In this document: positions 1-64,000 of the stretch, piece after piece | How positions within the stretch are numbered: the stretch's first letter is position 1 | How the letters are laid out: each line of letters starts with the position of its first letter | DNA from: Escherichia coli | Lineage (GTDB): Bacteria > Pseudomonadota > Gammaproteobacteria > Enterobacterales > Enterobacteriaceae | Assembly (NCBI RefSeq): GCF_030013595.1 | Contig: NZ_CP122768.1 | DNA length: 64,000 nt | Reading direction: 5' to 3' (one strand) | The notes under the pieces: generated by a model | Told to the model about the DNA's origin: nothing | What the model saw: the letters and a program-made list of their open reading frames with translations, nothing else | The model's database searches: none | Program-made: the position numbers and the translations under genes

Positions 1-328
<328 letters not shown>

Positions 329-329
329 A

Positions 330-1079
<750 letters not shown>

Positions 1080-1151
1080 TTATTCCCAAGAATTGATAGT
1101 GAGCGTAATATTCACGCGCTCAATTATCATAACTTATTCCTGGGGAATGCT

Positions 1152-2192
1152 ATGACTGGTCAGTCTTCATCTCAGGCGGCAACGCCCATTCAGTGGTGGA
1201 AACCCGCGCTTTTCTTTCTCGTTGTCATTGCCGGTCTCTGGTATGTGAAATGGCAACCTTACTACGGCAAAGCGTTTACTGCTGCCGAAACCCACAGTAT
1301 CGGTAAATCTATCCTTGCGCAGGCGGATGCTAATCCGTGGCAGGCGGCGTTGGATTACGCGATGATCTATTTCCTCGCGGTATGGAAAGCGGCGGTGCTG
1401 GGGGTGATCCTCGGTTCGTTGATTCAGGTGCTGATCCCGCGTGACTGGTTGCTGCGTACGCTTGGGCAATCGCGCTTTCGCGGCACGCTGCTGGGAACGC
1501 TGTTTTCGCTGCCGGGCATGATGTGTACCTGCTGTGCGGCTCCGGTCGCGGCGGGAATGCGTCGCCAACAGGTGTCGATGGGCGGTGCGCTGGCATTCTG
1601 GATGGGGAATCCGTTGTTAAACCCGGCGACGCTGGTGTTTATGGGGTTTGTCCTCGGCTGGGGCTTTGCCGCGATTCGTCTGGTGGCGGGGCTGGTGATG
1701 GTGTTGCTGATTGCGACGCTGGTGCAAAAATGGGTGCGTGAAACACCGCAAACGCAGGCACCGGTCGAAATTGACATACCGGAAGCGCAGGGCGGATTTT
1801 TTAGCCGCTGGGGCAGGGCGCTATGGACGCTTTTCTGGAGTACGATCCCGGTTTACATCCTTGCAGTACTGGTGTTGGGTGCCGCTCGCGTCTGGTTATT
1901 CCCGCATGCCGATGGTGCTGTCGATAACAGCCTGATGTGGGTGGTGGCGATGGCGGTAGTAGGATGCTTGTTTGTCATTCCCACGGCAGCAGAAATTCCA
2001 ATTGTGCAAACGATGATGCTGGCAGGCATGGGAACCGCTCCGGCGCTGGCATTGTTGATGACGCTCCCGGCGGTGAGTTTGCCGTCACTGATTATGTTGC
2101 GTAAAGCGTTCCCGGCGAAAGCCTTATGGCTGACAGGGGCGATGGTGGCAGTGTCAGGTGTGATTGTCGGCGGGCTGGCGCTGTTGGCCTAA
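1152..2192 (+). CDS. yraQ: Predicted permease YraQ (346 aa, multi-pass membrane protein)
   Basis: ORF track 1152..2192; hydrophobic multi-helix protein; position between yraR and dolP matches K-12 order. Confidence 0.85.
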   Translation: MTGQSSSQAATPIQWWKPALFFLVVIAGLWYVKWQPYYGKAFTAAETHSIGKSILAQADANPWQAALDYAMIYFLAVWKAAVLGVILGSLIQVLIPRDWLLRTLGQSRFRGTLLGTLFSLPGMMCTCCAAPVAAGMRRQQVSMGGALAFWMGNPLLNPATLVFMGFVLGWGFAAIRLVAGLVMVLLIATLVQKWVRETPQTQAPVEIDIPEAQGGFFSRWGRALWTLFWSTIPVYILAVLVLGAARVWLFPHADGAVDNSLMWVVAMAVVGCLFVIPTAAEIPIVQTMMLAGMGTAPALALLMTLPAVSLPSLIMLRKAFPAKALWLTGAMVAVSGVIVGGLALLA

Positions 2193-2227
2193 GATGTTGG
2201 ATGCTCCTGAATACAGCACTGGACGGT

Positions 2228-2252
2228 CCCCTCTCCCCTTTGGGGAGAGGGT
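2228..2252. repeat. GC-rich palindrome (cctctcccc-tttg-gggagagg) between convergent yraQ and dolP
   Basis: Perfect 9-bp inverted repeat with 4-nt loop seen directly; no flanking T-run so not a classic intrinsic terminator. Confidence 0.4.
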
Positions 2253-2307
2253 GAGGGGAACAGGTCGGCTAAGGTGTGAATATTTACTTCAACGACCGAT
2301 CAATGGC

Positions 2308-2883
2308 TTATTTAATAAACGTAAACGCCGTGGTTACCCGCTTCACGCCGCTTACCCGGCTGGCAATATCTGCCGCCGCTTTCGCTTCACGTTCAGTCAC
2401 TAGTCCCATCAGGAACACTTCACCGTTTTCGGTGGTCACTTTCACGTTGGACGATTTCACCAGGTCGCTGGTTAAGAGCTGCGAACGCACTTTGGTGGTG
2501 ATCCACGTATCGTTAGACGCTTCGCCCAGACCAATCGGCTGGCCCTGACGAATCTCGTTATACACTTCGTTGGCACCGTCTACGCCCATAGCAATCTGTT
2601 TGGCGCGAGCCGAAAGTTCAGCGTTTGGTGACTGCCCAACCAGCAGCACTTTGCCCTGATAGGCCGTTACATTAATGCGCGCTTCTTTCTTAATCTGTTC
2701 GTCTTTCGACAATGCGCTGTTCACGCGCACTTCCAGGGTACCATCGTCCACCTGGGTGCCGACACTGCGTGGGTCAGTTGCGGCTTTGGTACCTACAGCA
2801 GCGGTACCCACTACGGCAGCGGCAACACAACCTTGCAACAGCAGCGCGGAAAGAAGGACTGCGATTGGCGATAATGCCTTCAT
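2308..2883 (-). CDS. dolP: Outer-membrane BON-domain lipoprotein DolP/YraP (191 aa)
   Basis: ORF 2308..2883; N-terminal lipoprotein signal MKALSPIAVLLSALLLQGC; two BON-like repeats. Confidence 0.85.
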   Translation of the reverse strand: MKALSPIAVLLSALLLQGCVAAAVVGTAAVGTKAATDPRSVGTQVDDGTLEVRVNSALSKDEQIKKEARINVTAYQGKVLLVGQSPNAELSARAKQIAMGVDGANEVYNEIRQGQPIGLGEASNDTWITTKVRSQLLTSDLVKSSNVKVTTENGEVFLMGLVTEREAKAAADIASRVSGVKRVTTAFTFIK

Positions 2884-2892
2884 GTATTCTCC

Positions 2893-3483
2893 TTAAACAT
2901 CCTGGTGAGGGAAAAGCGTGTTATCGATCAGATCGCACAGGCAATTTACCGTCAGCATATGCATTTCCTGAATGCGAGCACTACGATGCGAAGGAATGCG
3001 GATCTCCACATCCTGTGGCCCTAACAAACCTGCAAGTTCACCGCCGTCATAGCCGGTTAATGCCACAATGGTCATATCACGCGTAACGGCAGCTTCTACC
3101 GCTTTTACAATATCGCGGCTGTTGCCACGGGTGGAAATGGCTAACAATACATCTCCCGCATGACCCAGCGCCCGCACCTGTTTTGCATACACTTCATCAT
3201 GTAAGCGATCGTTGGCAATCGCCGTTAAGACAACATTATCAGTATTTAGTGCAATGGCAGGTAAGCTGGGCCGCTCCGTTTCGAAACGGTTGATCATGCT
3301 GGCAGCAAAATGCTGTGCATTGGCAGCGGAAGTTCCATTACCACAACAGAGGATTTTGTTGCCATTGAGCAGAGACTGAACCAGCGTCATGGCTGCACGG
3401 GAGATGGCATCCGGAAGCGCCTCTGCCGCCGCAATTTGAGTTTGAATGCTTTCAGTGAAGCAAGCTTTAATTCTTTCTTGCAC
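2893..3483 (-). CDS. diaA: DnaA initiator-associating protein DiaA (SIS domain, 196 aa)
   Basis: ORF 2893..3483; SIS/phosphoheptose-isomerase-like sequence; synteny. Confidence 0.85.
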
Positions 3484-3502
3484 GCTAATCCTTAAACCTT
3501 AA

Positions 3503-3898
3503 TTATGAGTGGTCATTAAAGGCATCCTTAATCCACTCAACCTCATTCCCGGTGAAGGCTACCACATCGAACCGGCAATCCACAGTATCAAAACTCCCAT
3601 TATGACGCGCGAGCCACAAGCGGGCAGTCTGTAATAATTTGTGTTGTTTGCTGCGGGTCACACTGGCTGCCGCGCCGCCATAAAGCGCAGAGCGGCGGTA
3701 ACGCACCTCGACAAAAACGGTGGTCCGGCCTTCACGCATTATCAGATCGATCTCGCCGCCACGCTCGTTCACGTTAGCGGCGATAAACCGCAGTCCTTTG
3801 CCTTCCAGCCAGCGACGCGCTTGTGCTTCCCACGCATCGCCGGTCTGTTTGGTGGTTAACTGGCGGGGACTACCTGACCTTGTTGGTACTGTAGCCAT
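3503..3898 (-). CDS. yraN: UPF0102 protein YraN (131 aa)
   Basis: ORF 3503..3898; synteny between diaA and lpoA; overlaps 3' end of lpoA. Confidence 0.8.
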
Positions 3899-5892
3899 GA
3901 TAACTTCCTGTTAATCACGCAATCCGGGTTAGCCGTCAGACTTCCGGTATTACCGTTGATTTCAAAACCCTGAACCTGGCGCATTTGTGAGAAATGATTT
4001 GCCAACGACCAGGCATCGACGCCCATCGCATACATGCGAGCCAGCGAATAATCGTTGTTCACCGCGCTGAGCGCCTGCTGCATTAACGGCAGATTACCGC
4101 CTGCCAGCATCGGGATTTCGCTGTACTGCAAGCCTTCCATCTCCAGACGGAAATCCGGGCCTGCGGTGCCTTGTGCGCTGCGGGAACTGGCGTACAGCGT
4201 TGCACCGCTCTGGCTACCGTTACGCATGGCGATCATCGGTTTGATAAAAGCGATTTCACCCGGCGTTGCCACAATGTACACCGCATCGACACGACCGCCA
4301 TTATTGGTGAACTGGTCATCGGTTGGCGTGGTTTGCAGCGTTGGATTGTTGGTCGTCATGCCGGAGTCGGTTGTCGCTCTGGGAGTAATCGGGCTACCCG
4401 TTAAAGCAATACCAGAACCGCCGTTAACACCCGCGCGTAATTCGCTGGTGGAACCAAATTTTTGTTGCAGAACGGTGCCGCCACCCAGTTTCTGCCACTC
4501 TTGCGCAAACGCATTGGCTACGCGATCGCCCAATGAACTGCGTGGGATCAGCACCAGCGGCGCTTGTTTACCCTGGTCACGAATATGACGCGCTGCATCG
4601 CGCGCTTCGTCTTCCGGTGAAAGCGCGAAGTAACAAATATTGACGCGGTTTTCGATGTTCTCCGGCTGGTTCAGTGCCAGCACGTTCAGCGGAGTGTTGC
4701 TCTTCAGCAACTCTTCAACGTTATTTTTCAGCAACGGACCGACCACAATACTCGCGCCATCCTGCTGAACCTGGCTTAAGATCTGGCTAAGTGGTTGTGA
4801 TGAGGTATCGTAGATTTTCAGCTCTGCGGATGGATTTGCGGGTGCGCTTACCGCTGCGGTGCTTGTCGCCGGGGCGCTTACAGGCACCGGCTGGGCCGCA
4901 GGTTGTTCACCGGTCAGATCGCTAACCGAGGCTTGTGCCGGGCTGGCAACGCCATCCACGGTTTGCGGCTGAGGTTGTTCTGCTACGTCTGCGGCAGGTG
5001 CGGCAGCTACCTGAGCCGCCACTGGCTGAGTGCCGATATTTTTTGCCGCTTCAAAGCCTTGCTGAATAGTGCGACCAAATACCGCTGCCTGGCCATTCAG
5101 TGGCAACAGCAGGGCGATTTTGTTGGTCGATGCGGGTTTAAACGCTTTTACGTTAACCAACTGCGTTGGCAGCATTTTCGCGCCCGGGTTGTTCGGATAA
5201 CGTTTCTGCCAGTCGGCGATCCCGGCTTTCATCATGTCGGGATCGTTACGGTTATCAAACCAGATGCGCTGCAGATCCAGCCAGCCTTGCAGAATATTTT
5301 CGTCGGCATTGATCACCAGCGTATTCGCCTGTTCCTGAGTCATGGAGGAGAGCGCCTGCCAGGTGGCGTCAATATTCTGCTGCTTTTCTTTCGCGCCGAG
5401 CAGCGGTTCCTGAGCAATTAACGCGCGCAGTAAATCAATGGAAGGACGCCCCTGGCTGGCATCGATTTTTGCCTGCCAGTAACGCGCTTGCTGGTTTTGT
5501 TCTAAATCTGCAGGTGTGATTTTCGCCAGCAAGTTTTGCGCGCCAGCAAAATCTTTCTGCGCCAGTTTAATCTCTGCCGCCAGCAGTGTTTTCTCGCGAC
5601 GCTGAGAATCGTTCAGTTCTTGCGGTAGTTGGTTAAACAACTCCACCGCCTGTCCGGTTTTACCTTCTTTCACCAGTGCACGAATGGCGAGTAATTGCCA
5701 GTTGATCCTGGTATCATCAGAACTTTGCTGCATCTGTTGCAGGTAAAAGGCAGAATCAGCCTGCGCCGTGCCCTGCATATAAGCAGTGGACTGATCGGGA
5801 GTATGGGTGCCACAACCGGCGAAAATCAGGGCTGCCAGAACAACAGGCAGACAACGCGCGGCTTTCAAACGAGAAAATGTTGAGGGTACCAT
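3856..5892 (-). CDS. lpoA: Penicillin-binding protein activator LpoA (678 aa)
   Basis: ORF track 3856..5922; start trimmed to [27 protein letters not shown] (lipoprotein signal); TPR-like N-domain and periplasmic-binding-like C-domain. Confidence 0.85.
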
Positions 5893-5956
5893 AATGTATC
5901 CAGTGATATTTTTTTTACGCAATGCTCAATATTAAATCGGCAATACGGACGACACA

Positions 5957-6820
5957 ATGAAACAACACCAATCGGCGGATAATTCTCAGGGCCAGCTTTA
6001 CATTGTACCGACGCCAATCGGCAATCTGGCGGATATCACCCAGCGTGCGTTGGAGGTATTACAGGCCGTTGATCTGATTGCCGCCGAGGATACGCGTCAC
6101 ACCGGTTTATTGCTGCAACATTTTGGGATTAATGCTCGGTTGTTTGCGCTGCACGACCATAACGAACAACAAAAAGCCGAAACGCTGCTGGCGAAGCTGC
6201 AAGAGGGGCAAAACATTGCGCTGGTTTCCGATGCCGGAACGCCTCTAATTAACGATCCTGGCTACCATCTGGTGCGTACCTGCCGTGAAGCGGGGATTCG
6301 CGTGGTGCCGCTACCCGGGCCGTGTGCTGCTATCACTGCGTTAAGCGCCGCGGGTTTACCATCCGATCGTTTTTGTTATGAAGGCTTTTTACCTGCCAAA
6401 TCAAAAGGCCGCCGTGATGCGCTAAAAGCCATTGAAGCGGAGCCGCGCACGCTGATTTTTTATGAATCTACCCACCGTCTGTTAGATAGCCTGGAAGATA
6501 TCGTAGCGGTATTAGGCGAATCCCGCTATGTCGTTCTGGCGCGTGAGCTGACCAAAACCTGGGAAACCATTCACGGCGCGCCCGTTGGCGAGCTGCTGGC
6601 GTGGGTCAAAGAAGATGAAAACCGTCGCAAAGGCGAAATGGTACTGATTGTCGAAGGCCATAAAGCACAGGAAGAAGACTTACCCGCTGATGCCCTGCGC
6701 ACGCTGGCGCTGTTGCAGGCAGAACTGCCACTGAAAAAAGCGGCGGCGCTGGCAGCAGAAATTCACGGCGTGAAGAAAAATGCGCTGTATAAGTATGCAC
6801 TGGAGCAGCAGGGAGAGTGA
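5957..6820 (+). CDS. rsmI: 16S rRNA 2'-O-ribose C1402 methyltransferase RsmI
   Basis: ORF 5957..6820 (287 aa); tetrapyrrole-methylase fold sequence; divergent from lpoA as in K-12. Confidence 0.9.
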
Positions 6821-6869
6821 TTACAGGCGTCGCAGCAGGAATAGCGTTGCAACGCCTGTAGCAGGCGAG

Positions 6870-7637
6870 TTAACGACGACACATCTCATCAATCATGCAT
6901 GTGAAATAGTTATGCAGCCATAAAAATGAAGCCGGGATAGCGGTAGAGACTTTAGCCGTGAGAAAACGTTCTGTCGCATCCTGCTTTCCTTCGCCAGTCA
7001 CCAGTAACAAAACTTCGCGGGCATTGAGAATATCCTTCAGGCCTAAGGTGATCCCACGAGTCACGGGACGGCCCGCGGTTTTTAACATCTCATGTTGCTG
7101 TGTTCTGGCATCAAGTTGACTGATATGGCAGGCCGGTTGCAGGTTTTCTCCCGGTTCGTTCAGCCCAAGATGACCGTTTTTCCCCAATCCGAGAACGCAT
7201 AAATCCAGACCGCCTTTGCGCGCAATCAGGTTCGTTACCCGTTCGCACTCTGTCTCATTTATCTCTTCGGAGCGAAAGCTGATGAGCTGGTCTTCACGTA
7301 GCCCCAGCGGCTGCACGATATGCTGTTGCAGGAAAGTTTCGCAGGTACCAGGCATCGTTAATGGCAGATCCACCCATTCGTCGAGCTTCACGAAGGTGAG
7401 CTGGCTGACATCAACCTGCTGCTGGTGGATTTTTTCTACCAGATAATGATACGTCAGTAATGGCGTGGCTCCGGTCGCCAGGCAAATCACGGCATCCGGT
7501 TTGCTACGGATCACGGCCAATAAATATTCGCTGGCACGTTCACTTAACGCCGTATAGTTTTCAACTTGTTGAAGGGTTTGCACAGGATGAAATTCCTTAA
7601 GTAAAGAGGCACCGCCAGACGCAGTGCCTCGTTCCAT
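6870..7637 (-). CDS. agaI: Galactosamine-6-phosphate deaminase/isomerase AgaI
   Basis: ORF 6870..7637; NagB-like glucosamine-6-P deaminase family; last gene of aga cluster. Confidence 0.8.
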   Translation of the reverse strand: MERGTASGGASLLKEFHPVQTLQQVENYTALSERASEYLLAVIRSKPDAVICLATGATPLLTYHYLVEKIHQQQVDVSQLTFVKLDEWVDLPLTMPGTCETFLQQHIVQPLGLREDQLISFRSEEINETECERVTNLIARKGGLDLCVLGLGKNGHLGLNEPGENLQPACHISQLDARTQQHEMLKTAGRPVTRGITLGLKDILNAREVLLLVTGEGKQDATERFLTAKVSTAIPASFLWLHNYFTCMIDEMCRR

Positions 7638-8429
7638 TTACAAAATGCCGAATGCGGAACAAACAATAGAGAGCACAAAAGTCACGCCGATTAACAGCAC
7701 CGGATGCGCTTTTTTCACCCGCAGGAAGTAATACATCAGCAGGGTGTAGGCCATCGGTAAAATATTCGGGAAGACTTTATCGAAGAAATCCTGCTGCAGC
7801 GCGACGCTGTGGGTACTGTCGATGGCAAACGATGTCACCACGTTAATATGCACATACGAAGCGATCAGTCCGCCGATTACCGTGATCCCGAGGATGGTTG
7901 CCGAACGAGCAATCATCTGCGAGTTCTCTCGCACTTTATCGATCGCCTTCACGCCGACTGAATAACCGACGTGGGTCCAGCCGACGCGCAGGAAGAAGAT
8001 AAGCAGGTAAACGGCGAAAAATAGAATCGGCCCCAGCAAGTTTCCCTGGCTGGCAAATGATGAGCAAATTCCCGCCATAATCGGCAATAAGGTAAACCAG
8101 AAAATCGCATCGCCAATCCCGGCGATTGGGCCAAACAGTGCCACTTTGAGGCCTTTAATGGTGTCGCGGTTTTCTCCTTTTTCTTCCATCGAAATTAATA
8201 ACCCCATCAGGAATCCGACCAGATTCGGGTGGGTATTAATAAATTCGAGGTTATCTTTCATCGCCGCGCTTAGGCCCGGTTTGTCGTCCTTATAAATCTT
8301 TTTCAGGATCGGCAACATCGCCCAGGTAAAACCGCCCGCCTGCATCCTTTCGTAGTTAAAGCTCGCTTGCAGCAGTGACGAACGAAAGCCCAGACGGGTG
8401 ATATCTTTTTTACTGATTTCAGATCCCAT
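7638..8429 (-). CDS. agaD: PTS galactosamine-specific EIID component AgaD (263 aa)
   Basis: ORF track 7638..8576; start trimmed to MGSEISKKDITRLGFRSSLLQASFNYERMQ (mannose-family IID signature); 11-nt overlap with agaC. Confidence 0.8.
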   Translation of the reverse strand: MGSEISKKDITRLGFRSSLLQASFNYERMQAGGFTWAMLPILKKIYKDDKPGLSAAMKDNLEFINTHPNLVGFLMGLLISMEEKGENRDTIKGLKVALFGPIAGIGDAIFWFTLLPIMAGICSSFASQGNLLGPILFFAVYLLIFFLRVGWTHVGYSVGVKAIDKVRENSQMIARSATILGITVIGGLIASYVHINVVTSFAIDSTHSVALQQDFFDKVFPNILPMAYTLLMYYFLRVKKAHPVLLIGVTFVLSIVCSAFGIL

Positions 8430-9222
8430 TGCTGTAGTCCTCTTCTTCATTTTTACTGGCAACGGGCTGCGGTTGCGCTTGCTGCCGGGATTTCGCATTG
8501 AAAAACTCATACACCGCAAAGCCTGCGCCCAGTACGGCAACCGGCAACAGGTTGCTGACCTGGATGTAGCAAACAAACAGGAAACCGGCGATCAGGTAAG
8601 GGATATATTGCGCTTTGAACATTACGCGCAGCAGCAAGCCAAAACCAACGGCAGGCAGAATACCGCCAGCCACTTCAAAGCCGTGGGTCAGCCAGGCGGG
8701 CATCGCTTTCACCAGCGCCTGCATCGCCCCTTGTGCCAGGTAAGTACAGAGGAAAGCAATCACCGCATACGCTGAAGCAACGATGAGCATCGTTGTCCAG
8801 TTAAGTCGGGAAAACGCTGCCGTATCCGCTTCTTTCGCGCATTTATCGGCTTTGGTCATAAATAATGAGAAAGCAGAATAGAAGAACAGAATGACATACT
8901 GCATTAACAAACTAAACGGCAGGCCAAGACCAATTGCTGTTTTGGCATCAACGCCCGTAGACCATGCAATGACGGTGGTCATCAGACCCGCCATAATCGG
9001 GTTGGGCGGCTGAACACCACCTGCAGGGGTTAATCCGGCGAAAGCCAACTCTGTCAGACCACCGGTAATTAAGCCAGTCTGAATATCACCGAGAATAGCG
9101 CCAGTTAGGGTACAAACGATTATCGGGCGGAATAAAAATAAGGCTTCCAGCCAAAAATCAATCCCCAGAACGAAAACTAACGCCGCCAGGGATAATCCCT
9201 GAAGTAGGGTTATTTCATGCAT
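8419..9222 (-). CDS. agaC: PTS galactosamine-specific EIIC component AgaC (267 aa)
   Basis: ORF 8419..9222; mannose-family IIC membrane protein. Confidence 0.85.
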   Translation of the reverse strand: MHEITLLQGLSLAALVFVLGIDFWLEALFLFRPIIVCTLTGAILGDIQTGLITGGLTELAFAGLTPAGGVQPPNPIMAGLMTTVIAWSTGVDAKTAIGLGLPFSLLMQYVILFFYSAFSLFMTKADKCAKEADTAAFSRLNWTTMLIVASAYAVIAFLCTYLAQGAMQALVKAMPAWLTHGFEVAGGILPAVGFGLLLRVMFKAQYIPYLIAGFLFVCYIQVSNLLPVAVLGAGFAVYEFFNAKSRQQAQPQPVASKNEEEDYSNGI

Positions 9223-9260
9223 TTTTATTACCTCAAACCAATATTAAGGCGATTTTAGAT

Positions 9261-9737
9261 TTAGTCAGGGATTTGTTCTTTTTGATCGCCAGGGACGTCC
9301 TGAATGAAAACATTCACGCCACGTTGTTTAATAAAACGTAAGTCCGTGAGATCCTGGTCATCGACATAAACTTTACTGCTGATTTGCTTTTTCCCTTCCG
9401 AGAAATGCATATTGCCGACGTTGACATCTTTCAGGTCAATGCCACCTTCTACCAATTTACGTACCGTTTGTGGCGTGCGGCAAATCAGGAAGATCTTCTG
9501 ATGCGGTGCAGCTTTGCCGATGACGTTAATGGTTTTTTCGATAGTAAAGAAACGAATGCCAAAGCCGTAGGTTTCCGCGGTAATACCCATTAATTTCTGT
9601 TGAATATCATCGTTAGCGACAACATCATCCACGACTACCAGCAGATTTGCACCGATGGTGGATGTCCAGGTCACGCCAACCTGACCGTGAACCAGACGGT
9701 TATCAATACGGGTTAAGAGAATATTTGGACTGCTCAT
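9261..9737 (-). CDS. agaB: PTS galactosamine-specific EIIB component AgaB (158 aa)
   Basis: ORF 9261..9737; mannose-family IIB with N-terminal LTRIDNRLVHGQV phospho-His motif. Confidence 0.85.
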   Translation of the reverse strand: MSSPNILLTRIDNRLVHGQVGVTWTSTIGANLLVVVDDVVANDDIQQKLMGITAETYGFGIRFFTIEKTINVIGKAAPHQKIFLICRTPQTVRKLVEGGIDLKDVNVGNMHFSEGKKQISSKVYVDDQDLTDLRFIKQRGVNVFIQDVPGDQKEQIPD

Positions 9738-9903
9738 TGTGTAATCCTCACCATAAAGTTGAATAATATAATTTTTTTAAATATATTATTGTTGCGGTAT
9801 TGTACTGATGTATTTATTAAGGTTTAGTTATCTCCTTTACCATTAAGGCACTCCCCGATATTAATCGGGAAGTACATTGGGATAAATCATAAAAAACTAA
9901 TGA

Positions 9904-10776
<873 letters not shown>

Positions 10777-11931
10777 TTATGCCTGCCACGGATGAATGAT
10801 TACGCCTTGCACCACGCGGTTAACGGTGCCGCTGGCTGATGGGGTATCCGGCGTATTGCCCATGTGCAGCGACTGCATCAGTGCAAACGTCTGGGCGTAC
10901 ATCAGGAAGCAAAATGCCTGCTCAACGTCGATAAAGTGACGGGACGGCGGCAGGATGATATGTGGACCGGCGGTAATAACGTCGTTGCTTTCCGCGGCGA
11001 TAGCGATTACGCGTATCGCCTGGTTATCGCGGCGAAGTTCAGCCAGCAGATCAAGATCATACTGACGGGTGTAAGGGTGGCTGGAGACAAATACCACCAC
11101 CAGCGTTTCGTTATCGACCAGCGATTTCGGGCCATGACGGAATCCGGTCGGGGAATCATAAAAGGCCGCCAGTTTACCCGCCGTCAGTTCCAGCACTTTC
11201 AGCGCCGACTCGCGTGCTGCGCCCTGTAAGCCACCGCTGCCGAGATAAACGATCCGTTTCCACGGTGCGTAACCAAACACACCTTCGCTGAAATCGCCCA
11301 GTGAGGTCAGGATCGCCTGGCAACGTTCCGCCACGTCGCGGAAGCTCTGGCTGTTGATCGTCTCAGGTGCGAAAACCGCGAGGCAGCTGGCCATCATGGT
11401 GGTAATGCTGCTGGTCATCGCAAAGCCGCGATCGTGCGTTTCTGCGGGCATCAGCAGGGCAAACGCGTTGTCGCTGTTGATCGCATTTTGGTAAAGAGCG
11501 CCCGCTTCGTTGCAGGTGATCGGCAGGTGATAGCACTCGGGTACAAATTGATTTGCCAGTTCCACGGCGGCGACGCTTTCCGGGCTGTTGCCGGATCGAC
11601 CGAAGGAGATCAACAGCAGTGGATGAGCTGGATTCAGGTAGTCCATCGGATTGGTGACCAGATCGGTGGTCGGTACGGCGCTGAAGTTTTTACCTGTATG
11701 GCTGGCGAGCCACGGCGCGATGATGTCACCGATAAATGCCGAGGTTCCGGCTCCGGTCAGGATTACCCGCAGATTCTCTTTGCGCAGTAACGGTTCAAGG
11801 AAGTTATTGAGCGCGGGACGTAGCGCGTCGATGTTGGTGAGTGAACGGATCCATGCGCGAGGCTGATGGCGGATCTCTTCTTCAGTCCATGTACCGGTTG
11901 CGGCAGCAGCAGGGGTGTAATTTTCTGGCAT
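10777..11931 (-). CDS. agaS: Galactosamine-6-phosphate deaminase/isomerase AgaS (SIS domains, 384 aa)
   Basis: ORF 10777..11931; tandem SIS domains. Confidence 0.9.
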   Translation of the reverse strand: MPENYTPAAAATGTWTEEEIRHQPRAWIRSLTNIDALRPALNNFLEPLLRKENLRVILTGAGTSAFIGDIIAPWLASHTGKNFSAVPTTDLVTNPMDYLNPAHPLLLISFGRSGNSPESVAAVELANQFVPECYHLPITCNEAGALYQNAINSDNAFALLMPAETHDRGFAMTSSITTMMASCLAVFAPETINSQSFRDVAERCQAILTSLGDFSEGVFGYAPWKRIVYLGSGGLQGAARESALKVLELTAGKLAAFYDSPTGFRHGPKSLVDNETLVVVFVSSHPYTRQYDLDLLAELRRDNQAIRVIAIAAESNDVITAGPHIILPPSRHFIDVEQAFCFLMYAQTFALMQSLHMGNTPDTPSASGTVNRVVQGVIIHPWQA

Positions 11932-12149
11932 AACTCAATCCTTAGTCTGATGAACTTGACGTCGGGCGTTGTCGCTTTCGCTTACCTTTCGTTTCATTTC
12001 ACTTGGTGATGTCTTTCGTTGATTAAAATCTATAGAAAAGAAACTGAAAGTTCAATGGAGAAAAAAGAAATAAAACGAAATTTGTGATCGTTGAAAGAAA
12101 AGACAAGGGAAGATTAAAGAATTGCATGATGACGTTGCTATGTGCACCG

Positions 12150-12220
12150 ATTGCCGGATGCGGCGTACCGTAGGTCGCATAAGACGCGTCAGCGTCGCAT
12201 CCGACACCGCTGCACAGATC
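12150..12220. repeat. REP/BIME palindromic units in agaS-agaA intergenic region
   Basis: gccggatgcggcgtaccgtaggtcgcataagacgcgtcagcgtcgcatccgacaccg matches the REP/PU consensus pattern. Confidence 0.55.
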
Positions 12221-12281
12221 AAAAAGAAAGAAAAAGAAAGGCCTTACGGGGGAAGTGAAGGCCCAATAAAGGAGCAAACCA

Positions 12282-13415
12282 TCAAAACGAAGCTAATTGA
12301 CCCTGAATCCAGATTTGTTGCACATGCAGCCCGCTATCCAGCGCAACGACGCTGGCGCGTTTGCCCGGTTTAAGCGATCCCAGAACATCATCAACACCCA
12401 GCATACGCGCCGGATGCAGCGACGCCATATGGATGGCTTCCGCAGGCGTTACGTCCGTCAACTCGACCATATTGCGCACTGCCGCATCAACAGACAGCGT
12501 ACTGCCCGCCAGTCCACCGGACGCGGTACGGACAACGCCACCGTGCATCTGCACTTCTTCGCCACATAACGTATAGCGACCATCCGGCATCCCGGCTGCC
12601 TGCATCGCGTCGGTGATCAGCACGATTCTCTCTTTCGCACAGCAACAACACAGCGACATCGCCGCCGGATGCACATGATGACCATCGGCTATCAGTTCCA
12701 GCCAGGCGCGCTTGTCCGTTAATCCCGCGCCAACCATTCCCGGTTCGCGGTGATGTAAACCTGTCATCCCGTTATAGCAATGCACCAGGCCGTCGGCACC
12801 AGCGTCAAACGCGGCACGGGTTTGTTGCCAGGTCGCCGCGCTATGCCCCAGTATCACCCGTACGTTTTGCTGTTTAAGATGGCGGATGGCCTGCAATGCC
12901 CCTTCTTTTTCCGGTGCCAGCGCTACCACGCGCAAGGTGTGCTGAGAAACGGCAATCAATTGATCCAGCTCGGCAATTTCCAGCTCGCGAAACAGCTCCG
13001 GCGGATGCGCGCCTTTATTCTGCGGCGTGAAGTACGGTCCTTCGAGATAACTCCCCAGCACTTGCGCACCAGGTCCGCCGCGTTGGCAACGTTGAGCAAT
13101 ACGTTTCAGCGCCGCATGAATGGTATTAAGCGGCGCGGTTACGGTGGTCGGTAACCAACTGCCGACACCTTCGCGTGCTTTGTGCATTGCCAGCTTGTCG
13201 AGCACATCCGGCGCGTCATCCATTACATCAACGCCCGCACCACCATGTACATGGGTGTCGATGTAAGCGGGGCAGAGCAGTTCCGCATCGCGTTCAGTCA
13301 CGCCCACTGGAATCGGTTCGATTGCTGAGATTACACCGTCAGCAATACGCAACTGATGGTCATCGAGCCATCCCTCTTCAGTCAGCAGCCTTCTGGCGCG
13401 CAGAACGTGTGTCAT
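12282..13415 (-). CDS. agaA: N-acetylgalactosamine-6-phosphate deacetylase AgaA, full length (377 aa)
   Basis: ORF track 12282..13436; start trimmed to MTHVLRARRLL; NagA-like amidohydrolase with metal-binding His motifs; full length here, unlike the truncated K-12 allele. Confidence 0.85.
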   Translation of the reverse strand: MTHVLRARRLLTEEGWLDDHQLRIADGVISAIEPIPVGVTERDAELLCPAYIDTHVHGGAGVDVMDDAPDVLDKLAMHKAREGVGSWLPTTVTAPLNTIHAALKRIAQRCQRGGPGAQVLGSYLEGPYFTPQNKGAHPPELFRELEIAELDQLIAVSQHTLRVVALAPEKEGALQAIRHLKQQNVRVILGHSAATWQQTRAAFDAGADGLVHCYNGMTGLHHREPGMVGAGLTDKRAWLELIADGHHVHPAAMSLCCCCAKERIVLITDAMQAAGMPDGRYTLCGEEVQMHGGVVRTASGGLAGSTLSVDAAVRNMVELTDVTPAEAIHMASLHPARMLGVDDVLGSLKPGKRASVVALDSGLHVQQIWIQGQLASF

Positions 13416-13846
13416 ATTCCTTCCTCGACCGGACATTCTTCATGGCAGCGGCCTAACTCGTCCACCAAACTGGTCAGCCCACGGTGTCCACACTCCAGCG
13501 CCTGCACACGGAACTCTTCACCGCTTAACCCTTCGCGCTCCAGCACCATCTCCAGTAGCAGTTGCAAATTGGTGCCGGTGATCACTTCACAGCCCGGTTT
13601 TTGCATCGCCAGCGTTGAAGCTACGCGAAACGGCGTGCCGCCCAGCAAATCCGTCAGAAAAACAATGCCGTCTTCACAATCGAGTTGGGCGATGGCCTCT
13701 TCAAGCTGCGATGTAAGCTGCGCGGTGCTTGAGGTTTCGGGAAAATCGATGGCAATAAACTGCGATTGCTCGCCGAGGATTTGCTTCATTGCTTTTTCCA
13801 TGCCACTGGCAAATCCGCCATGCCCTGTCAAAATAATACTTAACAT
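13412..13846 (-). CDS. agaF: PTS EIIA component AgaF (144 aa)
   Basis: ORF 13412..13846; mannose-family IIA sequence MLSIILTGHGGFASG; ATGA overlap with agaA start. Confidence 0.8.
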   Translation of the reverse strand: MLSIILTGHGGFASGMEKAMKQILGEQSQFIAIDFPETSSTAQLTSQLEEAIAQLDCEDGIVFLTDLLGGTPFRVASTLAMQKPGCEVITGTNLQLLLEMVLEREGLSGEEFRVQALECGHRGLTSLVDELGRCHEECPVEEGI

Positions 13847-13863
13847 CTAATACCTCATTGTAT

Positions 13864-14742
13864 TTAAAGGAAATGACAGAATTTACCGACGATGCCGAGT
13901 ACCACGGTAACTGCAATCAGGCGCAGCGGACTCCAGCCGCGGCGTACCAGCCAGAACATGGTCAGGGTGTAGACCAGCGGTAAGAAGGCAGGCATCAGTT
14001 TGTCGATAACATCAGCCTGTAACTTAACCACTGCGTCGCCAGCGGTGATTTCCAGCGTGGTGCTTAAACGAACATAGGTTGCCACCAGCGCGCCGATTAC
14101 CGTCATCCCAACGATTGACGCAGCATGGCCGACTTTTTTGGTATTCGCTTTAATGAGTGGAATCGCCGCCACGCCCATGCGGTAAGCATAATGCGCCAGA
14201 CCAAAACGCAGCCCCAGGTGTACCACGTTGAACAGAACAATAAATACGACTGCGCCAAGAATGGAGCCTTGTAATGCCAGACTGGCACCAATCCCGCCAC
14301 AAATCGGCAGTAGCGTTAGCCAGAACATCGCATCGCCAATCCCGCCAAGCGGCGCACCGACGGCAATTTTGGTGCTCTGAATACTGTTAACGTCCTGCTT
14401 AGAACGCTCCATCGCAAGGATAATGCCGATAACAAACGTCACCAGAAACGGATGGGTATTGAAGAAACCCATATGCCCCTTCATGGCGCGCGCCAGGTCG
14501 CGTTTATTAGTGTGGATCTTTTTCAGAGCAGGCAGCAGACCGTACAACCAGCCGGAAGCCTGCATACGTTCGTAGTTAAAAGACGCTTGTAACAGCATGG
14601 AACGCCAGGCGACGCGGTTGATATCTTTTTTTGTCAGCTCCGCGCCAATACTCTGATCTTCATACACGTTTTCATTGACGCCTGTCAGCAGTGTTTCTTC
14701 GTTTTCACTGACGTTCGGCAGGGTGGTTTGATTAGATGCCAT
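13864..14742 (-). CDS. agaE: PTS N-acetylgalactosamine-specific EIID component AgaE
   Basis: ORF 13864..14748; paralogous to AgaD (shared FNYERMQA motif). Confidence 0.8.
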   Translation of the reverse strand: MASNQTTLPNVSENEETLLTGVNENVYEDQSIGAELTKKDINRVAWRSMLLQASFNYERMQASGWLYGLLPALKKIHTNKRDLARAMKGHMGFFNTHPFLVTFVIGIILAMERSKQDVNSIQSTKIAVGAPLGGIGDAMFWLTLLPICGGIGASLALQGSILGAVVFIVLFNVVHLGLRFGLAHYAYRMGVAAIPLIKANTKKVGHAASIVGMTVIGALVATYVRLSTTLEITAGDAVVKLQADVIDKLMPAFLPLVYTLTMFWLVRRGWSPLRLIAVTVVLGIVGKFCHFL

Positions 14743-15511
14743 CTTCAAATTCCTCTTTCTGTGCCGCAGGTTGAGTCGGTTCAGGAGATTTACGCAGCAG
14801 GTCGATCAGCGCCATCGCCAGCGCGGCGGCAGCAATAGCCAGCACCGGTAACTTGAGCCAGGCTGCGGCAACAAAGCCCAGGATGAAGTAGGGGATGTAG
14901 ACGTTTTTCATCATGATTTTCAGCAGCACGGCAAAACCGATTGCTGGCATGATGCCGCCCGCGACGCCGAGGCCGTCGATTAATCGTTGCGGCAGGACAT
15001 CAATGATGGTTTTGGCATGTTCTGCGCCGAAGTAGATAGGCAGGAAAGCGCAGAGAAAATAGAAAGTGCCGAGTGCCAACAGTGCCAGATAGTTCACGCG
15101 TTCAATGCCGCGTGTATCGGCGTTCTCCGCCATCCGGTCGCAGCGGGACATTACGCCAGACATCACCGAGAACAGGAAGGTAATCCCCATCTGTACTGCG
15201 ACAGCGAAAGGTACGGCGACACCGACCGCGACATCGGGTTTCACGCCAGTAGTAATGGCAAACGCCGTGCCGACGATAGTACCGATAATCACGTTAGGCG
15301 GCTGTGCGCCCGCCAGCGGGGCCAGCCCCATCCACACCAGTTCCAGCGTACCGCCGGTTAAAATACCGGTATGCAGATCGCCAAGTACCAGCCCGACTAA
15401 CGGGCCGAGGACCACCGGGCGGTGCATATGGGTTAAGCCGTTAAACATATCCAGGCCAGCGATAAAGGCGATAATGCCCAACGCGAATGCCTGCAACAGA
15501 CTGATTTCCAT
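14732..15511 (-). CDS. agaW: PTS N-acetylgalactosamine-specific EIIC component AgaW, full length (259 aa)
   Basis: ORF 14732..15511; paralogous to AgaC. Confidence 0.8.
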   Translation of the reverse strand: MEISLLQAFALGIIAFIAGLDMFNGLTHMHRPVVLGPLVGLVLGDLHTGILTGGTLELVWMGLAPLAGAQPPNVIIGTIVGTAFAITTGVKPDVAVGVAVPFAVAVQMGITFLFSVMSGVMSRCDRMAENADTRGIERVNYLALLALGTFYFLCAFLPIYFGAEHAKTIIDVLPQRLIDGLGVAGGIMPAIGFAVLLKIMMKNVYIPYFILGFVAAAWLKLPVLAIAAAALAMALIDLLRKSPEPTQPAAQKEEFEDGI

Positions 15512-15521
15512 GATGAATCCC

Positions 15522-15995
15522 TCAAAGTAATTTAAAGAGGTCCACAGCAGGCTCTGTCGGGACGCCCTGAACGAAGCATTCCACCCCAGCGGCTTTCAGG
15601 TCGTTAAATGCTGCGATATCGCCCGCATCCACAGAAACCGTTTTGGCGATTTGTTGCTTGCCATTGGCGTAGTGCATATTGCCAACGTTAATGCGATTCA
15701 CCGGAACGCCACCTTTCACCAGCGTCAGGAAATCGGCAGGTGTTTTACAAACCAGCAGGATTTTCTGTCGATCGGCGGCGCGATGAATGTTGTCGATGAC
15801 TTTTTGCAGCGTCCAGAAACGTACGGCGATCCCTTCTGCCAGTACCATTTCCATCAGGTTTTGTTGTACCGGATCTTCGGCAACCTCATCGTTGGCTACC
15901 AGCACCAGATTTGCCCCCGCAAATCCGACCCACTGAACGCCGACCTGACCGTGAATCAAGCGTTCATCAATCCGGCTTAAAACAATATTTGGCAT
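15522..15995 (-). CDS. agaV: PTS N-acetylgalactosamine-specific EIIB component AgaV (157 aa)
   Basis: ORF track 15522..16031; start trimmed to MPNIVLSRIDERLIHGQ; paralogous to AgaB. Confidence 0.8.
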   Translation of the reverse strand: MPNIVLSRIDERLIHGQVGVQWVGFAGANLVLVANDEVAEDPVQQNLMEMVLAEGIAVRFWTLQKVIDNIHRAADRQKILLVCKTPADFLTLVKGGVPVNRINVGNMHYANGKQQIAKTVSVDAGDIAAFNDLKAAGVECFVQGVPTEPAVDLFKLL

Positions 15996-16017
15996 AGCGT
16001 GTTCCTCTTTGTTTTGC

Positions 16018-17298
16018 TTATTGGCCTTCACAGGCTGTGTGGTACTGCGCCAGGATGTCCTGAATATGGTTGATAATGAGTTCCCGTGGCGTCGGTTGCA
16101 GCTCGCCGGAGCGAACTTTCACGTACTGCAGCGGCAGATACTGACTGATCAGCGGTAGCGGAATTGGTGAATCCGCCAGATTACGAACCAGATGAGCGAA
16201 AGCGTCATCAATCTGGCTGTCTGGCCAGTAATAGCGCACGCGATCTGAGTAGCTATAACCACGCGCCAGACGACGCGCGTTGCCGTCACCGTGGTAGTGG
16301 CTTTGCCAGTATTCCGGGCGGTCGAGCATCACGTTTTCCAGCACCTGACGCAGACCAGAACAGGCTTTTGCTGGCACCAGTTCTTCTTCAATCGCTGCCA
16401 GAGAGAACAGAGCTTCACGCAGGGCGAAGGTCAGCGCCGGGCCAACTTTCAGAATGGCAAAGTGGTCAATCACCAGCTGGCGCAGCGATTGCGGCGTTTG
16501 ATAATCGGTAGAGTGCGCTTCGAAAATCAGCGTTTCGTAGTTTTCGACCATCTGGCTTAAGGCGGTCGCTTTAGCTGGCTGATAATCAATAACGTTGGTG
16601 TGATCGAATTCGACGCCGGGTTGTACCACCAGAGCAATGATGCGTGGCCAGATGGCACTCAGACCTTGCTTTTCAAAGGCGTGACGATGGGCTTCCAGCG
16701 TGGCACGGGCGGCATCCGGCGTGGTGACCGCCAGCTCGCTTAAGGTTTCATGCGCGCCGCCAGGTACCGGTACTTCGGTCCCAATGACATACACGAGATC
16801 GGCTTCGCCAAAGTGTTCACGACAGGTTTCTTCCGCCACTTTCGCCAGACGTGCGGCGCGTTCAGCCACGATGTCATCAGTTAAGGGAACCGGATCGTCC
16901 TGACAGGACATGCTGCAATCAAGGTGAATTTTTTTGAATCCTGCCGCCACGTAGCTTTTAATCAAATCATCGGCATTGGCCATTGCCTGAGCGGCAGGCA
17001 GGCTTTGCCAGCGGTTTGGACCCAGATGGTCGCCACCCAGAATCAACGCATCCTGTGGGAAATTCAACGAGTCGGCGAGCTGACAAACAAAGCCGCGAAA
17101 ATCGGCGGGCGTCATTCCGGTATAACCGCCGAACTGGTCCACCTGATTGGAGGTTGCTTCAATCAGTAACGGCGTTTGGTTTGCACTGGCGTAGCGGATT
17201 GCAGCTTCCAGCACCAGCGGATGTGCGGAACAAACGGCATAAATCCCATTTGTTTTGCCCTCTTTGTGCTGTCTCACCATTTCTGTCAGATGTTTCAC
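16018..17298 (-). CDS. kbaZ: Tagatose-bisphosphate aldolase non-catalytic subunit KbaZ (426 aa)
   Basis: ORF 16018..17298; GatZ/KbaZ family sequence. Confidence 0.9.
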
Positions 17299-17546
17299 TT
17301 TCCTCTCCAGTTCAGATTACTGCGATATTAATCTTTCGTTTTGTTTCAGTTGATACTGCGCCATGGTGAGATAAAAATAAAACGAAAGATAATAGTTTTC
17401 TGATCTGATTCACAAAAGAAACATAATGAAAGCCACTGAAACGAGAGTAGCTTGCGCCAATGGGTAAGGTGGGCTTGCATTTGCTTAATAGAAAGGCGTT
17501 AATAGGCAAAACGAAATGAAACGAAAGTTTTACGAAAGGACTTACT
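17299..17546. promoter_or_regulatory. Divergent kbaZ / agaR control region (AgaR operator and promoter region expected)
   Basis: AT-rich 248-bp spacer between divergent kbaZ (-) and agaR (+); individual sites not mapped. Confidence 0.45.
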
Positions 17547-18356
17547 ATGAGTAATACCGACGCTTCAGGTGAGAAGCGAATGACAGGCACCAGCGAGCGA
17601 CGAGAACAGATCATTCAGCGTCTGCGACAGCAAGGGAGTGTGCAGGTTAACGATCTGTCGGCATTGTATGGCGTATCTACTGTGACGATCCGCAACGATC
17701 TGGCGTTTCTGGAAAAGCAGGGGATCGCTGTGCGTGCCTATGGCGGCGCGTTGATCTGCGATAGCACCACGCCGTCAGTCGAGCCATCAGTGGAAGATAA
17801 AAGCGCGCTGAACACCGCGATGAAACGCAGCGTTGCGAAAGCTGCCGTTGAGTTGATTCAGCCAGGTCATCGGGTGATCCTCGATTCCGGGACCACCACT
17901 TTTGAGATTGCTCGTCTGATGCGCAAGCACACTGACGTAATTGCGATGACCAACGGTATGAACGTGGCTAATGCGTTGCTGGAAGCGGAAGGCGTTGAGC
18001 TGCTGATGACCGGCGGGCATTTGCGCCGTCAGTCGCAATCTTTTTACGGCGATCAAGCTGAACAATCGCTGCAAAATTACCACTTCGATATGCTGTTTCT
18101 TGGTGTAGATGCGATCGATCTGGAGCGCGGCGTCAGCACACATAATGAAGATGAAGCCCGTTTAAACCGCCGGATGTGCGAAGTTGCGGAACGGATCATC
18201 GTGGTCACCGATTCCAGTAAATTCAATCGTTCCAGTTTACATAAGATCATTGATACTCAACGTATCGACATGATCATTGTTGATGAAGGCATTCCTGCGG
18301 ATAGCCTGGAAGGGCTGCGAAAGGCTGGGGTTGAAGTGATTCTGGTCGGGGAGTGA
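17547..18356 (+). CDS. agaR: DeoR-family repressor of the aga regulon AgaR (269 aa)
   Basis: ORF 17547..18356; N-terminal HTH ([19 protein letters not shown]) and DeoR C-terminal sensor domain. Confidence 0.9.
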
Positions 18357-18410
18357 GAAAGGGTGCCCGCTGGTCAACACGAATGCGTTCGGCGGGCATT
18401 GTGAACACCA

Positions 18411-18875
18411 TCAATGGGGTTCTTCTGTCTCTCGGGTGAGGGTTTCCCAGTCGGCAGGAGGATGTCCTCTTTTTAACATTTTGCTGAATACGGTATAGGC
18501 ATCTGTTTTTTTACCGTAGGTGCGCAGAGTGTTTTCATCGTTCATCCATCCCAGAATGATGACTTTCTCTTTTTCACTATAACGAAAGAAGAGACGATAA
18601 CGACCAGCACCAAATTTTACCCGTGACCAGTCTTTATTTTTCCCAGAGCCTAACGACTTGCCATGACGGAATGCCGGTGATGATGGATTGACCGTGATAT
18701 GCTCCTCAATCACTTTATGGACTACCGCCAATAACTTTGTGGCGGCTTTTCTCTGATAATTTTCAGGATCTTTTCCCTTTAATGTCTCGACTTCGGCAAC
18801 TAAAGCGTCGTAGGTTTCCTGAAAACAGGGATGAGCATATAGCGCCCAACCATTAACCCTTTGTGGAAAATCCAT
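18411..18875 (-). CDS. yhaV: Type II toxin YhaV (ribosome-dependent mRNA interferase, 154 aa)
   Basis: ORF 18411..18875; start overlaps prlF stop by 1 nt; recognised YhaV sequence. Confidence 0.9.
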   Translation of the reverse strand: MDFPQRVNGWALYAHPCFQETYDALVAEVETLKGKDPENYQRKAATKLLAVVHKVIEEHITVNPSSPAFRHGKSLGSGKNKDWSRVKFGAGRYRLFFRYSEKEKVIILGWMNDENTLRTYGKKTDAYTVFSKMLKRGHPPADWETLTRETEEPH

Positions 18876-19210
18876 TATTCGTCGTCGCCAATCTCATCAT
18901 CAATGTTGACGTCCATGCCAGCGACAAGTTTCTTTCCTTGTTGAATGTTGAATGGACGAGTTTTTTGCGGGTTGTTCTGGATATCTGCATCCAGAAAACG
19001 CAAAAATGCATTCATAGTATGATCCTCCTGTTCATCTCCCAGTCGGCACATAAATACTTGCCCACCAGGCAGAATTTCGTAATGAATGCTGTCCTGGCCT
19101 GGCTTCAGTTTTAAGGCCTCACGCACTGGCGCGGGGATAGTTGTTTGTCCGCGTATCGTGACCTTTGATTCAGTGGTCAGTACAGCGTGAGAGCGAGCAT
19201 TAGCGGGCAT
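18875..19210 (-). CDS. prlF: Antitoxin PrlF/SohA (AbrB/SpoVT-type DNA-binding, 111 aa)
   Basis: ORF 18875..19210; acidic C-terminal tail (DVNIDDEIGDDE); immediately upstream of yhaV. Confidence 0.9.
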   Translation of the reverse strand: MPANARSHAVLTTESKVTIRGQTTIPAPVREALKLKPGQDSIHYEILPGGQVFMCRLGDEQEDHTMNAFLRFLDADIQNNPQKTRPFNIQQGKKLVAGMDVNIDDEIGDDE

Positions 19211-19304
19211 GATTCACTGTCCTTTTACAGCCTGTTTTCTGCTCAAATTATAAGCTTGAACTAAGGTAATGCAAATGCATTATTAATGGACGTGGGGACT
19301 TTAA

Positions 19305-19336
19305 ACAATAAAAACATGGCACTAAGGCCATGTTTT
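19305..19336 (-). terminator. Putative intrinsic terminator downstream of garD
   Basis: Minus-strand hairpin aaaacatggcc-ttagt-gccatgtttt followed by T-rich tract, just 3' of garD stop. Confidence 0.5.
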
Positions 19337-19358
19337 GCGAGGGACGTTCCAAAAGAAA

Positions 19359-20930
19359 TCAGGTCACCGGTGCCGGGTTAAACACCGCCAGCTGGTTATG
19401 CAGTCCCCATTGATCTGAGAAGGTTTTCTTCTTCCCGCTGGCGACGTCGAGAATAAAGTGGAACAACTTCCAGCCCACCTCTTCAATGCTCTCTTCGCCG
19501 GTAGCGATAGTGCCCGCGTTAATATCCATTAAATCAAACCAGCGGTTCGCCAGCTCGGTGCGGGTCGCCATTTTAATGACGGGTACCGCCATCAGGCCGT
19601 ACGGCGTACCACGGCCGGTCGTAAACACTTGCACGGTAATCCCTGAAGCCACCTGTTGTGTGCCACAGACAAAATCGCTGGCTGGCGTCGCGGCGTAAAT
19701 TAATCCGCGTTTAGTCGGGCGTTGACCGGGCGACAGCACTTCAACAATTGCGCTTTTACCCGATTTAGCAATGGAGCCGAGCGCTTTCTCCACCACATTT
19801 GCCAGACCGCCTTTCTTGTTGCCCGGCGAAGGGTTGGCGCTGCGGTCGGTTTTTCCCATATTGAGATAGTTATCGTACCACTCCATCTCCTCCAGCAGCC
19901 GTTTGCCGACCTCTTCGTTCACTGCGCGTGGTGTCAGCAGATGGATCGCGTCACGCACTTCCGTGACTTCTGAAAACATCACCGTTGCGCCGCAGCGCAC
20001 CAGTAGATCAGACGCATACCCAACCGCCGGGTTTGCCGTTACGCCAGAAAACGCATCGCTGCCGCCGCACTGCATGCCGACAACCAGTTCTGAAGCCGGA
20101 CAGGTTTCTCGCTGCCGTTGATTCAGTTTGTGCAAATGGCGTTCGGCGACCTGCAAAATATCCTCGACCATGGACTGAAAGCCGACATGCTTTTCATCCT
20201 GCAAACTGACAATGCTGGCGCTTTCTACTGGAATAGCTTGCACATCATCCGTTCCAGTCAGCAGGCGCTCAGGCTGCAACTTTTCACAACCCAGACCAAT
20301 CACCATTACTTCGCCGCCAAAGTTAGGGTTCAGCGAAATATTGTGGATGGTACGAATAGGCACAACTGCCGCCGGTGCATTAATCGCCACGCCACAACCG
20401 TACAAATGATTCAGCCCCACCACGCCATCGACGTTCGGGTATTTCGGTAGCAGATCGCGTTCAATGATTTTTACTACATAGTCCACCACGCCTGCTACAC
20501 AGTGGACGCTGGTGGTGATGCCGAGCAGGTTTTTAGTGCCCACGCTGCCATCGGCATTGCGATAGCCCTCAAAGGTGTATCCTTCCAGCGGCGGTAAGGG
20601 GTCCGGGACTTTGGTTGCCAGTGGCAGCGTGTGTAACGGCGGCGCTTCCGGTAGTACAACCATTGATTCGTCGATCCAGCTTCCGCGTGGGATTGCGCGC
20701 ACGGCGTAACCAATCACTTCGCCATAACGAATAATTTCACCATTAGCCGGAATGTCCAGCAATGCGACTTTATGCCCCTGGGGAATATGTTCAATTAATT
20801 CCAGCCCATCCGGAAAACGCGTTCCTGCTTTCAGGCCATTATCATTAACAATAATTGCCACATTATCTGTGTCGTGAACTTTTATATAAAACGCAGTTGG
20901 CGTTTCTTGTCTGATTTCGATGTTGGCCAT
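19359..20930 (-). CDS. garD: Galactarate dehydratase GarD (523 aa)
   Basis: ORF 19359..20930; UxaA-family (SAF + dehydratase) sequence paralogous to UxaA at 53823. Confidence 0.9.
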
Positions 20931-21304
20931 TGTGCAATATTCTCCAGCCAGGGGTTATTAAAATGAGGACCTGGTCTCATTTAAAAATAAATGACTTCAT
21001 TGGGTGAAATAAGAATGTCAGGAGTTTAAACGCAGAAATGTGATCAATGTCAATCATTTCAGGGATTGCAGTGCCGCACGGTAAGGTAAAGCGCAAATCT
21101 GTGCTTTAGCGCGCAACCTTATGTGCATATGCTCAAAATAATATTTAAATAATATTAATTAAATTAGCATTTGCACAATGATTATTATTCTCGCGCTGCT
21201 TATACTAATTCCCGAGTTCATTGCCGTAACGGTATAAATAAAACTCATAAATAACACCTTCCCCATAATAATAAAAATCAGCATAAGTACCCGAGGTAAA
21301 TAAA
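20931..21304. promoter_or_regulatory. Divergent garD / garPLRK control region
   Basis: 374-bp AT-rich spacer between divergent operons; CdaR-dependent promoters expected here; sites not individually resolved. Confidence 0.45.
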
Positions 21305-22639
21305 ATGATTCTGGACACCGTTGACGTAAAAAAGAAAGGCGTGCATACCCGCTATTTAATATTACTGATTATTTTTATTGTTACCGCCGTTAACTACGCC
21401 GATCGTGCAACGCTGTCTATTGCTGGTACCGAAGTGGCAAAAGAGTTGCAGTTAAGTGCGGTTTCGATGGGTTACATCTTCTCCGCTTTTGGCTGGGCCT
21501 ACCTGCTGATGCAAATCCCCGGCGGCTGGTTGCTTGATAAGTTTGGCTCGAAAAAAGTTTACACCTACAGCCTCTTTTTCTGGTCGCTGTTCACCTTCCT
21601 GCAAGGCTTTGTTGATATGTTCCCGTTGGCCTGGGCAGGGATCTCCATGTTCTTTATGCGCTTTATGCTCGGCTTCTCGGAAGCGCCATCATTCCCGGCG
21701 AACGCCCGTATTGTCGCCGCCTGGTTTCCGACAAAAGAACGTGGTACTGCCTCCGCCATCTTTAACTCGGCGCAATATTTCTCGCTGGCGCTCTTTTCGC
21801 CGCTGCTTGGCTGGCTGACTTTCGCCTGGGGCTGGGAGCACGTCTTTACCGTTATGGGGGTAATTGGTTTTGTGCTGACGGCGCTGTGGATCAAGTTGAT
21901 TCATAACCCGACAGATCACCCACGTATGTCTGCGGAAGAGCTGAAGTTTATCTCAGAAAATGGCGCGGTGGTCGATATGGACCACAAAAAGCCGGGCAGT
22001 GTGGCAGCAAGCGGTCCCAAGCTGCATTACATCAAGCAATTGCTCTCTAACCGCATGATGCTGGGCGTATTTTTCGGACAATATTTTATCAACACCATCA
22101 CCTGGTTCTTCCTCACCTGGTTCCCAATTTATCTGGTGCAGGAAAAAGGCATGTCGATTCTGAAAGTGGGTCTGGTCGCCTCGATTCCGGCACTGTGTGG
22201 CTTTGCGGGCGGCGTGCTGGGAGGTGTCTTCTCGGATTATCTGATCAAACGCGGTTTGTCCCTGACCCTGGCACGTAAGCTACCGATTGTGCTGGGAATG
22301 TTGCTGGCTTCCACCATCATCTTATGTAACTACACCAACAACACCACGCTGGTGGTCATGCTGATGGCGCTGGCTTTCTTTGGCAAAGGATTTGGTGCGC
22401 TGGGCTGGTCAGTGATTTCTGACACCGCGCCGAAAGAGATTGTTGGCCTCTGCGGCGGCGTCTTTAACGTCTTTGGCAATGTTGCCTCCATTGTCACTCC
22501 ACTGGTGATTGGCTATCTGGTAAGTGAACTGCACTCCTTCAATGCAGCACTGGTTTTCGTGGGATGTTCAGCGCTGATGGCGATGGTCTGCTACCTCTTC
22601 GTAGTTGGCGACATTAAACGTATGGAATTGCAGAAATAA
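21305..22639 (+). CDS. garP: Galactarate/glucarate/glycerate MFS transporter GarP (444 aa)
   Basis: ORF 21305..22639; MFS anion:cation symporter sequence. Confidence 0.9.
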   Translation: MILDTVDVKKKGVHTRYLILLIIFIVTAVNYADRATLSIAGTEVAKELQLSAVSMGYIFSAFGWAYLLMQIPGGWLLDKFGSKKVYTYSLFFWSLFTFLQGFVDMFPLAWAGISMFFMRFMLGFSEAPSFPANARIVAAWFPTKERGTASAIFNSAQYFSLALFSPLLGWLTFAWGWEHVFTVMGVIGFVLTALWIKLIHNPTDHPRMSAEELKFISENGAVVDMDHKKPGSVAASGPKLHYIKQLLSNRMMLGVFFGQYFINTITWFFLTWFPIYLVQEKGMSILKVGLVASIPALCGFAGGVLGGVFSDYLIKRGLSLTLARKLPIVLGMLLASTIILCNYTNNTTLVVMLMALAFFGKGFGALGWSVISDTAPKEIVGLCGGVFNVFGNVASIVTPLVIGYLVSELHSFNAALVFVGCSALMAMVCYLFVVGDIKRMELQK

Positions 22640-22654
22640 GCAAAGGTATAAGCG

Positions 22655-23425
22655 ATGAATAACGATGTTTTCCCGAATAAATTCAAAGCCGCATTGGCTG
22701 CGAAACAGGTACAAATTGGTTGCTGGTCAGCACTCTCTAACCCGATTAGCACTGAAGTTCTTGGTTTGGCTGGGTTTGACTGGCTGGTGCTGGATGGCGA
22801 ACATGCGCCAAACGATATCTCCACGTTTATTCCGCAGTTAATGGCCCTGAAAGGCAGCGCCAGCGCGCCAGTAGTACGAGTGCCGACCAACGAGCCGGTA
22901 ATTATTAAGCGTCTTCTGGATATCGGTTTCTATAACTTCCTGATTCCTTTTGTAGAAACAAAAGAGGAAGCAGAGCAGGCGGTGGCATCAACCCGTTATC
23001 CACCGGAAGGCATTCGCGGCGTCTCCGTTTCTCACCGCGCCAATATGTTTGGCACCGTGGCGGATTATTTCGCTCAGTCGAACAAGAACATCACCATTCT
23101 GGTCCAGATAGAAAGTCAGCAGGGCGTAGATAACGTCGATGCCATTGCCGCTACCGAAGGTGTAGACGGTATCTTCGTCGGCCCCAGCGATCTGGCTGCG
23201 GCATTAGGCCATCTCGGCAATGCCTCGCACCCGGATGTACAAAAAGCAATTCAGCACATTTTTAACCGTGCCAGTGCGCACGGCAAACCCAGCGGTATCC
23301 TCGCACCGGTCGAAGCCGATGCGCGTCGTTATCTGGAATGGGGTGCGACGTTTGTGGCTGTCGGCAGCGATCTCGGCGTCTTCCGCTCTGCCACTCAGAA
23401 ACTGGCTGATACCTTTAAAAAATAA
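22655..23425 (+). CDS. garL: 5-keto-4-deoxy-D-glucarate (2-dehydro-3-deoxygalactarate) aldolase GarL (256 aa)
   Basis: ORF 22655..23425; HpcH/HpaI aldolase family. Confidence 0.9.
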
Positions 23426-23460
23426 CCACCACCGCAACAAGAGAGATGATTGATATGACT

Positions 23461-24345
23461 ATGAAAGTTGGTTTTATTGGCCTGGGGATTATGGGTAAAC
23501 CAATGAGTAAAAACCTTCTGAAAGCAGGTTACTCGCTGGTGGTTGCTGACCGTAACCCAGAAGCTATTGCTGACGTGATTGCTGCAGGTGCAGAAACAGC
23601 CTCTACGGCTAAAGCGATCGCTGAACAGTGCGACGTCATCATAACCATGCTGCCAAACTCCCCTCATGTGAAAGAGGTGGCGCTGGGTGAGAATGGCATT
23701 ATTGAAGGCGCGAAGCCAGGTACGGTATTGATCGATATGAGTTCTATCGCACCGCTGGCAAGCCGTGAAATCAGCGAAGCGCTGAAAGCGAAAGACATTG
23801 ATATGCTGGATGCTCCGGTGAGCGGCGGTGAACCGAAAGCTATCGATGGTACGCTGTCAGTGATGGTGGGCGGCGACAAGGCTATTTTCGACAAATACTA
23901 TGATTTGATGAAAGCGATGGCGGGTTCCGTGGTGCATACCGGGGAAATTGGTGCAGGTAACGTCACCAAACTGGCGAATCAGGTCATTGTGGCGCTGAAT
24001 ATTGCCGCGATGTCAGAAGCGCTAACGCTGGCAACCAAAGCGGGCGTTAACCCGGATCTGGTGTATCAGGCAATTCGCGGTGGACTGGCGGGCAGTACCG
24101 TGCTGGATGCCAAAGCGCCGATGGTGATGGACCGCAACTTCAAGCCGGGCTTCCGTATTGATCTGCATATTAAGGATCTGGCGAATGCACTGGATACTTC
24201 CCACGGCGTCGGCGCGCAACTGCCGCTCACAGCTGCGGTTATGGAGATGATGCAGGCACTGCGTGCAGATGGTTTAGGAACGGCAGATCATAGCGCCCTG
24301 GCGTGCTACTACGAAAAACTGGCGAAAGTCGAAGTTACTCGTTAA
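23461..24345 (+). CDS. garR: Tartronate semialdehyde reductase GarR (294 aa)
   Basis: ORF track 23446..24345; start trimmed to MKVGFIGLGIMG (NAD-binding GxGxxG). Confidence 0.85.
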   Translation: MKVGFIGLGIMGKPMSKNLLKAGYSLVVADRNPEAIADVIAAGAETASTAKAIAEQCDVIITMLPNSPHVKEVALGENGIIEGAKPGTVLIDMSSIAPLASREISEALKAKDIDMLDAPVSGGEPKAIDGTLSVMVGGDKAIFDKYYDLMKAMAGSVVHTGEIGAGNVTKLANQVIVALNIAAMSEALTLATKAGVNPDLVYQAIRGGLAGSTVLDAKAPMVMDRNFKPGFRIDLHIKDLANALDTSHGVGAQLPLTAAVMEMMQALRADGLGTADHSALACYYEKLAKVEVTR

Positions 24346-24441
24346 TGACGTCGTGCCCGGATGGCGTATTGCAATCCGGGCCTGGAATCCAGGCCGAATA
24401 AGAGAAACGCCCTCCGGCGTCATGTGGTAACAGGCATAGGT

Positions 24442-25587
24442 ATGAAAATCGTAATCGCCCCAGACTCTTATAAAGAAAGTTTATCTGCCAGCGAGGTTGC
24501 GCAGGCGATAGAAAAAGGATTTCGGGAAATTTTTCCTGATGCACAGTACGTTTCTGTTCCGGTTGCCGACGGTGGCGAAGGAACGGTGGAAGCGATGATT
24601 GCAGCCACCCAGGGTTCCGAACGTCACGCCTGGGTTACAGGGCCGTTGGGCGAGAAAGTGAATGCCAGTTGGGGGATCTCCGGCGATGGCAAAACCGCGT
24701 TTATTGAAATGGCGGCGGCCAGTGGGCTGGAGCTGGTACCTGCGGAAAAACGTGATCCACTCGTGACCACTTCACGCGGCACAGGCGAGTTAATTCTGCA
24801 GGCGCTGGAGAGCGGCGCGACAAACATTATTATCGGCATTGGCGGTAGCGCTACAAATGATGGCGGCGCAGGCATGGTACAGGCGCTGGGGGCGAAATTA
24901 TGCGACGCCAACGGCAATGAAATTGGTTTTGGCGGCGGTAGTCTTAATACTCTGAATGATATTGATATTTCCGGCCTCGATCCGCGCTTAAAAGATTGCG
25001 TCATTCGCGTCGCTTGTGATGTCACCAATCCGCTGGTGGGTGATAACGGCGCATCGCGCATCTTTGGCCCACAAAAGGGAGCCAGTGAAGCGATGATTGT
25101 CGAGCTGGACAATAACCTCTCTCACTATGCCGATGTCATTAAAAAAGCGCTGCATGTTGATGTGAAAGATGTCCCCGGCGCAGGAGCTGCGGGTGGTATG
25201 GGCGCGGCGCTGATGGCGTTTCTTGGTGCAGAACTGAAAAGTGGTATTGAAATAGTCACTACGGCGCTGAATCTGGAGGAACATATTCACGATTGTACGC
25301 TGGTGATCACCGGTGAAGGGCGTATTGACAGCCAGAGTATACACGGCAAGGTTCCGATTGGCGTCGCAAACGTGGCGAAAAAGTACCATAAACCGGTTAT
25401 TGGCATTGCGGGTAGCCTGACCAATGATGTTGGCGTTGTACATCAGCATGGCATTGATGCGGTCTTCAGCGTATTGACCAGTATTGGTACGTTGGACGAA
25501 GCATTCCGCGGGGCTTATGACAATATTTACCGTGCTTCACGTAATATCGCCGCGACACTGGCGATTGGAATGCGCAACGCGGGGTGA
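24442..25587 (+). CDS. garK: Glycerate 2-kinase GarK (381 aa)
   Basis: ORF track 24361..25587; start trimmed to MKIVIAPDSYKESLSA (glycerate kinase family N-terminus). Confidence 0.85.
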   Translation: MKIVIAPDSYKESLSASEVAQAIEKGFREIFPDAQYVSVPVADGGEGTVEAMIAATQGSERHAWVTGPLGEKVNASWGISGDGKTAFIEMAAASGLELVPAEKRDPLVTTSRGTGELILQALESGATNIIIGIGGSATNDGGAGMVQALGAKLCDANGNEIGFGGGSLNTLNDIDISGLDPRLKDCVIRVACDVTNPLVGDNGASRIFGPQKGASEAMIVELDNNLSHYADVIKKALHVDVKDVPGAGAAGGMGAALMAFLGAELKSGIEIVTTALNLEEHIHDCTLVITGEGRIDSQSIHGKVPIGVANVAKKYHKPVIGIAGSLTNDVGVVHQHGIDAVFSVLTSIGTLDEAFRGAYDNIYRASRNIAATLAIGMRNAG

Positions 25588-25619
25588 CAAGGGCGCGCAA
25601 ACCCTCTATACTGCGCGCC

Positions 25620-25996
<377 letters not shown>

Positions 25997-26004
25997 TTTT
26001 ACGT

Positions 26005-26036
26005 AAAAACCCGCTTCGGCGGGTTTTTGCTTTTTG
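26005..26036 (+). terminator. Intrinsic terminator of rnpB
   Basis: aaaaacccgc-ttcg-gcgggttttt hairpin followed by gcttttt immediately 3' of M1 RNA. Confidence 0.7.
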
Positions 26037-26102
26037 GAGCATAGTGTAAGATGAATAAATATCTACGGTATTAATAATAGACTTTGTAAGAAGTTATTAA
26101 GT

Positions 26103-27290
26103 CTATATTGCATTTAAAAGGTCGTAATCATACGTATAGTCCTCTCTGGTAAAATATTGCTTCTCTGAGTTATAAGCTTCATATGTGTTATATTTTACGA
26201 CCTCAAAGCAATTGTCTGGAGAATTTTCGTCTTTCTCGAGTGTATTATCTGGAAGGAATTCCTCTGAGCTAGAGTCCTCTATGTTTAAATCTGTATTGTA
26301 ATTAATGTTTGGATCGATCAGATAAGCATTTTCTTTGACGCTTTCATAATCTTTAATGATTATATCGATGTAATAATCTATTTTTTCTAATGAGAATACT
26401 TTCATCTCTGGTAATTTAATTCTGTTCAAGTAATTGTTAATTTTCGATGAGCTTTTATATATTTCTTTTGTTAATTCATTTTCTAATTCATCTGTTAGAG
26501 TTGCTCTTGGTATAGATTCTATAATTGCAAGTCTCATAATTTTTAATTGTTCTTCGGTAATATCTCCAAGCGCATTTAAACAACTTTCGACAAGCTTAAT
26601 TTTTTCTTCAGAATACATATCGTTAATGCTTGTTATAACAGGCGTTATTTTTAGTAAATAATCCCATGAGATTGTGGCGTTTTGTTTTGAACTAACGAAA
26701 TTTACCTGAAACATGTTGGCATTAGTAAAATCTGTGTCATCCAATTTAAAAGGATTTAAAATTGTATTGGCCATATGTTTATCTGTAAAATCATAAAGTT
26801 CTAAATCGACATTCCGTAAGTCCAGAGAGGATAGATCAACTATACCTCCAGTCCCACAACTAAAGATTACGTTCAACCTCCTGATTTCATTGTAAATGTC
26901 TTTCAATGGGCAATTAACATTGATATTGCCTGTGGATATTTCCTGGTTTTTTAACGGTTCATTAATTGTAAGTTCACAGGTATTGTCTGATCGTTGAATA
27001 ATTCGGGCGTTATAACCAAAAAAATCCATACGAAGAGAGGAGTCATTATAAAGAATTACATTTTGTAAGTACGCTAATTCTTTTTGAAAATCACCAGTGA
27101 TAACACATTTCCCACCTGGTTGTAACGCGTTAAGTAAAGTGACCATTTCAATAGAGGTCTGTTTTAGTTTTTCTATGCCTGGTGCTAGTGCTTCGAGGTT
27201 ATTTCCTATGGGGCTTTCAGGAAGGTCATTCATTTTTCGACGGGCTAAATCACTACTAATATCATTACCAATTGATGAAACAGGTGACAT
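26103..27290 (-). CDS. yhaC: Uncharacterized protein YhaC (395 aa), low-GC gene
   Basis: ORF 26103..27290; Asn/Asp/Ile-rich with pentapeptide-repeat-like central region; AT-rich codon usage unlike neighbours. Confidence 0.8.
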   Translation of the reverse strand: MSPVSSIGNDISSDLARRKMNDLPESPIGNNLEALAPGIEKLKQTSIEMVTLLNALQPGGKCVITGDFQKELAYLQNVILYNDSSLRMDFFGYNARIIQRSDNTCELTINEPLKNQEISTGNINVNCPLKDIYNEIRRLNVIFSCGTGGIVDLSSLDLRNVDLELYDFTDKHMANTILNPFKLDDTDFTNANMFQVNFVSSKQNATISWDYLLKITPVITSINDMYSEEKIKLVESCLNALGDITEEQLKIMRLAIIESIPRATLTDELENELTKEIYKSSSKINNYLNRIKLPEMKVFSLEKIDYYIDIIIKDYESVKENAYLIDPNINYNTDLNIEDSSSEEFLPDNTLEKDENSPDNCFEVVKYNTYEAYNSEKQYFTREDYTYDYDLLNAI

Positions 27291-27301
27291 TATTTTATCC
27301 T

Positions 27302-27910
27302 TTATAAATAATCAATAAAAATCATTATTAAAATGATCGGGTGAAAAAAAGAGAATTTGCCAACAATCTGAAGGAATGGAGGTTTTATTAAAGTACGTAG
27401 GGGGGTTAAGATGGCTTCTTTTCGGGTGAATTTTGCACAATACTTAGAAATCGTCTCCTTAATACACTCCAGCTCTTTTTTATTGACGGCTGAGCAAGTA
27501 CATTGTTCGCCAAAAGGTGCAAAAGTGCCTACATCTAATGTTTGTATGATATAATCGTCATGTTCTCCTGTAGAAATATCTATGATGAATGGACTCATAT
27601 TTTCCGGTTGGATTCGAATCATGACAGAAGGAACATCGCCTTGATAGAAATTCAATGCAGTAATTGCAGATAATACTCTCCGCAGTTCATTACTTATACT
27701 GTATATTTTATTAACGTCATTGGTGGAGACAATTTCTGCAAACTTTCTTTTTACCGTCCAATAATCAATATTTCTGTTGTGATTGTTAACCACTGCGTGC
27801 ATTGGCGGGATTGAAGGGTGAAAAATATGTGCAATTGGGAAGCCTTTCATTGATGCCTGCCTTGTCATCATGACAAACAATAATAGATGCTTATTTTCCT
27901 CGCACGGCAC
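27302..27910 (-). CDS. yhaB: Uncharacterized protein YhaB (start codon uncertain; ORF 202 aa)
   Basis: ORF 27302..27910; AT-rich; several in-frame ATGs near 5' end so the true start may be up to 60 nt internal. Confidence 0.65.
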   Translation of the reverse strand: MPCEENKHLLLFVMMTRQASMKGFPIAHIFHPSIPPMHAVVNNHNRNIDYWTVKRKFAEIVSTNDVNKIYSISNELRRVLSAITALNFYQGDVPSVMIRIQPENMSPFIIDISTGEHDDYIIQTLDVGTFAPFGEQCTCSAVNKKELECIKETISKYCAKFTRKEAILTPLRTLIKPPFLQIVGKFSFFHPIILIMIFIDYL

Positions 27911-28105
27911 TTTCGCACTATCAAAAAACGCTCATTTACCCGGCATTACAGTAAACGAAGCAACATTCTGTGGCCTACGCCGATCAAAAGCTCTGTGAAA
28001 ATTTCCCTTGTTGTCTTTGTCTGACCTTATCGCGGCGACCAGCAATTATTCGTTTTGTGATCCTCAACACAAAATGCTATTCGTCGCCTATGAGGGGAGA
28101 GGAAT

Positions 28106-28324
28106 TTATGGAAAACGATTGCATTCACAAAATGACGCCCTGTCAGAAGAGAAAAAGTTGACGTTAATCAATTGTTCGAGATGATCAATACCTGTATTCG
28201 AAATTTTAAAATATTGATAAAATAAATGTTTGTTCTCCAACAAATAACGTGAAAAAATGTGACGTGCCGCATTATTTATCGCTGAAATTGGTTTATTTAT
28301 AATAAAATTTGAGAACTTGCTCAT
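28106..28324 (-). CDS. tdcR: Small regulatory protein TdcR (72 aa), divergent from tdcA
   Basis: ORF 28106..28324; position upstream of and divergent from tdcABC as in K-12. Confidence 0.7.
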   Translation of the reverse strand: MSKFSNFIINKPISAINNAARHIFSRYLLENKHLFYQYFKISNTGIDHLEQLINVNFFSSDRASFCECNRFP

Positions 28325-28638
28325 TAAATTTAACTAAAATTTAGCCTGGTAATTATCCGGTAATTGCTTGAAATATGGTCTCAGCCCCTTTTTTGTATTA
28401 ACCACATAACGAATGATGTTATCGCCATAAAATATGGTTATCCCCGTCATTTTTTTTGACAAAAATCAGGGTTTATGCTGATTTTTATACCTTAACTTGT
28501 TGATATATAAAGATATTTAATTGTAATAACGATACCCTGGAAAGTATTGAAAGTTAATTTGTGAGTGGTCGCACATATCCTGTTCATTTCATTTTGATAC
28601 ACTTCATGCCGTCACTGAGGTAATTAACGTAGGTCGTT
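28325..28638. promoter_or_regulatory. tdc operon promoter/control region (CRP, IHF, TdcA, TdcR-dependent)
   Basis: 314-bp AT-rich region upstream of tdcA; identity by position; individual sites not mapped. Confidence 0.5.
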
Positions 28639-29577
28639 ATGAGCACTATTCTTCTTCCGAAAACGCAGCACCTGGTAGTCTTTCAGGAAGTCATTAGAAG
28701 TGGCTCTATCGGCTCGGCTGCAAAAGAATTAGGGTTAACTCAACCGGCCGTCAGTAAAATCATTAACGATATTGAAGATTATTTTGGCGTGGAATTAGTG
28801 GTGCGGAAAAATACCGGTGTAACACTAACACCTGCCGGTCAATTGTTACTCTCCCGTTCCGAATCCATTACCCGTGAAATGAAAAATATGGTTAATGAGA
28901 TAAGCGGTATGTCTTCTGAGGCAGTGGTGGAAGTCTCATTTGGTTTTCCTTCATTGATTGGTTTTACTTTTATGTCCGGGATGATCAACAAGTTCAAAGA
29001 GGTGTTCCCGAAAGCGCAGGTTTCTATGTATGAAGCGCAACTGTCTTCGTTCTTACCGGCAATCCGCGACGGTCGACTGGATTTTGCGATTGGTACGTTA
29101 AGCGCAGAAATGAAGCTTCAGGATTTACATGTTGAGCCGCTGTTCGAGTCCGAGTTTGTGCTGGTAGCCAGTAAGTCCCGAACATGCACCGGCACCACCA
29201 CGCTGGAGTCGTTGAAGAACGAACAGTGGGTGTTGCCACAAACCAATATGGGGTACTACAGCGAGCTGCTCACCACGTTACAAAGAAATGGCATCAGTAT
29301 TGAAAACATCGTTAAAACCGACTCAGTCGTGACAATTTATAATCTTGTTCTCAATGCTGATTTCTTAACTGTAATTCCTTGTGATATGACATCACCTTTT
29401 GGTTCTAATCAATTTATTACTATTCCGGTTGAAGAAACATTACCTGAGGCACAATATGCCGCGGTATGGTCGAAAAATTATCGTATTAAAAAAGCAGCAT
29501 CGGTTTTGGTGGAATTAGCCAAAGAGTATTCATCTTATAATGGGTGTAGACGAAGGCAATTAATTGAAGTTGGTTAG
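28639..29577 (+). CDS. tdcA: LysR-type transcriptional activator TdcA (312 aa)
   Basis: ORF 28639..29577; N-terminal LysR HTH. Confidence 0.9.
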   Translation: MSTILLPKTQHLVVFQEVIRSGSIGSAAKELGLTQPAVSKIINDIEDYFGVELVVRKNTGVTLTPAGQLLLSRSESITREMKNMVNEISGMSSEAVVEVSFGFPSLIGFTFMSGMINKFKEVFPKAQVSMYEAQLSSFLPAIRDGRLDFAIGTLSAEMKLQDLHVEPLFESEFVLVASKSRTCTGTTTLESLKNEQWVLPQTNMGYYSELLTTLQRNGISIENIVKTDSVVTIYNLVLNADFLTVIPCDMTSPFGSNQFITIPVEETLPEAQYAAVWSKNYRIKKAASVLVELAKEYSSYNGCRRRQLIEVG

Positions 29578-29675
29578 TTATTTGTTTTTATTTAAACATA
29601 AATAATCCACCTGTCTGTTTTGCAGGTGTCGGTTACGGTTACCTACATATTTAATTCAGGCTAAGAGGTTTTATA

Positions 29676-30665
29676 ATGCATATTACATACGATCTCCCGG
29701 TTGCTATTGATGACATCATTGAAGCAAAACAACGACTGGCTGGGCGAATTTATAAAACAGGCATGCCTCGCTCCAACTATTTTAGTGAACGTTGCAAAGG
29801 TGAAATATTCCTCAAATTCGAAAACATGCAGCGTACCGGTTCATTTAAAATTCGTGGCGCATTTAATAAATTAAGTTCACTGACCGATGCGGAAAAACGT
29901 AAAGGTGTAGTGGCCTGCTCTGCGGGCAACCATGCGCAAGGGGTTTCGCTCTCCTGCGCGATGCTGGGCATCGACGGTAAAGTGGTGATGCCAAAAGGCG
30001 CGCCGAAATCCAAAGTAGCGGCAACGTGCGACTACTCTGCAGAAGTCGTTCTGCATGGTGATAACTTCAACGACACTATCGCTAAAGTGAGCGAAATTGT
30101 CGAAATGGAAGGCCGTATTTTTATCCCACCTTATGATGATCCGAAAGTGATTGCTGGCCAGGGAACGATTGGTCTGGAAATTATGGAAGATCTCTATGAT
30201 GTCGATAATGTGATTGTGCCAATTGGTGGTGGCGGTTTAATTGCTGGTATTGCGGTGGCAATAAAATCTATTAACCCGACCATTCGTGTTATTGGCGTAC
30301 AGTCAGAAAACGTTCACGGCATGGCGGCTTCTTTCCACTCCGGAGAAATAACCACGCACCGAACTACCGGCACCCTGGCGGATGGTTGTGATGTCTCCCG
30401 CCCGGGTAATTTAACTTACGAAATCGTTCGTGAATTAGTCGATGACATCGTGCTGGTCAGCGAAGACGAAATCAGAAACAGTATGATTGCCTTAATTCAG
30501 CGCAATAAAGTCGTCACCGAAGGCGCAGGCGCTCTGGCATGTGCTGCATTATTAAGCGGTAAATTAGACCAATATATTCAAAACAGAAAAACCGTCAGTA
30601 TTATTTCCGGCGGCAATATCGATCTTTCTCGCGTCTCTCAAATCACCGGTTTCGTTGACGCTTAA
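29676..30665 (+). CDS. tdcB: Catabolic threonine dehydratase TdcB (PLP-dependent, 329 aa)
   Basis: ORF 29676..30665; PLP-lysine motif SFKIRGA. Confidence 0.9.
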
Positions 30666-30683
30666 TTAATTCGTTGAGGATAG

Positions 30684-32018
<1,335 letters not shown>

Positions 32019-32043
32019 TCCGTAACTCAGGATGAGAAAAGAG

Positions 32044-33252
32044 ATGAATGAATTTCCGGTTGTTTTGGTTATTAACTGTGGTTCGTCTTCGATTAAGTTT
32101 TCCGTACTCGATGCCAGCGACTGTGAAGTATTAATGTCAGGTATTGCCGACGGTATTAACTCGGAAAATGCATTCTTATCCGTAAATGGGGGAGAGCCAG
32201 CACCGCTGGCTCACCACAGCTACGAAGGTGCATTGAAGGCAATTGCATTTGAACTGGAAAAACGGAATTTAAATGACAGTGTGGCCTTAATTGGCCACCG
32301 CATCGCTCACGGCGGCAGTATTTTTACCGAGTCCGCCATTATTACCGATGAAGTCATTGATAATATCCGTCGCGTTTCTCCACTGGCACCCCTGCATAAT
32401 TACGCCAATTTAAGTGGTATTGAATCGGCGCAGCAATTATTTCCGGGCGTAACTCAGGTAGCGGTATTTGATACCAGTTTCCACCAGACGATGGCTCCGG
32501 AAGCTTATTTATACGGCCTGCCGTGGAAATATTATGAAGAGTTAGGTGTACGCCGTTATGGTTTCCACGGCACGTCGCACCGCTATGTTTCCCAGCGCGC
32601 GCATTCTTTGCTGAATCTGGCGGAAGATGACTCCGGCCTGGTTGTGGCGCATCTTGGCAATGGCGCGTCAATCTGCGCAGTTCGCAACGGTCAGAGTGTT
32701 GATACCTCAATGGGAATGACGCCGCTGGAAGGCTTGATGATGGGTACCCGCAGTGGTGATGTCGACTTCGGGGCGATGTCCTGGGTCGCCAGCCAAACCA
32801 ACCAGAGCCTGGGTGACCTGGAACGCGTAGTGAATAAAGAGTCGGGATTATTAGGTATTTCCGGTCTTTCTTCGGATTTACGTGTTCTGGAAAAAGCCTG
32901 GCATGAAGGTCACGAACGCGCGCAACTGGCAATTAAAACCTTTGTTCACCGAATTGCCCGTCATATTGCCGGACACGCAGCCTCATTACGTCGCCTGGAT
33001 GGAATTATATTCACCGGCGGAATAGGAGAGAATTCAAGTTTAATTCGTCGTCTGGTCATGGAACATTTGGCTGTATTAGGCGTAGAGATTGATACAGAAA
33101 TGAATAATCGCTCTAACTCCTGTGGAGAGCGAATTGTTTCCAGTGAAAATGCGCGTGTCATTTGCGCCGTTATCCCAACCAACGAAGAAAAAATGATTGC
33201 TTTGGATGCCATTCATTTAGGCAAAGTGAACGCGCCCGCAGAATTTGCATAA
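32044..33252 (+). CDS. tdcD: Propionate/acetate kinase TdcD (402 aa)
   Basis: ORF track 32032..33252; start trimmed to [19 protein letters not shown] (acetate kinase family). Confidence 0.85.
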
Positions 33253-33285
33253 TTTAGTTGAAGTATTGTAGAGAGATTATTTTTC

Positions 33286-35580
33286 ATGAAGGTAGATATT
33301 GATACCAGCGATAAGCTGTACGCCGACGCATGGCTTGGCTTTAAAGGTACGGACTGGAAAAACGAAATTAATGTCCGCGATTTTATTCAACATAACTATA
33401 CACCGTATGAAGGCGATGAATCTTTCCTCGCTGAAGCGACGCCAGCCACCACGGAATTGTGGGAAAAGGTGATGGAAGGCATTCGTATTGAAAACGCAAC
33501 CCACGCGCCGGTTGATTTCGATACCAATATTGCTACCACCATTACCGCTCATGATGCGGGATATATTAACCAGCCGCTGGAAAAAATTGTTGGCCTGCAA
33601 ACGGATGCGCCATTAAAGCGTGCGCTGCATCCGTTCGGTGGCATTAATATGATTAAAAGTTCATTCCACGCCTATGGCCGTGAAATGGACAGTGAATTTG
33701 AATATCTGTTTACCGATCTGCGTAAAACCCATAATCAGGGCGTATTTGATGTTTACTCACCGGATATGCTGCGCTGCCGTAAATCTGGCGTACTGACCGG
33801 TTTGCCAGATGGTTATGGCCGTGGGCGCATTATTGGTGACTACCGCCGCGTGGCGCTGTATGGCATTCGTTATCTGGTGCGTGAACGCGAACTGCAATTT
33901 GCCGATCTCCAGTCCCGTCTGGAAAAAGGCGAGGATCTGGAAGCCACTATCCGTCTGCGTGAGGAGCTGGCAGAGCATCGTCATGCGCTGTTGCAGATTC
34001 AGGAAATGGCGGCGAAATATGGCTTTGATATCTCTCGCCCGGCGCAGAATGCGCAGGAAGCGGTGCAGTGGCTCTACTTCGCTTACCTGGCGGCAGTGAA
34101 ATCACAGAACGGCGGCGCGATGTCGCTGGGTCGCACGGCATCGTTCCTCGATATCTACATTGAGCGCGACTTTAAAGCTGGCGTCCTCAATGAGCAGCAG
34201 GCACAGGAACTGATCGATCACTTCATCATGAAGATCCGTATGGTACGCTTCCTGCGTACACCGGAATTTGATTCGCTGTTCTCCGGCGACCCAATCTGGG
34301 CGACGGAAGTGATCGGCGGGATGGGGCTGGACGGTCGTACGCTGGTGACCAAAAACTCCTTCCGCTATTTGCACACCCTGCACACTATGGGGCCGGCACC
34401 GGAACCTAACCTGACCATTCTTTGGTCGGAAGAATTACCGATTGCCTTCAAAAAATATGCCGCGCAGGTGTCGATCGTCACCTCTTCCTTGCAGTATGAA
34501 AACGACGATCTGATGCGTACTGACTTCAACAGCGACGATTACGCGATTGCCTGCTGCGTCAGCCCAATGGTGATTGGTAAGCAGATGCAGTTCTTTGGTG
34601 CGCGCGCTAACCTGGCGAAAACACTGCTGTACGCAATTAACGGCGGGGTGGATGAGAAGCTGAAGATTCAGGTCGGGCCGAAAACAGCACCATTGATGGA
34701 CGACGTGCTGGACTACGACAAAGTGATGGACAGCCTCGATCATTTCATGGACTGGCTGGCAGTGCAGTACATCAGCGCGCTGAATATCATCCACTACATG
34801 CACGACAAGTACAGCTATGAAGCCTCGCTGATGGCGCTGCACGATCGTGATGTTTATCGCACGATGGCGTGCGGCATCGCGGGCCTGTCGGTGGCAACAG
34901 ACTCCCTGTCCGCTATCAAATATGCCCGCGTGAAACCAATCCGTGACGAAAACGGCCTGGCGGTGGATTTCGAAATCGACGGTGAATATCCGCAGTACGG
35001 CAACAACGACGAGCGCGTAGACAGCATTGCCTGCGATCTGGTTGAACGCTTTATGAAGAAAATTAAAGCGCTGCCAACCTATCGCAACGCCGTCCCTACC
35101 CAGTCGATTCTGACTATCACTTCTAACGTGGTGTACGGCCAGAAAACCGGTAACACGCCAGACGGTCGTCGTGCGGGTACACCGTTCGCACCGGGCGCTA
35201 ACCCGATGCACGGTCGTGACCGCAAAGGTGCGGTAGCCTCGCTGACGTCGGTGGCGAAACTGCCGTTCACCTACGCCAAAGACGGGATCTCGTACACCTT
35301 CTCGATCGTGCCTGCGGCGCTGGGCAAAGAAGATCCAGTACGTAAAACCAACCTTGTCGGCCTGCTGGATGGGTATTTCCACCACGAAGCGGATGTCGAA
35401 GGCGGTCAACACCTCAACGTCAACGTAATGAATAGGGAAATGCTGCTGGATGCCATCGAGCACCCGGAAAAATATCCTAACCTGACAATCCGTGTCTCTG
35501 GCTACGCCGTGCGCTTCAACGCACTGACCCGTGAACAGCAACAGGATGTTATTTCACGTACTTTTACCCAGGCGCTCTGA
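33286..35580 (+). CDS. tdcE: 2-ketobutyrate/pyruvate formate-lyase TdcE (glycyl radical enzyme, 764 aa)
   Basis: ORF 33286..35580; C-terminal glycyl-radical motif RVSGYAVRF. Confidence 0.9.
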
Positions 35581-35593
35581 CGCCGGAGGATGT

Positions 35594-35983
35594 ATGAAAA
35601 AGATTATCGAAACGCAACGTGCCCCAGGCGCAATCGGCCCTTATGTTCAGGGCGTTGATTTAGGCAGCATGGTCTTCACCTCCGGGCAAATTCCGGTTTG
35701 CCCACAGACCGGTGAGATCCCGGCTGATGTGCAAGATCAGGCGCGTTTAAGTCTCGAAAACGTCAAAGCGATCGTGGTTGCTGCCGGGCTGAGCGTGGGC
35801 GATATCATCAAGATGACCGTGTTCATCACCGATCTGAATGATTTTGCCACCATCAACGAAGTCTATAAGCAGTTCTTCGATGAGCATCAGGCGACCTACC
35901 CGACCCGGAGCTGTGTACAGGTCGCGCGTTTGCCGAAAGATGTGAAGCTGGAAATTGAAGCCATCGCAGTACGTAGTGCGTAA
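35594..35983 (+). CDS. tdcF: RidA/YjgF-family enamine/imine deaminase TdcF (129 aa)
   Basis: ORF track 35531..35983; start trimmed to ATG 35594 (MKKIIETQRAPGAIGPYVQG). Confidence 0.9.
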   Translation: MKKIIETQRAPGAIGPYVQGVDLGSMVFTSGQIPVCPQTGEIPADVQDQARLSLENVKAIVVAAGLSVGDIIKMTVFITDLNDFATINEVYKQFFDEHQATYPTRSCVQVARLPKDVKLEIEAIAVRSA

Positions 35984-36054
35984 AGCCTCGTGAGCGGGAC
36001 GGTCGCAAGGTCGTTCCGCTCCACTTCACTGAACGGCAATCCGAGGGTATGGAT

Positions 36055-37419
36055 ATGATTAGTGCATTCGATATTTTCAAAATTGGGATTGGTCCCTCCA
36101 GTTCGCATACCGTGGGGCCAATGAATGCCGGAAAAAGTTTTATTGATCGGCTGGAAAGTAGCGGCTTATTAACCGCGACGAGCCATATTGTGGTCGATCT
36201 GTACGGGTCGTTGTCACTGACGGGCAAAGGCCATGCCACGGATGTCGCCATTATCATGGGACTGGCAGGAAACAGTCCGCAGGATGTTGTCATTGATGAG
36301 ATCCCTGCATTTATAGAGTTAGTAACGCGCAGCGGGCGGCTGCCAGTGGCATCTGGTGCGCATATTGTTGATTTTCCTGTAGCAAAGAACATTATCTTCC
36401 ATCCCGAAATGTTGCCTCGCCATGAGAACGGAATGCGGATCACTGCCTGGAAGGGACAGGAAGCGCTATTAAGTAAAACCTATTACTCTGTCGGCGGCGG
36501 GTTTATTGTCGAAGAAGAACACTTCGGCCTGTCGCACGATGTCGAAACGTCCGTACCTTACGATTTCCACTCAGCAGGTGAACTGCTGAAAATGTGTGAT
36601 TACAACGGCCTGTCTATATCTGGTCTGATGATGCACAACGAGCTGGCGCTGCGCAGCAAAGCGGAAATTGACGCCGGTTTTGCCCGTATCTGGCAAGTGA
36701 TGCATGACGGTATTGAACGCGGGATGAACACTGAAGGCGTGCTGCCTGGTCCGCTCAATGTGCCGCGTCGTGCCGTAGCGCTGCGTCGTCAGCTGGTTTC
36801 CAGCGATAACATCTCTAACGATCCGATGAATGTCATCGACTGGATCAATATGTACGCGCTGGCGGTTAGTGAAGAAAACGCAGCTGGCGGGCGCGTGGTG
36901 ACGGCACCGACTAACGGTGCGTGCGGCATTATTCCGGCAGTGCTGGCTTATTACGATAAGTTCCGTCGTCCGGTAAACGAGCGGTCAATTGCCCGCTATT
37001 TTCTGGCAGCGGGGGCTATTGGCGCGCTGTATAAAATGAACGCCTCCATCTCTGGCGCGGAAGTCGGCTGTCAGGGGGAGATTGGCGTGGCCTGTTCAAT
37101 GGCGGCGGCAGGGTTAACTGAACTCCTGGGCGGCAGTCCGGCGCAGGTGTGCAATGCGGCGGAAATCGCGATGGAGCATAACCTTGGGCTGACCTGCGAT
37201 CCGGTTGCCGGACAGGTACAAATCCCGTGCATTGAACGTAATGCCATTAATGCCGTGAAAGCAGTAAATGCCGCACGGATGGCGATGCGCCGCACCTCGG
37301 CACCGCGTGTTTCACTCGATAAAGTGATCGAGACGATGTATGAAACCGGCAAAGATATGAACGATAAATACCGCGAAACATCACGCGGAGGACTGGCCAT
37401 TAAAGTGGTCTGCGGCTGA
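36055..37419 (+). CDS. tdcG: L-serine dehydratase TdcG (Fe-S, 454 aa)
   Basis: ORF track 36049..37419; start trimmed to [23 protein letters not shown] (SdaA family). Confidence 0.85.
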
Positions 37420-37442
37420 CATTACTGTCAGCTTTCATCCTT

Positions 37443-37475
37443 GGGTGCACAAATGTGCACCTTTTTTTTGTGATC
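37443..37475 (+). terminator. Intrinsic terminator of the tdc operon
   Basis: gggtgcac-aaat-gtgcacc hairpin followed by tttttttt immediately after tdcG. Confidence 0.6.
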
Positions 37476-37693
37476 TGCCGCAAATAGAGAATGAATATTC
37501 TCTTGCAGTTAATTTAGTAGAAAATTCTTATCCATCTCCGTTATTTCAAAGTCTTGATTGTGAAGATTTTCTCTGACCTCGCGCGTATCATTTCTTTATT
37601 CTAATAACTCGCCTGCAAAAACGTAGACTGCATATCGCCTTGATGCGGCTCGGAAAAAAATAATAAGCCCTACAAAATATTGAGCGAGAAATT

Positions 37694-39025
37694 ATGGAAA
37701 TTGCATCGAATAAAGGCGTCATTGCAGACGCTTCGACCCCGGCGGGTCGTGCTGGAATGAGTGAGAGCGAGTGGCGAGAAGCGATCAAATTCGACAGTAC
37801 TGACACCGGCTGGGTGATTATGAGTATCGGGATGGCGATTGGCGCGGGGATTGTTTTTCTCCCGGTGCAGGTCGGTTTGATGGGATTGTGGGTATTTTTG
37901 CTCTCATCGGTGATTGGTTACCCGGCAATGTATCTGTTTCAGCGGTTGTTTATTAATACGCTGGCAGAATCACCAGAATGTAAAGATTACCCGAGCGTCA
38001 TTAGCGGTTATTTAGGTAAAAACTGGGGCATCCTGTTAGGTGCGCTCTATTTCGTAATGCTGGTGATTTGGATGTTCGTCTATTCCACCGCCATCACCAA
38101 CGATAGTGCTTCCTATCTGCATACCTTCGGCGTGACGGAAGGGTTGCTGTCAGACAGTCCCTTTTATGGTCTGGTACTGATTTGCATTCTGGTGGCGATC
38201 TCTTCACGCGGCGAGAAATTGTTATTCAAAATTTCGACCGGCATGGTGCTGACCAAGCTGCTGGTGGTCGCTGCGCTGGGCGTGTCGATGGTGGGAATGT
38301 GGCATCTGTATAACGTCGGTTCGCTACCGCCGCTGGGGCTGCTGGTGAAAAACGCCATTATTACGCTGCCGTTTACCCTGACGTCGATTCTGTTTATCCA
38401 GACGTTAAGCCCGATGGTGATCTCTTATCGCTCGCGGGAAAAATCAATTGAAGTGGCGCGGCATAAAGCATTGCGGGCAATGAATATCGCGTTTGGCATT
38501 TTGTTTGTCACCGTCTTTTTCTACGCCGTGTCGTTCACGCTGGCGATGGGACATGACGAAGCGGTAAAAGCCTACGAGCAGAATATTTCCGCGTTGGCGA
38601 TTGCCGCACAGTTTATTAGCGGTGACGGCGCAGCGTGGGTGAAAGTGGTCAGCGTCATTCTCAATATCTTTGCTGTAATGACTGCATTCTTTGGCGTCTA
38701 TTTAGGCTTTCGCGAAGCAACGCAAGGGATCGTAATGAACATCCTGCGTCGCAAGATACCTGCCGAGAAGATTAACGAAAATCTCGTTCAGCGCGGCATC
38801 ATGATTTTCGCCATTTTGCTGGCCTGGAGCGCCATCGTACTGAACGCCCCGGTGTTGAGCTTCACCTCTATCTGTAGCCCGATTTTCGGCATGGTAGGGT
38901 GCCTGATCCCGGCGTGGCTGGTTTACAAAGTACCGGCATTGCACAAATACAAAGGGATGTCTCTGTACCTGATTATCGTCACTGGTTTGTTGCTTTGTGT
39001 TTCTCCGTTCCTGGCATTTTCTTGA
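37694..39025 (+). CDS. yhaO: HAAAP-family amino-acid transporter YhaO (also called CyuP/DlsT; 443 aa)
   Basis: ORF 37694..39025; paralogous to TdcC; synteny. Confidence 0.85.
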   Translation: MEIASNKGVIADASTPAGRAGMSESEWREAIKFDSTDTGWVIMSIGMAIGAGIVFLPVQVGLMGLWVFLLSSVIGYPAMYLFQRLFINTLAESPECKDYPSVISGYLGKNWGILLGALYFVMLVIWMFVYSTAITNDSASYLHTFGVTEGLLSDSPFYGLVLICILVAISSRGEKLLFKISTGMVLTKLLVVAALGVSMVGMWHLYNVGSLPPLGLLVKNAIITLPFTLTSILFIQTLSPMVISYRSREKSIEVARHKALRAMNIAFGILFVTVFFYAVSFTLAMGHDEAVKAYEQNISALAIAAQFISGDGAAWVKVVSVILNIFAVMTAFFGVYLGFREATQGIVMNILRRKIPAEKINENLVQRGIMIFAILLAWSAIVLNAPVLSFTSICSPIFGMVGCLIPAWLVYKVPALHKYKGMSLYLIIVTGLLLCVSPFLAFS

Positions 39026-39052
39026 TTTACCTGAAATTTTAAGGTTTTTAAT

Positions 39053-40363
39053 ATGTTTGATTCGACTTTAAATCCGTTATGGCAGCGTTACATCCTCGCC
39101 GTTCAGGAGGAGGTAAAACCGGCGCTGGGGTGTACTGAACCGATTTCACTGGCGCTGGCAGCGGCGGTTGCTGCGGCTGAACTGGAAGGTCCGGTTGAAC
39201 GTGTAGAAGCCTGGGTTTCGCCAAATCTGATGAAGAACGGTCTGGGCGTCACCGTTCCCGGCACGGGAATGGTGGGGCTGCCGATTGCGGCGGCGCTGGG
39301 AGCGTTAGGTGGAAATGCTAACGCCGGGCTGGAAGTGCTGAAAGATGCAACTGCGCAGGCAATTGCCGATGCCAAAGCACTGCTGGCGGCGGGGAAAGTC
39401 TCAGTTAAGATCCAGGAACCTTGCGATGAAATCCTCTTCTCACGCGCCAAAGTCTGGAACGGTGAGAAGTGGGCGTGTGTCACCATTGTCGGCGGGCATA
39501 CCAACATTGTGCATATTGAGACGCACAATGGTGTGGTGTTTACCCAGCAGGCGTGTGTGACAGAGGGCGAGCAAGAGTCGCCGCTGACGGTGCTTTCCAG
39601 GACGACGCTGGCTGAGATCCTGAAGTTCGTCAATGAAGTCCCGTTTGCGGCGATCCGCTTTATTCTCGATTCTGCGAAGTTAAATTGTGCGTTATCGCAG
39701 GAAGGTTTGAGCGGTAACTGGGGGCTGCATATTGGTGCGACGCTGGAAAAACAGTGCGCGCGCGGTTTGCTGGCGAAAGATCTCTCTTCATCCATTGTGA
39801 TTCGTACCAGCGCGGCATCCGATGCGCGTATGGGCGGCGCTACGCTTCCGGCAATGAGTAACTCCGGCTCGGGTAACCAGGGGATCACTGCAACAATGCC
39901 TGTGGTGGTGGTAGCAGAACACTTCGGGGCCGATGATGAACGGCTGGCGCGAGCGCTGATGCTTTCGCATTTGAGCGCGATTTACATCCATAACCAGTTA
40001 CCGCGTTTGTCTGCGCTTTGTGCCGCAACGACCGCAGCAATGGGGGCCGCCGCCGGGATGGCATGGCTGGTGGATGGGCGTTATGAAACCATCTCGATGG
40101 CGATCAGCAGTATGATCGGCGATGTCAGCGGCATGATTTGCGATGGTGCGTCGAACAGCTGCGCGATGAAGGTTTCGACCAGTGCTTCGGCTGCGTGGAA
40201 AGCGGTGTTAATGGCGCTGGATGATACCGCAGTGACCGGCAATGAAGGGATTGTGGCGCATGATGTTGAGCAGTCGATTGCCAACCTGTGTGCGTTAGCA
40301 AGCCATTCGATGCAGCAAACGGATCGGCAGATTATCGAGATTATGGCGAGCAAGGCCAGATAA
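39053..40363 (+). CDS. yhaM: L-cysteine desulfidase YhaM (CyuA; 436 aa)
   Basis: ORF 39053..40363; UPF0597 family; synteny. Confidence 0.85.
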
Positions 40364-40444
40364 ACGCCAGGTTTTGGGTAACGTGCCGGATGCGATGCTG
40401 GCTGAACTGCACCCCAAATGTTGGACATAATCTGACATCTGAAG

Positions 40445-40975
40445 GTGCAGTTTATGAAACATTCATTTGAAGTAAAACTTGCCGCTGTAAATCATTACCT
40501 GGCTGGTCATGCAGGCATCATTTCTACGGCAAAACTCTTTCAACTTTCTCACACCAGCCTCTCACACTGGATTAATCTTTTTCTTCTTCACGGTCCTCGT
40601 GCACTGGATTGCAGACACAAGCGTAGCTATTCTCCTGAAGATAAACTTTGCGTGGTTCTTTATGCTCTCGGGCATTCTGAGTCTCTACCCCGGGTAGCTG
40701 CCCGGTTTAACATTCCCAGCCACAACACGGTTAAAAACTGGATAAAAGGCTACCGCAAATCTGGTAATGAGGCCTTTATCAGGCGCAGGAAGGAGAAAAG
40801 CATGACCCGTTCTGATGATACCCATGAAAACGAGGCAAACATGACGCCGGAAGAGATGAAGAATGAGCTGCGTTATCTTCGCGCAGAAAATGCATATCTG
40901 AAAGCCATGCAGGAGCATCTCCTGGAAAAAAAGCGCCAGGAGCTGGAGAAAAAACGAAAGTCATCCGGAGCCTGA
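40445..40975 (+). CDS. IS3-family transposase OrfA (HTH, leucine-zipper region; 176 aa)
   Basis: ORF 40445..40975; in-frame A_AAA_AAG slippery heptamer at 40927-40933 near the 3' end. Confidence 0.85.
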   Translation: MQFMKHSFEVKLAAVNHYLAGHAGIISTAKLFQLSHTSLSHWINLFLLHGPRALDCRHKRSYSPEDKLCVVLYALGHSESLPRVAARFNIPSHNTVKNWIKGYRKSGNEAFIRRRKEKSMTRSDDTHENEANMTPEEMKNELRYLRAENAYLKAMQEHLLEKKRQELEKKRKSSGA

Positions 40976-41079
40976 GGTGCGGACACTGCCAGTCTGACCT
41001 GTTAAAGGCTGCAGGGCTGGCCAGAAGCACGCTGTACTACCAGCTGTCACTGCAGAAGGCTAAGGACAAGTATGCTGAT

Positions 41080-41928
<849 letters not shown>

Positions 41929-41931
41929 TCT

Positions 41932-42099
41932 TTACGCGGTAGCTTCATCCTCGGCTAAACGCGTTTCAGCATCCGCGACGATGGCTTCCAGCTCGCTCAA
42001 CATCTCTTCATAGCCAAAATTATTGGCGGTGCGAGCAGGTTCTTTCGCCACCACGGGCTTCACTGGCTGACGCTTTTTGGCCGATTTTTTACTCATCAT
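41932..42099 (-). CDS. yhaL: Small protein YhaL (about 54 aa; below ORF-track size cut-off)
   Basis: Manual reverse-complement translation MMSKKSAKKRQPVKPVVAKEPARTANNFGYEEMLSELEAIVADAETRLAEDEATA; position between yhaK and yhaM. Confidence 0.6.
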   Translation of the reverse strand: MMSKKSAKKRQPVKPVVAKEPARTANNFGYEEMLSELEAIVADAETRLAEDEATA

Positions 42100-42118
42100 C
42101 ATCTCCCTGTAAAAACAA

Positions 42119-42820
42119 CTAGACAGGCAAATCTATCAGCAAAGCGCGCAGTGGGGAATCGGCAACCAGCGTAATGTTAGCCTCGTCACGAATAAACGCC
42201 CCATCACCGCAGGTCAGCGCCGCTTTCTCTTCATGATGCGTAAGCGCATGAAATTTCCCGTGAATCGATTGCAAATACGCGCGTGGTCCATGCAACTGGA
42301 AATTCGCACTTTCGCCTTTGTCGAGCACGATATGGTGCAGCCACACTTGCTGGCGCAGTTGCAGGCTACCCACTGTGCCCTCTGGCGAGGCGATTAATTG
42401 CTGCTTGCCCATATTAAGCGCCAGTTTTTGAATCAGCGGATTCTCTCGCTGCGGGCAGGCATCCAGCCAAAGCTGCATTCGCGTTAACGGTTTGTCTTTG
42501 CTGAGATTGTGTTCACTATAGCTGACACCCGGCTGGGTAGAGAGCAGCAACGCCTCTCCGGCTCTGGCCTGAACATGATTGCCTTCGCTGTCGCGATACT
42601 CTGCTTCTCCATCCAGAATCACATTTAAAATATCGACTTTGGGATAGGTTCGCGGCTGAAAGGCGGCACCTGGGGCCAGCACTTCCTGGTTAAGCACGCG
42701 CAGGGAGGCATAGCCTAACAATTTCGGGTCGAAGTAGTGTCCAAAGGAAAAAGTATACCGGGCCTGCAACCATCCGTAGTCTGCTTGTCCACACTGCCTG
42801 GCAGTTCGGGTAGTAATCAT
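42119..42820 (-). CDS. yhaK: Pirin-like bicupin protein YhaK (233 aa)
   Basis: ORF 42119..42820; divergent from yhaJ. Confidence 0.85.
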   Translation of the reverse strand: MITTRTARQCGQADYGWLQARYTFSFGHYFDPKLLGYASLRVLNQEVLAPGAAFQPRTYPKVDILNVILDGEAEYRDSEGNHVQARAGEALLLSTQPGVSYSEHNLSKDKPLTRMQLWLDACPQRENPLIQKLALNMGKQQLIASPEGTVGSLQLRQQVWLHHIVLDKGESANFQLHGPRAYLQSIHGKFHALTHHEEKAALTCGDGAFIRDEANITLVADSPLRALLIDLPV

Positions 42821-42924
42821 AATTCTTGACCTCTCTTTACTTCCTTTTATGGTAAGGGGCTGGACGCTACATTGTTAGCCAGATATTCTGCCCGGTATGT
42901 TCAAATTTCCTGAATGAGAACGAA

Positions 42925-43821
42925 ATGGCCAAAGAAAGGGCATTAACGCTGGAAGCACTACGGGTTATGGATGCGATCGATCGCCGGGGCAGTTTTGCGG
43001 CGGCGGCGGATGAGCTGGGACGCGTGCCTTCCGCACTTAGCTACACCATGCAAAAACTGGAAGAAGAGCTGGATGTGGTGCTGTTTGACCGCTCGGGCCA
43101 TCGCACCAAATTCACCAATGTCGGGAGGATGTTGCTGGAGCGAGGGCGCGTTTTGCTGGAAGCCGCAGATAAACTGACTACTGATGCGGAAGCTCTCGCG
43201 CGCGGTTGGGAAACGCATCTCACCATTGTGACCGAAGCGCTGGTACCGACACCTGCCTTTTTCCCGTTAATCGATAAACTGGCGGCAAAAGCCAATACCC
43301 AACTGGCAATTATCACCGAAGTGCTGGCGGGGGCGTGGGAACGGCTGGAGCAGGGGCGGGCGGATATCGTTATCGCGCCGGATATGCATTTTCGTTCCTC
43401 GTCGGAGATCAACTCGCGCAAGCTCTATACGTTAATGAACGTCTACGTTGCCGCGCCTGATCACCCGATTCATCAGGAGCCGGAACCGTTATCTGAAGTG
43501 ACGCGCGTGAAATATCGTGGAATTGCGGTGGCGGATACCGCTCGTGAGCGCCCGGTATTGACCGTACAGCTACTGGACAAACAGCCGCGTTTAACGGTGA
43601 GCACGATTGAAGATAAACGTCAGGCATTACTGGCGGGGCTTGGCGTGGCGACGATGCCGTATCCGATGGTCGAAAAAGATATTGCGGAAGGGCGGTTGCG
43701 TGTCGTCAGCCCGGAATCGACCAGCGAGATCGATATTATTATGGCCTGGCGTCGTGACAGTATGGGGGAAGCGAAATCCTGGTGTCTGCGGGAAATTCCC
43801 AAACTTTTTAGCGGAAAATAA
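42925..43821 (+). CDS. yhaJ: LysR-type transcriptional regulator YhaJ (298 aa)
   Basis: ORF 42925..43821; LysR HTH at N-terminus. Confidence 0.85.
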   Translation: MAKERALTLEALRVMDAIDRRGSFAAAADELGRVPSALSYTMQKLEEELDVVLFDRSGHRTKFTNVGRMLLERGRVLLEAADKLTTDAEALARGWETHLTIVTEALVPTPAFFPLIDKLAAKANTQLAIITEVLAGAWERLEQGRADIVIAPDMHFRSSSEINSRKLYTLMNVYVAAPDHPIHQEPEPLSEVTRVKYRGIAVADTARERPVLTVQLLDKQPRLTVSTIEDKRQALLAGLGVATMPYPMVEKDIAEGRLRVVSPESTSEIDIIMAWRRDSMGEAKSWCLREIPKLFSGK

Positions 43822-43871
43822 TGTTTGTTATTTTTAATAACAAGGGGCGAAATATCGCCCCAATTCTAAGA

Positions 43872-44228
43872 TTAATTTGAACCAAACTTCGGATCGTTTC
43901 CGTAACGATTGCTGCCAGAATTGCCTTCTAAACAGGCAAATACAAACAGAACTAACCAGCCAATGACCGGTACCAGATAGAGAAGCGCCCACGCACCTGA
44001 ACGGTCAGTATCGTGCAGACGACGAACGCACAGAGCAATGACCGGAATGATTGTTGCTGCCAGGTAAATGAGAGAAAGGAATGGAAACTCTAAACCTAAA
44101 ATCAATTGAATGACATTGATAATAGCGCCGACGATGGCGTTAATCAGAGTAAACATCCAGTACTCTTTACGACGTGCGCGACCAGAGAAACCAACATAAT
44201 TTTTTAATACGGCTAAATACCACTGCAT
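43872..44228 (-). CDS. yhaI: DUF805 inner-membrane protein YhaI (118 aa)
   Basis: ORF 43872..44228; MQWYLAVLKNYVGFSGRARRKEYW N-terminus; paralogous to neighbouring gene. Confidence 0.75.
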   Translation of the reverse strand: MQWYLAVLKNYVGFSGRARRKEYWMFTLINAIVGAIINVIQLILGLEFPFLSLIYLAATIIPVIALCVRRLHDTDRSGAWALLYLVPVIGWLVLFVFACLEGNSGSNRYGNDPKFGSN

Positions 44229-44469
44229 AAAAACATCCCTTTAATTAAAAGTTGCGAAAGTCTATTCCGGGGATGGAGTAAATGCTATTCGTATCTTTCT
44301 TTTTCGGATGTTATAAAGCTTTTGATATTTAAGATAAATATATGGTTATTTTTTATAGGTAATTTATATAACGACATTGAAATATTTTAAATAAACATTA
44401 GTAAATTATTCATTCATCAACATGATGATAAAAGCCGGATGAGTCAGACATCCGGCGAGCAGATTTGTT

Positions 44470-44834
44470 TTAAGGTTCCAGTTTTGGATCTGGTCCAAAG
44501 CGGTTTTCGCCTGGCGTACCCGCCTGGCAGTTAAAGACGATGATAATAAGCCAGCCGATAAACGGGATTAAGAACAGCAGTGCCCACCACGCCGAGCGGT
44601 CGGTGTCGTGCAGGCGGCGGAACTGAACCGCCCACCACGGTAAAAACACCAGAATACCGTAGATTGTTGTCAGGATGCCTTCGCCACCAGCGCGTTGCCA
44701 GCCTAACATTTTATCCAGCAGCCCCAGCACGAACGTAAAGATGATGTTGACCAGAATAAACATCCAGTACTCTTTGCGCCGCGCACGACCCGGAAACCGA
44801 CATAATTTTTTAGTACTTTCAGATACCAGTCCAT
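44470..44834 (-). pseudogene. yhaH: DUF805 inner-membrane protein YhaH with apparent 1-nt frameshift after codon about 15
   Basis: ORF track gives only 97 aa (44470..44763); a paralogous N-terminus MDWYLKVLKNYVGF starts at 44834 but is 71 nt (not 72) upstream of the internal ATG, so the two parts are out of frame. Confidence 0.6.
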
Positions 44835-44969
44835 TTTTGCCTCAATTTTGCTCAATCACTTGTTTTTAAAGCAGCAAATTAAGAATAGACGTGAATGAAA
44901 TGGCAGTAAATATTCGTTCAAGGAATTAATAAAGTGCCGTGAAGGCGCGCTAAGACTGATGACAAGCGC

Positions 44970-45075
44970 AAAATCGCCAGATGCGCTACGCTTATCTGGC
45001 CTACGCGGCATTGTAACATATTGAATATAAACGTTTTGTAGGTTGGAGAAAACGTTTACGCCGCATCCGACATAA
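44970..45075. repeat. REP/BIME cluster between yhaH and yqjG
   Basis: gccagatgcgctacgcttatctggcctac and gtaggttggagaaaacgtttacgccgcatccgacat resemble convergent palindromic units. Confidence 0.5.
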
Positions 45076-45125
45076 ATAACACGCACTTAGCTAATAATCA
45101 GAGGCACCTCGTAAGGTGCCTTTTT

Positions 45126-46112
45126 TTAACCGAAGCGAACATCTCGTCCATGCGGTTCATCGAGATCCTGCCACGGACCAATTGAAATAATCCCCGTAGG
45201 GTTGATGGTCTTATGGCTGCGGAAGTAGTGATTACGGATGTGTTCGAAATTGACAGTTTCGGCAATCCCCGGCATCTGGTAGATATCGCGCAGGAAACCA
45301 TACAGGTTCAGGTAATCGCTGATGCGGTGCTTATCACACTTGAAGTGGGTGACATACACCGGATCAAAACGCACCAGCGTGGTCCACAGGCGAATATCGG
45401 CTTCGGTTAGCTGGTTGCCGGTCAGGTAACGATGCTGGCCTAAAATCTGCTCCAGTCGCGCCAGCGATTCAAACACTTTCACTACCGCCTCGTCGTAGGC
45501 TTGCTGGCTGGTGGCAAAACCGGCTTTATACACGCCATTGTTAACGGTGTCATAAATCCAGGCGTTAAGTTCGTCAATTTTCGGTTGCAGGGCTGGTGGG
45601 TAGTAATCACCAGCTTTCGCGCCCAGCGCATCAAACGCGGTATTGAACATGCGGATGATTTCTGCTGATTCGTTGCTGACGATGGTGTGGTTCTTTTTGT
45701 CCCACAGCACGGGAACAGTAACTCGTCCGCTGTAGTGTGGATCGGCGTGGAGATAAAGCTGATACAGAAATTCATGTTGATAGAGCGTATCTCCGGTTGC
45801 TCCCGGAAAACTGTCATCAAAGGTCCAGCCGTTTTCCAGCATCAGCGGGTTCACTACGGAAACGGAAATAAATGGTTCCAGTCCTTTGAGTTTACGCATG
45901 ATCAGCGTACGGTGCGCCCACGGGCAGGCGAGTGAAACATAGAGATGATAACGATCTTTCTCTGCGGTAAAACCGCCTATGCCAGTGGGGCCAGGAGTGC
46001 CATCGGCAGTGAGCCAGTTACGAAATGCGGAAGCTGAACGTTGAAATTTACCGCCGGTGGATTTGGTATCGTACCAGGTGTCATGCCAGACGCCGTCAAT
46101 CAGTTGACCCAT
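45126..46112 (-). CDS. yqjG: Glutathionyl-hydroquinone reductase YqjG (Xi-class GST, 328 aa)
   Basis: ORF track 45126..46133; start trimmed to MGQLIDGVWHDTWYD; GST fold with CPWA active-site motif. Confidence 0.85.
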   Translation of the reverse strand: MGQLIDGVWHDTWYDTKSTGGKFQRSASAFRNWLTADGTPGPTGIGGFTAEKDRYHLYVSLACPWAHRTLIMRKLKGLEPFISVSVVNPLMLENGWTFDDSFPGATGDTLYQHEFLYQLYLHADPHYSGRVTVPVLWDKKNHTIVSNESAEIIRMFNTAFDALGAKAGDYYPPALQPKIDELNAWIYDTVNNGVYKAGFATSQQAYDEAVVKVFESLARLEQILGQHRYLTGNQLTEADIRLWTTLVRFDPVYVTHFKCDKHRISDYLNLYGFLRDIYQMPGIAETVNFEHIRNHYFRSHKTINPTGIISIGPWQDLDEPHGRDVRFG

Positions 46113-46130
46113 ATTTCTCTCCTCCAATAG

Positions 46131-46159
46131 CAAAAACGAGGAGTTTCCTCCTCGTTTTT
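46131..46159 (-). terminator. Hairpin plus U-tract between yqjF and yqjG (possible partial terminator)
   Basis: aaaaacgaggag-tttc-ctcctcgtttttt palindrome flanked by A/T runs on both sides. Confidence 0.45.
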
Positions 46160-46181
46160 TATCGTTAAGTATAGCGCGTGC

Positions 46182-46574
46182 TTACCACTTTTTATTCAGC
46201 AGGCGGTCGATGCTATACGCGCCCGGACCGGTAATTGCCAGCAGCAGGAATCCGCCAGAAATTGTCAGGTTTTTCATGAACATCAGCGAGTTGACGCCTT
46301 CAGCAAAGTTGCTGTGAAATAAAAATGCCGTCAGCAGCGTAAAGCCCGCAGTAAACAGGGCTGTGGTGCGAGTCAGGAAACCAAACAGGATTGCCAGACC
46401 ACCACCAAACTCAAGCAGAATCACCAGCGGCAGCATAAAGCCTGGGACACCCATCGCTTCCATATATTGTTGGGTACCCGCGTAGCCAGTAATTTTTCCC
46501 CAGCCTGCGGTAATAAACAGAATCGGCATTAAAATGCGCGCTACCAGTACACCAACATCTTCTAATTTTTTCAT
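46182..46574 (-). CDS. yqjF: DoxX-family inner-membrane protein YqjF (130 aa)
   Basis: ORF track 46182..46664; start trimmed to MKKLEDVGVLVARILMPILF. Confidence 0.8.
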   Translation of the reverse strand: MKKLEDVGVLVARILMPILFITAGWGKITGYAGTQQYMEAMGVPGFMLPLVILLEFGGGLAILFGFLTRTTALFTAGFTLLTAFLFHSNFAEGVNSLMFMKNLTISGGFLLLAITGPGAYSIDRLLNKKW

Positions 46575-46760
46575 CATACTCTCCACTGCGCCACTCAGGC
46601 TGCTGATTGTTTTTTTGTGCAAGGGCGCGGTATTAGCGTCGTTGCTGTCGATGGAGAGAATCATAAACGTGGTGAATGATGATTGTTAGCAAGGAAAACT
46701 GTCAAAAATCTTCAAAAAATTTGAGGGATAAGGCCGGAATGGCTCCGGCCAGAGAGGTTA

Positions 46761-47060
46761 TTAACCGCGAAGCTGTTGCTGCTTGAGGGTCGTTTTAACC
46801 AGACGCCAGGCGCTCCATAAGCCAAAACCGCGTCTGGCCCAGCGGACCAGCATATTAGGATGGCGAATCGTCCAGATCGCCATCACGCTACTGCCAACCA
46901 GCGCCCAGGAGCGCAGACTTAGCAGCATATTCCAGCGACGATCGTAAGCGCCTGTTGCCTCCAGCCATTCACGACGACTGGCAGAAAGATCCAGCCGTTG
47001 TTGCTGGATCTGGCTAAGCAGTTGCGCCTTACGTCGTTCACGTTCGACTTTACTGCTCAC
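46761..47060 (-). CDS. yqjK: Small protein YqjK (99 aa), GTG start
   Basis: ORF track 46761..47162 uses an upstream ATG; a GTG at 47058-47060 preceded by GAGGAGG gives the 99-aa product (V/MSSKVERERRKAQLL...). Confidence 0.7.
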   Translation of the reverse strand: MSSKVERERRKAQLLSQIQQQRLDLSASRREWLEATGAYDRRWNMLLSLRSWALVGSSVMAIWTIRHPNMLVRWARRGFGLWSAWRLVKTTLKQQQLRG

Positions 47061-47454
47061 GGGACTCCTCCTCGAGCAGCTGCCGATCGTTTGCCAGCTC
47101 ATGGCGTGTATGGCGCAGCAAGGTGGATTTACGCGATTTACGTAACGTCCAGATACCGCCAATCAGTGCCAGTAGCAGCAACACCACGGTGGTGGCAATC
47201 ATCGCATTCAGGCGATATTGCGGATCAACCGCCCAAATAATCAGCACCATCAGGCTCATAAGACCAAATGCAGCGAAAAGCATCGTCAGGCCCAGCATCA
47301 GTAAAAGTTGAAAGAGATTCGCTTTTTCCTCTTCCAGCTCCACCACCGCCAGCCGCAGACGTGTTTCCACCATTTCAACCATGATGGAAACAATTCGCTG
47401 CCCGATGCCCAGAACGCTTTTACCGGGCCCTTGCGCGTGATGAGTGTCCGCCAT
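47050..47454 (-). CDS. yqjE: Inner-membrane protein YqjE (DUF1469, 134 aa)
   Basis: ORF track 47050..47523; start trimmed to MADTHHAQGPGKS. Confidence 0.8.
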   Translation of the reverse strand: MADTHHAQGPGKSVLGIGQRIVSIMVEMVETRLRLAVVELEEEKANLFQLLLMLGLTMLFAAFGLMSLMVLIIWAVDPQYRLNAMIATTVVLLLLALIGGIWTLRKSRKSTLLRHTRHELANDRQLLEEESREQ

Positions 47455-47456
47455 AA

Positions 47457-47762
47457 TTAACGACGCGACAGCAGAACGCCGAGCACTACACCGATTGCAG
47501 CGCCAATGCCCACGCCCGTCCATGGATTTTCACGCACATACTCATCGGCACGCGCTGCCGCAACACGGGTTTGTTTGGCGATGGCATCACCGGTTTCACC
47601 CAGGCGATAACGGCTCTGTTTCAGTGCCTGCTCCGCTTTGCTACGAATCTTACTCAACTCTTCTTTCGACTTCTCGCCAGATGAGCTAAGCACCTCTTCC
47701 AGCGTATCGGAAAGGGATTTCAACTCAGCACGCAGATGTTCCGTAGTGTGTTCTTTCGACAT
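47457..47762 (-). CDS. yqjD: Ribosome-associated membrane protein YqjD (ElaB family, 101 aa)
   Basis: ORF 47457..47762; C-terminal TM anchor. Confidence 0.85.
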   Translation of the reverse strand: MSKEHTTEHLRAELKSLSDTLEEVLSSSGEKSKEELSKIRSKAEQALKQSRYRLGETGDAIAKQTRVAAARADEYVRENPWTGVGIGAAIGVVLGVLLSRR

Positions 47763-47799
47763 AGTTTTCTCCAGGTGAGTAAGTAGTGACTATTGTGAG

Positions 47800-48168
47800 T
47801 TAGTAGTCGCGCGCTTCCAGCTTTTTCAGCTCTTCCTGCGCTTCTGCCAGTTTCCGTTCGCGTTTGGCAATCTTATCGGCATCGCCTTTTTGCTTCGCCT
47901 CGGTTAAATCTTGCTGGCGTTCCGCCACCTCATCTTTCTGCTTTGCGATTTTCTTCTGATGATCGGCACGTAGCTGGCTATCTGAACAGTTGGCCCGGAC
48001 TTCACTCAGGGCTTTATTCAGACCGTCAATACGATTCTGGTTTTGGTGTTTTTCGGCATAGCTGATCTCCTTAAGGATATTTTGCTCCTTTTCCTGACAC
48101 AGGGTAGTGGCATAACTACCGGCACTAAGAGCAAAAAGAGAAACAGCTAAAGCGATGCGGTATTTCAT
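47800..48168 (-). CDS. yqjC: Periplasmic protein YqjC (DUF1090, 122 aa)
   Basis: ORF track 47800..48183; start trimmed to MKYRIALAVSLFALSAGSYA (signal peptide). Confidence 0.8.
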   Translation of the reverse strand: MKYRIALAVSLFALSAGSYATTLCQEKEQNILKEISYAEKHQNQNRIDGLNKALSEVRANCSDSQLRADHQKKIAKQKDEVAERQQDLTEAKQKGDADKIAKRERKLAEAQEELKKLEARDY

Positions 48169-48314
48169 TCTTGAACCTTCCATTGTGATTCGGACCTATT
48201 ACAAAGGAACGATTGTCCAGACAACGAAGCGGTAGTGTTAACCACCGCCTCATTAATCATAGACAGTTACGGTGAAATCACCAAAGTCAGTGATATGTTT
48301 CGGATAACAGGAAG

Positions 48315-48698
48315 TTATCCGAAGCGATGAGAGTTATCCCGCAACCGGGTCAGCCACTGCATAGCCTGACTATTATTGTCCTGCTGCGCGATGATGTAGC
48401 CATGGGGCAATGTTCTGTCGAGGACCGCTTTTGCGGCGGCACTCTGGTCGCTGGAGTCAAAGGTAATTAACAGAGTGTCATTTTTGGGGGTGATACTTTT
48501 GAAAGGAATGCCGTGAGCGTCAAGGTGATGCCAGATTGAAAAACCGTCTGGCATCGTTGTCCCTTGATGAACGGCACGAATCGCCAGCGTAGACTCTTGC
48601 TGGCGAACCGCGGACCAGGCCAGCAACAGTGTGCCGACCAGAAGTAAAACAGCGCCGGACCAGGCTAGCTGGCGAAGCGACATGCGAGGTATTTGCAT
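48315..48698 (-). CDS. mzrA: Modulator of EnvZ/OmpR MzrA (127 aa)
   Basis: ORF 48315..48698; single N-terminal TM helix. Confidence 0.85.
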
Positions 48699-48701
48699 CC
48701 C

Positions 48702-49364
48702 TTACCCCCGATTTCCATATTTCTTTTTCCATAACACGACCAGAGAACCTGCCAGGCCAAACACCAGCAGCACCACCGGGAGCAGCATCAGGCATGACAT
48801 CAGCTGGTCCTCGTACTTTAAAAATACCGGCGTTTTGCCGAGCATGTAACCCAGAGTTGTCAGGATCAATACCCACAGCAGACCGCTCATCCAGTTGAAG
48901 AACTGAAAGCGCGCGTTATTCAGCCCTGATAATCCGGCAATCGTCGGCAGCAGTGTTCTGACAAATGCAATAAAGCGACCAATTAACAGCGCCGATAAAC
49001 CGTGTTTATGAAAAAGATGGTGTGCGCGTTGATGATAATGCGCGGGTAAATGAGATAGCCAGTTTTGTACGGTGCGGGTATTGCCCAACCATCGCCCCTG
49101 AATATAGCTGACCCAGCAACCGAGGCTGGCGGCAACGGTCAGCAGCAGAATCGTTTGCGGATAGCCCATCGCGCCTTTCGCAATCAATACGCCGACCAAC
49201 ACCAGTAAACTGTCGCCCGGTAAAAAGGCCGCCGGAAGCAAGCCGTTTTCAAGGAACAAAATTACAAACAAGACAAAATACAACATGCCAATCATCGACG
49301 GATTGGCCAGGGTTTCAAAATCCTGCGCCCACAGGGCTTGCAGCAATTGGGTCAAAAGTTCCAT
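48702..49364 (-). CDS. yqjA: DedA-family inner-membrane protein YqjA (220 aa)
   Basis: ORF 48702..49364; DedA/SNARE-associated family. Confidence 0.85.
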
Positions 49365-49708
49365 TCATTATTCCTGGTGAATCGGTTAACGCCACGCTGG
49401 TTTTAAAAGATGCACTACCGCAATGTTATTGCTGTTTTGGTATGTTTTGCGGGTTTGATACATCAACACAGCCTGAACTATTCCCTGTTAAATCGTGAGA
49501 TAAGAAAGCATTCAAAAGCATAAATTCAAATTGAATCTAATTGTAACAAAGGTCAACGTTGTTCGTTATCAAAATTACATGTCCGTGGAGTCTGATTTTG
49601 CTGATTGCAGGGGAGGGTGGCGAGAGGATTTACACAGGCTGACACTTTATACTTTTCGCTTACCGACGAAGCAAACAGGCGCATTGCAGCGCCTGTCGGA
49701 TGGAAATT

Positions 49709-50485
49709 TCATTTGCTGCCGCTGGTGGCCGTATCGAGATGCACAACCGGGTTTTCTGCGAACAGATAGCGGTCGGCATTGAACTCGAAATCGTCGCTGG
49801 TTTCGTTAAATAACATGATTTTGGTGTTTTCCAGATGCTGCCACATTGCCAGCTTAGCAGCATGAGGATCTTTGCGAATTAACGCCTTGAGGATCTGATC
49901 GTGGTCATCGCACCAGTTATCGACAGTACGGGCATCAATGTGTTCGTGTAGTTTTTTCCAGTACGGGTTATGGCTACGTTGGGTCCACATTTTTTCAACG
50001 ATAGCCGCCAGGGCGGAGTTCTGCGTCGCCAGGGCTACCTGAATGTGGAACTGCAAATCCCACTCGGAATCACGGAAGCATTGTTCGCCGCGCGCCTGCT
50101 CCTGGATGGCCATCAATTTCATGATGTCCTGTTTCGTTACCTGAGTTGCCGCGAACTCGGCAATATTACTTTCGATGAGCTGGCGAGCCTGGAGCAACTC
50201 AAACGGACCGTAATTGGCGAATTCCATATTATTGTCCGCCGCCTGCTGATGACGCGGCTGGTTGGAAACCACGTGAATACCTGAACCTTTACGCACCTCC
50301 ACATAGCCTTCAACTTCCAGCATGATGATGGCTTCACGAACTACCGTACGGCTGACGTTCTTTTCATCGGCAATAAAGCGCTCAGCAGGCAGTTTATCAC
50401 CCACCAGATAGACGCCCTGTTCGATGCGCTCTTTCAGATCAGCGGCAAGTTGTTGATACAAACGGCGTGGTTCAGTGATTTCCAT
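49709..50485 (-). CDS. exuR: GntR-family hexuronate regulon repressor ExuR (258 aa)
   Basis: ORF track 49709..50500; start trimmed to [26 protein letters not shown] (GntR HTH). Confidence 0.85.
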
Positions 50486-50614
50486 ATGCGCTCCAGGCAT
50501 GATACGGCAGACTATATTTGTTATACCACTTTTGCGAGTTTAGCTCTACTCACAGTGATGAAAAAGCCGCCTGAGAAGGCGGCTTTGAAGGGAAACTAAA
50601 ACTTACACGAAGCC

Positions 50615-51913
50615 TTAATGTTGCGGTGCAGGATCGTTATGTGTTTCCTGCGCCACCTCAATCGCCGGTTTGTTCTGCAACACGGTCCAGATAACCAGTG
50701 CACCCAGCAGGTCGAATACTGCCAGAACTGCGAACAGCGGGCTGAAGCCGATGGTGTCAGCCAGTGCACCGACAACCAGCGCAAACAGCGTACTTGCCAG
50801 CCATGCGGACATCCCGGTTAAACCGTTCGCCGTCGCCACTTCGTTACGACCGAACACGTCAGAAGAGAGCGTAATCAGCGCGCCAGACAGTGCCTGGTGA
50901 GCAAAACCACCGATACACAGCAGCATAATTGCGACATACGGGTTGGTGAACAAACCGATCATACCCGGGCCAATCATCAGCACTGCACCCAGCGTTACGA
51001 CCATCTTACGGGAAACGATCAGGTTCACACCAAACCAACGCTGGAACAGCGGCGGCAGGTAACCACCGAGGATACAACCGAGGTCAGCAAACAGCATCGG
51101 CATCCAGGCGAACATCGCAATCTCTTTCAGGTTAAAGCCGTAAACTTTAAACATGAACAGCGGGATCCACGCGTTAAAAGTACCCCAGGCCGGTTCTGCC
51201 AGGAAACGCGGCAGCGCGATACCCCAGAACTGACGGTTACGCAGGATCTGACCAACGGACATTTTCTTCGCCGTGCTCACCTGGTGCTGGGCTTCCTGAC
51301 CATTAATAATATAGTCGCGTTCTTCATCGGTCAGATGCTTCTGGTCGCGCGGATGTTTATAGAAAATCAGCCATGCCATCGCCCAGATAAAGCTCAATGC
51401 ACCGGAGATGATAAATGCCATCTGCCAGCTGTGCATTACGATTGCCCATACCACCAGCGGCGGTGCAATCATCGCACCAATCGAAGAACCTACGTTAAAG
51501 TAACCTACCGCGATGGAACGCTCTTTCGCCGGGAACCATTCGGAGCTGGCTTTCAGACCCGCCGGGATCATCGCTGCTTCCGCGGCACCGACCGCACCAC
51601 GAGCAACAGCCAGGCCGCCCCAGCTACCTGCCAGCGCGGTTGCACCACAGAACACGGCCCACAGCACAGCAAACATTGCATAACCGATTTTCGTACCCAG
51701 CACATCCAGTACATAACCTGCTACCGGTTGCATGACCGTATAAGCAGCAGAATAGGCTGCGATGATATAGGAATACTGTTGGGTGGAGATGTTTAACTCT
51801 TCCATCAGAGTTGGCGCAGCTGCCGCCACAGTGTTACGCGTCAGGTAACCAAGCACGGTGCCGAGCGTCACCAGTGCGATCATATACCAACGTAACCCTT
51901 TAATTTTACGCAT
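50615..51913 (-). CDS. exuT: Hexuronate (glucuronate/galacturonate) MFS transporter ExuT (432 aa)
   Basis: ORF track 50615..52033; start trimmed to MRKIKGLRWYMIALVTLG. Confidence 0.85.
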   Translation of the reverse strand: MRKIKGLRWYMIALVTLGTVLGYLTRNTVAAAAPTLMEELNISTQQYSYIIAAYSAAYTVMQPVAGYVLDVLGTKIGYAMFAVLWAVFCGATALAGSWGGLAVARGAVGAAEAAMIPAGLKASSEWFPAKERSIAVGYFNVGSSIGAMIAPPLVVWAIVMHSWQMAFIISGALSFIWAMAWLIFYKHPRDQKHLTDEERDYIINGQEAQHQVSTAKKMSVGQILRNRQFWGIALPRFLAEPAWGTFNAWIPLFMFKVYGFNLKEIAMFAWMPMLFADLGCILGGYLPPLFQRWFGVNLIVSRKMVVTLGAVLMIGPGMIGLFTNPYVAIMLLCIGGFAHQALSGALITLSSDVFGRNEVATANGLTGMSAWLASTLFALVVGALADTIGFSPLFAVLAVFDLLGALVIWTVLQNKPAIEVAQETHNDPAPQH

Positions 51914-53808
<1,895 letters not shown>

Positions 53809-53822
53809 GGTCTGGGGTTGAT

Positions 53823-55310
53823 ATGCAATACATCAAGATCCATGCGCTGGATAACGTCGCGGTCGCTTTAGCAGATTTGGCTGAAGGCACAGAAGTCAGT
53901 GTCGATAACCAGGCTGTTACGCTGCGCCAGGATGTTGCTCGTGGACATAAATTTGCGTTAACGGATATCGCAAAAGGGGCCAACGTCATCAAATATGGCC
54001 TGCCGATTGGTTATGCATTGGCGGATATTGCGGCGGGGGAACACGTTCACGCCCACAATACGCGCACGAATCTGAGCGATCTGGATCAGTATCGCTATCA
54101 ACCTGATTTTCAGGATCTGCCTGCGCAAGCGGCAGATCGTGAAGTGCAGATCTATCGTCGCGCTAACGGCGATGTCGGGGTGCGCAATGAGCTGTGGATC
54201 CTGCCAACCGTGGGCTGTGTCAACGGCATCGCGCGGCAGATCCAAAATCGTTTCCTGAAAGAGACCAACAACGCTGAAGGTACCGACGGCGTGTTCCTCT
54301 TCAGCCACACCTACGGCTGCTCACAGCTGGGCGACGATCACATTAATACCCGCACCATGCTGCAAAATATGGTGCGCCACCCGAACGCGGGCGCAGTGCT
54401 GGTGATTGGCCTGGGTTGTGAAAACAACCAGGTTGCCGCATTCCGTGAAACGCTGGGCGATATCGATCCTGAACGCGTTCATTTCATGATCTGCCAACAG
54501 CAGGATGATGAGATCGAAGCCGGGATCGAGCATTTGCATCAGCTGTATAGCGTGATGCGCAACGATAAACGCGAACCGGGCAAACTCAGCGAACTGAAGT
54601 TTGGTCTGGAGTGCGGTGGTTCTGACGGTCTTTCTGGTATTACTGCTAACCCGATGCTGGGGCGTTTCTCTGACTACGTGATTGCTAACGGTGGTACTAC
54701 CGTACTGACCGAAGTGCCGGAGATGTTTGGCGCAGAGCAGTTGCTGATGGACCATTGCCGCGACGAAGCAACGTTTGAAAAACTGGTCACCATGGTCAAC
54801 GACTTCAAACAGTACTTTATTGCCCATGACCAGCCGATCTACGAAAACCCATCACCGGGGAACAAAGCGGGCGGTATCACCACGCTGGAAGACAAATCAC
54901 TTGGCTGTACCCAGAAAGCGGGTTCCAGTGTCGTGGTTGACGTGCTGCGTTACGGCGAGCGTCTGAAAACGCCGGGGCTGAACTTGTTAAGTGCGCCGGG
55001 TAACGATGCCGTAGCGACCAGCGCCCTGGCGGGTGCGGGCTGTCATATGGTGCTGTTCAGTACTGGTCGTGGCACGCCGTATGGTGGATTTGTGCCGACG
55101 GTGAAAATCGCCACCAACAGTGAACTGGCGGCGAAGAAAAAACACTGGATCGACTTTGACGCGGGTCAGCTGATCCACGGTAAAGCGATGCCGCAGTTGC
55201 TGGAAGAATTCATCGATACCATCGTTGAGTTTGCCAACGGTAAGCAAACCTGTAACGAGCGTAACGACTTCCGCGAACTGGCGATCTTCAAAAGCGGCGT
55301 AACGCTATAA
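53823..55310 (+). CDS. uxaA: Altronate dehydratase UxaA (495 aa)
   Basis: ORF 53823..55310; SAF + dehydratase domains; paralogous to GarD. Confidence 0.9.
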   Translation: MQYIKIHALDNVAVALADLAEGTEVSVDNQAVTLRQDVARGHKFALTDIAKGANVIKYGLPIGYALADIAAGEHVHAHNTRTNLSDLDQYRYQPDFQDLPAQAADREVQIYRRANGDVGVRNELWILPTVGCVNGIARQIQNRFLKETNNAEGTDGVFLFSHTYGCSQLGDDHINTRTMLQNMVRHPNAGAVLVIGLGCENNQVAAFRETLGDIDPERVHFMICQQQDDEIEAGIEHLHQLYSVMRNDKREPGKLSELKFGLECGGSDGLSGITANPMLGRFSDYVIANGGTTVLTEVPEMFGAEQLLMDHCRDEATFEKLVTMVNDFKQYFIAHDQPIYENPSPGNKAGGITTLEDKSLGCTQKAGSSVVVDVLRYGERLKTPGLNLLSAPGNDAVATSALAGAGCHMVLFSTGRGTPYGGFVPTVKIATNSELAAKKKHWIDFDAGQLIHGKAMPQLLEEFIDTIVEFANGKQTCNERNDFRELAIFKSGVTL

Positions 55311-55334
55311 AGTCGAAATGAGTTGTTAATAAAA

Positions 55335-55370
55335 AACGGCGTTTCATAATGTGAAGCGCCGTTTGCTTTT
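55335..55370 (+). terminator. Intrinsic terminator after uxaA
   Basis: aacggcgtttcataatgtgaagcgccgtt hairpin followed by tgctttt. Confidence 0.55.
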
Positions 55371-55392
55371 CCAGACCTGCTAAGGATTTATC

Positions 55393-55944
55393 ATGACCGC
55401 GTATTGGCTGGCCCAGGGCGTGGGTGTCATCGCCTTTCTGATTGGTATCACAACATTTTTCAATCGTGACGAACGTCGCTTCAAAAAGCAGCTTTCGGTC
55501 TATAGCGCCGTTATTGGCGTACATTTTTTTCTTCTGGGCACCTATCCCGCCGGTGCCAGTGCCATCCTTAATGCCATTCGTACATTGATTACCTTACGCA
55601 CGCGCAGCTTATGGGTAATGGCGATTTTTATTGTGCTGACTGGCGGAATTGGCCTCGCGAAGTTCCATCATCCTGTCGAACTATTGCCGGTTATCGGCAC
55701 GATTGTCAGTACCTGGGCGCTATTCCGCTGTAAAGGGCTGACCATGCGCTGCGTAATGTGGTTTTCAACGTGTTGCTGGGTGATTCACAACTTCTGGGCG
55801 GGGTCGATAGGCGGCACGATGATTGAGGGTAGTTTTCTGCTGATGAATGGTCTGAATATCATTCGTTTCTGGCGGATGCAGAAAAGGGGAATTGATCCGT
55901 TTAAAGTAGAGAAAACCCCTTCCGCCGTAGACGAAAGGGGTTAA
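55393..55944 (+). CDS. ygjV: Inner-membrane protein YgjV (183 aa)
   Basis: ORF 55393..55944; multi-pass hydrophobic sequence. Confidence 0.8.
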   Translation: MTAYWLAQGVGVIAFLIGITTFFNRDERRFKKQLSVYSAVIGVHFFLLGTYPAGASAILNAIRTLITLRTRSLWVMAIFIVLTGGIGLAKFHHPVELLPVIGTIVSTWALFRCKGLTMRCVMWFSTCCWVIHNFWAGSIGGTMIEGSFLLMNGLNIIRFWRMQKRGIDPFKVEKTPSAVDERG

Positions 55945-55948
55945 ACAA

Positions 55949-57193
55949 TTAATTACGCAGGGCGCTATTTGCCAGACGATCGTCTTCTGCCTGGCAAGCT
56001 GCCGCAGTGAATAGCACGTCAGTTGAAGAGTTCAGCGCGGTTTCGCAAGAGTCCTGCAATACGCCGATGATAAAGCCGACGGCAACCACCTGCATGGCGA
56101 TATCGTTCGAAATACCGAACATATTACAGGCCAGTGGGATCAGCAGCAGAGACCCCCCCGCCACGCCGGATGCGCCACAGGCACACAGAGAAGCCACTAC
56201 GCTCAACAGCAGCGCTGTGGGCAGATCGACCGGAATACCCAGCGTATTAACCGCAGCCAGCGTCAACACGGTAATGGTGATTGCTGCGCCCGCCATATTG
56301 ATGGTGGCTCCCAGCGGAATAGAAACGGAATAGGTATCGCGATCCAGATTCAGCTTTTCACACAGCGCCATATTCACCGGAATGTTCGCTGCAGAGCTGC
56401 GGGTGAAGAAGGCATACACACCGCTTTCACGCAGGCACAGCAGCACCAGCGGGAACGGGTTACGACGAATTTTCCACCACACCAGCAATGGGTTAACCAC
56501 CAGCGCCACCAGTAACATACAGCCAACCAGCACGACCAGCAGTTGCGCGTAGCCCCACAGTGTGGAGAAACCGGTGGTTGCCAGGGTAGAAGAAACCAGA
56601 CCAAAAATACCGATCGGTGCGAAGCGAATGACCAGTTTCACCATAAAGGTGACGGCATTCGACATATCGTTGATCAGGTTTTTGGTGGTCTCGTTACCGT
56701 GACGCAGTGCGAAACCGAGGCCAATTGCCCACACCAGGATCCCGATGTAGTTACCTTTCAGCAGCGCGTCGATGGGGTTGGAAACCATGCTCATTACCAG
56801 CCCGCGCATCACTTCTACAATGCCTGACGGCGGCGAAATATCACCCGCGCTACTGGATAAGTGCAGGGTAGAAGGGAAGGCAAAGCTGAAGACTACTGCG
56901 GCCAGAGCAGCAGAGAAGGTGCCCAGCAGATAGAGGAACAAAATAGGGCGGATATTGGTTTTCTGCCCGTGCTGGTGGTTAGCAATAGATGCCATTACCA
57001 GCATCAACACCAGGATGGGGGCAACGGCTTTCAGTGCGCCGACGAACAAAGTACCTAACAGACCAACAGCTTCCGCCGCGGGTTTTGAGATCCATGCCAG
57101 AAGAATCCCCAGAACAAGGCCGACCAGGATTTGTTTTACCAGGCTGCCATGAGCCAGACGCCGGAATAGCCCCGGTGAACGTTGCGTAGTCAT
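55949..57193 (-). CDS. sstT: Na+-coupled serine/threonine transporter SstT (414 aa)
   Basis: ORF 55949..57193; DAACS-family transporter sequence. Confidence 0.9.
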
Positions 57194-57479
57194 TTTTCGA
57201 TCCTTTCATTGTGTTGTCGCACATCCCTGGTGCGTTCTGTCGACGCATCTTTCAGGATGTAACAAAGTGTTTGCAAGGTCGAGTATAAGGAAAGTTACAG
57301 CTTCGGGAAGCGAAAAATGCTGGATTTTAAAGAGAGGTCATATTTTGCAACTTAATGGTTACATTTATTTGACATAAACAGAGGGAAGGACTGGCTACTA
57401 AGGCTGATTAGATAACATATGGGCAAAACTATTTGGAATATGAGAACGGTTGCGCTCTTTTAATGTGCTATGCCATATA

Positions 57480-57715
57480 AAGTCACTGGCGCAGGGAGCG
57501 CGCAGGGGGCGGCCAATCGCCGCCGCCCCCTGCACCCCCAGGCTCTGGCGAACAAAATCGCCGCTGCGCGGTTCCCTCAGCTTATCCCTTGCGGCTACCG
57601 GGTCGGGCGCAAGGGAACGTCCCTGTAAGATGCCCCCTCGCCGCGCATCCATGCGCGTCGCCCCGGCCTCCAGGGAACGCTTCGGCGATTTTGACGCCAC
57701 CAACACCCGTGCGGT
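57480..57715. repeat. GC-rich multi-hairpin intergenic element of unknown identity (between alx 3' end and sstT upstream region)
   Basis: Perfect 12-bp stem gcagggggcggc / gccgccccctgc (57502-57533), palindrome cgcgcatccatgcgcg, nested ccttgcg/cgcaagg pairings, and flanking ctggcg direct repeats; much more GC-rich than the AT-rich flanks. Confidence 0.4.
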
Positions 57716-57808
57716 CTTTTTGTAAAGAGCTATAAGCCGATTACATAATTAATAGCTCACCTTTGTCTGGAATGAGTTATCTCTAGTAATGGCTTAATAT
57801 ACAGCGAA

Positions 57809-58774
57809 TCATTCTCCCCGCTGCTTATCATGCCGATAATTCACCCAAGCGTTGATAATAAACGTCATCACCAGAATGCCAAACACCACGCCCAGCGAAA
57901 CGGCGATCGGAATATGGTAGAAGTCAACAATCAGCATCTTGATACCGATAAACACCAGAATCACCGCCAGACCATATTTGAGCATCGAGAAACGTTCTGC
58001 TACGCCCGCCAGCAGGAAATACATCGCACGCAGGCCGAGGATCGCAAACAGGTTTGAGGTCAGCACAATGAACGGGTCAGTGGTAACAGCGAAGATAGCT
58101 GGAATGCTATCCACGGCGAAAATCACGTCGCTCAATTCCACCAGAATCAGCACCAGCATCAGCGGTGTGGCATACAGCAAGCCATTCTTGCGCACAAAGA
58201 AATGCTCGTTGTCGATGGTGTCGGTCATACGCAAATGACCGCGCAACCAGCGCACCAGCGGCTTGTCGCCAATGCCTGATTCATCTTCATGGGCCAGCGC
58301 CATCTTCACGCCGGTAAACAGCAGGAAGGCACCGAAGATATACAGGATCCAGTCGAACTGCGAAATCAGCCAGCTGCCAGTGAAGATCATGATGGTACGC
58401 AGAACAATCGCCCCGAGCACGCCATACACCAGCACGCGGCGTTGTAATGCCGCCGGAACAGAGAAATAGCTGAACAACATCAGCCAGACAAAGACGTTAT
58501 CGACCGCCAGCGATTTCTCAATCAGATAACCCGTGAGAAAGGCCAGTGCCTGTGGATCGGCAACGGCGCGACCTTCGGTTTGCACCAGATACCACCAGAA
58601 AGCGGCGTTAAACAGTAACGACAGCGTCACCCAGACCAGCGACCAGGCCGCAGCCTGTTTCATGGTCATGGCATGTGCCCCACGACGCCCCTGCAACAAC
58701 AGGTCGATAGCCAGCATAATGGCGACAACAACAGCGAATCCGCCCCATAGCAACGGCGTGCCGACAGTATTCAT
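57809..58774 (-). CDS. alx: TerC-family membrane protein Alx (321 aa), putative Mn2+ exporter
   Basis: ORF 57809..58774; TerC family. Confidence 0.9.
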
Positions 58775-58990
58775 AGAAGTTCCTTACACATAAAAAAAAC
58801 GGCCAACGTCGGAAGACGTCAGCCGCTGCTTTTTATGCATAGACCTCGCCTTCCGGCAAGGTCTCACTTACAACAAAAAAGGAATACGTCTGCGTATTCC
58901 TTTCGGGTTGCCCGGTGACCGGATGTGGTTTTGCACACATCGTAATGACGATCGACCGGCAATGAAGTTACTCCCCTTTGCAGGTAACAA
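58775..58990 (-). promoter_or_regulatory. sraF: alx 5' leader: pH-responsive element / yybP-ykoY-family Mn2+ riboswitch (SraF region)
   Basis: About 215-nt structured leader immediately upstream of alx; assignment by position and established knowledge; motif not verified by covariance model. Confidence 0.55.
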
Positions 58991-59057
58991 AGTATGACAG
59001 ACCATTCAGTCAGTCAATGGTCTGTTACATGCCTTTTACACTGTTTTACTTTGGCAA

Positions 59058-60044
59058 TTATAGTTTTACTCTATCTGCCGGAAAAATCACCCCAGTCTGG
59101 CGGCGGATCTCGGTCAGCAGTTTGGCGGTGATGCGACTGACCGTCAGCCATGGATGATCCACCAGATGCTCATCCACCAGTTCAGCAAACAGCTCTGCTT
59201 CGTAGAGCATGGTATTAATATGCTGCGGTTGGGTGAGATCCTGCATCTGGCTGCCACGCGGAACAAAGCAAACTTTCTGGCATTCAGACAGTTTTTCAAT
59301 CACCAGCGATCCCGCTTCGCCCTGAATCTCGCTTGCCAGGACAGAATCGCTCACTTTTGAGTGCTGCAACGTAACGCTGAAATCACCGTAATCCATCACC
59401 ACCACGCCGTGGGCATCCACACCGCTTGCCAGCAAACTGGCGGTTGCCTGCACGCTTTTCGGTTCACCGAATAATGCCACCGCCGACGCCAGGCAGTAAA
59501 AGCCGATATCCATAATTGAACCGTTAGAGAATGCCGGATTAAAGGTGTTGGGATTCTCACCATCCAGGTAACGTTGATACCGCGAGGAATACTGGCAATA
59601 GTTGAAAAAGACTTTACGCAGTTTGCCGACTTTCGGCAGCGCCTGGCGTAACAGATGAAAGTTCGGCAGGCTGGCGGTTTTAAATGCCTCAAACAGCACC
59701 ACCTGATTTTCCCGCGCACAGGCAATGGCGGCATCCACTTCCGCCAGATTCGATGCCAGCGGCTTCTCGCAAATCACATGAATTTTGTGGCTAAGGAAAA
59801 GTTGTGTCTGGGAAAAGTGCAGGGCATTCGGGCTGGCAATATACACCGCGTCAATGGCATCGCTTTCTGCCATCGCTTCCAGCGACGTAAACAGATGCTC
59901 GACAGAAAAATCATTGGCAAAGTGCTGGGCCTGTTCAAGGCTGCGGGAATATACGGCGGTTAACTTGTATTTACCGCTCTCATGGGCGGCCTCGACGAAC
60001 TGGCGAGTGATCCAGTTCGTACCAATCACAGCGAAACGTATCAT
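59058..60044 (-). CDS. ygjR: Gfo/Idh/MocA-family NAD(P)-dependent oxidoreductase YgjR (328 aa)
   Basis: ORF track 59058..60062; start trimmed to MIRFAVIGTNWITRQFVEAA (Rossmann N-terminus). Confidence 0.8.
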   Translation of the reverse strand: MIRFAVIGTNWITRQFVEAAHESGKYKLTAVYSRSLEQAQHFANDFSVEHLFTSLEAMAESDAIDAVYIASPNALHFSQTQLFLSHKIHVICEKPLASNLAEVDAAIACARENQVVLFEAFKTASLPNFHLLRQALPKVGKLRKVFFNYCQYSSRYQRYLDGENPNTFNPAFSNGSIMDIGFYCLASAVALFGEPKSVQATASLLASGVDAHGVVVMDYGDFSVTLQHSKVSDSVLASEIQGEAGSLVIEKLSECQKVCFVPRGSQMQDLTQPQHINTMLYEAELFAELVDEHLVDHPWLTVSRITAKLLTEIRRQTGVIFPADRVKL

Positions 60045-60122
60045 AACGCGTGGATACTCCATAAAGGGATTCTGCCGTCAATGTAGCACGCCTTTTTCAT
60101 CTTCGACGTGCGCAGATACGCA

Positions 60123-60815
60123 TTATTTCTGCGCCGGACAGCCATGCTCACTAAACGGCCCAATCATGACCGATGGCCCGAGATATTTCGGCTGGCGATG
60201 GAGGATTTTTGCGTCAATCACCGCGCTGACTCTGGCGAGTTTCTCCCGTAACTGAGTATAAAAACCGTGCTTCATATTGAGGTCTGGCGCGTTAAAGCCG
60301 ATAGCGTCGATGCCGTACTGTTTTGCCAGCCAGATGGCGCGTTGGTTATGAAATTCTTGCGAAATAATGGTGATATGGTTTTCCCCAAACACCTTTTTGG
60401 CACGCACCACCGAATCAAGCGTTGAGAATCCGGCATAGTCGCAGAAGATCACTTTCGCCGGTACGCCTTTAGCGATCAAAGCCTGCTGCATACCTGAGGC
60501 TTCATCGTAATTTTTACGTCCGTTATCGCCACTTACCAGTAGCCATTTCACTTTTCCGGCGTGGTACAACGCTGCTGCAGTATCAATACGTCGGGTAAAG
60601 TAGCGATTACCCGGCCTCGCCCCCAGCAATAAACCCACGTTCCGCGCCGGAACGGCGTTGACATCGCTCCAGGTCAGTTGTTGGCTGGCGTTGACCATAA
60701 CGCGATCGGCAATAAAAATGGTTGCTCCTGCTATAAGCAGCAATAAACAGCCAATCTTAAGAGTCCGGCGAGAAAAACAAATACGGAGAAGAAGGCGGGC
60801 AAAGGCGCGCAGCAT
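60123..60815 (-). CDS. ygjQ: DUF218 (SanA-like) membrane-anchored protein YgjQ (230 aa)
   Basis: ORF 60123..60815; N-terminal TM helix. Confidence 0.8.
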
Positions 60816-60891
60816 GGTCGTTATCCTTAACGAAAAGGGGGAGGTCGATTTTAGGCGCTAAAGGAAGAAAAGATAACGCCTGACATCATTT

Positions 60892-61395
60892 TCAGATTTT
60901 GTCCTGCCCAAGCGACAACTGCGTTAGCCACAGCCGGGTGTCGAACTCAAGCTGGTGGTACTGCGGCTCCATATGGCAGCACAATTGATAGAACGCTTTG
61001 TTATGCTCTTTCTCCTTCAGGTGCGCCAACTCGTGCACCACGATCATGCGCAAAAACGGTTCCGGCGCGTTGCGAAACACGGTAGCGACGCGGATCTCTG
61101 CTTTTGCTTTCAGCTTGCCGCCCTGCACACGCGAAACAGCGGTATGTAACCCGAGCGCGTTTTTTAGCACGTGGATCTTATTGTCATACATCACTTTATT
61201 GATCGGCGGGGCATTGCGCAGAAACTGATTTTTAAGATCTTGGGTATATTGCCAGAGGGCTTTATCGGTGGCGTAGTCGTGTGTTCCCGGATAACGTTTT
61301 GCCAGCACATCGCCCAGACGCTGTTCGTTAATCAGCGTTCGCACCTGGGAAAGTAGCTGGTCGGGATAACCCTGAAGATAAGTAAGATTGCTCAT
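60892..61395 (-). CDS. ygjP: Predicted metal-dependent hydrolase YgjP (HExxH, 167 aa)
   Basis: ORF track 60892..61431; start trimmed to [12 protein letters not shown]; zinc-binding motif HELAHL. Confidence 0.75.
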
Positions 61396-61479
61396 AACCG
61401 CCCACGAAAAAGAGAAAAAGGGTATACTCACGCACCCTTTTCAGGGGCAACGTCGAAATTTTATCATTCAGGAGGGCCG

Positions 61480-62616
61480 ATGAGCCACTTAGACAACGGT
61501 TTCCGTTCACTGACACTACAACGTTTTCCGGCGACGGATGACGTTAACCCGCTACAGGCGTGGGAAGCGGCGGATGAGTATCTGCTGCAACAGTTGGACG
61601 ACACAGAGATCCGCGGCCCGGTGTTAATCCTGAATGATGCTTTTGGTGCGTTAAGCTGTGCGCTGGCGGAACATAAGCCCTACAGCATTGGTGACTCATA
61701 CATCAGTGAACTGGCCACGCGCGAGAATTTACGCCTCAACGGGATTGATGAGTCGAGCGTGAAGTTTCTCGACAGCACCGCCGACTACCCGCAACAGCCG
61801 GGTGTGGTGCTGATCAAAGTACCCAAAACACTGGCGTTGCTGGAACAACAACTGCGTGCGCTGCGCAAAGTCGTCACGCCGGATACACGTATTATTGCCG
61901 GTGCCAAAGCCCGTGACATCCACACTTCCACGCTGGAACTGTTCGAAAAAATGCTCGGCCCGACCACCACCACGCTGGCATGGAAGAAGGCACGCTTAAT
62001 TAACTGTACTTTCAACGAGCCGCCGCTGGCCGATGCGCCGCAGACCGTTAGCTGGAAACTGGAAGGTACTGACTGGACTATCCACAACCATGCGAATGTC
62101 TTCTCCCGCACCGGGCTGGATATTGGCGCGCGCTTCTTTATGCAGCATCTGCCAGAGAATCTCGAAGGTGAGATTGTCGATCTCGGTTGTGGTAATGGCG
62201 TTATTGGTCTGACGCTGCTTGATAAAAACCCGCAGGCGAAAGTGGTGTTTGTCGATGAATCGCCGATGGCGGTTGCTTCCAGCCGTTTGAACGTTGAAAC
62301 CAACATGCCAGAGGCGTTGGATCGCTGCGAGTTTATGATCAACAACGCGCTCTCCGGCGTGGAGCCTTTCCGCTTTAATGCTGTGCTCTGCAACCCGCCG
62401 TTTCATCAGCAACATGCGCTGACCGATAACGTCGCCTGGGAGATGTTCCACCACGCCCGCCGCTGTCTGAAAATCAACGGCGAGCTGTATATCGTTGCCA
62501 ACCGTCACCTGGATTACTTCCATAAACTGAAGAAGATTTTCGGCAACTGCACCACCATCGCCACGAATAATAAATTTGTGGTGCTGAAAGCAGTGAAGCT
62601 GGGGCGTCGTCGGTAA
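61480..62616 (+). CDS. rlmG: 23S rRNA m2G1835 methyltransferase RlmG (378 aa)
   Basis: ORF 61480..62616; tandem methyltransferase domains, SAM-binding motif VDLGCGNGV and NPPFH catalytic motif. Confidence 0.9.
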
Positions 62617-62624
62617 GATTGGCA

Positions 62625-62722
62625 GCTACCTGCCAGATAAGGCGTAAACGCCTTATCTGGCATACGTTCAGCACATTACCCCCAGGTCGGATAAGACGCG
62701 GCAAGCGTCGCATCCGGCACTT
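62625..62722. repeat. REP/BIME cluster between rlmG and fadH
   Basis: tgccagataaggcgtaaacgccttatctggcat and ggtcggataagacgcggcaagcgtcgcatccggcac match the PU consensus pattern. Confidence 0.55.
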
Positions 62723-62733
62723 CAATGCACGAT

Positions 62734-64000
62734 TTAAATCTCCAGCGCCAGCCGTGTTCCTTGGGCAATTGCCCGTCGTGCGTCCAGCTCCATAGCTACA
62801 TCGCAGCCGCCAATTAAATGCACAGTTTTCCCGCTATCAATCAGCGGTTGCGCCAGCGCGCGGTTTGGCTCTTGCCCTGCGCAGATCACCACATTGTCCA
62901 CTGCTAATACCTGCGTTTCGCCGTTGATCACCACATGCAGCCCGTCATCGTCGATCTTCTGATAACTTACGCCTGGGATCATTTTCACGCCGCGCGAGAG
63001 CAAGGTGGTGCGATGGATCCAGCCGGTGGTTTTGCCTAACCCCTGTCCCGGTTTGCTGGCTTTGCGCTGGAGCATCACAATCTGCCGTGGGCTACGCGGG
63101 ATCTGCATTCCCTGCGGGCTTAAGCCACCAGCCTGTTGCAGGCTGCTGTCGATCCCCCACTCATTACAGAACTCGGCAATGTTCTTGCTGGTGGACTCAC
63201 CCGGCTGACTTAAAAACATCGCCGTATCAAAACCAATCCCGCCACAACCGATGATTGCTACCTTTTTGCCCACAGGCGCTTTGTCGCGCAGTACGTCGAG
63301 ATAACTCAACACCTTCGGATGATCGATTCCGTCGATAGGTGGAATGCGCGGTACGATCCCGCTAGCGAGGATCGTTTCATCGAACGACTGTAACTGATCC
63401 GCCGTCACGGTGTGATTGAGTTTCAGCGTCACGCCTGTTACTTCGATCATCCGGCGGTAATAGCGCAGCGTTTCGTAAAACTCCTCTTTGCCAGGGATCT
63501 GTTTGGCGATATTAAACTGACCGCCGATCTCACTGTGAGCATCAAACAACGTTACCTGATGACCACGTGCCGCCGCGTTAATGGCAAACGCCAGCCCAGC
63601 CGGACCAGCGCCGACCACCGCCAGATTTTTTTTCTGCACGGCGGGAAGGATCGGCATTTTGGTTTCGTGGCAGGCGCGAGGATTCACCAGGCACGAGGTG
63701 ACTTTGCCCACGAAGATCTGATCGAGGCAGGCTTGATTGCAGCCAATACAGGTGTTGATCTCATCGGCTCGCCCTGATTGCGCTTTTGACAGCAGTTCCG
63801 CATCAGCAAGAAACGGTCGCGCCATCGATACCATATCGGCATCACCGCGCGAGAGAATGTCGTCGGCAACCTGCGGATCGTTAATCCGGTTGGTGGTCAC
63901 CAGCGGCAGCGAGACGTGGCCTTTCAGTTTGCGCGTGACCCAGCTAAATGCGCCGCGCGGCACGGGCGTGGCGATGGTCGGAATACGCGCTTCATGCCAG
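62734..64000 (-). CDS. fadH: 2,4-dienoyl-CoA reductase FadH, C-terminal two-thirds (gene continues past window end)
   Basis: ORF track 62734..63963 is the 3' part; FAD/NAD(P)-binding GxGxxG motifs (VVGAGPAGLAFA, IIGCGGIGFD); reading frame stays open to the window edge. Confidence 0.85.
   Translation of the reverse strand, partial: WHEARIPTIATPVPRGAFSWVTRKLKGHVSLPLVTTNRINDPQVADDILSRGDADMVSMARPFLADAELLSKAQSGRADEINTCIGCNQACLDQIFVGKVTSCLVNPRACHETKMPILPAVQKKNLAVVGAGPAGLAFAINAAARGHQVTLFDAHSEIGGQFNIAKQIPGKEEFYETLRYYRRMIEVTGVTLKLNHTVTADQLQSFDETILASGIVPRIPPIDGIDHPKVLSYLDVLRDKAPVGKKVAIIGCGGIGFDTAMFLSQPGESTSKNIAEFCNEWGIDSSLQQAGGLSPQGMQIPRSPRQIVMLQRKASKPGQGLGKTTGWIHRTTLLSRGVKMIPGVSYQKIDDDGLHVVINGETQVLAVDNVVICAGQEPNRALAQPLIDSGKTVHLIGGCDVAMELDARRAIAQGTRLALEI

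Follow-up and report, generated by a model that had tools for sequence, protein, structure and literature searches.

The rsmI-agaI junction of an Escherichia coli genome: probably a long-standing yra-less haplotype of a variable chromosomal slot

Introduction

In the stretch of Escherichia coli DNA described here (64,000 bp of contig NZ_CP122768.1, called the window in what follows), the genes rsmI and agaI face each other across a short spacer, at a place where the gene order of K-12 has the four-gene chaperone-usher fimbrial operon yraHIJK. The question raised by this locus is whether the operon has been deleted from the strain or whether the site is an old, unoccupied one. A preliminary description of the window left both alternatives standing, an ancestral empty site and a clean deletion of about 4.5 kb, and it took the absence of the operon to change the adhesin repertoire of the strain.

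The passages on yra in several papers provide the background against which the locus can be viewed. The operon was acquired by the E/B1/A lineage according to the reconstruction given in one of them (PMC6896753), YraJ occurs unevenly among the lineages of E. coli (passage on usher distribution in PMC5717340), and yra transcripts are exclusive to A/B1 among urinary isolates (transcript passage in PMC4128348). The fimbria is described as cryptic where it is mentioned in two of these sources (PMC4128348, PMC6896753), and the porcine ExPEC strain PCN033 is listed without Yra in the relevant part of PMC4578781.

The convergent gene pair

The two genes that converge on the spacer (Table 1) were found at the places, in the orientations and with the identities that had been proposed for them. 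RsmI matches its NCBIfam model over the full length at 629 bits (cut-off 502) and AgaI matches at 472 bits (cut-off 271), and both gene names agree with the RefSeq annotation of a stretch that is 100% identical. Beyond agaI, the NCBIfam models identify agaD, agaC, agaB, kbaY and agaS. LpoA gave no NCBIfam match and is named from the RefSeq annotation of a near-identical genome, in which the annotated aga/gam cluster is complete and ends with agaI.

Table 1. Features of the rsmI-agaI junction, in window coordinates
Feature	Position	Strand	Size	Remark
rsmI, 16S rRNA (cytidine1402-2'-O)-methyltransferase	5957..6820	+	287 aa	NCBIfam NF011570
Haplotype-specific segment	6814..6913		~100 bp	K-12 has yraK-J-I-H and the yraH upstream region there
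Spacer between the convergent stop codons	6821..6869		49 bp	single-copy per genome
Imperfect palindrome	6822..6860		15-bp stem, 9-nt loop	6822-6836 pairs with 6846-6860
agaI, galactosamine-6-phosphate isomerase	6870..7637	-	255 aa	NCBIfam NF007291

The C-termini of both proteins are typical of the unoccupied haplotype, as the form of the locus that has no operon between the two genes will be called. RsmI of the window ends in EQQGE, and its K-12 counterpart, which has 286 residues, ends in EQQG. AgaI of the window ends in WLHNYFTCMIDEMCRR; the K-12 protein has 251 residues and ends in WLHSNFICLINT (its last residues being SNFICLINT). In the preceding 242 residues the two AgaI proteins differ by three further substitutions only.

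The aga/gam cluster to which agaI belongs was observed to be complete in the window (7638-18356), with the order agaR, kbaZ, agaV, agaW, agaE, agaF, nagA/agaA, agaS, kbaY, agaB, agaC, agaD and agaI; these names are taken from the annotation of a genome that is 99.95% identical. A second AgaE-like match, found by tblastn, lies at 13888-14649. The aga cluster of K-12 is truncated, unlike the complete cluster of the window.

Comparison with the K-12 locus

The annotated K-12 chromosome has the order rsmI, yraK, yraJ, yraI, yraH, agaI, just as had been stated when the window was first described. The gap between rsmI and agaI measures 5,449 bp there and the DNA that is specific to K-12 5,484 bp (L001 8858-14341), which makes the earlier estimate of about 4.5 kb too low. 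When the two loci are anchored on the start codons of rsmI and agaI, near-perfect identity to K-12 extends through window position 6813 and begins again at position 6914, and the flanks up to these breakpoints are about 97-99% identical at the nucleotide level. The 5,484 bp of K-12 are thus replaced by only 100 bp in the window.

The difference between the two loci is not limited to the spacer. It reaches into the 3' end of each gene, where it takes in the final codon or codons of rsmI and, in agaI, about the last 13. Positions 6814-6887 have no counterpart in K-12. The remaining part, 6888-6913, consists of agaI codons which the alignment of the agaI tails shows to be homologous to those of K-12 and strongly diverged from them. 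The GC content of the yra segment is 45.1%, as against 53.6% and 49.8% in its two flanks and 50.8% over the whole window.

Short direct repeats at the junction had been suggested as a possible sign of deletion. A search for shared k-mers between the two boundary zones of the K-12 yra segment found no repeats, either direct or inverted, that reach 7 bp. No remnant of the 100-bp segment of the window was found within the 5.5-kb segment of K-12, the best local score being 24, as compared with a mean of 21.7 and a maximum of 29 for shuffled sequences. The K-12 proteins YraH, YraI, YraJ and YraK have no tblastn match at E <= 1e-10 anywhere in the 64-kb window, and the reported absence of the operon between rsmI and agaI is confirmed. 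No IS element is seen in the sequence at the window junction. Since the window has 100 bp of its own and boundary repeats are lacking, a simple deletion in a K-12-like locus cannot have given rise to it.

Distribution of the two states in E. coli

A set of 5,426 complete E. coli genomes was examined. A junction query of 146 bp was matched in 1,869 of them (34%) at 91-100% identity, and at least 80% of its length is present in 1,821 of these 1,869 genomes; rsmI and agaI are contiguous as in the window in 1,835 genomes of the set. The query finds a median of one place and at most two places per genome. The K-12 yra segment was matched in 3,523 of the 5,426 genomes and is nearly complete in 3,264. 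The junction and yra counts add up to 5,392, leaving about 34 genomes with other arrangements. As the junction query matches only 1,869 genomes, the yra-positive genomes do not carry a copy of the junction as well. In a sample of 40 yra matches, evenly drawn and obtained with a query that contains the last bases of rsmI and agaI, one or both of these genes lie under the match in all cases except one, which is an IS1-truncated remnant beside agaI.

The carriers of the junction include an ST38 strain, JJ2434 (which we take to be ST131), E2348/69 and UPEC 26-1. The carriers of yra include K-12, O157:H7, an O6:H16 strain and LY180. The former presumably belong to phylogroups D and B2, and the latter to A, B1 and E. 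When the window was aligned with E. albertii, Escherichia sp. E1V33, strain E69 and six strains of E. coli, the spacer was 49 bp long in every case, the QQGE end of RsmI and the EMCRR end of AgaI being common to them, and the junction of the window is base for base the same as that of many independent complete genomes.

YraJ and UshC are mutually exclusive according to the passage on their distribution in PMC5717340. The idea that this exclusivity reflects allelism at the agaI-rsmI slot was considered, and it was rejected for E2348/69, in which the slot is unoccupied.

The slot in other species and its rare states

A scan of species-representative genomes with AgaI gave six loci, which were typed by tblastn; none of these six was identified as E. 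fergusonii, E. marmotae or E. ruysiae. The slot is unoccupied in E. albertii, in Escherichia sp. E1V33 and in strain E69, all of which have the spacer of 49 bp, an RsmI that ends in QQGE and an AgaI that ends in DEMCRR. It is also unoccupied in Trabulsiella odontotermitis, where agaI adjoins rsmI across a different spacer. In the remaining two loci the slot is filled. E. whittamii has yraHIJK, with 83-90% amino-acid identity to K-12, and Escherichia sp. MOD1-EC7003 has a divergent four-gene yra-like operon in the same slot, with 53-65% amino-acid identity (L007 10778-16167). A version of this yra-like operon that is 80% identical occupies the same slot in 2 of the 5,426 E. coli genomes.

The occupied haplotypes of K-12, E. 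whittamii, MOD1-EC7003 and E. coli 18KM2445 have one AT-rich type of agaI tail in common, and the alignment of the tails places all unoccupied Escherichia haplotypes in another single type. The common tail types within the occupied group and within the unoccupied group point to two old classes of allele. The K-12 RsmI end (QQG, with GGGTAA as the end of the gene) is the same as that of Trabulsiella and not the same as that of the unoccupied Escherichia alleles.

Several individual loci deserve description. The spacer of Trabulsiella odontotermitis (L008 10706-10807) apparently contains two inverted REP-like palindromes in a BIME-like arrangement, which replace the hairpin of Escherichia. In E. 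coli 18KM2445 a divergent four-gene yra-like chaperone-usher operon lies in the agaI-rsmI slot (L018 1900-7975), and about 1 kb of unannotated DNA separates agaI from the first fimbrial gene. E. coli O145 RM10425-C1 (L015 9865-15000) has kept an rsmI end of the window type, and its agaBCDI genes are replaced by genes for an MBL-fold hydrolase, a LysR regulator and a PTS IIB fragment, followed by a MalY/PatB-family gene and a malX-like PTS gene. With this cassette, the variable slot takes on yet another state.

In E. coli EC25 (L016 4891-5970) a deletion bounded by IS1 joins a truncated gene for an aromatic amino-acid transporter to the spacer between yraH and agaI. The deletion removes rsmI, lpoA, yra and many neighboring genes, and it leaves an agaI of the K-12 type. 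The query with rsmI and agaI matched one place in the EC25 genome, and rsmI was not found elsewhere in it. In several other genomes yra carries IS1 or IS3 insertions or is partially truncated. The genuine yra deletions in these genomes are associated with IS elements and retain the gene ends of K-12. The window bears no resemblance to such IS-linked secondary losses.

The hairpin in the spacer

The spacer contains a stem-loop that stands 1-10 nt past both stop codons. The two arms that had been pointed out earlier, acaggcgt (6823-6830) and acgcctgt (6852-6859), are at the positions given for them, and the stem extends beyond these arms to 15 pairs, including one mismatch and one G-U. The calculated folding energy is -24.3 kcal/mol (z = -3.3) for the + strand and -23.9 kcal/mol (z = -4.4) for the - strand, and not one of 200 shuffled sequences folded as stably.

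A consensus scan of positions 6600-7100 found no canonical terminator or promoter, and a search of the same interval against Rfam 15 gave no match at E <= 1. No T-run is found 3' of the stem on either strand, where the + strand continues with GCAGGCGAG and the - strand with AAUCACUCU, and it is this lack of a U-tract in both directions that makes the hairpin fail the terminator scan. A dispersed repeat of the REP or MITE kind was considered as a candidate and rejected because the element is single-copy, with a median of one place per genome. The sequence of the hairpin also appears to be unrelated to the REP consensus.

The hairpin is kept in all 10 aligned alleles, and 89.6% of the cells are paired in the 9 distinct ones. 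One pair only has undergone a compensatory change, from G-C to A-U in strain E69, and 1-3 pairs are broken in several E. coli alleles, among them those of E2348/69, UPEC 26-1 and RMDEC465. The covariation is not above that of shuffled controls, as the observed score was reached by 59 of 500 shuffles, and it thus does not demonstrate structural selection on the hairpin. The hairpin may plausibly be a non-canonical bidirectional terminator lacking a U-tract, or a stem that would protect the 3' ends of both transcripts.

Origin of the yra-less allele

Combining these comparisons, we consider it highly probable that the window carries a long-standing yra-less haplotype of the agaI-rsmI slot and that the K-12-type occupied haplotype is an alternative allele, most likely an acquired one. 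The unoccupied site is probably old and ancestral. Of the two alternatives given in the preliminary description, the empty and probably ancestral site is supported by its occurrence in 1,869 genomes, in E. albertii and in two more Escherichia lineages. The clean deletion is contradicted by the 100 bp that the window has of its own and by the lack of repeats.

The unoccupied class is more likely to be the ancestral one because the slot is unoccupied in Trabulsiella and E. albertii, because the GC content of the cassette is lower, and because the reconstruction in the pertinent passage of PMC6896753 is one of gain. The occupied allele would then have arisen by the gain of a fimbrial cassette of lower GC content, which homologous recombination within conserved portions of the two flanking genes would subsequently have carried from lineage to lineage. 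Such an exchange would explain why the 3' ends of agaI and rsmI are specific to each class. The sharp return to E. coli identity at the breakpoints, together with the haplotype-specific ends, fits the movement of a cassette by recombination in its flanks. Gain of yra, rather than its ancient loss, appears to be the direction of the change, and recombinational exchange would be the mode of its spread. In the unoccupied allele, two convergent transcription units are parted by the 49-bp spacer only, and the strong hairpin would probably serve both transcripts.

The same alleles might have arisen in the opposite direction. A yra-type operon would then have been present in the slot of the Escherichia ancestor, and a single old event, either a deletion or a replacement, would have produced the unoccupied allele, to be inherited or spread by recombination since then in E. 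albertii, some other lineages of Escherichia and about a third of E. coli. The slots of E. whittamii and MOD1-EC7003 are occupied, with cassettes that are deeply diverged (53-65% amino-acid identity), and the occupied state is therefore old too. The occupied haplotypes, furthermore, have their agaI-side junction in common, and the K-12 RsmI end equals that of Trabulsiella, which makes the evidence from the rsmI junction on the direction of the change mixed. The age of the occupied class and the Trabulsiella-like end of K-12 rsmI are the reasons for which an ancient loss is still given some weight. It is nevertheless improbable in view of the unoccupied slots of Trabulsiella and E. albertii, the lower GC content of the cassette and the absence of any cassette remnant from the unoccupied allele, and the published reconstruction, in the part that concerns yra, favors gain in the E/B1/A lineage (PMC6896753). 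A recent event in the strain or its clone, in which yraHIJK would have been cleanly deleted from a K-12-like locus, for example by way of short direct repeats, has nothing in its favor beyond the absence of the operon and is extremely improbable. It is effectively refuted by the 100 bp that are foreign to K-12 and include different agaI and rsmI 3' ends, by the lack of repeats at the junction, by the recurrence of the identical junction across 1,869 complete genomes and further Escherichia species, and by the IS-linked nature and K-12-type ends of the genuine deletions. Even less credence can be given to an artefact of assembly in which the operon was collapsed or dropped. There are signs of a minor sequence error elsewhere in the window (rnpB, with G6 instead of G7), but the same junction is found, base for base, in many independent complete genomes, and the flanking genes are both intact and of full length.

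The reading of the window as an old yra-less haplotype can be extended, tentatively, to the genus as a whole. The slot would then be a trans-species polymorphism with at least three old classes (unoccupied, yraHIJK and the divergent yra-like operon), which would be exchanged as whole cassettes through homologous recombination in the flanking genes, possibly under selection acting on the adhesin repertoire, with agaI tails specific to each class and with a functional bidirectional hairpin at the 3' ends. This extended form of the proposal is rather unlikely to be correct.

Other features of the window

The closest genome in the database is HCP5S3_I2, which is 99.95% identical over 40 kb and differs in its IS elements. 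An IS3-family element (IS1397 in the annotation of a related genome) is present at 40383-41859 of the window, and HCP5S3_I2 has it at the same place in the opposite orientation. At about 45127 of the window, HCP5S3_I2 has an IS200/IS605 tnpA between yhaH and yqjG (L017 45131-45836), which is absent from the window. As this insertion is missing, the window comes from a close relative of HCP5S3_I2 and represents a distinct genome.

The rnpB gene of the window has a run of 6 G at about 25724-25729, as compared with 7 in the closest genome. The window version of rnpB is matched at 99% or more in 69 of 5,425 E. coli genomes. The difference in the G-run is probably not biological and would stem from an error in sequencing the homopolymer.

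Significance and comparison with known systems

The absence of yraHIJK from the window matters little in itself. It groups the strain with the yra-negative E. coli, alongside the ST38 strain, E2348/69 and JJ2434, and it removes one cryptic fimbria from the predicted adhesin set of the strain. The earlier statement that the adhesin repertoire is changed is therefore true in a trivial sense, but the strain belongs to a large Yra-negative part of the species, the fimbria has been described as cryptic, and its absence is typical of the lineage. It should not be taken as a strain-specific loss or as an event relevant to virulence. The value added by the analysis is modest and consists of the exact breakpoints within both 3' ends and of the several states of the slot. 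The locus could offer a simple marker of lineages, or illustrate on a small scale how cassettes are exchanged via flanking homology.

The hairpin of the spacer can be compared with two known kinds of element. It resembles Rho-independent bidirectional terminators in being a strong GC-rich stem-loop close after convergent stop codons, and it differs from them in having no U-tract on either strand and no significant covariation. The K-12 locus is unlike the window in this respect, because rsmI is followed there, as far as can be read by eye from the sequence, by a canonical-looking hairpin and then by the T-run TCTTCTTTT. Like REP and BIME elements, the hairpin is a palindrome that lies outside the genes, next to the 3' ends of a convergent pair, and could plausibly protect the 3' ends of mRNA; it differs from these elements in being single-copy per genome.

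The locus as a whole has the same flanking genes as the agaI-yraHIJK-rsmI locus of the K-12 MG1655 type. The latter differs by its four fimbrial genes on 5,484 bp of 45% GC, by its AgaI of 251 residues and by its RsmI of 286 residues. The passages of the cited papers that deal with yra do not contain the breakpoints inside the agaI and rsmI 3' ends, the spacer held in common with E. albertii or the third and fourth states, both rare, that the slot can take. The yra-less state is already known as far as gene content is concerned, and it is an ordinary lineage polymorphism. The window represents the yra-negative state of the presence/absence polymorphism of yraHIJK, the operon of the Yra fimbria (gamma-1 chaperone-usher fimbriae), between the same flanking genes. 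Its junction is the same as that of the E2348/69, ST38 and JJ2434 genomes, and it differs in nothing essential from the polymorphism that has been published.

Follow-up and report, generated by a model that had tools for sequence, protein, structure and literature searches.

An intact aga/gam amino sugar cluster in a non-K-12 Escherichia coli chromosome

The 64-kb stretch of DNA analyzed here (the window) is Escherichia coli chromosome running from yhbO to fadH, and it carries an aga cluster of 13 genes (positions 6870 to 18356) that is very probably the complete wild-type aga/gam regulon of the species. This intact cluster is real, already known, and unremarkable, since the intact state is the norm of E. 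coli and the deletion found in K-12 is the oddity. The 14-kb region of the cluster is 100% identical to a RefSeq record of the pig-feces strain HCP5S3_I2, with the same gene order and annotation, and is matched at an identity of at least 95% in 5,425 of 5,426 complete E. coli genomes; hence, the cluster is no chance pattern.

Organization of the cluster

Two operons lie on the minus strand 350 bp apart, kbaZ-agaVWEF-agaA (12282 to 17298) and agaS-kbaY-agaBCD-agaI (6870 to 11931), and agaR (17547 to 18356) is divergent from the kbaZ operon. Both the map of open reading frames and the RefSeq annotation of the identical record give this order (agaR, then kbaZ-agaV-agaW-agaE-agaF-agaA, then agaS-kbaY-agaB-agaC-agaD-agaI), and all 13 reading frames are open, each with a length divisible by three and a single, terminal stop codon. 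An earlier note on this DNA had placed the complete locus at 12282 to 17298, which is correct for the first operon and falls short of the whole cluster. It was right that both operons are uninterrupted, and its description of their junctions as tight or overlapping fits all gaps from kbaZ to agaA (22, 10, −11, 17, and −4 bp) and from agaS to agaI (12, 166, 38, −11, and 0 bp) except the 166 bp between kbaY and agaB, a gap of equal length in the annotated coordinates of K-12, B, and C.

A scan of 10 of the proteins against NCBIfam profiles placed all of them above the curated cutoffs. Nine matched a gene-specific equivalog over the full model length, and AgaS matched the AgaS subfamily model minus its first position; AgaB, AgaC, and AgaD, compared instead with their counterparts in E. 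coli C and B, match these exactly or to within one residue. An Rfam scan of the whole window gave no match within the aga cluster, only rnpB (25620 to 25995). A foreign or recombinant patch was considered and rejected, as mismatch counts in 500-bp bins relative to four strains correspond to an ordinary mosaic divergence of 0 to 3%. The bin holding the agaA-agaS intergenic region is the exception to this range. A search for the inverted repeats at the ends of an IS1397 copy did not delimit the element.

The first operon and agaR

The first gene, kbaZ (16018 to 17298, minus strand), has a GTG start and encodes the 426-aa noncatalytic subunit of tagatose-bisphosphate aldolase (NF012002, 897.3 bits versus a cutoff of 707), with 8 to 9 substitutions relative to E. 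coli C and B. The three components of the N-acetylgalactosamine phosphotransferase system (PTS) follow on the same strand: agaV (15522 to 15995), coding for IIB (157 aa; NF008508, 319.9 bits versus 180) and identical in protein sequence to E. coli B; agaW (14732 to 15511), coding for IIC (259 aa; NF040757, 410.8 bits versus 300), identical to B and one substitution from C; and agaE (13864 to 14742), coding for IID (292 aa; NF040760, 617.6 bits versus 500), identical to both. Also on the minus strand, agaF (13412 to 13846) encodes the 144-aa IIA common to both transporters (NF040761, 220.9 bits versus 130, residues 1 to 144 of 144), with one substitution, L43Q, relative to C and B, and its stop overlaps the start of agaA in an ATGA. 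The product of agaA (12282 to 13415, minus strand), N-acetylgalactosamine-6-phosphate deacetylase (377 aa; TIGR00221, 292.4 bits versus 225.65, full length), has the length of its E. coli C and B counterparts and carries 6 to 8 substitutions. On the plus strand, agaR codes for a 269-aa DeoR-family repressor of the regulon (NF040755, 465.9 bits versus 260) that differs from the C and B proteins only by V12M.

AgaF, AgaV, AgaW, and AgaE also match mannose/sorbose-family models, although only AgaV does so above the model cutoff (243.8 versus 163.6). AgaF falls just under that of the general IIA-man model (93.2 versus 98.35), and AgaW and AgaE are likewise below the family cutoffs; each of the three passes its own specific equivalog. 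The four components are separate proteins, as in a mannose-family PTS, and histidines are present at position 9 of AgaF, 15 of AgaV, and 17 of AgaB, which would be the phosphorylatable residues of IIA and IIB in this family.

The second operon

All six genes are on the minus strand. The 384-aa product of agaS (10777 to 11931), galactosamine-6-phosphate deaminase/isomerase (TIGR02815, 630.8 bits versus 529.2), matches PDB 3c3j end to end and has ten substitutions relative to E. coli C; S39P, D202E, and M306I were seen in none of the five strains used for comparison. The PGAP label "SIS domain-containing protein" is no sign of a defect in AgaS, given a score well above the AgaS-family cutoff. 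The catalytic subunit of tagatose-1,6-bisphosphate aldolase is encoded by kbaY (9904 to 10764; 286 aa; NF009375, 666.7 bits versus 542) and is identical in C, B, and K-12. The galactosamine PTS comprises IIB, from the intact frame of agaB (9261 to 9737; 158 aa, one substitution relative to C or B); IIC, from the intact frame of agaC (8419 to 9222; 267 aa, with Gln at codon 8), which is WP_000544489.1 and identical in C, B, and K-12; and IID, from the intact frame of agaD (7638 to 8429; 263 aa), annotated as agaD in the identical RefSeq record, with the same sequence as in B and a single substitution relative to C. Last, agaI (6870 to 7637) encodes a 255-aa galactosamine-6-phosphate isomerase homolog of uncertain role (NF007291, 472 bits versus 271). 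Its last ca. 13 residues differ from the 251-aa form of K-12, B, and C, ending in ...HNYFTCMIDEMCRR as in strains 144 and PCN033, an alternative C terminus that follows from the absence of yraHIJK.

The K-12 deletion and its frequency

The earlier note had stated that K-12 carries a deletion that removes agaE and agaF and truncates agaW and agaA, and alignment to MG1655 (NC_000913.3) bears this out, in agreement with the report that K-12 lacks agaE and agaF and keeps remnants of 5′ agaW and 3′ agaA (Hu et al. 2013, PMC3668189). Window positions 6913 to 12840 and 15136 to 20000 align to MG1655 as two pieces that overlap by 10 bp in K-12, which therefore lacks 12831 to 15135, i.e., 2,305 bp joined at a GGTCGC microhomology. 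The lost segment holds agaF and agaE in full, together with the 5′ portion of agaA and the 3′ portion of agaW. In functional terms, what K-12 has really lost is its transporter, namely IIC, IID, and the IIA that both systems share. In the K-12 allele, which is 2.3 kb shorter, agaW′ runs into ′agaA at GGTCGCAGCG. The window holds the flanks GGTCGCCGCG (12831 to 12840) and GGTCGCAGCG (15136 to 15145) 2,305 bp apart, with agaE and agaF between them.

Among 5,426 complete E. coli genomes, 4,944 (ca. 91%) contain the segment deleted in K-12, a count of the presence of the 2.3-kb segment and not of the intactness of all 13 genes, and only 371 have the K-12 junction. Having the segment intact thus rules out no more than K-12 and its relatives and is not a distinguishing mark. 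Its use is limited to quickly marking strains that are neither K-12 nor its close relatives and to predicting a routine growth phenotype. The cluster enables E. coli in the gut to use N-acetylgalactosamine, a sugar derived from mucin; as the default state of the species, this is of little significance.

Regulation

Sites resembling the AgaR operator were sought with a pattern based on the consensus that Ray and Larson reportedly gave in 2004. The search returned six in the 64 kb, versus 0.13 expected by chance, all within two aga promoter regions: the agaA-agaS intergenic region (PS promoter region, 11983 to 12243), with sites at 11983 to 12006, 12061 to 12084, and 12220 to 12243, and the divergent kbaZ-agaR region (PZ and PR, 17330 to 17530), with sites at 17330 to 17353, 17412 to 17435, and 17507 to 17530. 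The intact agaR would thus be accompanied by candidate tandem operators upstream of kbaZ, agaR, and agaS, where AgaR has been reported to bind (PMC3668189; PMC5018945). The literature searched for an AgaR operator consensus stated none, giving only general mentions that AgaR binds tandem repeats ahead of agaZ, agaR, and agaS. Simple scans for sigma-70 promoters and terminators between 6700 and 18500 showed no enrichment over shuffled sequence and lent no support to the promoters.

Predicted pathway and phenotype

Without inducer, the DeoR-type AgaR is expected to occupy the tandem operators of the kbaZ/agaR and agaS promoters; when N-acetylgalactosamine (Aga) or galactosamine (Gam) is available, the two operons would be transcribed. 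AgaV, AgaW, and AgaE (IIB, IIC, and IID) would then import and phosphorylate Aga, and AgaB, AgaC, and AgaD would do the same for Gam, with the single IIA, AgaF, as the phosphate source for both transporters, fed by the general PTS proteins. AgaA would deacetylate Aga-6-phosphate, with NagA as a possible substitute, and AgaS would deaminate and isomerize Gam-6-phosphate to tagatose-6-phosphate, which a kinase from outside the cluster would convert to tagatose-1,6-bisphosphate for cleavage by KbaY with KbaZ into triose phosphates. The general PTS proteins and the tagatose-6-phosphate kinase are encoded outside the window. The gene roles implied by the earlier note are partly outdated, as AgaS, and not AgaI, is the galactosamine-6-phosphate deaminase and is essential for both sugars, whereas agaI is dispensable and NagA can stand in for agaA (PMC3668189). 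From the gene content, we reasonably infer that the strain would be Aga+ and Gam+.

This phenotype could be lost by missense in genes that are all intact, leaving the strain Aga− and/or Gam−, with AgaS S39P/D202E/M306I or AgaF L43Q as the top candidates. We consider this unlikely. A single change in AgaF, Gly91Ser, is enough to abolish Aga use in O157:H7 isolates from the spinach outbreak (PMC3668189), AgaS is essential and differs at three residues from all five comparison strains, and the very recent accession of AgaS in the matching RefSeq record points to a rare allele. However, this allele exceeds the family cutoff by 101 bits, and position 39, which is Ser in E. coli and Glu in two PDB relatives, varies among distant homologs, so that loss of AgaS function is not expected; D202E and M306I are conservative, AgaF L43Q also occurs in strain 144 under the same protein accession, and no known inactivating mutation was found in the window. 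It is very unlikely that the putative rare AgaS allele, alone or with the 255-aa AgaI tail, alters or abolishes amino sugar use in the pig-gut strain, which would make that strain a natural Aga/Gam variant despite its intact-looking cluster. There is next to no chance that the locus is only seemingly complete through a hidden frameshift, internal stop, or assembly error in agaW, agaE, agaF, or agaA, a reading refuted by translation (one terminal stop per gene and lengths divisible by three), by profile matches running end to end, and by comparison with E. coli C and B, which have the same lengths and, in B, identical AgaE, AgaW, and AgaV. The four genes are thus full length, as the earlier note had claimed, and none of the frameshifts or stops that it might have missed turned up.

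Comparison with known systems

K-12 MG1655, with the deletion allele and an Aga− Gam− phenotype, has the same flanking genes as the window and shares 9 of its 13 aga cluster genes, at ca. 97.8 to 98.1% DNA identity, but it lacks agaF and agaE and has truncated agaW and agaA, all four of which the window has complete. This level of identity, together with the lack of the deletion junction and of the yraHIJK operon, confirms that the sequence is not from K-12.

The 2.3-kb segment is also present in O157:H7, with O157:H7 genomes among those listed as covered at 100%. In this lineage, EDL933 and Sakai are Aga+ Gam− and the spinach-outbreak isolates are Aga−, with amber codons at agaC codon 8 (Gln8) and agaI codon 72 (Gln72) and, in the outbreak isolates, AgaF Gly91Ser (PMC3668189). 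None of these alleles occurs in the window, which has Gly91 in AgaF and Gln8 in AgaC; Gln72 is present in AgaI, so there is no O157-type agaI amber.

In strains 144 (from a dog) and PCN033, too, rsmI directly adjoins agaI with no yraHIJK between them, and the tail of AgaI is that of the 255-aa form. Both strains share AgaD, AgaB, AgaE, AgaW, and AgaV with the window residue for residue, at a DNA identity of 98.5 to 98.7%, but they lack its AgaS S39P/D202E/M306I, AgaA A30S/M188I, and KbaZ A13E/N99S/E169V.

The first full description of the cluster concerned E. coli C, a strain whose aga/gam regulon was reportedly treated by Brinkkotter et al. in 2000. That regulon has the same 13 genes in the same order and orientation, with two operons, a divergent agaR, and the same chromosomal position next to prlF-yhaV, at ca. 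97.9% DNA identity to the window. Protein lengths are equal to those of E. coli C and B in 12 of 13 cases, with 0 to 10 substitutions each; three to four proteins (AgaC, KbaY, and AgaE among them) are identical to E. coli C, the rest have 1 to 10 substitutions, and AgaI has 13 differences. The exception in length is AgaI, with 251 aa in E. coli C and 255 aa and a different tail in the window, and the window lacks the yraHIJK fimbrial operon by which agaI is followed in E. coli C. Experiments show E. coli C to be Aga+ Gam+ (Hu, Patel and Mukherjee 2013, PMC3668189).

Gene content and integrity of the aga cluster

A 14-kb query (window 9000-23000) had a match in 5425 of the 5426 complete E. coli genomes searched, with 100% identity to the HCP5S3_I2 chromosome (pig faeces, UK). 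The annotation of that strain, transferred to window coordinates, is that of an ordinary stretch of E. coli chromosome running from yhbO to fadH. The 13 genes for the use of N-acetylgalactosamine (Aga) and galactosamine (Gam) extend over 6870-18356. The first operon, which is exactly the 12282-17298 segment that an earlier note described as the complete locus, consists of kbaZ (16018-17298), agaV (15522-15995), agaW (14732-15511), agaE (13864-14742), agaF (13412-13846), and agaA (12282-13415), separated by 22, 10, -11, 17, and -4 bp. The second, at a distance of 350 bp, is formed by agaS (10777-11931), kbaY (9904-10764), agaB (9261-9737), agaC (8419-9222), agaD (7638-8429), and agaI (6870-7637), with gaps of 12, 166, 38, -11, and 0 bp. 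All lie on the minus strand, the regulator agaR (17547-18356) being the sole aga gene on the plus strand. Translation of all 13 genes gave one stop codon in each, always terminal, and 10 products scored above the curated cut-off of their own specific NCBIfam family, with profile coverage end to end or nearly so. The earlier claims that agaA, agaF, agaE, and agaW are full length and that both operons are uninterrupted were borne out by these open frames and by gaps of -11 to 166 bp within the operons.

An intact prlF-yhaV toxin-antitoxin pair (18411-19210) adjoins agaR, while the annotation of E. coli B ATCC 11303 gives yhaV an internal stop. Elsewhere in the window, the HCP5S3_I2 annotation shows, between cyuA and yhaL (ca. 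40508-41856), the transposase of IS1397, an IS3-family element, with a programmed frameshift and, between yhaH and yqjG (ca. 45275-45733), an IS200/IS605-family tnpA. An inverted-repeat search did not find the IS1397 ends; the accession of the neighboring cyuA product is very recent. Rfam gave a single match in the 64 kb, rnpB (RNase P RNA, class A; 25620-25995, 317.5 bits).

The K-12 deletion and its distribution

When the MG1655 sequence was aligned directly to the window, two pieces (6913-12840 and 15136-20000) matched at ca. 97.8-98.1% identity, with a 10-bp overlap between them in K-12. The window sequence is GGTCGCCGCG in 12831-12840 and GGTCGCAGCG in 15136-15145; K-12 retains a single copy, GGTCGCAGCG. 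The overlap and the single junction copy therefore indicate that 2305 bp were lost from K-12 at a short microhomology. Both agaF and agaE are gone, together with the 3' part of agaW and the 5' part of agaA, consistent with the "2.3 Kb deletion" of the literature (PMC3668189) and with the pseudogenes that RefSeq annotates in K-12. The window carries the undeleted form and, as the earlier note held, is not K-12. Since deamination is done by AgaS and not AgaI, according to post-2000 work, and AgaA is replaceable by NagA (PMC3668189), what harms K-12 functionally is the loss of transporter parts, namely AgaW, AgaE, and the shared IIA AgaF.

The interior of the segment deleted in K-12 (window 12900-15100) was present in 4944 of the 5426 complete genomes, at least 80% covered in 4930. 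A 300-bp probe spanning the K-12 junction matched contiguously in only 371, all with the K-12-type junction at 100% identity, and neither flank of the probe matched in ca. 110 more. One genome with this junction is that of chicken isolate TUM12357 (NZ_CP134370.1; 5.03 Mb), so the deletion also exists outside laboratory K-12 stocks. Intact aga is the species norm and K-12 the exception; the locus is the textbook, majority state, and the interpretation in the earlier note was sound.

Putative operators and the agaI-rsmI junction

The AgaR operator consensus is reported to be WRMMTTTCRTTTYRTTTYNYTTKK (Ray and Larson 2004). With this consensus and up to three mismatches, we found six operator-like sites in the 64 kb versus 0.13 expected, three upstream of agaS (11983-12243) and three between kbaZ and agaR (17330-17530). 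These putative sites would fall at the three promoters, agaS, kbaZ, and agaR, for which AgaR binding has been reported (PMC3668189; PMC5018945). The agaA-agaS intergenic region (11900-12400) was the most variable 500-bp bin of the locus, with 38 differences from E. coli C, 18 from E. coli B, and 1 from strain 144 (dog), and the operator-like sites in it were kept.

The yraHIJK fimbrial operon, which comes after agaI in K-12, B, and C, is absent from the window. There, rsmI (ending at 6820) and agaI (ending at 6870) converge directly, and MG1655 has 5484 bp where the window has 99 bp (6814-6912). Since the breakpoint is within the 3' end of agaI, the gene has a different tail that is four residues longer. 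The window junction also appeared in 1821 of the 5426 genomes and is therefore a common alternative arrangement. Between both genes, a strong hairpin (ca. 6822-6860; -23.9 kcal/mol, z-score -5.4) might act as a terminator in both directions or represent a REP-like element.

Comparison with E. coli C and B

AgaF His9, AgaV His15, and AgaB His17, the phosphorylatable histidines expected in mannose-family IIA/IIB proteins, are all present. The window does not include the genes for the kinase step at tagatose-6-P or for the general PTS proteins. The three published natural inactivating mutations (PMC3668189), AgaF Gly91Ser and CAG-to-TAG changes at agaC codon 8 and agaI codon 72, were sought in the window genes and were absent, the residues being Gly91, Gln8, and Gln72. 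AgaI has 255 residues, of which the last ca. 13 differ from K-12, B, and C and are common to strains 144 and PCN033; the gene is dispensable (PMC3668189).

A defect in AgaS, which is needed for growth on either sugar (PMC3668189), might be suspected, given 10 differences from the E. coli C protein, three of which (S39P, D202E, and M306I) were found in none of the five comparison strains (C, B, K-12, 144, and PCN033). However, window AgaS scored 630.8 bits versus a cut-off of 529.2 in the AgaS-family model, and position 39, occupied by Ser in the crystallized E. coli protein and by Glu in two distant solved homologues, is therefore not a conserved site, so that such a defect is very improbable. 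The HCP5S3_I2 RefSeq record names this product "SIS domain-containing protein" (very recent accession WP_475690667.1), and other genomes "AgaS family sugar isomerase."

Finally, with regard to the Aga+ Gam+ phenotype predicted from the intact genes, we compared the proteins with those of the aga loci of E. coli B ATCC 11303 and E. coli C, the Aga+ Gam+ strain used to elucidate the pathway (PMC3668189). In both, 12 of the 13 proteins equal those of the window in length. AgaC, KbaY, and AgaE are identical in C, and AgaD, AgaC, KbaY, AgaE, AgaW, and AgaV in B, with the remaining ones, AgaI excepted, 1 to 10 substitutions away.

Follow-up and report, generated by a model that had tools for sequence, protein, structure and literature searches.

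The window, by which we mean the whole 64-kb stretch of DNA that was analyzed, holds at positions 18411-19210 what is very probably the chromosomal prlF-yhaV type II toxin-antitoxin (TA) operon of Escherichia coli in working order, the mechanism that we propose below included, as judged from its sequence. Two ORFs occupy this segment on the minus strand, one of 111 aa (19210..18875) and one of 154 aa (18875..18411), and each begins at the first ATG past an in-frame upstream stop.

18875..19210, minus strand: prlF (sohA) antitoxin gene; ORF, 111/111 residues as in K-12 NP_417598.1, matching PF15937 and NF007429
18411..18875, minus strand: yhaV toxin gene, RelE/ParE-superfamily ribonuclease; ORF, 153/154 residues as in K-12 NP_417599.1, matching PF11663

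The pair has the layout of a type II TA operon, as the genes are small, adjacent, co-oriented, and overlapping, with the antitoxin first and one predicted promoter in front. Its neighbors are garD (19359..20930, minus strand) and agaR (17547..18356, plus strand), the latter convergent with yhaV across a 54-nt spacer. Within that spacer lies a G+C-rich hairpin that we considered as a possible end for a transcript.

18364..18398, minus strand: G+C-rich hairpin of the yhaV-agaR spacer (-20 kcal/mol; z-score, -1.88; without a T-run), weak terminator candidate

We rejected this hairpin as a terminator, given its z-score against shuffled sequences, the missing T-run, and a negative terminator scan. 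A search of positions 18200-19500 against Rfam at an E value of ≤1 found no RNA family.

A previous sequence-only reading of this DNA had described both genes as full length and the pair as the known PrlF-YhaV type II system, and had suggested an alignment to K-12 prlF-yhaV. In that alignment both genes are intact and nearly identical to those of K-12, and the descriptions agree with the ORFs, the Pfam and NCBIfam scores, and the conserved residues given below. Over 1,101 nt (18300-19400) we found five single-base differences from K-12 MG1655: the one behind T153P, which is the only amino acid change in YhaV (99.4% identity), a synonymous one in yhaV, one at 19298, one in the yhaV-agaR spacer, and one in agaR, while PrlF is 100% identical. 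The K-12 PrlF-YhaV system (b3129-b3130; Schmidt et al. 2007, J Mol Biol 372:894) is alike in its position between garD and agaR, gene lengths, TAATG junction, promoter, and repeat, and differs from the window by those five bases. The prlF gene of the window is, by the same alignment, the wild type and not prlF1, an allele in which 7 bp are duplicated and which has been linked to increased activity of Lon (PMC12107188). Compared with E. coli strain 7/2, the 1,101-nt stretch has one difference, which is synonymous and located in garD, and the other 24 genomes among the matches listed are 99.9% identical over this length. As the locus is covered over at least 80% in at least 5,123 of 5,426 complete E. 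coli genomes (~94%), an intact prlF-yhaV is the normal state in this species.

PrlF appears to consist of an AbrB/MazE-type N-terminal DNA-binding region, which is predicted, followed by an acidic C-terminal tail. It matches PF15937 (PrlF_antitoxin) over residues 14-110 with 142.2 bits (cut-off, 32) and the NCBIfam equivalog NF007429 over residues 1-111 with 170 bits (cut-off, 125). The stand-alone AbrB/MazE models remain just under their cut-offs on the N terminus (19.5 versus 24.7 bits for PF04014 and 27.1 versus 28.3 bits for TIGR01439), and a PDB sequence search with PrlF retrieved no true homolog. An R-x-QTT(I/V)P-x-x-(I/V)R segment in this N-terminal part is kept across the plasmid PrlF homologs that were compared, and its conservation in those homologs that also bear the operator motif described below fits a shared DNA specificity.

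The toxin, too, appears intact. YhaV reaches 181.9 bits against PF11663 (Toxin_YhaV; cut-off, 35), with residues 12-150 corresponding to model positions 1-137 of 138. In an alignment of seven YhaV sequences (those of the window and K-12 plus five plasmid homologs that are 44-53% identical), all 41 of the 41 invariant columns are retained in the window protein, R94, R98, R118, Y120, and Y127 among them. The last conserved column is L146, and the tail past this residue varies in both length and sequence. YhaV contains highly conserved arginines, two of which abolish activity when replaced, with the pair left unnamed in the review that reports this (PMC5408214). No arginine is altered in the window, and the alignment holds no inactivating change in the catalytic residues, which the sequence-only reading had named as the evidence that would tell against it.

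An AlphaFold2 model of YhaV, built on a small alignment, has a mean pLDDT of 86.8 and a pTM of 0.82, with a less confident C-terminal end (pLDDT of 59 in the last block). When this model was compared with the PDB by Foldseek, ranks 1-46 were all taken by RelE/HigB/ParE/YoeB/PfiT-type toxins (best E value, 1.2e-4), to which YhaV is 8-17% identical among the matches with solved toxins, and the protein is predicted to have a RelE/ParE-type fold. A PDB sequence search with YhaV gave no true homolog. We also discarded PDB entry 2KHE as a YhaV structure, as it is labeled in a review (PMC7781912), since the Foldseek listing gives it as RelE of Thermus thermophilus. In K-12, YhaV is an mRNA endonuclease that produces growth arrest (PMC7781912; PMC8546651), and its mRNA cleavage shows the bias in codon position and toward the 5' end that marks ribosome-dependent toxins of the RelE family, grouping it with RelE and HigB (PMC8546651). 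The need for the ribosome is disputed, with dependence on one side (PMC7781912) and earlier in vitro cleavage that was independent of ribosomes on the other (PMC5408214). PrlF neutralizes YhaV in K-12 within a PrlF2-YhaV4 complex (PMC7781912).

The garD-prlF spacer (19211-19358) has 148 nt with 37.8% G+C, against 50.8% for the window, in agreement with the AT-rich region that had been noted 5' of prlF. It contains the elements through which the operon would be expressed and regulated.

19301..19336, minus strand: garD intrinsic terminator with a 10-bp stem (AAAACATGGC/GCCATGTTTT), a 6-nt loop, and a T-rich tail (hairpin, 19336-19311)
19247..19275, minus strand: predicted sigma-70-type prlF-yhaV promoter, with -35 box TTTGCA (19275-19270), 17-nt spacer, and -10 box TATAAT (19252-19247)
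19267..19282, no strand assigned: putative PrlF or PrlF-YhaV operator TAATGCA-tt-TGCATTA, an inverted repeat with its promoter-proximal arm overlapping the -35 hexamer
19285..19298, minus strand: possible degenerate second operator TCCCCAcgTCCATT, with TCCATT as its right half (5/6) and a left half of 2/6, starting 17 nt ahead of the main operator

The promoter agrees with the consensus at 10 of 12 positions, which is a consensus match only, and the garD terminator is predicted to insulate it from transcription of garD. The 50-mer that runs from the -10 box through the repeat (19243-19292) is found exactly in 4,798 of 5,426 complete E. coli genomes. A promoter-like site on the plus strand (19224-19251) was rejected as a 9/12 match in AT-rich DNA.

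The core of the inverted repeat is atgcaaatgcat at 19269-19280 of the plus strand. The sequence-only reading had reported a palindromic segment in this place; the repeat is indeed there, but it is an interrupted inverted repeat and not a strict palindrome, and at 7+2+7 nt it is longer than had been stated, with 7-nt arms (TAATGCA at 19267-19273 and TGCATTA at 19276-19282) around a 2-nt spacer. Arms of at least 7 nt occurred in 191 of 5,000 shuffles (3.8%) of the 100-nt region, so the repeat alone is modestly unlikely, and its significance comes from conservation in distant homologs and not from arm length alone. Within the 64-kb window, AATGCANNTGCATT has a single exact match, the site at 19267..19282.

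For the comparison of motifs, plasmids were searched by tblastn, which gave PrlF homologs that are 33-48% identical, and seven loci were examined. We found AATGCANNTGCATT in exact form 5' of the prlF homologs of Pantoea ananatis, an E. coli IncF plasmid, Pantoea agglomerans, Pseudosulfitobacter, and Bradyrhizobium, the loci with exact AATGCA-NN-TGCATT being L005, L006, L007, L010, and L011; the Synechocystis locus (L009) departs from it at one base. The motif thereby spans alpha- and gammaproteobacteria and a cyanobacterium. Altogether the 11,847 nt of homolog loci contain eight exact matches versus 0.0007 expected, and this recurrence 5' of distant homologs makes the operator assignment well supported. 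Three plasmid loci have two tandem copies of the motif, 17-18 nt apart from start to start, and wherever a TTGACA/TTGACT box can be seen (L009, L010, and L011) the motif lies directly 3' of the box, inside the promoter spacer. The locus from a Klebsiella plasmid (L008), where a prlF-like gene stands as an orphan with no yhaV beside it, lacks the motif.

According to a review, the PrlF2-YhaV4 complex recognizes a palindrome in the promoter 5' of prlF and can dimerize cooperatively on this sequence (PMC7781912, citing Schmidt et al. 2007). The autoregulatory operator that had been put forward as a candidate now appears to be more than that, given the overlap with the -35 box, the conservation in homologs, and this statement of the review, and positions 19267-19282 probably coincide, base by base, with the published PrlF-YhaV binding site as the review outlines it. 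The degenerate site at 19285-19298 has 5 mismatches in 12 positions and the same start-to-start spacing as the tandem sites of the Pantoea and IncF plasmid homologs (17-18 nt); as a speculation, it may be a second binding position for PrlF.

The two genes meet at a stop/start junction, and prlF begins behind a Shine-Dalgarno sequence.

19220..19224, minus strand: prlF Shine-Dalgarno sequence AAGGA, ending 9 nt ahead of the ATG (-5.3 kcal/mol with the anti-Shine-Dalgarno sequence)
18873..18877, minus strand: TAATG stop/start junction, with the A at 18875 shared by the prlF TAA, which it closes, and the yhaV ATG, which it opens

On the minus strand the junction is GACGACGAATAATGGATTTT, which reads ...GAC GAC GAA TAA TGG ATT..., and the K-12 annotation has the identical one-base overlap (prlF, 3277002..3277337; yhaV, 3277337..3277801), so the 1-nt overlap at 18875 had been read correctly from the letters. 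For yhaV, the duplex between the 25 nt ahead of its ATG and the 16S anti-Shine-Dalgarno sequence reaches only -2.8 kcal/mol, a value equaled or surpassed by 54% of 25-mers drawn at random from the window. With a yhaV Shine-Dalgarno sequence no better than random, the proposal that this is the arrangement expected for translational coupling is plausible: the combination of UAAUG and a weak Shine-Dalgarno sequence supports coupling of the reinitiation type, with less toxin made than antitoxin, and yhaV would be translationally coupled to prlF. For K-12 prlF-yhaV, too, RBS-calculator analysis predicts that the antitoxin is translated at a higher level than the toxin (PMC5535158). The antitoxin-toxin spacing in the homologs is +23, +22, +6, +2, and -4 nt; the one-base overlap is thus not a family trait, and coupling is not required family-wide.

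Several other readings of these data can be considered. That yhaV is translated on its own, from a weak RBS or from a promoter inside prlF, instead of by termination and reinitiation at UAAUG, seems unlikely to us. Homologs with gaps of 6-23 nt must initiate without an overlapping stop, and there is a promoter-like TTGATG-18-AATAAT inside prlF (18903-18874); the -10 hexamer of the latter, however, ends at 18874 and so extends past the A of the yhaV start codon, and a transcript from it would be unable to encode YhaV. We rejected this site as a yhaV promoter, as its -10 hexamer covers the start codon. The poor Shine-Dalgarno sequence of yhaV also argues against this reading, and so does RNA-seq of K-12, in which antitoxin and toxin mRNA stand at a ratio of 1.11, as would fit one transcript for both genes (PMC5535158).

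Doubts about the operator and about the allele are far less probable still. The inverted repeat could be plain AT-rich promoter sequence or the site of another regulator, with PrlF bound elsewhere; 7-nt arms do arise in a few percent of the shuffles, and prlF has been reported as regulated by CpxR (PMC9600279), which would be an example of such a regulator. We regard this as extremely improbable, because the same 12 specified bases stand 5' of PrlF homologs in unrelated hosts and promoters at the counts given above, because the conservation of the motif tracks the PrlF gene and not the host, and because the review has the complex binding a palindrome in the prlF promoter (PMC7781912). There is scarcely more to be said for a locus in which the genes are intact and the allele is nevertheless weakened, toxicity being lowered or regulation altered by T153P or by the T that replaces C at 19298, so that a silent remnant is left. 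The window does differ from K-12 at both positions, and its exact 91-nt 3'-end haplotype belongs to a minority (244 of 5,426 genomes). Against this, residue 153 is the penultimate one, outside the PF11663 match at 12-150, within the variable tail and in the low-confidence end of the model, and the same YhaV protein (WP_000347272.1) is found in strain 7/2, with the 24 other listed genomes being nearly identical over the whole stretch. T153P was rejected as an inactivating change on account of the unconserved C-terminal tail, and it appears to be neutral for YhaV function. Position 19298, a T in the window and a C in K-12, is the sole difference in the promoter region and the first base of the degenerate second site, and it falls in neither of the promoter hexamers nor in the perfect repeat.

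For a prlF-yhaV operon in working order we propose the following mechanism. A single sigma-70 promoter (TTTGCA-17-TATAAT) would transcribe both prlF and yhaV. PrlF would be an AbrB/MazE-like antitoxin that binds DNA through a swapped hairpin and neutralizes YhaV, and the PrlF-YhaV complex would bind TAATGCA-tt-TGCATTA, so that, as the repeat overlaps the -35 box, its binding is expected to repress the operon by promoter occlusion. As yhaV would be without an RBS of its own, ribosomes that end at the prlF UAA most likely restart at the overlapping AUG (UAAUG), and this reinitiation would tie toxin synthesis to antitoxin synthesis and hold the toxin at the lower level. Degradation of PrlF would leave YhaV, a ribonuclease of predicted RelE fold, free to cleave mRNA on translating ribosomes and so to cause a reversible growth stop. 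What is said here of toxicity and its neutralization, of the PrlF2-YhaV4 complex and its binding to the promoter, and of cleavage that depends on ribosomes is carried over to this locus, by analogy, from the literature on K-12.

The other TA locus of this region, higBA, had been described as missing and for that reason as giving relevance to prlF-yhaV. The absence is confirmed by the K-12 alignment and by tblastn.

62705..62719, no strand assigned: empty higBA site between rlmG and fadH, where 925 bp of K-12 (3233712-3234637) are missing

The window is collinear with K-12 in inverted orientation and jumps from K-12 position 3234637 (window 62719) to 3233712 (window 62705). The missing stretch, which is cleanly absent, holds the whole of higA (3233728-3234144) and higB (3234141-3234455), and a REP-type palindromic unit is located at the empty junction, K-12 having such units on either side of higBA. 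A tblastn search of the whole 64-kb window with K-12 HigA and HigB returned nothing significant. As to relevance, full-length higBA occurs in 2,825 of 5,426 complete E. coli genomes (52%), with no match at all in 1,049. The absence is a frequent strain polymorphism without evident bearing on prlF-yhaV, and we saw no functional link between the two.

Compared with mazEF, relBE, and higBA, prlF-yhaV is a hybrid, its antitoxin being predicted to be of the MazE type and its toxin of the RelE type. MazE/AbrB antitoxins such as that of mazEF are weakly matched by the PrlF N terminus, and the YhaV model superposes on the structures of RelE, HigB, ParE, and YoeB, although at 154 aa YhaV is longer than RelE and HigB (~95-105 aa), with extra N-terminal helices in the model. 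The plasmid PrlF/YhaV modules of Pantoea, E. coli IncF, Bradyrhizobium, Synechocystis, and Roseobacteraceae share with the locus the antitoxin-toxin order, the conserved YhaV residues, and AATGCA-NN-TGCATT in or beside the promoter; they differ in that their proteins are 33-53% identical and their gene spacing ranges from -4 to +23 nt, versus -1 nt here. Several of them carry two tandem operators, in two cases ~200-330 nt 5' of the annotated start, whereas the chromosomal locus of E. coli has one perfect operator.

The PrlF homolog of the E. coli IncF plasmid is 44% (MAFFT) or 45.6% (tblastn) identical and has the tandem operator motif. As the operator core is near-invariant between plasmids of cyanobacteria and alphaproteobacteria and the E. 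coli chromosome and occurs in tandem on IncF plasmids, plasmid PrlF could act at the chromosomal promoter, repressing or competing at prlF-yhaV, and vice versa. We consider such cross-talk between noncognate TA systems improbable; if it were true, the single-site chromosomal and tandem-site plasmid layouts would set different repression thresholds.

The prlF-yhaV locus of the window is already known in every respect and nothing about it is unusual. Shared by about 94% of complete E. coli genomes and found here in its standard state, it has little importance beyond correct annotation. A by-product is the definition, from distant homologs, of a PrlF-family operator, AATGCA-NN-TGCATT, which is single or in tandem 17-18 nt apart. 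This comparative definition is probably not new either; Schmidt et al. 2007 reportedly mention a conserved promoter sequence in their abstract already. For the PrlF/YhaV family as a whole, it could help in annotating promoters and in designing binding experiments.

Relative to K-12, to which the window aligns in collinear, inverted order, several segments differ. The yraHIJK fimbrial operon of K-12 (~3286994-3292479, 5.5 kb) has no counterpart in the window, and its place between agaI and rsmI is taken by ~100 nt at window 6813-6913. A stretch of ~2.3 kb at window 12840-15136 is without K-12 equivalent; in K-12, agaW and agaA are annotated as pseudogenes at this position, and the aga cluster of the window seems to be the undeleted form. 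Megablast against the K-12 region also left ~120 nt unmatched (window 2186-2309), flanked by the homology blocks of yraQ and dolP. Two further differences lie beside cyuA and between alx and sstT:

Window 40403-41835: 1.43-kb insertion relative to K-12, adjoining the cyuA end; K-12 site ~3255302-3255305.
Window 57378-57816 (core ~57480-57720): alx-sstT spacer, 438 nt vs. ~220 nt in K-12.

The insertion contains two ORFs, one with helix-turn-helix (HTH) transposase domains and the other with rve integrase domains, and its top matches among E. coli genomes are annotated as the IS3-like element IS1397 (99.9% identity). The insertion was searched for terminal inverted repeats with a length of 14 nt or more, and none turned up.

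The extra stretch of the alx-sstT spacer is G+C rich, is predicted to adopt a very stable fold (-135 kcal/mol, z-score of -3.9), and belongs to a family of repeats of which E. coli genomes have a median of 3 copies. Rfam gave a hit below threshold to the TwoAYGGAY RNA (RF01731) at 57540-57705 (-), with E = 0.043 and 29.9 bits, the gathering score being 43. In K-12, a regulatory RNA element has been described upstream of alx. For the leader region of this gene, no Rfam family was recovered, either in the gathering-score scan of the whole window, of which rnpB (25620-25995) was the sole find, or in window 57300-59400 at E <= 1.

As for the main locus, prlF-yhaV, the core of the PrlF operator repeat, AATGCA-NN-TGCATT, is found in two tandem copies, 17 to 18 nt apart, at the plasmid loci of three PrlF/YhaV homologues, and a further plasmid carries a PrlF-family gene:

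L005 338-369: tandem motifs, Pantoea ananatis plasmid.
L006 452-483: tandem motifs, E. coli IncF plasmid.
L007 601-631: tandem motifs, Pantoea agglomerans plasmid.
L008 602-973: PrlF-family gene, Klebsiella pneumoniae plasmid.

On the P. ananatis and E. coli IncF plasmids, the tandem motifs precede the prlF start, as annotated, by ~200 to 330 nt, with TATACT directly after them, which implies that prlF has either a long leader or a misannotated start in both. The K. pneumoniae gene has an N terminus unlike that of the other homologues, with no adjoining yhaV and no operator motif at the locus. Its neighbours are HicA and RelE/ParE-Phd modules, and the gene thus appears to encode either an orphan antitoxin or one that has been re-paired.

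Follow-up and report, generated by a model that had tools for sequence, protein, structure and literature searches.

The AT-rich stretch between rnpB and tdcA in the 64-kb window (the whole stretch of Escherichia coli DNA that we analyzed) consists of two adjacent parts with two histories: a yhaC-yhaB insert and an ancestral tdc control region (Table 1). We consider it likely that positions ~26068 to 28040 are an old foreign insert carrying two co-oriented orphan genes, yhaB and then yhaC, and that positions 28040 to 28638 are the ancestral control region. The initial annotation had proposed horizontal acquisition of the whole yhaC-yhaB-tdcR islet. This holds for yhaC and yhaB, which are limited to Escherichia and extreme in composition, but not for tdcR and the tdcR-tdcA spacer, which are homologous across the family; the gene identities and order it gave were recovered with Rfam, NCBIfam, and the ORF list. 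The stretch is in itself ordinary and largely published before. The idea of foreign origin is not new, as K-12 yhaC and tdcR have been listed as predicted foreign and H-NS bound (PMC3661553). The observation itself is of minor importance, K-12 yhaC and yhaB having been catalogued before as young, predicted-foreign, H-NS-bound orphans.

Table 1. Features of the rnpB-tdcA region (window coordinates)
Feature	Position	Strand	Basis
rnpB, RNase P RNA gene, left anchor of slot	25620..25995	+	Rfam RF00010, 317.5 bits, full length
rnpB 3'-terminal core GAACCCGGCTTATCGGTCAGTTTCA, attachment site in related genomes	25968..25992	+	Single copy in window
rnpB intrinsic terminator	26003..26036	+	Terminator scan
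Escherichia-specific insert: yhaC, yhaB, yhaB 5' region	~26068..28040 (approximate borders)	.	Homology and haplotype divergence
yhaC, 395 aa, orphan, short pentapeptide-repeat segment, acidic tail	26103..27290	-	NF007262
yhaC codons 151-200, ten in-register pentapeptide repeats	26691..26840	-	Period-5 run, profile matches
yhaB, 182 aa in this strain, starts MKG	27302..27850	-	ORF list, homologues, alignment
Ancestral AT-rich block: tdcR and tdc control region	28040..28638	.	blastn across Enterobacteriaceae
CRP-binding sequence reported for K-12, listed under yhaB	28053..28073	-	Exact match
tdcR, 72-codon ORF	28106..28324	-	NF008507
FNR ChIP-associated site reported for K-12, listed under yhaB	28153..28176	-	Exact match
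tdcA	28639-29577	+	

We measured base composition in sliding windows and used GC3 in place of the Sharp-Li CAI as the measure of codon usage. The GC content of positions 26040 to 28640 is 33.7%, compared to 50.8% for the whole window; this is the minimum among all 2.6-kb windows of the 64 kb, about 4.6 sd lower than their mean (0.507, sd 0.037). By feature, GC is 0.324 for yhaC, 0.354 for yhaB, 0.301 for tdcR, and 0.322 for the tdcR-tdcA spacer. GC3 is 0.281, 0.324, and 0.306 for the three genes, versus 0.576 ± 0.061 (minimum 0.409) for the 51 other ORFs of the window. Both measures agree with the sharp drop relative to the flanks described in the initial annotation (GC3, rounded, 0.28 to 0.32 versus 0.58 ± 0.06). 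With a GC content of 0.32 to 0.35 versus 0.51 and variable presence within Escherichia, yhaBC combines the atypical composition and patchy distribution by which islands are recognized. However, the neighboring ancestral DNA is equally AT-rich, which weakens composition as a sign of foreignness.

The block at 28040 to 28638 is homologous (59 to 88% nucleotide identity) across Enterobacteriaceae that lack yhaBC, and equally AT-rich there (gap GC 0.32 to 0.37). With blastn, identity was 60 to 86% across some 600 bp in Escherichia, Citrobacter, Enterobacter, and Salmonella; genera farther away gave partial matches. Because it is homologous and AT-rich in species without yhaBC, this block is ancestral regulatory DNA outside the acquired islet. 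It probably represents a vertically inherited tdc control region with CRP and FNR sites: the CRP site is identical to a K-12 Footprint-seq table entry (PMC12871828), and the FNR site, which lies inside the tdcR ORF, is identical to a K-12 ChIP-associated site (PMC1802558). We found tdcR at full length in five Escherichia representatives that were translated or matched by tblastn (the ATG was seen in the two translated). It lacks a start codon in E. albertii, and other genera carry homologous DNA in which its frame is interrupted; its dN/dS of 0.71 to 1.16 is nearly neutral. An open tdcR frame probably appeared in Escherichia within the ancestral control region. A near-neutral frame open only in Escherichia calls into question the status of tdcR as a regulator protein. 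Neither tdcR nor the tdc promoter region should be classed as acquired.

The gene order garK-rnpB-gap-tdcA-tdcB is kept in many genera, with an AT-rich basal gap of 645 to 850 bp (GC 0.32 to 0.37), and yhaBC is absent from all non-Escherichia species that keep it. The rnpB terminator forms one border of the insert and the block homologous in all genera the other; past the insert, homology restarts at window positions 28033 to 28053 in Citrobacter, Enterobacter, and most Escherichia sister species. We detected no homology between the insert (~26068 to 28040) and the non-Escherichia gaps. Between the same rnpB-tdc boundaries, 15 other Enterobacteriaceae species carry unrelated cargo of 2 to 9 kb, including a PAAR-pyocin DNase toxin, chaperone-usher fimbriae, a mannose-type PTS operon, a decarboxylase cluster, an MCP, and regulators. 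T6SS toxins occupy the slot in Citrobacter and Leclercia. We found no kinship of YhaB or YhaC to its cargo in other species. The rnpB-tdc slot thus emerges as an insertion hotspot across Enterobacteriaceae.

Several related genomes point to how cargo reaches this slot. In C. amalonaticus L059, an 8.4-kb insert carrying a decayed integrase lies between 25-nt direct repeats of the rnpB 3' end. Copies of the rnpB core also border a 7.7-kb integrase/primase-helicase element (E. coli L073) and a toxin cassette (Leclercia L064). At the rnpB site, integrases occur in L003, L073, and L059; in every one of the 11 E. coli genomes with the integrase in full, and in one with a truncated copy, it adjoins rnpB. 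Other genera have one to four rnpB core copies. The rnpB 3' end and terminator form a unit that is repeated in tandem in K-12 L002 (113 bp × 3.5, TRF) and is present once in our window; the 113-bp repeats downstream of E. coli rnpB were reportedly first described in the 1980s. Judging from these sequences, the rnpB 3' end (the last 25 nt or so) is an active attachment site in related genomes, and the slot probably owes its repeated use as a landing site across Enterobacteriaceae to these nucleotides serving as attB for tyrosine-integrase elements. The initial annotation had named rnpB as an integration landmark, a view upheld by the direct repeats flanking integrase elements in E. coli and Citrobacter and by the 15 species with slot cargo; a literature search on rnpB as an integration site returned nothing relevant in the papers covered.

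In our window, we found no integrase between rnpB and tdcA, no second rnpB core (up to three mismatches allowed), and only short chance-level matches among direct or inverted repeats around the insert, which leaves site-specific entry a presumption for yhaBC itself. Rfam (E up to 1) and ARAGORN detected no RNA gene beyond rnpB and its terminator. As to mode and date, we infer that the insert probably came in at an early stage of the Escherichia lineage, into the slot directly downstream of the rnpB terminator, and that any integrase and flanking repeat may since have been lost.

Named homologues of YhaC and YhaB were all from E. coli or Shigella (5.8 billion protein clusters, 1.84 billion representatives searched), and both genes are Escherichia-only and not conserved across Enterobacterales, the phylogenetic distribution that the initial annotation had proposed to check. 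Phages, true plasmids, and viral contigs yielded no donor; apparent "plasmid" matches to yhaBC proved to be mislabelled chromosomes or chromosome-like records. With no donor or outside homologue, what speaks for a foreign source is distribution and composition. The yhaB-yhaC pair is present in 4,319 of 5,426 E. coli genomes, a deletion remnant in 1,061 (about 20%, with EPEC E2348/69 [O127:H6] among the strains with a deletion), and a haplotype with 63% YhaC identity at the same locus in 19. This three-state polymorphism of two deep haplotypes and a deletion is a convenient lineage marker. Six other Escherichia representatives have either no yhaBC or a remnant: E. albertii retains the yhaB 5' end (72.6% over 135 nt, E 1e-17) and Escherichia sp. 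L006 a 76-nt piece of yhaC. The site is cleanly empty in four Escherichia species representatives, yet a remnant persists in E. albertii, which is more distant; several losses or within-genus transfer are therefore needed. Given these remnants and a haplotype dS of about 0.56, the "ancient" acquisition of the initial annotation is plausible.

Published K-12 data bear on silencing. The 78 promoter islands listed for K-12 include one inside yhaC and one at tdcA/tdcR (PMC3661553, Table 1). The yhaC island was H-NS bound in all ChIP studies compared and the tdcA/tdcR island in two of three, and both were predicted foreign by GIST, Nakamura et al., and Lawrence & Ochman (PMC3661553); the H-NS occupancy that the initial annotation had proposed to look for is thus on record for K-12. 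H-NS coats the insert in K-12, so poor expression is to be expected. These data come from another strain, however, and for the strain studied here silencing is something we infer.

Between E. coli haplotypes the insert region is hyperdivergent, and the locus has a mosaic allele beside the deeply divergent haplotypes. The two haplotypes differ by a dS of about 0.56, and the ORFs stay open across a dS of 0.56 to 0.60, where dN/dS is 0.31 to 0.38. With a dN/dS of 0.30 to 0.38 for yhaC and 0.31 to 0.46 for yhaB, 5 to 20 times that of neighboring genes, both evolve as real but weakly constrained coding genes. We regard it as possible, although doubtful, that they are instead functionless, pseudogene-like relics kept because H-NS-silenced DNA is nearly cost-free. 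Such relics would fit the elevated dN/dS, the deletion to remnants seen in 1,061 of the 5,426 E. coli genomes, and the absence or remnants in six other Escherichia representatives, as well as the internal stop annotated in yhaC of L073, the many truncated YhaC clusters, the several frameshift versions of the YhaB C-terminal third, and the IS elements found inside the locus in some strains. However, frames of 395 and 180 codons have remained open at a dS of about 0.56 despite stop-prone AT-rich DNA, dN/dS is clearly below 1, and the YhaC N-terminus and YhaB residues 1 to 125 are nearly invariant. Under the foreign-insert reading, yhaBC would now be a decaying accessory module, under weak purifying selection where retained and highly polymorphic. 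It offers a small test case for the persistence and decay of silenced orphan genes.

YhaC matches NCBIfam NF007262 at full length (859.5 bits, residues 1 to 395, curated cutoff 765) and is rich in L (10.6%), N (10.1%), I (9.9%), E (8.4%), and D (8.1%). Residues 151 to 200 form ten consecutive pentads with L, F, or M at the center (VDLSS LDLRN VDLEL YDFTD KHMAN TILNP FKLDD TDFTN ANMFQ VNFVS), in keeping with the family pattern of D or N before a hydrophobic central residue, a period-5 run matched by 0 of 20,000 shuffles; this upholds the pentapeptide-repeat-like core reported in the initial annotation. Outside its own family, the YhaC profile matches only genuine pentapeptide-repeat proteins (8 of 8 checked were confirmed by Pfam), through profile positions of about 140 to 210 and with E values reaching about 1e-10. 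Pfam itself scores YhaC below gathering thresholds (PF13599, 14.9 bits versus 38; PF00805, 12.9 versus 20.2). Sequence and profile searches of the PDB gave only weak matches (E of at least 0.014), those to pentapeptide proteins covering residues 151 to 198 with E of only 0.04 to 1.4, and AF2 on nine sequences gave an unusable model (mean pLDDT 31.4). The nearly invariant N-terminus is Ser-rich (14% over the first 50 residues), with Pro and Val at positions 3 and 4. From its sequence, YhaC most likely folds around a short pentapeptide beta-helix (about 2.5 turns), which would be flanked by lineage-specific domains and an acidic tail. Architectures of this kind are typical of interaction proteins that mimic protein or DNA.

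For YhaB, the initial annotation saw no recognizable domain, and our Pfam search agrees; its database tag, PF27690 (UCP004546), is the uncharacterized YhaB family itself. In the alignment, residues 1 to 125 are conserved, while the C-terminal third differs by frameshift between alleles; AF2 on eight sequences reached a pLDDT of 39.0. Searches with YhaB and YhaC returned no PADLOC-DB 2.0 match below E 0.028 for either haplotype, no PHROGs match, and nothing in Pfam/NCBIfam except their own families and the sub-threshold pentapeptide matches. Our best guess is that yhaB-yhaC is what remains of an interaction or effector-like module, now silenced and decaying, a weak guess because both AF2 models are poor and the Pfam pentapeptide scores are sub-threshold.

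Three further readings address function and origin. It seems unlikely that the pair, as fossil cargo of an rnpB-targeting integrative element, survives as a conflict module, an effector- or immunity-like pentapeptide pair held in very old, possibly trans-specific haplotypes under diversifying selection; if so, the 113-bp repeats downstream of E. coli rnpB would be scars of repeated attachment-site use. Quite unlikely, in our view, is a conflict module under diversifying selection, in which YhaC would be a cryptic protein of the EspX/PipB2 type, either secreted or interacting with host, phage, or competitor, and YhaB its partner or chaperone. The YhaC pentapeptide segment is as short and degenerate as that of EspX1, itself sub-threshold in Pfam, the N-terminus is Ser-rich, one locus has both deep haplotypes and a mosaic allele, T6SS toxins share the slot in Citrobacter and Leclercia, and a 92-genome scan placed yhaC among the top positive-selection genes (PMC9110714). 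However, hhalign of YhaC with EspX1 (ECs_0025) aligns 32 repeat columns only (probability 0.3%), PADLOC and PHROG matches to YhaC are lacking, and average dN/dS is 0.3 to 0.4, not above 1. Moreover, EPEC E2348/69, which uses the LEE type III system, has the deletion, and K-12, which is not known to have a working type III system, keeps yhaBC. Birth of yhaB and yhaC in place, like tdcR, from an expanded AT-rich noncoding spacer is very unlikely: the ancestral gap is AT-rich in every genus, tdcR looks like a near-neutral ORF opened only in Escherichia within ancestral DNA, no homologue or donor was found in any search, and AF2 gives neither protein a confident fold, but the extra DNA, roughly 2 kb, shows no detectable resemblance to the ancestral gap, random AT-rich DNA would hardly yield ten pentads matching a genuine family (E about 1e-10), dN/dS of 0.3 to 0.4 over a dS of about 0.56 indicates long-standing coding constraint, and the segment sits exactly at the mobile-cargo site of other species.

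The locus can be compared to three known systems. Like the pentapeptide-repeat proteins (PF00805, PF13599; including PipB2 and EspX), YhaC has ten A(D/N)LXX-like pentads with a hydrophobic center and a profile that cross-matches genuine family members, and the espX genes, like yhaC and yhaB, are AT-rich and lineage-restricted; YhaC differs in its sub-threshold Pfam scores, its mere 2.5 or so helical turns, and its lack of homology to EspX1 outside the repeats. As in the E. coli promoter islands of Shavkunov and Ozoline (PMC3661553), the yhaC 3' half and the tdcA/tdcR region are AT-rich, H-NS bound, and foreign-gene-associated; both are classed as foreign-gene-associated there, whereas here the tdcA/tdcR island lies in DNA ancestral to Enterobacteriaceae. 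Finally, yhaBC resembles the H-NS-silenced islets at stable RNA genes (tRNA/tmRNA att sites) in lying directly 3' of such a gene and in its AT bias, lineage-restricted orphan cargo, and K-12 H-NS binding. It differs in being anchored at rnpB and in being an insert of about 2 kb with two genes whose integrase and repeats would have been lost, whereas the rnpB site of related genomes shares with those islets both the integrases and the direct repeats of the RNA gene 3' end.

Gene calls from open reading frames and family profiles agreed with the coordinates in the initial annotation (table below). The window is E. coli DNA, with a swine isolate as best match (99.9% identity). The GC content of 26040-28640 is 33.7%, compared to 50.8% across the window, and is the minimum among all 2.6-kb windows (mean GC 0.507, sd 0.037). 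GC3 is 0.281 in yhaC, 0.324 in yhaB, and 0.306 in tdcR; the 51 other ORFs have a GC3 of 0.576 ± 0.061, the lowest being 0.409. By both sliding-window GC and GC3, the sharp drop in composition described earlier is real. A second AT-rich dip (about 20800-21400, GC about 0.36-0.38) lies at the divergent garD/garP intergenic region, for which a CRP site is listed in PMC12871828.

Features of the rnpB-tdc locus in the window
Feature	Position	Strand	Remarks
garK	24442-25587	+	
rnpB	25620-25995	+	Rfam, 317 bits
rnpB terminator	26003-26030		follows rnpB
yhaC	26103-27290	-	395 aa; NF007262, 859 bits
yhaB	27302-27850	-	
tdcR	28106-28324	-	NF008507
tdcA, tdcB		+	

We surveyed the locus by a TdcA scan of one genome per species, which returned 64 loci. 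The order garK-rnpB-gap-tdcA-tdcB is kept in Citrobacter, Salmonella, Enterobacter, Lelliottia, Kluyvera, Trabulsiella, Yokenella, Pseudocitrobacter, Silvania, and others. In the surveyed genera, the basal rnpB-tdcA gap is 645-850 bp long with a GC content of 0.32-0.37, and no yhaB or yhaC was found within these gaps. By blastn, each of these genera has a homologue of 28040-28638 (tdcR with the spacer up to tdcA); identity is 80-88% in the other Escherichia and 59-69% in Citrobacter, Salmonella, and Enterobacter, and more distant genera match in part. Because this block is homologous and the basal gap is AT-rich without yhaBC, the islet as first delimited merges two histories. Judging from these alignments, the extra DNA comprises about 26068-28040 only, and the tdcR/promoter part is ancestral regulatory sequence, vertically inherited, whose AT-richness is uninformative on transfer. 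The proposal that the whole islet was acquired horizontally is thus upheld for yhaC-yhaB, as Escherichia-only extra DNA, and not for tdcR and its promoter region, homologous across genera. The published K-12 CRP site (PMC12871828; 28053-28073) and FNR-associated site (PMC1802558; 28153-28176) are identical in the window, both inside the ancestral block. Enterobacterial tdc loci are also present on three contigs with the taxon labels Bacteroides, Chryseobacterium, and Clostridium (L004, L039, and L063); L004 and L063 are explicitly uncultured/MAG records, and the L004 TdcA is 100% identical to that of E. coli. Faulty binning or contamination most likely accounts for these taxon labels.

Within the ancestral block, the tdcR frame is open only in Escherichia (locus comparison, L005-L056). 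The Escherichia representatives examined have it at full length, with E. albertii lacking a start codon, and no open frame was found in the homologous DNA (59-66% nucleotide identity) of Citrobacter, Salmonella, and Enterobacter. The dN/dS of tdcR is 1.16 compared to K-12 and 0.71 compared to haplotype B, a rare E. coli version of yhaBC. tdcR has been reported as an 'activator'. These ratios, together with a frame limited to Escherichia, suggest either that tdcR arose recently or de novo as an ORF, or that the 'activator' effect is not protein-borne.

In 15 other species, unrelated cargo of 2-9 kb fills the slot that begins at the rnpB terminator and ends where the conserved block starts, including chaperone-usher fimbriae, a mannose-family PTS operon, an amino-acid decarboxylase cluster, a chemoreceptor, DeoR and LysR regulators, and a PAAR-pyocin S-colicin DNase toxin, which is probably a T6SS effector. 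The toxin occurs in two Citrobacter species (L017:868-2502 and L023:7347-8990) and in Leclercia (L064:7178-8440), where copies of the rnpB core, the last ~25 nt of the gene, lie on both flanks of the cassette. In Citrobacter amalonaticus, an insert of 8.4 kb that carries a decayed integrase lies between direct repeats, 25 nt long, of the rnpB 3' end. E. coli YZ22PE67 carries a 7.7-kb element between rnpB and yhaC (L073:20069-27800; core copies at 20046 and 27800) encoding a tyrosine integrase, a primase-helicase, a recombinase, and a zinc-ribbon protein. The integrase adjoins rnpB in 11/11 E. coli genomes with a full copy and in one truncated copy, and the attR copies of E. coli and C. amalonaticus have a common G-to-C variant (CGCCTTATCGG). 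Given the shared slot, the integrases, and the core repeats in relatives, the suggestion that rnpB is an integration landmark is directly supported for the site; it does not extend to the yhaBC insert itself, at which no integrase or flanking repeat was found in the window. The 7.7-kb element, which is inserted into the rnpB 3' end, was seen in the genomes of 11-12 chicken and pig E. coli; integrases are present at this site also in L003 and in C. amalonaticus (L059). Downstream of rnpB in K-12, a 113-bp unit consisting of the rnpB 3' end and terminator is present in 3.5 copies (L002:2781-3173), and this array may be a scar left by use of the att site; the copy number of this repeat is 1-4 across genera and one in the window (25949-26067).

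In a search of 5.8 billion protein clusters, all source-named YhaC and YhaB homologues were from E. coli or Shigella, and when 1.84 billion representatives were searched exhaustively with a HMMER profile, the result was one full-length YhaC cluster plus fragments. No donor was found in phage, plasmid, and viral-contig searches. Remnants persist in E. albertii, which has the yhaB 5' end (72.6% across 135 nt, E 1e-17), and in Escherichia sp. MOD1-EC7003, which has a 76-nt piece of yhaC; the representatives of four other Escherichia species have a clean empty site. The yhaB-yhaC operon has been placed in phylostratum 9 of 11 (PMC12218254).

Of the complete E. coli genomes, 5,426 in number, 4,319 have yhaC-yhaB; nearly all of these are 93-100% identical to the window, and 252 are below 90%. 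Another 1,061, among them the type strain ATCC 11775, carry a two-deletion remnant in which YhaC codons 91-111 are fused next to YhaB codons 1-31; O127:H6 has a short yhaBC fragment only. Haplotype B, with 63% YhaC identity, occupies the same locus in 19 genomes, and hyperdivergence between the haplotypes begins at the rnpB terminator and ends within tdcR, with flanks 96-100% identical. The YhaC allele P0028 looks mosaic, its N-terminal two-thirds resembling the common haplotype and its C-terminal third the rare one, which indicates recombination between the two.

The main rival to a retained function is that yhaB-yhaC is a functionless relic. Signs of decay are plentiful: besides the deletions, there are an annotated internal stop in the yhaC locus of one strain, many truncated YhaC clusters, and IS621 or IS1 within the locus of some E. 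coli strains (matches H8 and H24). The C-terminal third of YhaB (~50 residues; 27302-27470) differs by frameshift between alleles, with three or more versions (alignment A2), giving the window strain a hydrophobic tail and K-12 a different ending. The window differs from haplotype B with a dS of 0.56 in yhaC and 0.60 in yhaB, compared to 0.05-0.13 in garK, tdcA, and tdcB; frames that stay open in AT-rich DNA at such dS argue for coding constraint. The dN/dS values (yhaC 0.38 and yhaB 0.31 against haplotype B; 0.30 and 0.46 against K-12), next to 0.00-0.06 for neighboring genes, imply that this constraint is far weaker than on the neighbors. yhaC has also been listed among the top positively selected genes (PMC9110714).

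K-12 'promoter islands' lie inside yhaC and at tdcA/tdcR (PMC3661553, Table 1); H-NS occupies the yhaC island in all ChIP studies compared there and the tdcA/tdcR island in 2/3, and both count as foreign in the predictions of GIST, Nakamura et al., and Lawrence & Ochman. H-NS binding, which had been put forward as a check on the islet, is thus documented for yhaC in K-12. On the most likely account, yhaC-yhaB is a foreign insert of two genes that entered a hotspot next to rnpB long ago and that is silenced by H-NS, under weak constraint, very polymorphic, and in the process of loss. The foreign-gene interpretation is already in the literature for K-12.

YhaC residues 151-200 form ten in-register pentads (VDLSS LDLRN VDLEL YDFTD KHMAN TILNP FKLDD TDFTN ANMFQ VNFVS), a run whose length was reached in 0/20,000 shuffles. 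Outside its own family, the YhaC profile matches only long multi-repeat proteins, and 8/8 of those checked are Pfam-confirmed pentapeptide-repeat proteins; the pentapeptide-like core noted earlier is borne out by these results, with a sub-threshold Pfam score for YhaC itself. In the remainder, the first 140 residues are conserved, residues 205-325 make up a helical region, and the tail is acidic; no relatives were detectable outside residues 151-200. Mean AF2 pLDDT is low (YhaC 31, YhaB 39), and neither protein matched defense-system or phage-family models. Our preferred guess, a weak one, is a pentapeptide-helix interaction or effector-like role for YhaC. We found no likeness to EspX1 beyond the repeats.

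Follow-up and report, generated by a model that had tools for sequence, protein, structure and literature searches.

In a window of 64,000 nucleotides from Escherichia coli (contig NZ_CP122768.1), two overlapping transposase reading frames meet at a run of adenines. The question raised by this locus is whether the heptamer found there, A_AAA_AAG at 40927–40933, serves as a programmed −1 frameshift site, to which element it belongs, and whether that element is likely to be still mobile. The element was identified from its sequence and anatomy as IS1397, a member of the IS150 group of the IS3 family, and it carries intact frames and catalytic residues at an insertion site that is polymorphic among strains. 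The heptamer is the already catalogued −1 frameshift site of IS1397, which makes the finding of an earlier, sequence-only reading of this DNA correct and ordinary. The overall account, in which an intact IS1397 would make its OrfAB transposase by a −1 slip at A_AAA_AAG, with presumed stimulators and probable activity, is given a probability of about 0.9. Its importance is small beyond the right annotation: the two ORFs should be entered as a single IS1397 transposase gene, with its −1 frameshift marked as programmed, rather than as a pair of genes or as a pseudogene.

The complete insertion sequence spans 40403–41834 (1432 bp, + strand, as are all the genes, repeats, residues and RNA signals of the element described below) and has TG…CA ends. 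Megablast of 40403–41835 against 5426 complete E. coli genomes yielded full-length matches of up to 99.9% identity, all of them annotated as “IS3-like element IS1397 family transposase”, and this near-identity to the annotated IS1397 extends over the full 1432 bp. On the near-identical copies RefSeq gives a “programmed frameshift” and a two-piece joined CDS, with the same start and stop as found here. The left terminal inverted repeat (IRL, TGAACTGCACCCCAAATGTTGGACA, 40403–40427) matches the reverse complement of the right one (IRR, 41810–41834) at 21 of 25 positions. The criteria described for the IS150 subgroup include a D(57–60)D(35)E motif with a K six residues after the E, and a length of 1200–1400 bp (PMC5771124). 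The element in the window has two overlapping ORFs, the second of them in the −1 frame, an HTH in OrfA, a D(59)D(35)E + K signature, an in-phase AnG window in the overlap, TG…CA inverted repeats and a match to the NF033516 profile above its curated cut-off; its 1432 bp are marginally over the quoted range. Nucleotide sequence (99.9%), length, inverted repeats, OrfAB, target in the loop of a palindromic unit (PU) and duplication of 3–4 bp are all those of the IS1397 reference, and compared with other IS1397 copies, from which 2–38 nt separate it, only the location is different, in the rarely occupied cyuA–yhaL BIME.

The adenine run that contains the heptamer extends over 40926–40932, in the context GG-AAAAAAA-G (…CTCCTGG-AAAAAAA-GCGCC…). 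Zero-frame codons counted from the ATG at 40454 read gaa (40925–40927), aaa (40928–40930) and aag (40931–40933), so the heptamer has the phase X_XXY_YYZ, as the sequence-only reading had stated. The last upstream stop of the −1 frame is at 40864–40866, and from 40867 this frame is open up to the TAA at 41800–41802; because orfA stops only at the TGA at 40973–40975, the two frames overlap by 109 nt. The stretch between 40933 and 41080 has no stop codon in the −1 frame. The earlier description of this frame as open through the first OrfB ATG to 41802 was right about the openness and wrong about the ATG: orfB has its first in-frame start codon, a GTG, at 41080 and its first in-frame ATG at 41200, and the ATG at 41072 belongs to a different frame.

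Taken by itself the heptamer is unremarkable: AAAAAAG occurs 19 times in the window, both strands counted, where 14.9 occurrences are expected. An in-phase heptamer within the overlap, which offers 34 in-phase positions, would be expected by chance only about 0.005 times. A_AAA_AAG is invariant in seven E. coli copies of IS1397 and in the related element of Pantoea SO10, and a chance origin was ruled out by phase, position and conservation together. Another AAAAAAG, at 41729–41735 inside orfB, is in phase 2 relative to the orfB frame and is therefore no candidate for a slip site.

The first frame, orfA (40454–40975), is preceded by an AAGGTG ribosome-binding site, starts at the same ATG as the RefSeq CDS and encodes a DNA-binding protein of 173 aa with an HTH (Pfam HTH_28, 9e-18; HTH_Tnp_1, HTH_29 and HTH_23). 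The orfB-frame part of OrfAB (40933–41802, with the frame open from 40867) contains an HTH_21 domain and the rve integrase core, or DDE domain (Pfam rve, 1.6e-21; rve_2; HTH_21). An in-silico fusion, in which 40454–40933 was read and translation resumed by re-reading from 40933, gave an OrfAB of 449 aa. It scored 387 bits against the NCBIfam profile NF033516 (IS3 family transposase, cut-off 160) and matched profile positions 1–369 in one stretch across the frame junction. The fusion is identical in every residue to the NCBI “IS1397 family transposase” that is found on 71 contigs, and database annotators therefore join the frames at the same heptamer. Both the profile match and this identity uphold the proposal that the heptamer joins OrfA to OrfB.

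When the fused protein was aligned with IS150 and four other relatives, the catalytic residues fell in invariant columns: the first D in WVTDITEF (41335–41337), the second D in LHSDQGW, 59 residues past it (41515–41517), the E in NAVMENFFG, a further 35 residues on (41623–41625), and the conserved K seven positions after the E (41644–41646). These are D135, D195, E231 and K238 of the orfB frame, which together form the D(59)D(35)E + K signature; the DDE domain claimed for the −1 frame is thus present with its full set of residues.

The surroundings of the element bear on its history. It is flanked by a 4-bp target-site duplication, TGGC, at 40399–40402 on the left and 41835–41838 on the right. 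The insertion lies in the BIME between cyuA (yhaM) and yhaL, where it splits a REP palindromic unit into a left half (GTGCCGGATGCGATGCTGGC, 40383–40402) and a right half (GCGTCTTATCTGGCCTAC, 41839–41856). Removal in silico of the IS and of one TGGC restores the palindromic unit GTGCCGGATGCGATGCTGGCGCGTCTTATCTGGCCTAC, which places the IS, with its TGGC duplication, in the loop of the palindrome. This is the target known for IS1397: all nine copies examined, at different loci, are in loops of palindromic units with duplications of 3–4 bp, and the titles of the papers by Bachellier, Clement and Hofnung that are cited in PMC1525189 present IS1397 as active in K-12 and PU-specific.

The empty site was found at a coverage of at least 80% in 5390 of the 5426 complete E. 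coli genomes (99%), and the left junction was covered to at least 80% in just four records. The junction aligns in one piece in only two of these records, E7-1N7, where its position is identical, and DETEC-P881, which is known from its match pattern only. In E7-1N7 (2601–4032 of the extracted locus) IS1397 has the same TGGC and differs by 33 nt (97.7% identity) from the copy in the window, whereas 2 nt are all that separate the latter from a copy at another locus; this suggests either that the loop received independent insertions or that the insertion is old and its copies have drifted apart. In IAI39 (2672–4103 of the extracted locus) IS1397 occupies the neighbouring palindromic unit, 71 bp away within this BIME, and is an independent insertion into the same cyuA–yhaL intergenic region; AR_0077 has a two-piece match pattern like that of IAI39 (match pattern only). 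A second palindromic unit lies next to the insertion in the window, at about 41890–41925. This intact REP unit gives an Rfam match to naRNA4 at 41893–41937 of 41.5 bits, under the gathering score of 59.5, which presumably reflects a REP-derived similarity.

Other copies of the element have fared differently. In ZJ3920 the copy lies downstream of the rrn 5S gene and lacks 1 nt, at the equivalent of window position 40600; that of the Nissle-type strain EcN_Sk, between yaeF and nlpE, lacks 5 nt, at the equivalent of 41017–41021. Both are annotated as pseudogenes. The variant class of about 98% identity that includes ZJ3920 was seen more often than any other among the sampled matches. The copy in the window, by contrast, is not the decayed relic against which the sequence-only reading had argued: its ends and target duplication are intact and its site is empty in 99% of the E. 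coli genomes. That it is intact and appears to have been recently mobile is well supported. Intact inverted repeats and TGGC, together with a site that 5390 of the 5426 genomes have empty, indicate that the insertion is recent and its element probably active.

The alternative that survives best is that the heptamer and both frames are intact and the copy is nevertheless silent, owing to missense changes, to the lack of a promoter or to repression by the host. A simple scan for sigma-70-like promoters found none in 40300–41950, and many E. coli genomes have only the fixed pseudogene copy. Against this, the OrfAB encoded here is the very protein deposited from the 71 contigs, a copy located between ygcP and ygcQ in another strain has the same DNA except for 2 nt, and the inverted repeats (21/25), the target duplication and the largely unoccupied site all speak for recent movement of this exact sequence type. 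A silent copy is thus judged unlikely, and the copy in the window is probably transposition-competent at present. An intact IS1397 at a rarely occupied REP site is a marker of a probably active REP-targeting element, with uses in strain typing and in judging genome stability.

As for the way in which the two frames are joined, ribosomes translating orfA would reach A_AAA_AAG with lysyl-tRNAs on AAA in the P site and AAG in the A site. A fraction of them would slip one base back, re-pair on AAA AAA and resume in the orfB frame from 40933, yielding the 449-aa OrfAB transposase with its HTH domain, a leucine-zipper-like region and the DDE core. Ribosomes that do not slip would end at 40973–40975 and release the 173-aa OrfA, a protein that acts as a regulator in related IS3-family elements. 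Help for the slip would probably come from two flanking signals, an SD-like GGAG 12 nt before it and a compact hairpin immediately after it. OrfAB would bind the TG…CA inverted repeats and insert the element in the loops of REP palindromic units, with duplication of 3–4 bp. We infer the slip itself, its efficiency and the role of both stimulators from the signals encoded in the DNA.

In some IS elements, RNA polymerase realigns on long stretches of A, and OrfAB could in principle be made mainly in this way: if the polymerase added one A within 40926–40932, the resulting A8 mRNA would encode the same …EKKAPG… fusion as a ribosomal slip. The run here has seven As, whereas about nine or more are required for efficient transcriptional realignment in E. 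coli. Moreover, the site is a canonical in-phase X_XXY_YYZ heptamer ending in G, and A6G is conserved in most relatives, which points to re-pairing of tRNA-Lys and not to run length as the conserved property. Sharma et al. (PMC4066793) also class the site as one of −1 PRF. Transcriptional slippage as the main source of OrfAB is therefore considered very improbable, and the ribosomal slip at 40927–40933 is retained. The least credible option is a slip at the second, weaker in-phase A run, G_AAA_AAA at 40948–40954, alone or in addition to the heptamer: although this run lies within the overlap, leads into the same open frame and has its like in the element of Pseudomonas endophytica, where G_AAA_AAA is the only such run and occupies the position of the IS1397 heptamer, re-pairing in the P site would need GAA, A_AAA_AAG far exceeds A_AAA sites of the tetramer type in efficiency (PMC4066793), and both the NCBI junction and the exactly matching protein use the first site. 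The junction peptide predicted for the first site is LLEKKAPGAGEK (…LLEKKAPGAG…), and that for the second run would read …QELEKKTKVIR…. The second run, which could be a minor slip site, is itself part of the second unit of a tandem peptide repeat, QEHLLEKKR/QELEKKR, at the OrfA C-terminus (40910–40960, CAGGAGC…AAAAAA twice).

There are two candidate stimulators, one on each side of the heptamer. The SD-like GGAG is at 40912–40915, separated by 12 nt from the second base of the heptamer, which falls within the range of 6–17 nt given in PMC4066793, and it is also found in the Pantoea SO10 relative. Downstream, where the sequence-only reading had proposed to look for a stem-loop, minimum-free-energy folding predicted a hairpin of 48 nt at 40933–40980 (−17.6 kcal/mol). 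Its inner part, 40937–40974, is a hairpin of 38 nt (CAGG…CCUG, −12.4 kcal/mol) that begins 3 nt past the heptamer. The 48-nt hairpin ranks in the top 1.4% of the 48-nt windows of IS1397 and retains −16.3 to −17.6 kcal/mol across seven natural copies; the folding z-score of the 104-nt region is only −1.9. Among these seven E. coli copies no compensatory changes were found in the hairpin, and some variants break pairs of the lower stem. The hairpin starts 0–3 nt past the heptamer, as against the 4–10 nt of the rule in PMC4066793, and its stimulatory role is uncertain because a ribosome positioned on the heptamer would already unwind much of the stem.

Other structures were considered for the same region. 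A branched fold of 103 nt (40942–41044, −31 kcal/mol, 8-nt spacer) was discarded, as an equally good fold is reached by 9% of the 103-nt windows and the pairs of this structure are disrupted in most natural variants. What looked like a covariation with the Pantoea SO10 element, U-A to G-C, was set aside, since the positions are non-homologous. Inspection by eye of the 80 nt downstream gave no pseudoknot partner for the hairpin loop, and no Rfam family matched at the frameshift site.

These signals agree with a published catalogue. In E. coli, A_AAA_AAG ranks in the top three heptamers for efficiency (PMC4066793), and in Table S4 of the same work (Sharma et al. 2014) the cluster A_AAA_AAG_5 is IS1397 orfA, marked as positive for both SD and structure. 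Table S8 reports the SD in 100% and the hairpin in 100% of the members of the IS1397 cluster, the hairpin being 38 nt in size, set off by a 3-nt spacer, with 4 bp in its first stem. According to a footnote, −1 PRF “can be safely inferred” for the cluster; it was inferred rather than demonstrated. GGAG and the 38-nt hairpin with its 3-nt spacer were found independently here and agree with Table S8, so that heptamer, upstream SD, hairpin and spacer are the same in the window copy as in the catalogue. The zero-frame product of IS1397 has 190 aa in PMC4066793 (Tables S6 and S8) and 173 aa here. A literature search on frameshifting in IS1397 gave nothing relevant.

The position of the signal was compared with that in eight plasmid-borne relatives, including IS150 (45–53% amino-acid identity), and in about 60 chromosomal ones, the whole set spanning 40–57% amino-acid identity. 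All eight plasmid-borne relatives and nearly all of the chromosomal ones have A_AAA_AAG or A_AAA_AAA in phase. In a search of one genome per species over 100,044 species, no relatives were found between about 57% and 97% identity; with no such intermediates, and with E. coli copies that vary too little, the IS1397 hairpin offers no covariation to be read. Nearly all the relatives have the heptamer at the codons for ENAYL-KK, followed by 6 nt and by a hairpin closed by GCCUUxGUUCA/UGAAyUAAGGC. RNAalifold applied to 40 such relatives gave nine pairs; compensatory changes occur in four of these, and hardly any pair is broken.

IS150 (insJ/insK) resembles IS1397 in having an orfA with HTH, an orfB with DDE, an A6G slip site and an OrfAB transposase, with identities of 46% for OrfAB and 51% for OrfB, and in both elements 83 nt separate the ENAYL codons from the (E/S)LR codons. 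For IS150, a −1 frameshift at A_AAA_AAG with a downstream stem-loop is attributed to Vogele et al. 1991 as cited in PMC5771124. Its heptamer lies at ENAYL-KK and is followed by 6 nt and by a 66-nt hairpin (GCCUUGGUUCA…UGAACUAAGGC), whose stem is common to the approximately 60 relatives; the IS150 hairpin is listed with 48 nt in PMC4066793, as compared with the 66 nt of the covariation-supported closing stem found here. IS1397, unlike IS150, reads ENAYLKAMQEHLLEKK and carries its heptamer 27 nt (nine codons) further downstream, a shift matched by a gap of nine residues in the OrfB-frame alignment. The positions homologous to both arms of the IS150 stem cannot pair in IS1397, which thus lacks the IS150-type signal of a heptamer at ENAYLKK with a GCCUUxGUUCA…UGAAyUAAGGC stem and has instead a shorter hairpin, 0–3 nt past the heptamer, together with the upstream SD-like GGAG. 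The 3′ arm of the IS1397 hairpin covers codons homologous to those of the old 3′ arm (S/E-L-R).

The displaced slip position is also found in the element of Pantoea SO10 (53% identity) and, as G_AAA_AAA, in that of P. endophytica, so the nearest relatives found appear to share it. The elements of P. endophytica and P. saliphila are without a canonical in-phase heptamer at ENAYLKK, and the latter has no obvious slippery run. The shift of the slip site in IS1397 is a modest variation within a known kind. We tentatively propose, with the odds somewhat against us, that the IS1397 lineage moved its recoding signal by 27 nt, losing the hairpin with the 6-nt spacer and gaining a short abutting hairpin and the GGAG. 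The displaced slip site would then be a small case of recoding-signal evolution: if the signals are functional, it would represent a natural turnover of frameshift stimulators, from a hairpin only to an SD plus a hairpin with a short spacer, and the moved signal could give a different OrfAB:OrfA ratio.

A similar combination of signals exists in IS911, which also has A_AAA_AAG, an upstream SD-like GGAG and a downstream structure; stimulation has been measured for IS911, whereas the stimulators of IS1397 are candidates. No IS cluster other than these two is scored positive for SD and hairpin alike (PMC4066793, Table S8). They differ in that IS911 is a member of a different IS3 subgroup, is unrelated in sequence and has a spacer of 6 nt in place of the 3 nt of IS1397 (PMC4066793).

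Follow-up and report, generated by a model that had tools for sequence, protein, structure and literature searches.

In the 64,000-nt stretch of Escherichia coli DNA analysed here (hereafter the window), yqjK is, with high confidence, translated from a GTG codon at 47060-47058 on the minus strand, yielding a 99-aa YqjK membrane protein. This start codon lies within the 3' end of yqjE, and we hold with moderate confidence that translation of the two genes is coupled in a functionally significant way. The reference annotation already gives this start, a product of 99 aa and an overlap of 11 nt with yqjE, so the gene model is known. The features of the locus are as follows.

46761 to 47060, minus strand: yqjK coding sequence, 99 codons plus a TAA stop, with a GTG start (RefSeq annotation, Pfam match)
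47058 to 47060, minus strand: GTG start codon of yqjK, with a start codon at the aligned position in 81 of 81 Enterobacteriaceae loci
47065 to 47073, minus strand: Shine-Dalgarno (SD) sequence GAGGAGGAG, within yqjE, where it codes for Glu-Glu-Glu; it is followed by TCCC (4 nt) and then by the GTG
47050 to 47454, minus strand: yqjE coding sequence, 134 aa, Phage_holin_3_6 family (RefSeq annotation and Pfam)
47050 to 47052, minus strand: TAA stop codon of yqjE, which begins 8 nt past the first base of the yqjK GTG
47050 to 47060, minus strand: yqjE/yqjK overlap of 11 nt (sequence, RefSeq and K-12)
47457 to 47762, minus strand: yqjD, for a DUF883 protein associated with ribosomes and the membrane; it precedes yqjE by 2 nt in the operon described for these genes
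47800 to 48168, minus strand: yqjC (RefSeq annotation of the genome with 100% identity)

Read in the yqjE frame, the minus-strand bases at the junction are ...CTG CTC GAG GAG GAG TCC CGT GAG CAG TAA, and the yqjK frame over the same 3' end reads GTG AGC AGT AAA, which places yqjK in the +1 frame relative to yqjE. The original prediction placed the yqjK start at this GTG, with a 99-aa product and an 11-nt overlap with the end of yqjE. All three are borne out: the frame opened by the GTG ends at 46761, the yqjE TAA lies at 47052-47050, and RefSeq and K-12 have the same start, the same product length and the same overlap. The choice of start codon is further backed by the strength of the SD sequence, the N-terminus of the protein family, and comparative and population data. 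The region 46700-47800 has matches in 5422 of the 5426 complete E. coli genomes, one of them at 100% identity, and the RefSeq/PGAP annotation of that genome gives the same GTG, a 99-aa YqjK and the 11-nt overlap. In the K-12 MG1655 annotation, yqjK is b3100 (NP_417571.1, 99 aa) at 3250077-3250376 and yqjE occupies 3249683-3250087. The gene model of the window strain is thus the same as that of the K-12 yqjK/yqjCDEK reference; the two strains differ in silent yqjE changes that leave the upstream yqjK frame open in the window. The yqjE-yqjK pair has also been catalogued at distance -11 among E. coli gene pairs (PMC10666635, supplement file 3).

A GAGGAGG SD sequence had been proposed ahead of the GTG. 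The heptamer is present at 47073-47067 and provides the strongest predicted pairing in the window. The 20 nt before the yqjK GTG form a predicted duplex of -11.8 kcal/mol with the 3' end of the 16S rRNA (ACCUCCUUA), and by this measure the site ranks 1 of 6097 when all ATG, GTG and TTG triplets on both strands of the window are compared. GAGGAGG itself is found three times in the window against 3.7 expected, without enrichment, and it is its placement rather than its occurrence that stands out. The Glu-Glu-Glu stretch under the SD sequence is written as three GAG codons, whereas GAG makes up 30% of the Glu codons in the long ORFs of the window (P ~0.027). Across the alignment of 81 junctions, GGAGGA is retained in most related loci. 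The yqjK GTG therefore has what defines an SD-led initiation site, a 16S-complementary sequence about 4-10 nt to its 5' side. As in canonical SD-led GTG initiation, the GGAGG core lies 4-6 nt 5' of the GTG; the yqjK SD sequence differs from the canonical case in being unusually strong and in being made of three GAG codons of yqjE.

The protein family points to the same start. The 99-aa form matches the Pfam YqjK family (PF13997) at residues 14-86, covering positions 1-73 of the 73-position profile (E=7e-25), and its score of 87.6 bits against a gathering cut-off of 28.1 places it in the family. A search of 1.8 billion cluster representatives returned 131 relatives of YqjK. The full-length relatives, at 26-50% identity, have 84-104 aa, and their residue ~1 aligns to residue ~1 of the query. 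In an alignment of 42 sequences almost all start no more than four residues from the GTG-encoded Met, and YqjK is comparable with the family members in both length and N-terminus. The conserved positions K11, L14, I18, Q21, R22 and L25 follow directly after the N-terminus. A later start was considered and rejected: the next in-frame start codon corresponds to Met45 and its use would delete this conserved N-terminal block. The gene order DUF883 (yqjD), Phage_holin_3_6 (yqjE) and YqjK is found both in the window and in the distant loci L082-L084, and the same neighbourhood is stated in bioRxiv 10.1101/2024.08.16.608256.

The yqjCDEK operon has been described previously, together with reports of further internal transcription starts, and YqjE and YqjK are described as inner-membrane proteins for which an interaction is predicted (PMC10746276). 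Expression of the operon depends on RpoS. The two genes are annotated on one strand and overlap. The yqjD stop is separated from the yqjE ATG by 2 nt (47455-47456, TAATTATG), and yqjD, yqjE and yqjK are therefore tightly packed; the ElaB/YqjD-YqjE COG pair is listed among conserved closely spaced pairs (PMC10666635, supplement file 5). Directly 3' of the yqjK stop lies a GC-rich inverted repeat (GGCCGGAGCCATTCCGGCC, 46732-46750, minus strand), followed by a T-run about 13 nt further. This repeat may be an atypical operon terminator, and it was not called by the terminator scan. Elsewhere in the window, the RNase P RNA gene rnpB (25620-25995, plus strand; Rfam RF00010, 317 bits) is the sole Rfam match at gathering level, and no tRNA genes were found in the window.

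Published start-site data bear on the neighbouring genes. N-terminomics data (PMC13245402 supplement) bear out the annotation of where YqjD and YqjE begin, with the N-terminal YqjE peptide MADTHHAQGPGK... placed at its annotated ATG, and have no YqjK entry. The supplements of INRI-seq, TRAINSPOTTER N-terminomics, tetracycline-inhibited profiling and the small-ORF Ribo-RET preprint contain no yqjK entry. YqjK is expected to be missing from N-terminomics because trypsin would leave it an N-terminal peptide, (M)SSK, of too few residues to be detected. The N-terminal Asp-N peptide expected from the GTG start is (M)SSKVERERRKAQLLSQIQQQRL, and a 113-aa form would begin with MSWQTIGSCSR in a strain with an open upstream frame.

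Such a form would arise from the first of two in-frame codons that lie 5' of the GTG.

47100 to 47102, minus strand: in-frame ATG, 14 codons 5' of the GTG, with a would-be product of 113 aa; not accepted as a start
47160 to 47162, minus strand: in-frame TTG that opens the 133-aa longest ORF; rejected as a start

The original prediction described a 133-aa ORF from an upstream ATG at 47160-47162. The ORF does have this length, but the codon at its head reads TTG, and the in-frame ATG at 47102-47100 had been overlooked. It is highly improbable that yqjK starts at either codon, even though the upstream frame is open in the window strain and the 113-aa version is carried by a database cluster of eight sequences (P0001) and used in some older entries. 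Neither codon has meaningful SD pairing (predicted +1.9 kcal/mol at ATG 47102 and -1.5 kcal/mol at TTG 47162), and members of the YqjK family lack the extension. A check of the upstream region in other species, which had been suggested as a test, found the ATG missing in most species examined and the frame closed in most: an in-frame stop lies 2-3 codons 5' of the yqjK start in 50 of 81 Enterobacteriaceae loci, and in 67 of the 81 the upstream part of the frame contains no start codon. Variation within E. coli argues in the same direction. In a four-strain alignment over 47030-47170 (the window, K-12 and two further strains), the seven differences 5' of the GTG are all silent in the yqjE frame and in that frame only, while in the yqjK frame the same differences would mean NPP>SLR, S>N and a Trp codon turned into a stop. 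The K-12 sequence continues from the upstream ATG with AGT TAG, and the open frame there has the GTG as its earliest start codon. At least 1185 of the 5426 complete E. coli genomes share this 71-nt K-12-type junction exactly, TAG included, and 2222 have the window-type junction. The extension is thus not under coding selection. These sequence comparisons already contradict the upstream starts; in the window strain, where the upstream frame is open, a minor extended YqjK form is strictly still conceivable.

The 113-aa and 133-aa frames are by-products of the yqjE 3' end read in another frame. A single silent Leu codon of yqjE at 47095-47099 (K-12 L085:1139-1143), CTG in the window and TTA in K-12, makes or abolishes the TAG in the yqjK frame and thereby changes the longest ORF between 133 and 99 aa while both proteins remain unchanged. 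The longest-ORF call reaches 133 aa in the window strain because its silent differences from K-12 leave the upstream frame open, and the 133-aa ORF is thus an accident of the silent yqjE alleles of this strain. Longest ORFs likewise exceed the RefSeq starts in yqjF (46182-46664, minus strand; 160 aa against 130 annotated), yqjC (47800-48183, minus strand; 127 aa against 122 annotated) and yqjG (45126-46133, minus strand; 335 aa from a TTG against 328 annotated), and these over-length calls are the same longest-ORF artefact as in yqjK. The longest-ORF track mis-calls yqjK wherever silent yqjE polymorphisms keep the upstream frame open, and the reference gene model is right.

The yqjE/yqjK junction was compared in 81 loci, comprising the window and 80 Enterobacteriaceae loci, by means of a scan of one genome per species and a query alignment of 14 closer sequences. 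The codon at the aligned start position is GTG in 40 loci, ATG in 38 and TTG in three. The yqjE stop overlaps the yqjK start by 4 nt in 46 loci, by 1 nt in 14, by 8 nt in 10 and by 11 nt in six, all of the latter from Escherichia; a 2-nt gap is found in four loci. The one remaining locus (L062) showed an apparent 32-nt overlap, which was dismissed as an artefact of the alignment running through the stop codon. The two genes thus overlap or abut in 80 of 81 loci. Three distant relatives, in which YqjK is 41%, 35% and 26% identical, have the same order of DUF883, holin-like and YqjK genes, and their junctions (ATGA, ATGAATAA and ATGACTAA) are 4- or 8-nt overlaps. Judged by these alignments, the start/stop overlap of yqjE and yqjK is conserved in kind.

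Relative to the common ...GGAGGATGACAAGCCGTGA form of the junction, Escherichia carries a one-base deletion (47061-47066, compared with L006-L081), with the effect that yqjE no longer stops at the ancestral TGA but is read on to the TAA inside yqjK. YqjE consequently ends in ...LLEEESREQ* instead of ...LLEDDKP*, and the overlap, ancestrally a 4-nt GTGA, has become one of 11 nt. Over the 81 junctions, aligned to 47028-47105 of the window, weak SD sequences go with an ATG start in 17 of 21 cases and strong ones with GTG or TTG in 39 of 60. This association between start codon and SD strength (Fisher p = 3e-4, with kinship ignored) may represent compensation between the two. A broader scenario is tentative and in our view rather doubtful: in Escherichia, the move of the yqjE stop from GTGA/ATGA to a TAA 8 nt inside yqjK, and the change from Glu-Asp-Asp to Glu-Glu-Glu that gave a stronger and closer SD sequence, would together re-tune the YqjE:YqjK ratio, within a compensation that would extend across the Enterobacteriaceae, weak SD sequences going with ATG and strong ones with GTG or TTG.

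From the position of the start codon, the SD sequence and the overlap, and from the conservation of all three, we infer that translation of yqjK is coupled to that of yqjE. The SD sequence in the last yqjE codons would direct yqjK initiation. With the yqjE stop located 8 nt beyond the GTG, ribosomes ending yqjE would cross and open the yqjK initiation region and finish beside it. YqjK synthesis would then most likely be coupled to YqjE synthesis, whether through termination-reinitiation, through exposure of a masked site, or through both. The idea is plausible and agrees with the start/stop overlap that is conserved between yqjE-like and yqjK-like genes. Short overlaps in E. coli show efficient termination-reinitiation that falls steeply with distance, tight coupling is general among them, and overlaps are over-represented between genes for subunits of complexes (PMC10666635). 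The yqjE-yqjK pair resembles the termination-reinitiation pairs of the ATGA/TAATG type (Huber et al. 2019, PMC6728339; 2023, PMC10666635) in that the genes are co-directional, the upstream stop overlaps the downstream start, the SD sequence lies inside the upstream gene, and the products are small membrane partners, predicted to interact and encoded in what has been described as one operon. It differs from the classic cases with demonstrated reinitiation, where the overlap is 4 or 1 nt, in its 11-nt overlap, over which a terminating ribosome would have to back up 8-11 nt; most relatives of yqjE-yqjK have the 4- or 1-nt form, like the classic cases.

The main rival of coupling is independent initiation from the strong SD sequence. 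According to this explanation the same GTG is used, free 30S subunits load at the SD sequence de novo, in part on a shorter mRNA whose 5' end lies within yqjE, and the overlap reflects genome compaction without a regulatory effect. The very strong predicted SD duplex would be enough for independent initiation, RNA-seq is reported to show transcription starting upstream of yqjK (PMC10746276), and the loci with a 2-nt gap have replaced the overlap altogether. Against it, overlap or near-abutment is retained across the Enterobacteriaceae loci and in the three distant relatives, the short overlaps of E. coli are as a rule tightly coupled (PMC10666635), and a search of the yqjE coding strand for sigma-70-like promoters gave no consensus match, so that a promoter of this type for yqjK within yqjE was rejected. 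A further point on the side of independent initiation concerns a predicted RNA structure at the junction, which as a mask over the start would have given site unmasking a physical basis.

47052 to 47080, minus strand: predicted RNA hairpin in which GCUGCUCG pairs with UGAGCAGU (minimum-free-energy fold of 47130-47000, z = -2.1)

The hairpin presents the SD sequence in its apical part, and its 8-bp stem takes in the UG of the GUG together with the two codons that follow; a ribosome translating yqjE would open the hairpin on its way through. For the 81 junctions RNAalifold gave no consensus structure, and when the E. coli hairpin is imposed on the 81-locus alignment, it pairs in 74% of cells with covariation not beyond that of shuffles. 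Because covariation support across the 81 loci is lacking, the role of the hairpin is uncertain; a conserved hairpin masking the start was rejected as an established element and is kept as an E. coli prediction. Weighing these points, we regard independent initiation as possible but unlikely.

If ribosomes shifted into the +1 frame towards the end of yqjE, possibly under the stimulus of the SD sequence, a YqjE-YqjK fusion would be made alongside the two separate products. The position of yqjK in the +1 frame, with an SD-like sequence ahead of the junction, would suit such an event, and one database protein (P0140) reads as a fusion of this kind: its 137 aa join the C-terminal half of YqjE to YqjK residues 2-52 (...LLEESPVSSKVER...). 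However, P0140 comes from one Logan contig of short reads, and its frame changes a second time at the C-terminal end; its likeliest origin is a sequencing or assembly error that shifted the frame within the GAG run, not a genuine fusion. The junction reads without a slippery or hungry-codon motif of the prfB type, and the frame relation of yqjE and yqjK differs among species (overlap classes 4/1 and 8/11), so a fusion is not a conserved feature. We consider such a frameshift extremely improbable.

The yqjK start in itself matters little beyond annotation hygiene. Coupled translation of yqjE and yqjK, if true, would support the view that YqjE and YqjK are partners produced in a constant ratio, and such a ratio would bear on the role of the genes that lie beside the ribosome-hibernation factor YqjD.

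Follow-up and report, generated by a model that had tools for sequence, protein, structure and literature searches.

The intergenic region between alx and sstT in the 64,000-nucleotide stretch of Escherichia coli DNA analysed here (contig NZ_CP122768.1, 'the window') raises the question of what the GC-rich, structured segment that interrupts it is, and what it could do. The first-pass annotation had placed this segment at 57480-57715, had left it unassigned, and had offered as possibilities a structured small RNA, a long sstT 5' leader, a decayed gene remnant or a MITE-like repeat. A GC-rich block in an AT-rich intergenic region is confirmed, the GC content being 0.65-0.71 across 57450-57699 (100-nt windows) and 0.36-0.44 in the flanks on both sides. 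The segment itself is thus real, but the first coordinates were slightly short: the published reference sequence described below delimits a core of 57449-57712, and conserved sequence extends beyond it, as far as about 57716 on one side and, in weaker form, to about 57420 on the other.

Identity and parts of the alx-sstT element

Comparison with published sequences makes it effectively certain that the GC-rich segment is the TRIP1d copy of the TRIP1/RRS repeat family. Membership was defined as identity to the published reference over at least 80% of its length, and positions 57449-57712 are 98.9% identical to the full 264 of 264 nt of the TRIP1d reference (CP027440.1:2251149-2251412). The locus agrees equally well, with 255 bp between the element and the sstT start codon, exactly the published TRIP1d spacing, and between 92 and 96 bp to the alx stop according to the end chosen, the published copy lying about 96 bp downstream of that stop. 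Homology to the K-12 copies TRIP1a and TRIP1c together with a GC content above 60% is a further mark of TRIP1d, and the window copy is 88.7% identical to K-12 TRIP1c at the GC content given above. The element itself has therefore already been described in the literature and is not novel. The name TRIP1 goes back to Rudd 1999, as cited in PMC10888264, and Li et al. 2024 (PMC10888264) described TRIP1d at exactly alx-sstT, where it precedes sstT by 255 bp. The same paper gives the other loci, TRIP1a in aqpZ-ybjE/lysO, TRIP1b with a 125-bp internal deletion in putP-ycdN/efeU and TRIP1c at yohI/dusC, all three of which are carried by K-12. The lysO and dusC copies are named RRS in PMC11194060, which cites Rudd's TRIP1 paper, and TRIP1a and TRIP1c are hence the RRS, or 'replication risk sequences', of Pham et al. 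2023 and 2024. With a reference that is 98.9% identical, a published position and two paralogs under study as RRS, the description of the segment as unassigned cannot be kept. The presence of a known repeat family in K-12, which the first-pass annotation had named as grounds for giving up its view, holds for the family but not for the locus, as K-12 is without a copy at alx-sstT.

The structural details reported earlier are largely borne out (Table 1). The 12-bp stem is perfect, its arms at 57502-57513 and 57522-57533 being 100% complementary, the palindrome CGCGCATCCATGCGCG is present at 57642-57657, and so is the nested pairing of TCCCTTGCG with CGCAAGGGA at 57585-57593 and 57608-57616. The CTGGCG direct repeats also exist, at 57481-57491 and 57540-57550, but they are internal to the element rather than flanking it and are not target-site duplications. 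The proposed folding check gave a structure more stable than dinucleotide shuffles on both strands, with z = -4.33 for the minus-strand RNA, -3.52 for the plus-strand RNA and -5.22 for the minus-strand DNA. The segment is an insertion-like, highly structured GC-rich element, and the statement that it is neither REP nor ERIC stands, there being no sequence similarity to either.

Table 1. Window coordinates of the element, its parts and the two neighbouring genes
Feature	Position	Strand	Remarks
sstT	55949..57193	-	downstream neighbour
weakly conserved 3' extension (..CAAAUAGUUUUGCC)	57420..57448	-	common to the inverted E. whittamii copy (same locus), partly to other copies
TRIP1d repeat core, RRS-family	57449..57716	-	G-rich 'sense' strand is the window minus strand; 98.9% to reference
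terminal stem-loop	57452..57501	-	GCGCUC (57496-57501) pairs with GAGCGC (57452-57457); variable AT-rich loop; helix 11
perfect 12-bp GC hairpin, GCAGGGGGCGGC / GCCGCCCCCUGC	57502..57533	.	inverted repeat; compensated arm variants in family
RRS G-quadruplex-forming 20-mer GGGGGTGCAGGGGGCGGCGG, exact	57520..57539	-	0 mismatches; none expected in shuffles; motif from PMC11194060
closing stem P1, 3' arm (GCAGCGGCGAUUUUG on minus strand)	57553..57568	-	inverted repeat and covariation
hairpin H2, loop ACAGGGAC	57603..57636	-	GGA in 59/59 aligned copies; aligned to second AYGGAY hairpin of RF01731
hairpin H1, loop CAUGGAUG	57637..57662	-	stem covariation; aligned to first AYGGAY hairpin of RF01731
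closing stem P1, 5' arm (CAAAAUCGCCGAAGCG on minus strand)	57678..57693	-	inverted repeat and covariation
alx	57809..58774	-	upstream neighbour; same strand as the element's G-rich strand

Copies in E. coli and other Enterobacteriaceae

The distribution of the element within E. coli was established by megablast of 57470-57725 against 5426 complete genomes. All but one (5425) contain matches, at one to five places each with a median of three, and a repeat family was therefore the correct class among the possibilities first listed. Identity reaches 95% or more in about 1600 genomes; the matches in the remainder are at only 80-95% and represent the paralogs at yohP-dusC, aqpZ-lysO and putP-efeU. 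This count is in line with the 1565 of 6725 genomes reported to hold TRIP1d (PMC10888264). Since TRIP1d is present in no more than about 23-30% of E. coli strains, E. coli B among them, it is dispensable. The window copy is 86-91% identical to the copies at the three paralogous loci, and 88.5-91% identical to those at aqpZ-lysO, the dusC-yohP sequence being taken from K-12 and the aqpZ-lysO and putP-efeU sequences from other strains. The suggested BLASTN search for further copies and in K-12 thus recovers the paralogs and finds K-12 alx-sstT without TRIP1d: the K-12 spacer is 398 bp long and has only the roughly 183 bp adjoining sstT in common with the window. The rest of that K-12 spacer is a different GC-rich repeat.

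A 23-nt pattern from the element, scanned against species-representative genomes, returned 58 loci, which in combination with BLAST-derived loci gave 59 distinct copies from Escherichia species, Klebsiella, Enterobacter, Pseudescherichia, Pseudocitrobacter and Raoultella. The TRIP1/RRS family spans the Enterobacteriaceae, a point that appears to be new. Other Escherichia lineages hold copies only about 77% identical, and E. whittamii has a copy at alx-sstT in inverted orientation. In a plasmid collection, blastn matched a 5.37-Mb K. pneumoniae record, evidently a chromosome, at 13 places. Copies also occur as tandem and head-to-head pairs and, in TRIP1b, in an internally deleted form. A phage collection contained no match to the element. 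Plasmid carriage was considered and rejected: all 33 'plasmid' hits are typed as non-mobilizable, several are megabases in size, and chromosomal genes (putA/putP/efeU, pca, sit) are present at all six loci inspected, so that these hits are probably chromosomal.

Covariation and the conserved fold

The family alignment, oriented to the window minus strand, was folded with RNAalifold and yields a consensus of 53 pairs, of which 21 are changed on both sides. Standard pairs fill 98.5% of cells, against 89.2% in column shuffles, and none of 500 shuffles reaches the observed value, although this control overstates significance because the aligned sequences are related. When partners are slid by one to three columns only 39-44% of cells pair, and doubly changed cells number 311 where 91 are expected. 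Whole stems have been rewritten among lineages, GCAGGGGGCGGC/GCCGCCCCCUGC being replaced by CCAGGGUGGU/GCCACCCUGG, GGGGGAGGA/UCCUCCCCC and others, so that the 12-bp hairpin alone has more than ten compensated arm variants in the family. The terminal stem covaries in the same manner, from GCGCUCC/GGAGCGC to CGUUCAC/GUGAACG in Enterobacter-type copies. In the closing stem P1 both-side changes are found in 5 of 11 pairs for helices 1-2 and in 8 of 16 for helices 1-3, with at least 99% of cells paired, and in the stem of H1 columns 67-86, 70-83 and 72-81 covary (alignment A5). The invariance of the H1 block GGCCGGGGC..CATGGATG is not evidence of constraint, because the retrieval pattern required it. 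This strong covariation goes beyond what the literature says of TRIP1 and appears to be new.

The alignment also tells which strand folds. Paired cells contain 57 G·U(T) combinations against 19 A·C, an excess that points to the G-rich strand as the folding one, the same strand for which G-quadruplex formation has been published. Wobble pairs of the G·T kind, and covariation, suit a folded DNA strand as well as an RNA. The G-quadruplex (G4) 20-mer of the RRS, GGGGGTGCAGGGGGCGGCGG, is exact in the window copy and overlaps the minus-strand 5' arm of the 12-bp hairpin. Only 20 of the 59 family members have it without a mismatch, whereas the hairpin that overlaps it is always kept. By the canonical rule of four runs of at least three G with loops of 1-7, a quadruplex is expected in two of the 59 copies, and in neither the window copy nor those of K-12; the published G4 call rests on a score other than this G-run rule. 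As all the hairpins are kept by compensatory change and the G4 20-mer is not, selection seems to act on the multi-stem fold and its GGA loops. The conserved object looks like this fold rather than the quadruplex as such, for which the G4 model has no explanation.

Replication, RNA and mobile-repeat readings of TRIP1d

The functional framework for the family comes from the RRS, which are 222-bp GC-rich inverted repeats that lie on both sides of dif at a distance of about 650 kb (Pham, Cox, Goodman and colleagues; PMC11194060). Their G-rich strand includes the G4-forming 20-mer and blocks polymerases (PMC11194060). When that strand is the lagging-strand template post-replication gaps arise that are bound by RecA and SSB, and deletion of both RRS is tolerated only with a 200-kb amplification, making the pair conditionally essential; in the 'reverse' orientation, with the G4 on the leading-strand template, there are fewer gaps in vitro and no RecA/SSB peak in vivo (RRS papers). 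The best explanation of the alx-sstT element, to which we give a probability of about 75%, is that it is a TRIP1d copy whose G-rich strand, once unwound, folds and impedes DNA synthesis, and which can serve as a substrate for rearrangement. The passing fork would unwind the duplex and allow the GC-rich single strand to fold into a G-quadruplex, into hairpins, or both; the stable fold would block DNA polymerase and leave a post-replication gap to be filled by RecA and SSB. This mode of action is taken from the tested paralogs RRS-lysO (TRIP1a) and RRS-dusC (TRIP1c), and gap formation at TRIP1d would follow by analogy with them. Like the other copies, TRIP1d additionally provides 264 bp of homology through which the chromosome can rearrange.

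The position and orientation of TRIP1d distinguish it from the two RRS. The plus strand of the whole window has a GC skew of +0.019, the composition of a leading strand, and alx and sstT, both on the minus strand in the window, lie on the top strand at 3.24 Mb in K-12. We take 3.24 Mb to belong to the left replichore; by K-12 coordinates the alx-sstT locus is separated from dif by about 1.65 Mb, far from the Ter borders, and from oriC by about 0.69 Mb. From this skew and the K-12 gene orientation, rather than from an origin mapped in this strain, we infer that the G4 strand in the window is the leading-strand template. TRIP1d would thus have the reverse orientation of both K-12 RRS, and by the same K-12 coordinates it is not one of an inverted pair about 650 kb from dif flanking the Ter macrodomain. 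It would be a natural 'extra, reversed' RRS, and because of this orientation its gap effect is expected to be weak. Not all observations sit easily with the G4/gap model. Strains differ in the orientation of TRIP1a and of TRIP1c, and the recorded rearrangements between copies number 156 (Li et al. 2024, PMC10888264); such mixed orientations fit poorly with a strictly orientation-dependent role.

The fold raises the alternative that the family acts as a structured nucleic acid in its own right, namely that TRIP1 is the enterobacterial branch of the TwoAYGGAY RNA (RF01731, Csr/Rsm clan) and that a dimeric RNA-binding protein, for instance CsrA, binds the GGA loops of a G-strand transcript. Such a role could stand alone or beside one at the DNA level, the transcript arising here by read-through from alx, and we consider it possible but doubtful. 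The recommended Rfam check on a 2-kb search space found a single family, TwoAYGGAY, on the minus strand, at 29.9 bits (E = 0.041), which is below the gathering threshold of 43 bits. The other hits (MIR1437, snoZ223, Zeta-pan and similar) have E > 1 and were set aside as chance matches to single GC hairpins. K-12 TRIP1c scores 30.9 bits, CFT073 TRIP1a 30.6, and the range for copies other than that of the window is 28.6-32, so the window copy and most others lie under the threshold; a homolog from a gut Enterobacteriaceae genome, however, reaches 51.5 bits (L066:1847-2010), and the wider stretch around it (L066:1817-2079) is 84.5% identical to the window element by blastn. The architecture is alike, with a long closing stem that has covariation support here too, a three-way junction, a first hairpin with the loop CAUGGAUG, an AG linker and a second hairpin with a GGA loop. 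Pairing is kept under change (21 of 53 pairs altered on both sides, 98.5% of cells paired against 89.2% shuffled and about 42% slid), and GGA is present in the H2 loop of every copy. The H1 loop AUGGAU fits AYGGAY, while the H2 loop is AGGGAC in the window, AGGGAU in K-12 and AUGGAU or AUGGAC in 3 of the 59 copies. In motif terms UUACAGGGAUGU of K-12 resembles the CsrA SELEX consensus RUACARGGAUGU at 11 of 12 positions and UUACAGGGACGU of the window at 10 of 12. TwoAYGGAY has independently been proposed as a CsrA binder (Gardner and Eldai, PMC4333381), and it too is multi-copy, several copies being present in one Psychromonas genome in the published alignment (Weinberg et al. 2010). It is known from human gut metagenomes, Clostridia and gamma-proteobacteria, and its P1 stem is often very long (Weinberg et al. 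2010).

Several observations count against such an RNA. A promoter and terminator scan found neither in conserved association with the element, even if the stretch from alx to the element is also free of a predicted terminator. Two promoter-like sites were seen, one inside the alx 3' end and one at the alx-proximal element edge on the plus strand, neither associated with the element. Orientation relative to flanking genes differs among loci and strains, and K-12 TRIP1a would be antisense under aqpZ read-through. The gene table of the CsrA integrated-transcriptomics study (Potts et al. 2017, PMC5694010) has four Yes/No columns which, if they are taken as binding calls, read 'No' for dusC and ybjE; this table is weak evidence, because repeat reads are often discarded and these may have been dropped. 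The invariance of the H1 block was set by the retrieval pattern, as noted, and the wobble pairs and covariation fit a folded DNA strand equally. The structured small RNA first proposed thus has some support from covariation and the likeness to TwoAYGGAY, and only tentatively would we class TRIP1/RRS as TwoAYGGAY-type nucleic acids in which the whole G-strand fold with its GGA loops, and not the G-quadruplex, is what is conserved. A full-text search for 'TwoAYGGAY' retrieved no paper on TRIP1 or RRS, and the link appears to be unreported in the literature searched.

A selfish or neutral MITE-like repeat that has landed recurrently in a few permissive intergenic sites, its fold a by-product of transposition chemistry, would explain why both orientations are found with unrelated inner spacers at three loci (alx-sstT in the window against E. 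whittamii, aqpZ-lysO in CUWW06 against CFT073, dusC-yohP in K-12 against FDAARGOS_1252). Simple in-place inversion can be excluded as the source of the two orientations, because these spacers are unrelated. Copy number (one to five in E. coli, at least 13 places in a K. pneumoniae chromosome), the tandem and head-to-head pairs and the internally deleted TRIP1b are likewise what such a repeat might leave. We nevertheless hold it improbable. The element ends, ..CCGCAC at the 5' side and GGAGCGCAAC.. at the 3' side, are not inverted repeats, and the flanks differ among copies with no duplicated target, so that of the first description the repeat remains but not the terminal inverted repeats or target-site duplications of a MITE. 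No transposase, toxin or other gene recurs next to the 59 copies, and no recombinase is associated with them; there are no phage copies, and the 'plasmid' hits are non-mobilizable with chromosomal genes at the six loci inspected. The compensatory changes in internal hairpins, moreover, imply selection on the fold, and the RRS pair has a cellular phenotype in published genetics (PMC11194060). Still less can be said for a decayed gene remnant, a real small protein gene or a part of the sstT 5' leader, all of which we judge very improbable. Open reading frames of 102 aa (57398-57706, minus strand) and 91 aa (plus strand) do span the element, and in some genomes RefSeq has a hypothetical protein annotated across it. 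The 102-aa frame, however, matches no NCBIfam family, 1-nt indels among copies disrupt both frames, and substitutions track base pairing rather than codons; the earlier view of this frame as spurious is upheld and that of a gene remnant is rejected. The leader is unlikely, as the element lies outside the stretch of roughly 183 bp adjoining sstT that K-12 and the window have in common.

The TRIP1d copy that we favour, with a G-rich strand that folds at the fork, has a bearing beyond its own locus, as no bacterial sequences other than two of its paralogs, the RRS, have yet been reported to programme post-replication gaps. Three findings bear on whether the RRS function through hairpins, the G4 or a bound protein: conservation of the fold by compensatory change across genera while the G4 20-mer is not conserved, the identification of the folding strand by its surplus of G·U over A·C, and the tie between the family and the orphan Rfam motif TwoAYGGAY, whose loops here resemble CsrA sites. 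If the fold is indeed what is conserved, the folded strand, as RNA or as single-stranded DNA, would be the target of a specific protein, CsrA being one candidate since both loops are near its SELEX consensus, and the replication-gap phenotype would be part, or a consequence, of a wider biology. TRIP1d would then be the copy likeliest to be expressed as RNA, being co-directional with alx, just downstream of it and separated from it by no predicted terminator.

Compared with known systems, TRIP1 resembles CsrB/CsrC-type RNAs in having GGA in hairpin loops near the CsrA SELEX consensus. CsrC and CsrB contain about 9-22 CsrA sites. TRIP1 would offer only two, and neither a promoter nor BarA/UvrY control is known for it. 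With TwoAYGGAY RNA (RF01731) it has in common the long closing stem, three-way junction, two GGA-loop hairpins, AG linker and multi-copy occurrence, but it differs in score (29.9 against 43 bits), in the second loop (AGGGAC), in being much more GC-rich and in having a further domain at its 3' end, made up of the 12-bp GC hairpin and a terminal stem, for which the Rfam model has no counterpart. REP/BIME and ERIC/IRU are like TRIP1 intergenic, structured, multi-copy and often downstream of genes; TRIP1 is unlike them in sequence, longer, present in far fewer copies, and forms a multi-stem fold instead of a single palindrome. The RRS (Pham et al. 2023, 2024; Kusi-Appauh et al. 2026) are closer still, the window copy being 87-91% identical to the aqpZ-lysO and dusC-yohP copies with the identical G4 20-mer and the same hairpins, and differing in that it would not flank Ter by synteny, would carry its G4 on the leading-strand template and is present in a minority of strains. 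With TRIP1a-e as described (Rudd 1999; PMC10888264) the window copy agrees without difference in locus, in its 264-bp length, in GC content and in the 0-5 copies per genome.

Alternative repeats in the alx-sstT spacer

The alx-sstT spacer is a hotspot for alternative repeat cassettes, because K-12 bears another multi-copy repeat at the place where the window has TRIP1d, the alx-sstT copy of the E. coli TRIP1 repeat family. This K-12 element, distinct from TRIP1d, is a GC-rich imperfect palindrome with arms of the GGGAGAGGG / GGGGTGAGGG type, and is found in 4942 of 5426 complete E. coli genomes, which have it at 5 places each in the median. A RefSeq protein call over the alx-sstT TRIP1 repeat of another genome (WP_141021855.1, see table) is probably spurious, made on GC-rich repeat DNA. 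A convenient strain for testing the TRIP1d copy is C2566 (NZ_CP014268.2), an E. coli B derivative in common laboratory use, which carries it at 99.2% identity and has four TRIP1 places.

Placed on the K-12 map (about 3.2397 Mb), TRIP1d (window 57449-57716) is some 0.69 Mb away from oriC. This is similar to the roughly 0.65 Mb separating dif from both 'replication risk sequences' (TRIP1a and TRIP1c), a likeness that may be coincidence. The neighbouring alx 5' leader (58775-59000, minus strand), a known riboswitch or pH-responsive element, displays a AAAGGGGAGUA motif as well as a hairpin that is followed by a U-run and resembles a terminator; Rfam scanning of this interval (E up to 10) returned neither yybP-ykoY (Mn riboswitch) nor any other known family.

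Elements beside TRIP1-family copies

TRIP1-family copies also occur in pairs (see table). In three species the neighbour of a TRIP1 copy, head-to-head and about 40-150 bp away, is a core-only element of the structured RNA motif TwoAYGGAY. Each of these elements consists of two hairpins with GGA loops and an AG linker between them, and the sequences of its stems are not related to those of TRIP1. One of the three scores above the gathering score.

Features in the compared sequence stretches (L-numbers)
Feature	Coordinates	Remarks
K-12 palindromic repeat	L004:2075-2215	NC_000913.3 about 3239574-3239714; alx-sstT spacer
CDS WP_141021855.1, "hypothetical protein"	L001:2429-2731 (NZ_CP158426.1)	RefSeq; over alx-sstT TRIP1 repeat
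CDS WP_001323669.1, "hypothetical protein"	L011:3141-3443	RefSeq; just beside internally deleted putP-efeU copy (L011:3001-3127)
Two copies, Klebsiella pneumoniae	L012:2434-2763 + 2871-3200	tandem, about 440 bp apart
Pair, E. coli-like MAG contig	L041:1-134 + 384-715	head-to-head
Partial and full copy, Raoultella terrigena	L070:200-273 + 310-641	partial directly upstream of full
Core-only TwoAYGGAY (62-64 nt)	L042:2218-2281	49.2 bits
Core-only TwoAYGGAY (62-64 nt)	L066:1594-1657	37.8 bits
Core-only TwoAYGGAY (62-64 nt)	L043:2064-2125	37.2 bits

Copies assigned to non-enterobacterial genomes

TRIP1-family copies are also seen in contigs assigned to a Bacillus sp. (L072, 583 bp), a Sporobacter MAG (L057) and a Desulfacinum MAG (L022). 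These contigs are very short or of low coverage, and the copies are most likely enterobacterial contamination. The Bacillus-labelled contig has an aqpZ-type 5' flank and a putP-type 3' flank, a mixture resembling the recombinants of TRIP1a and TRIP1b that Li et al. (PMC10888264) describe.
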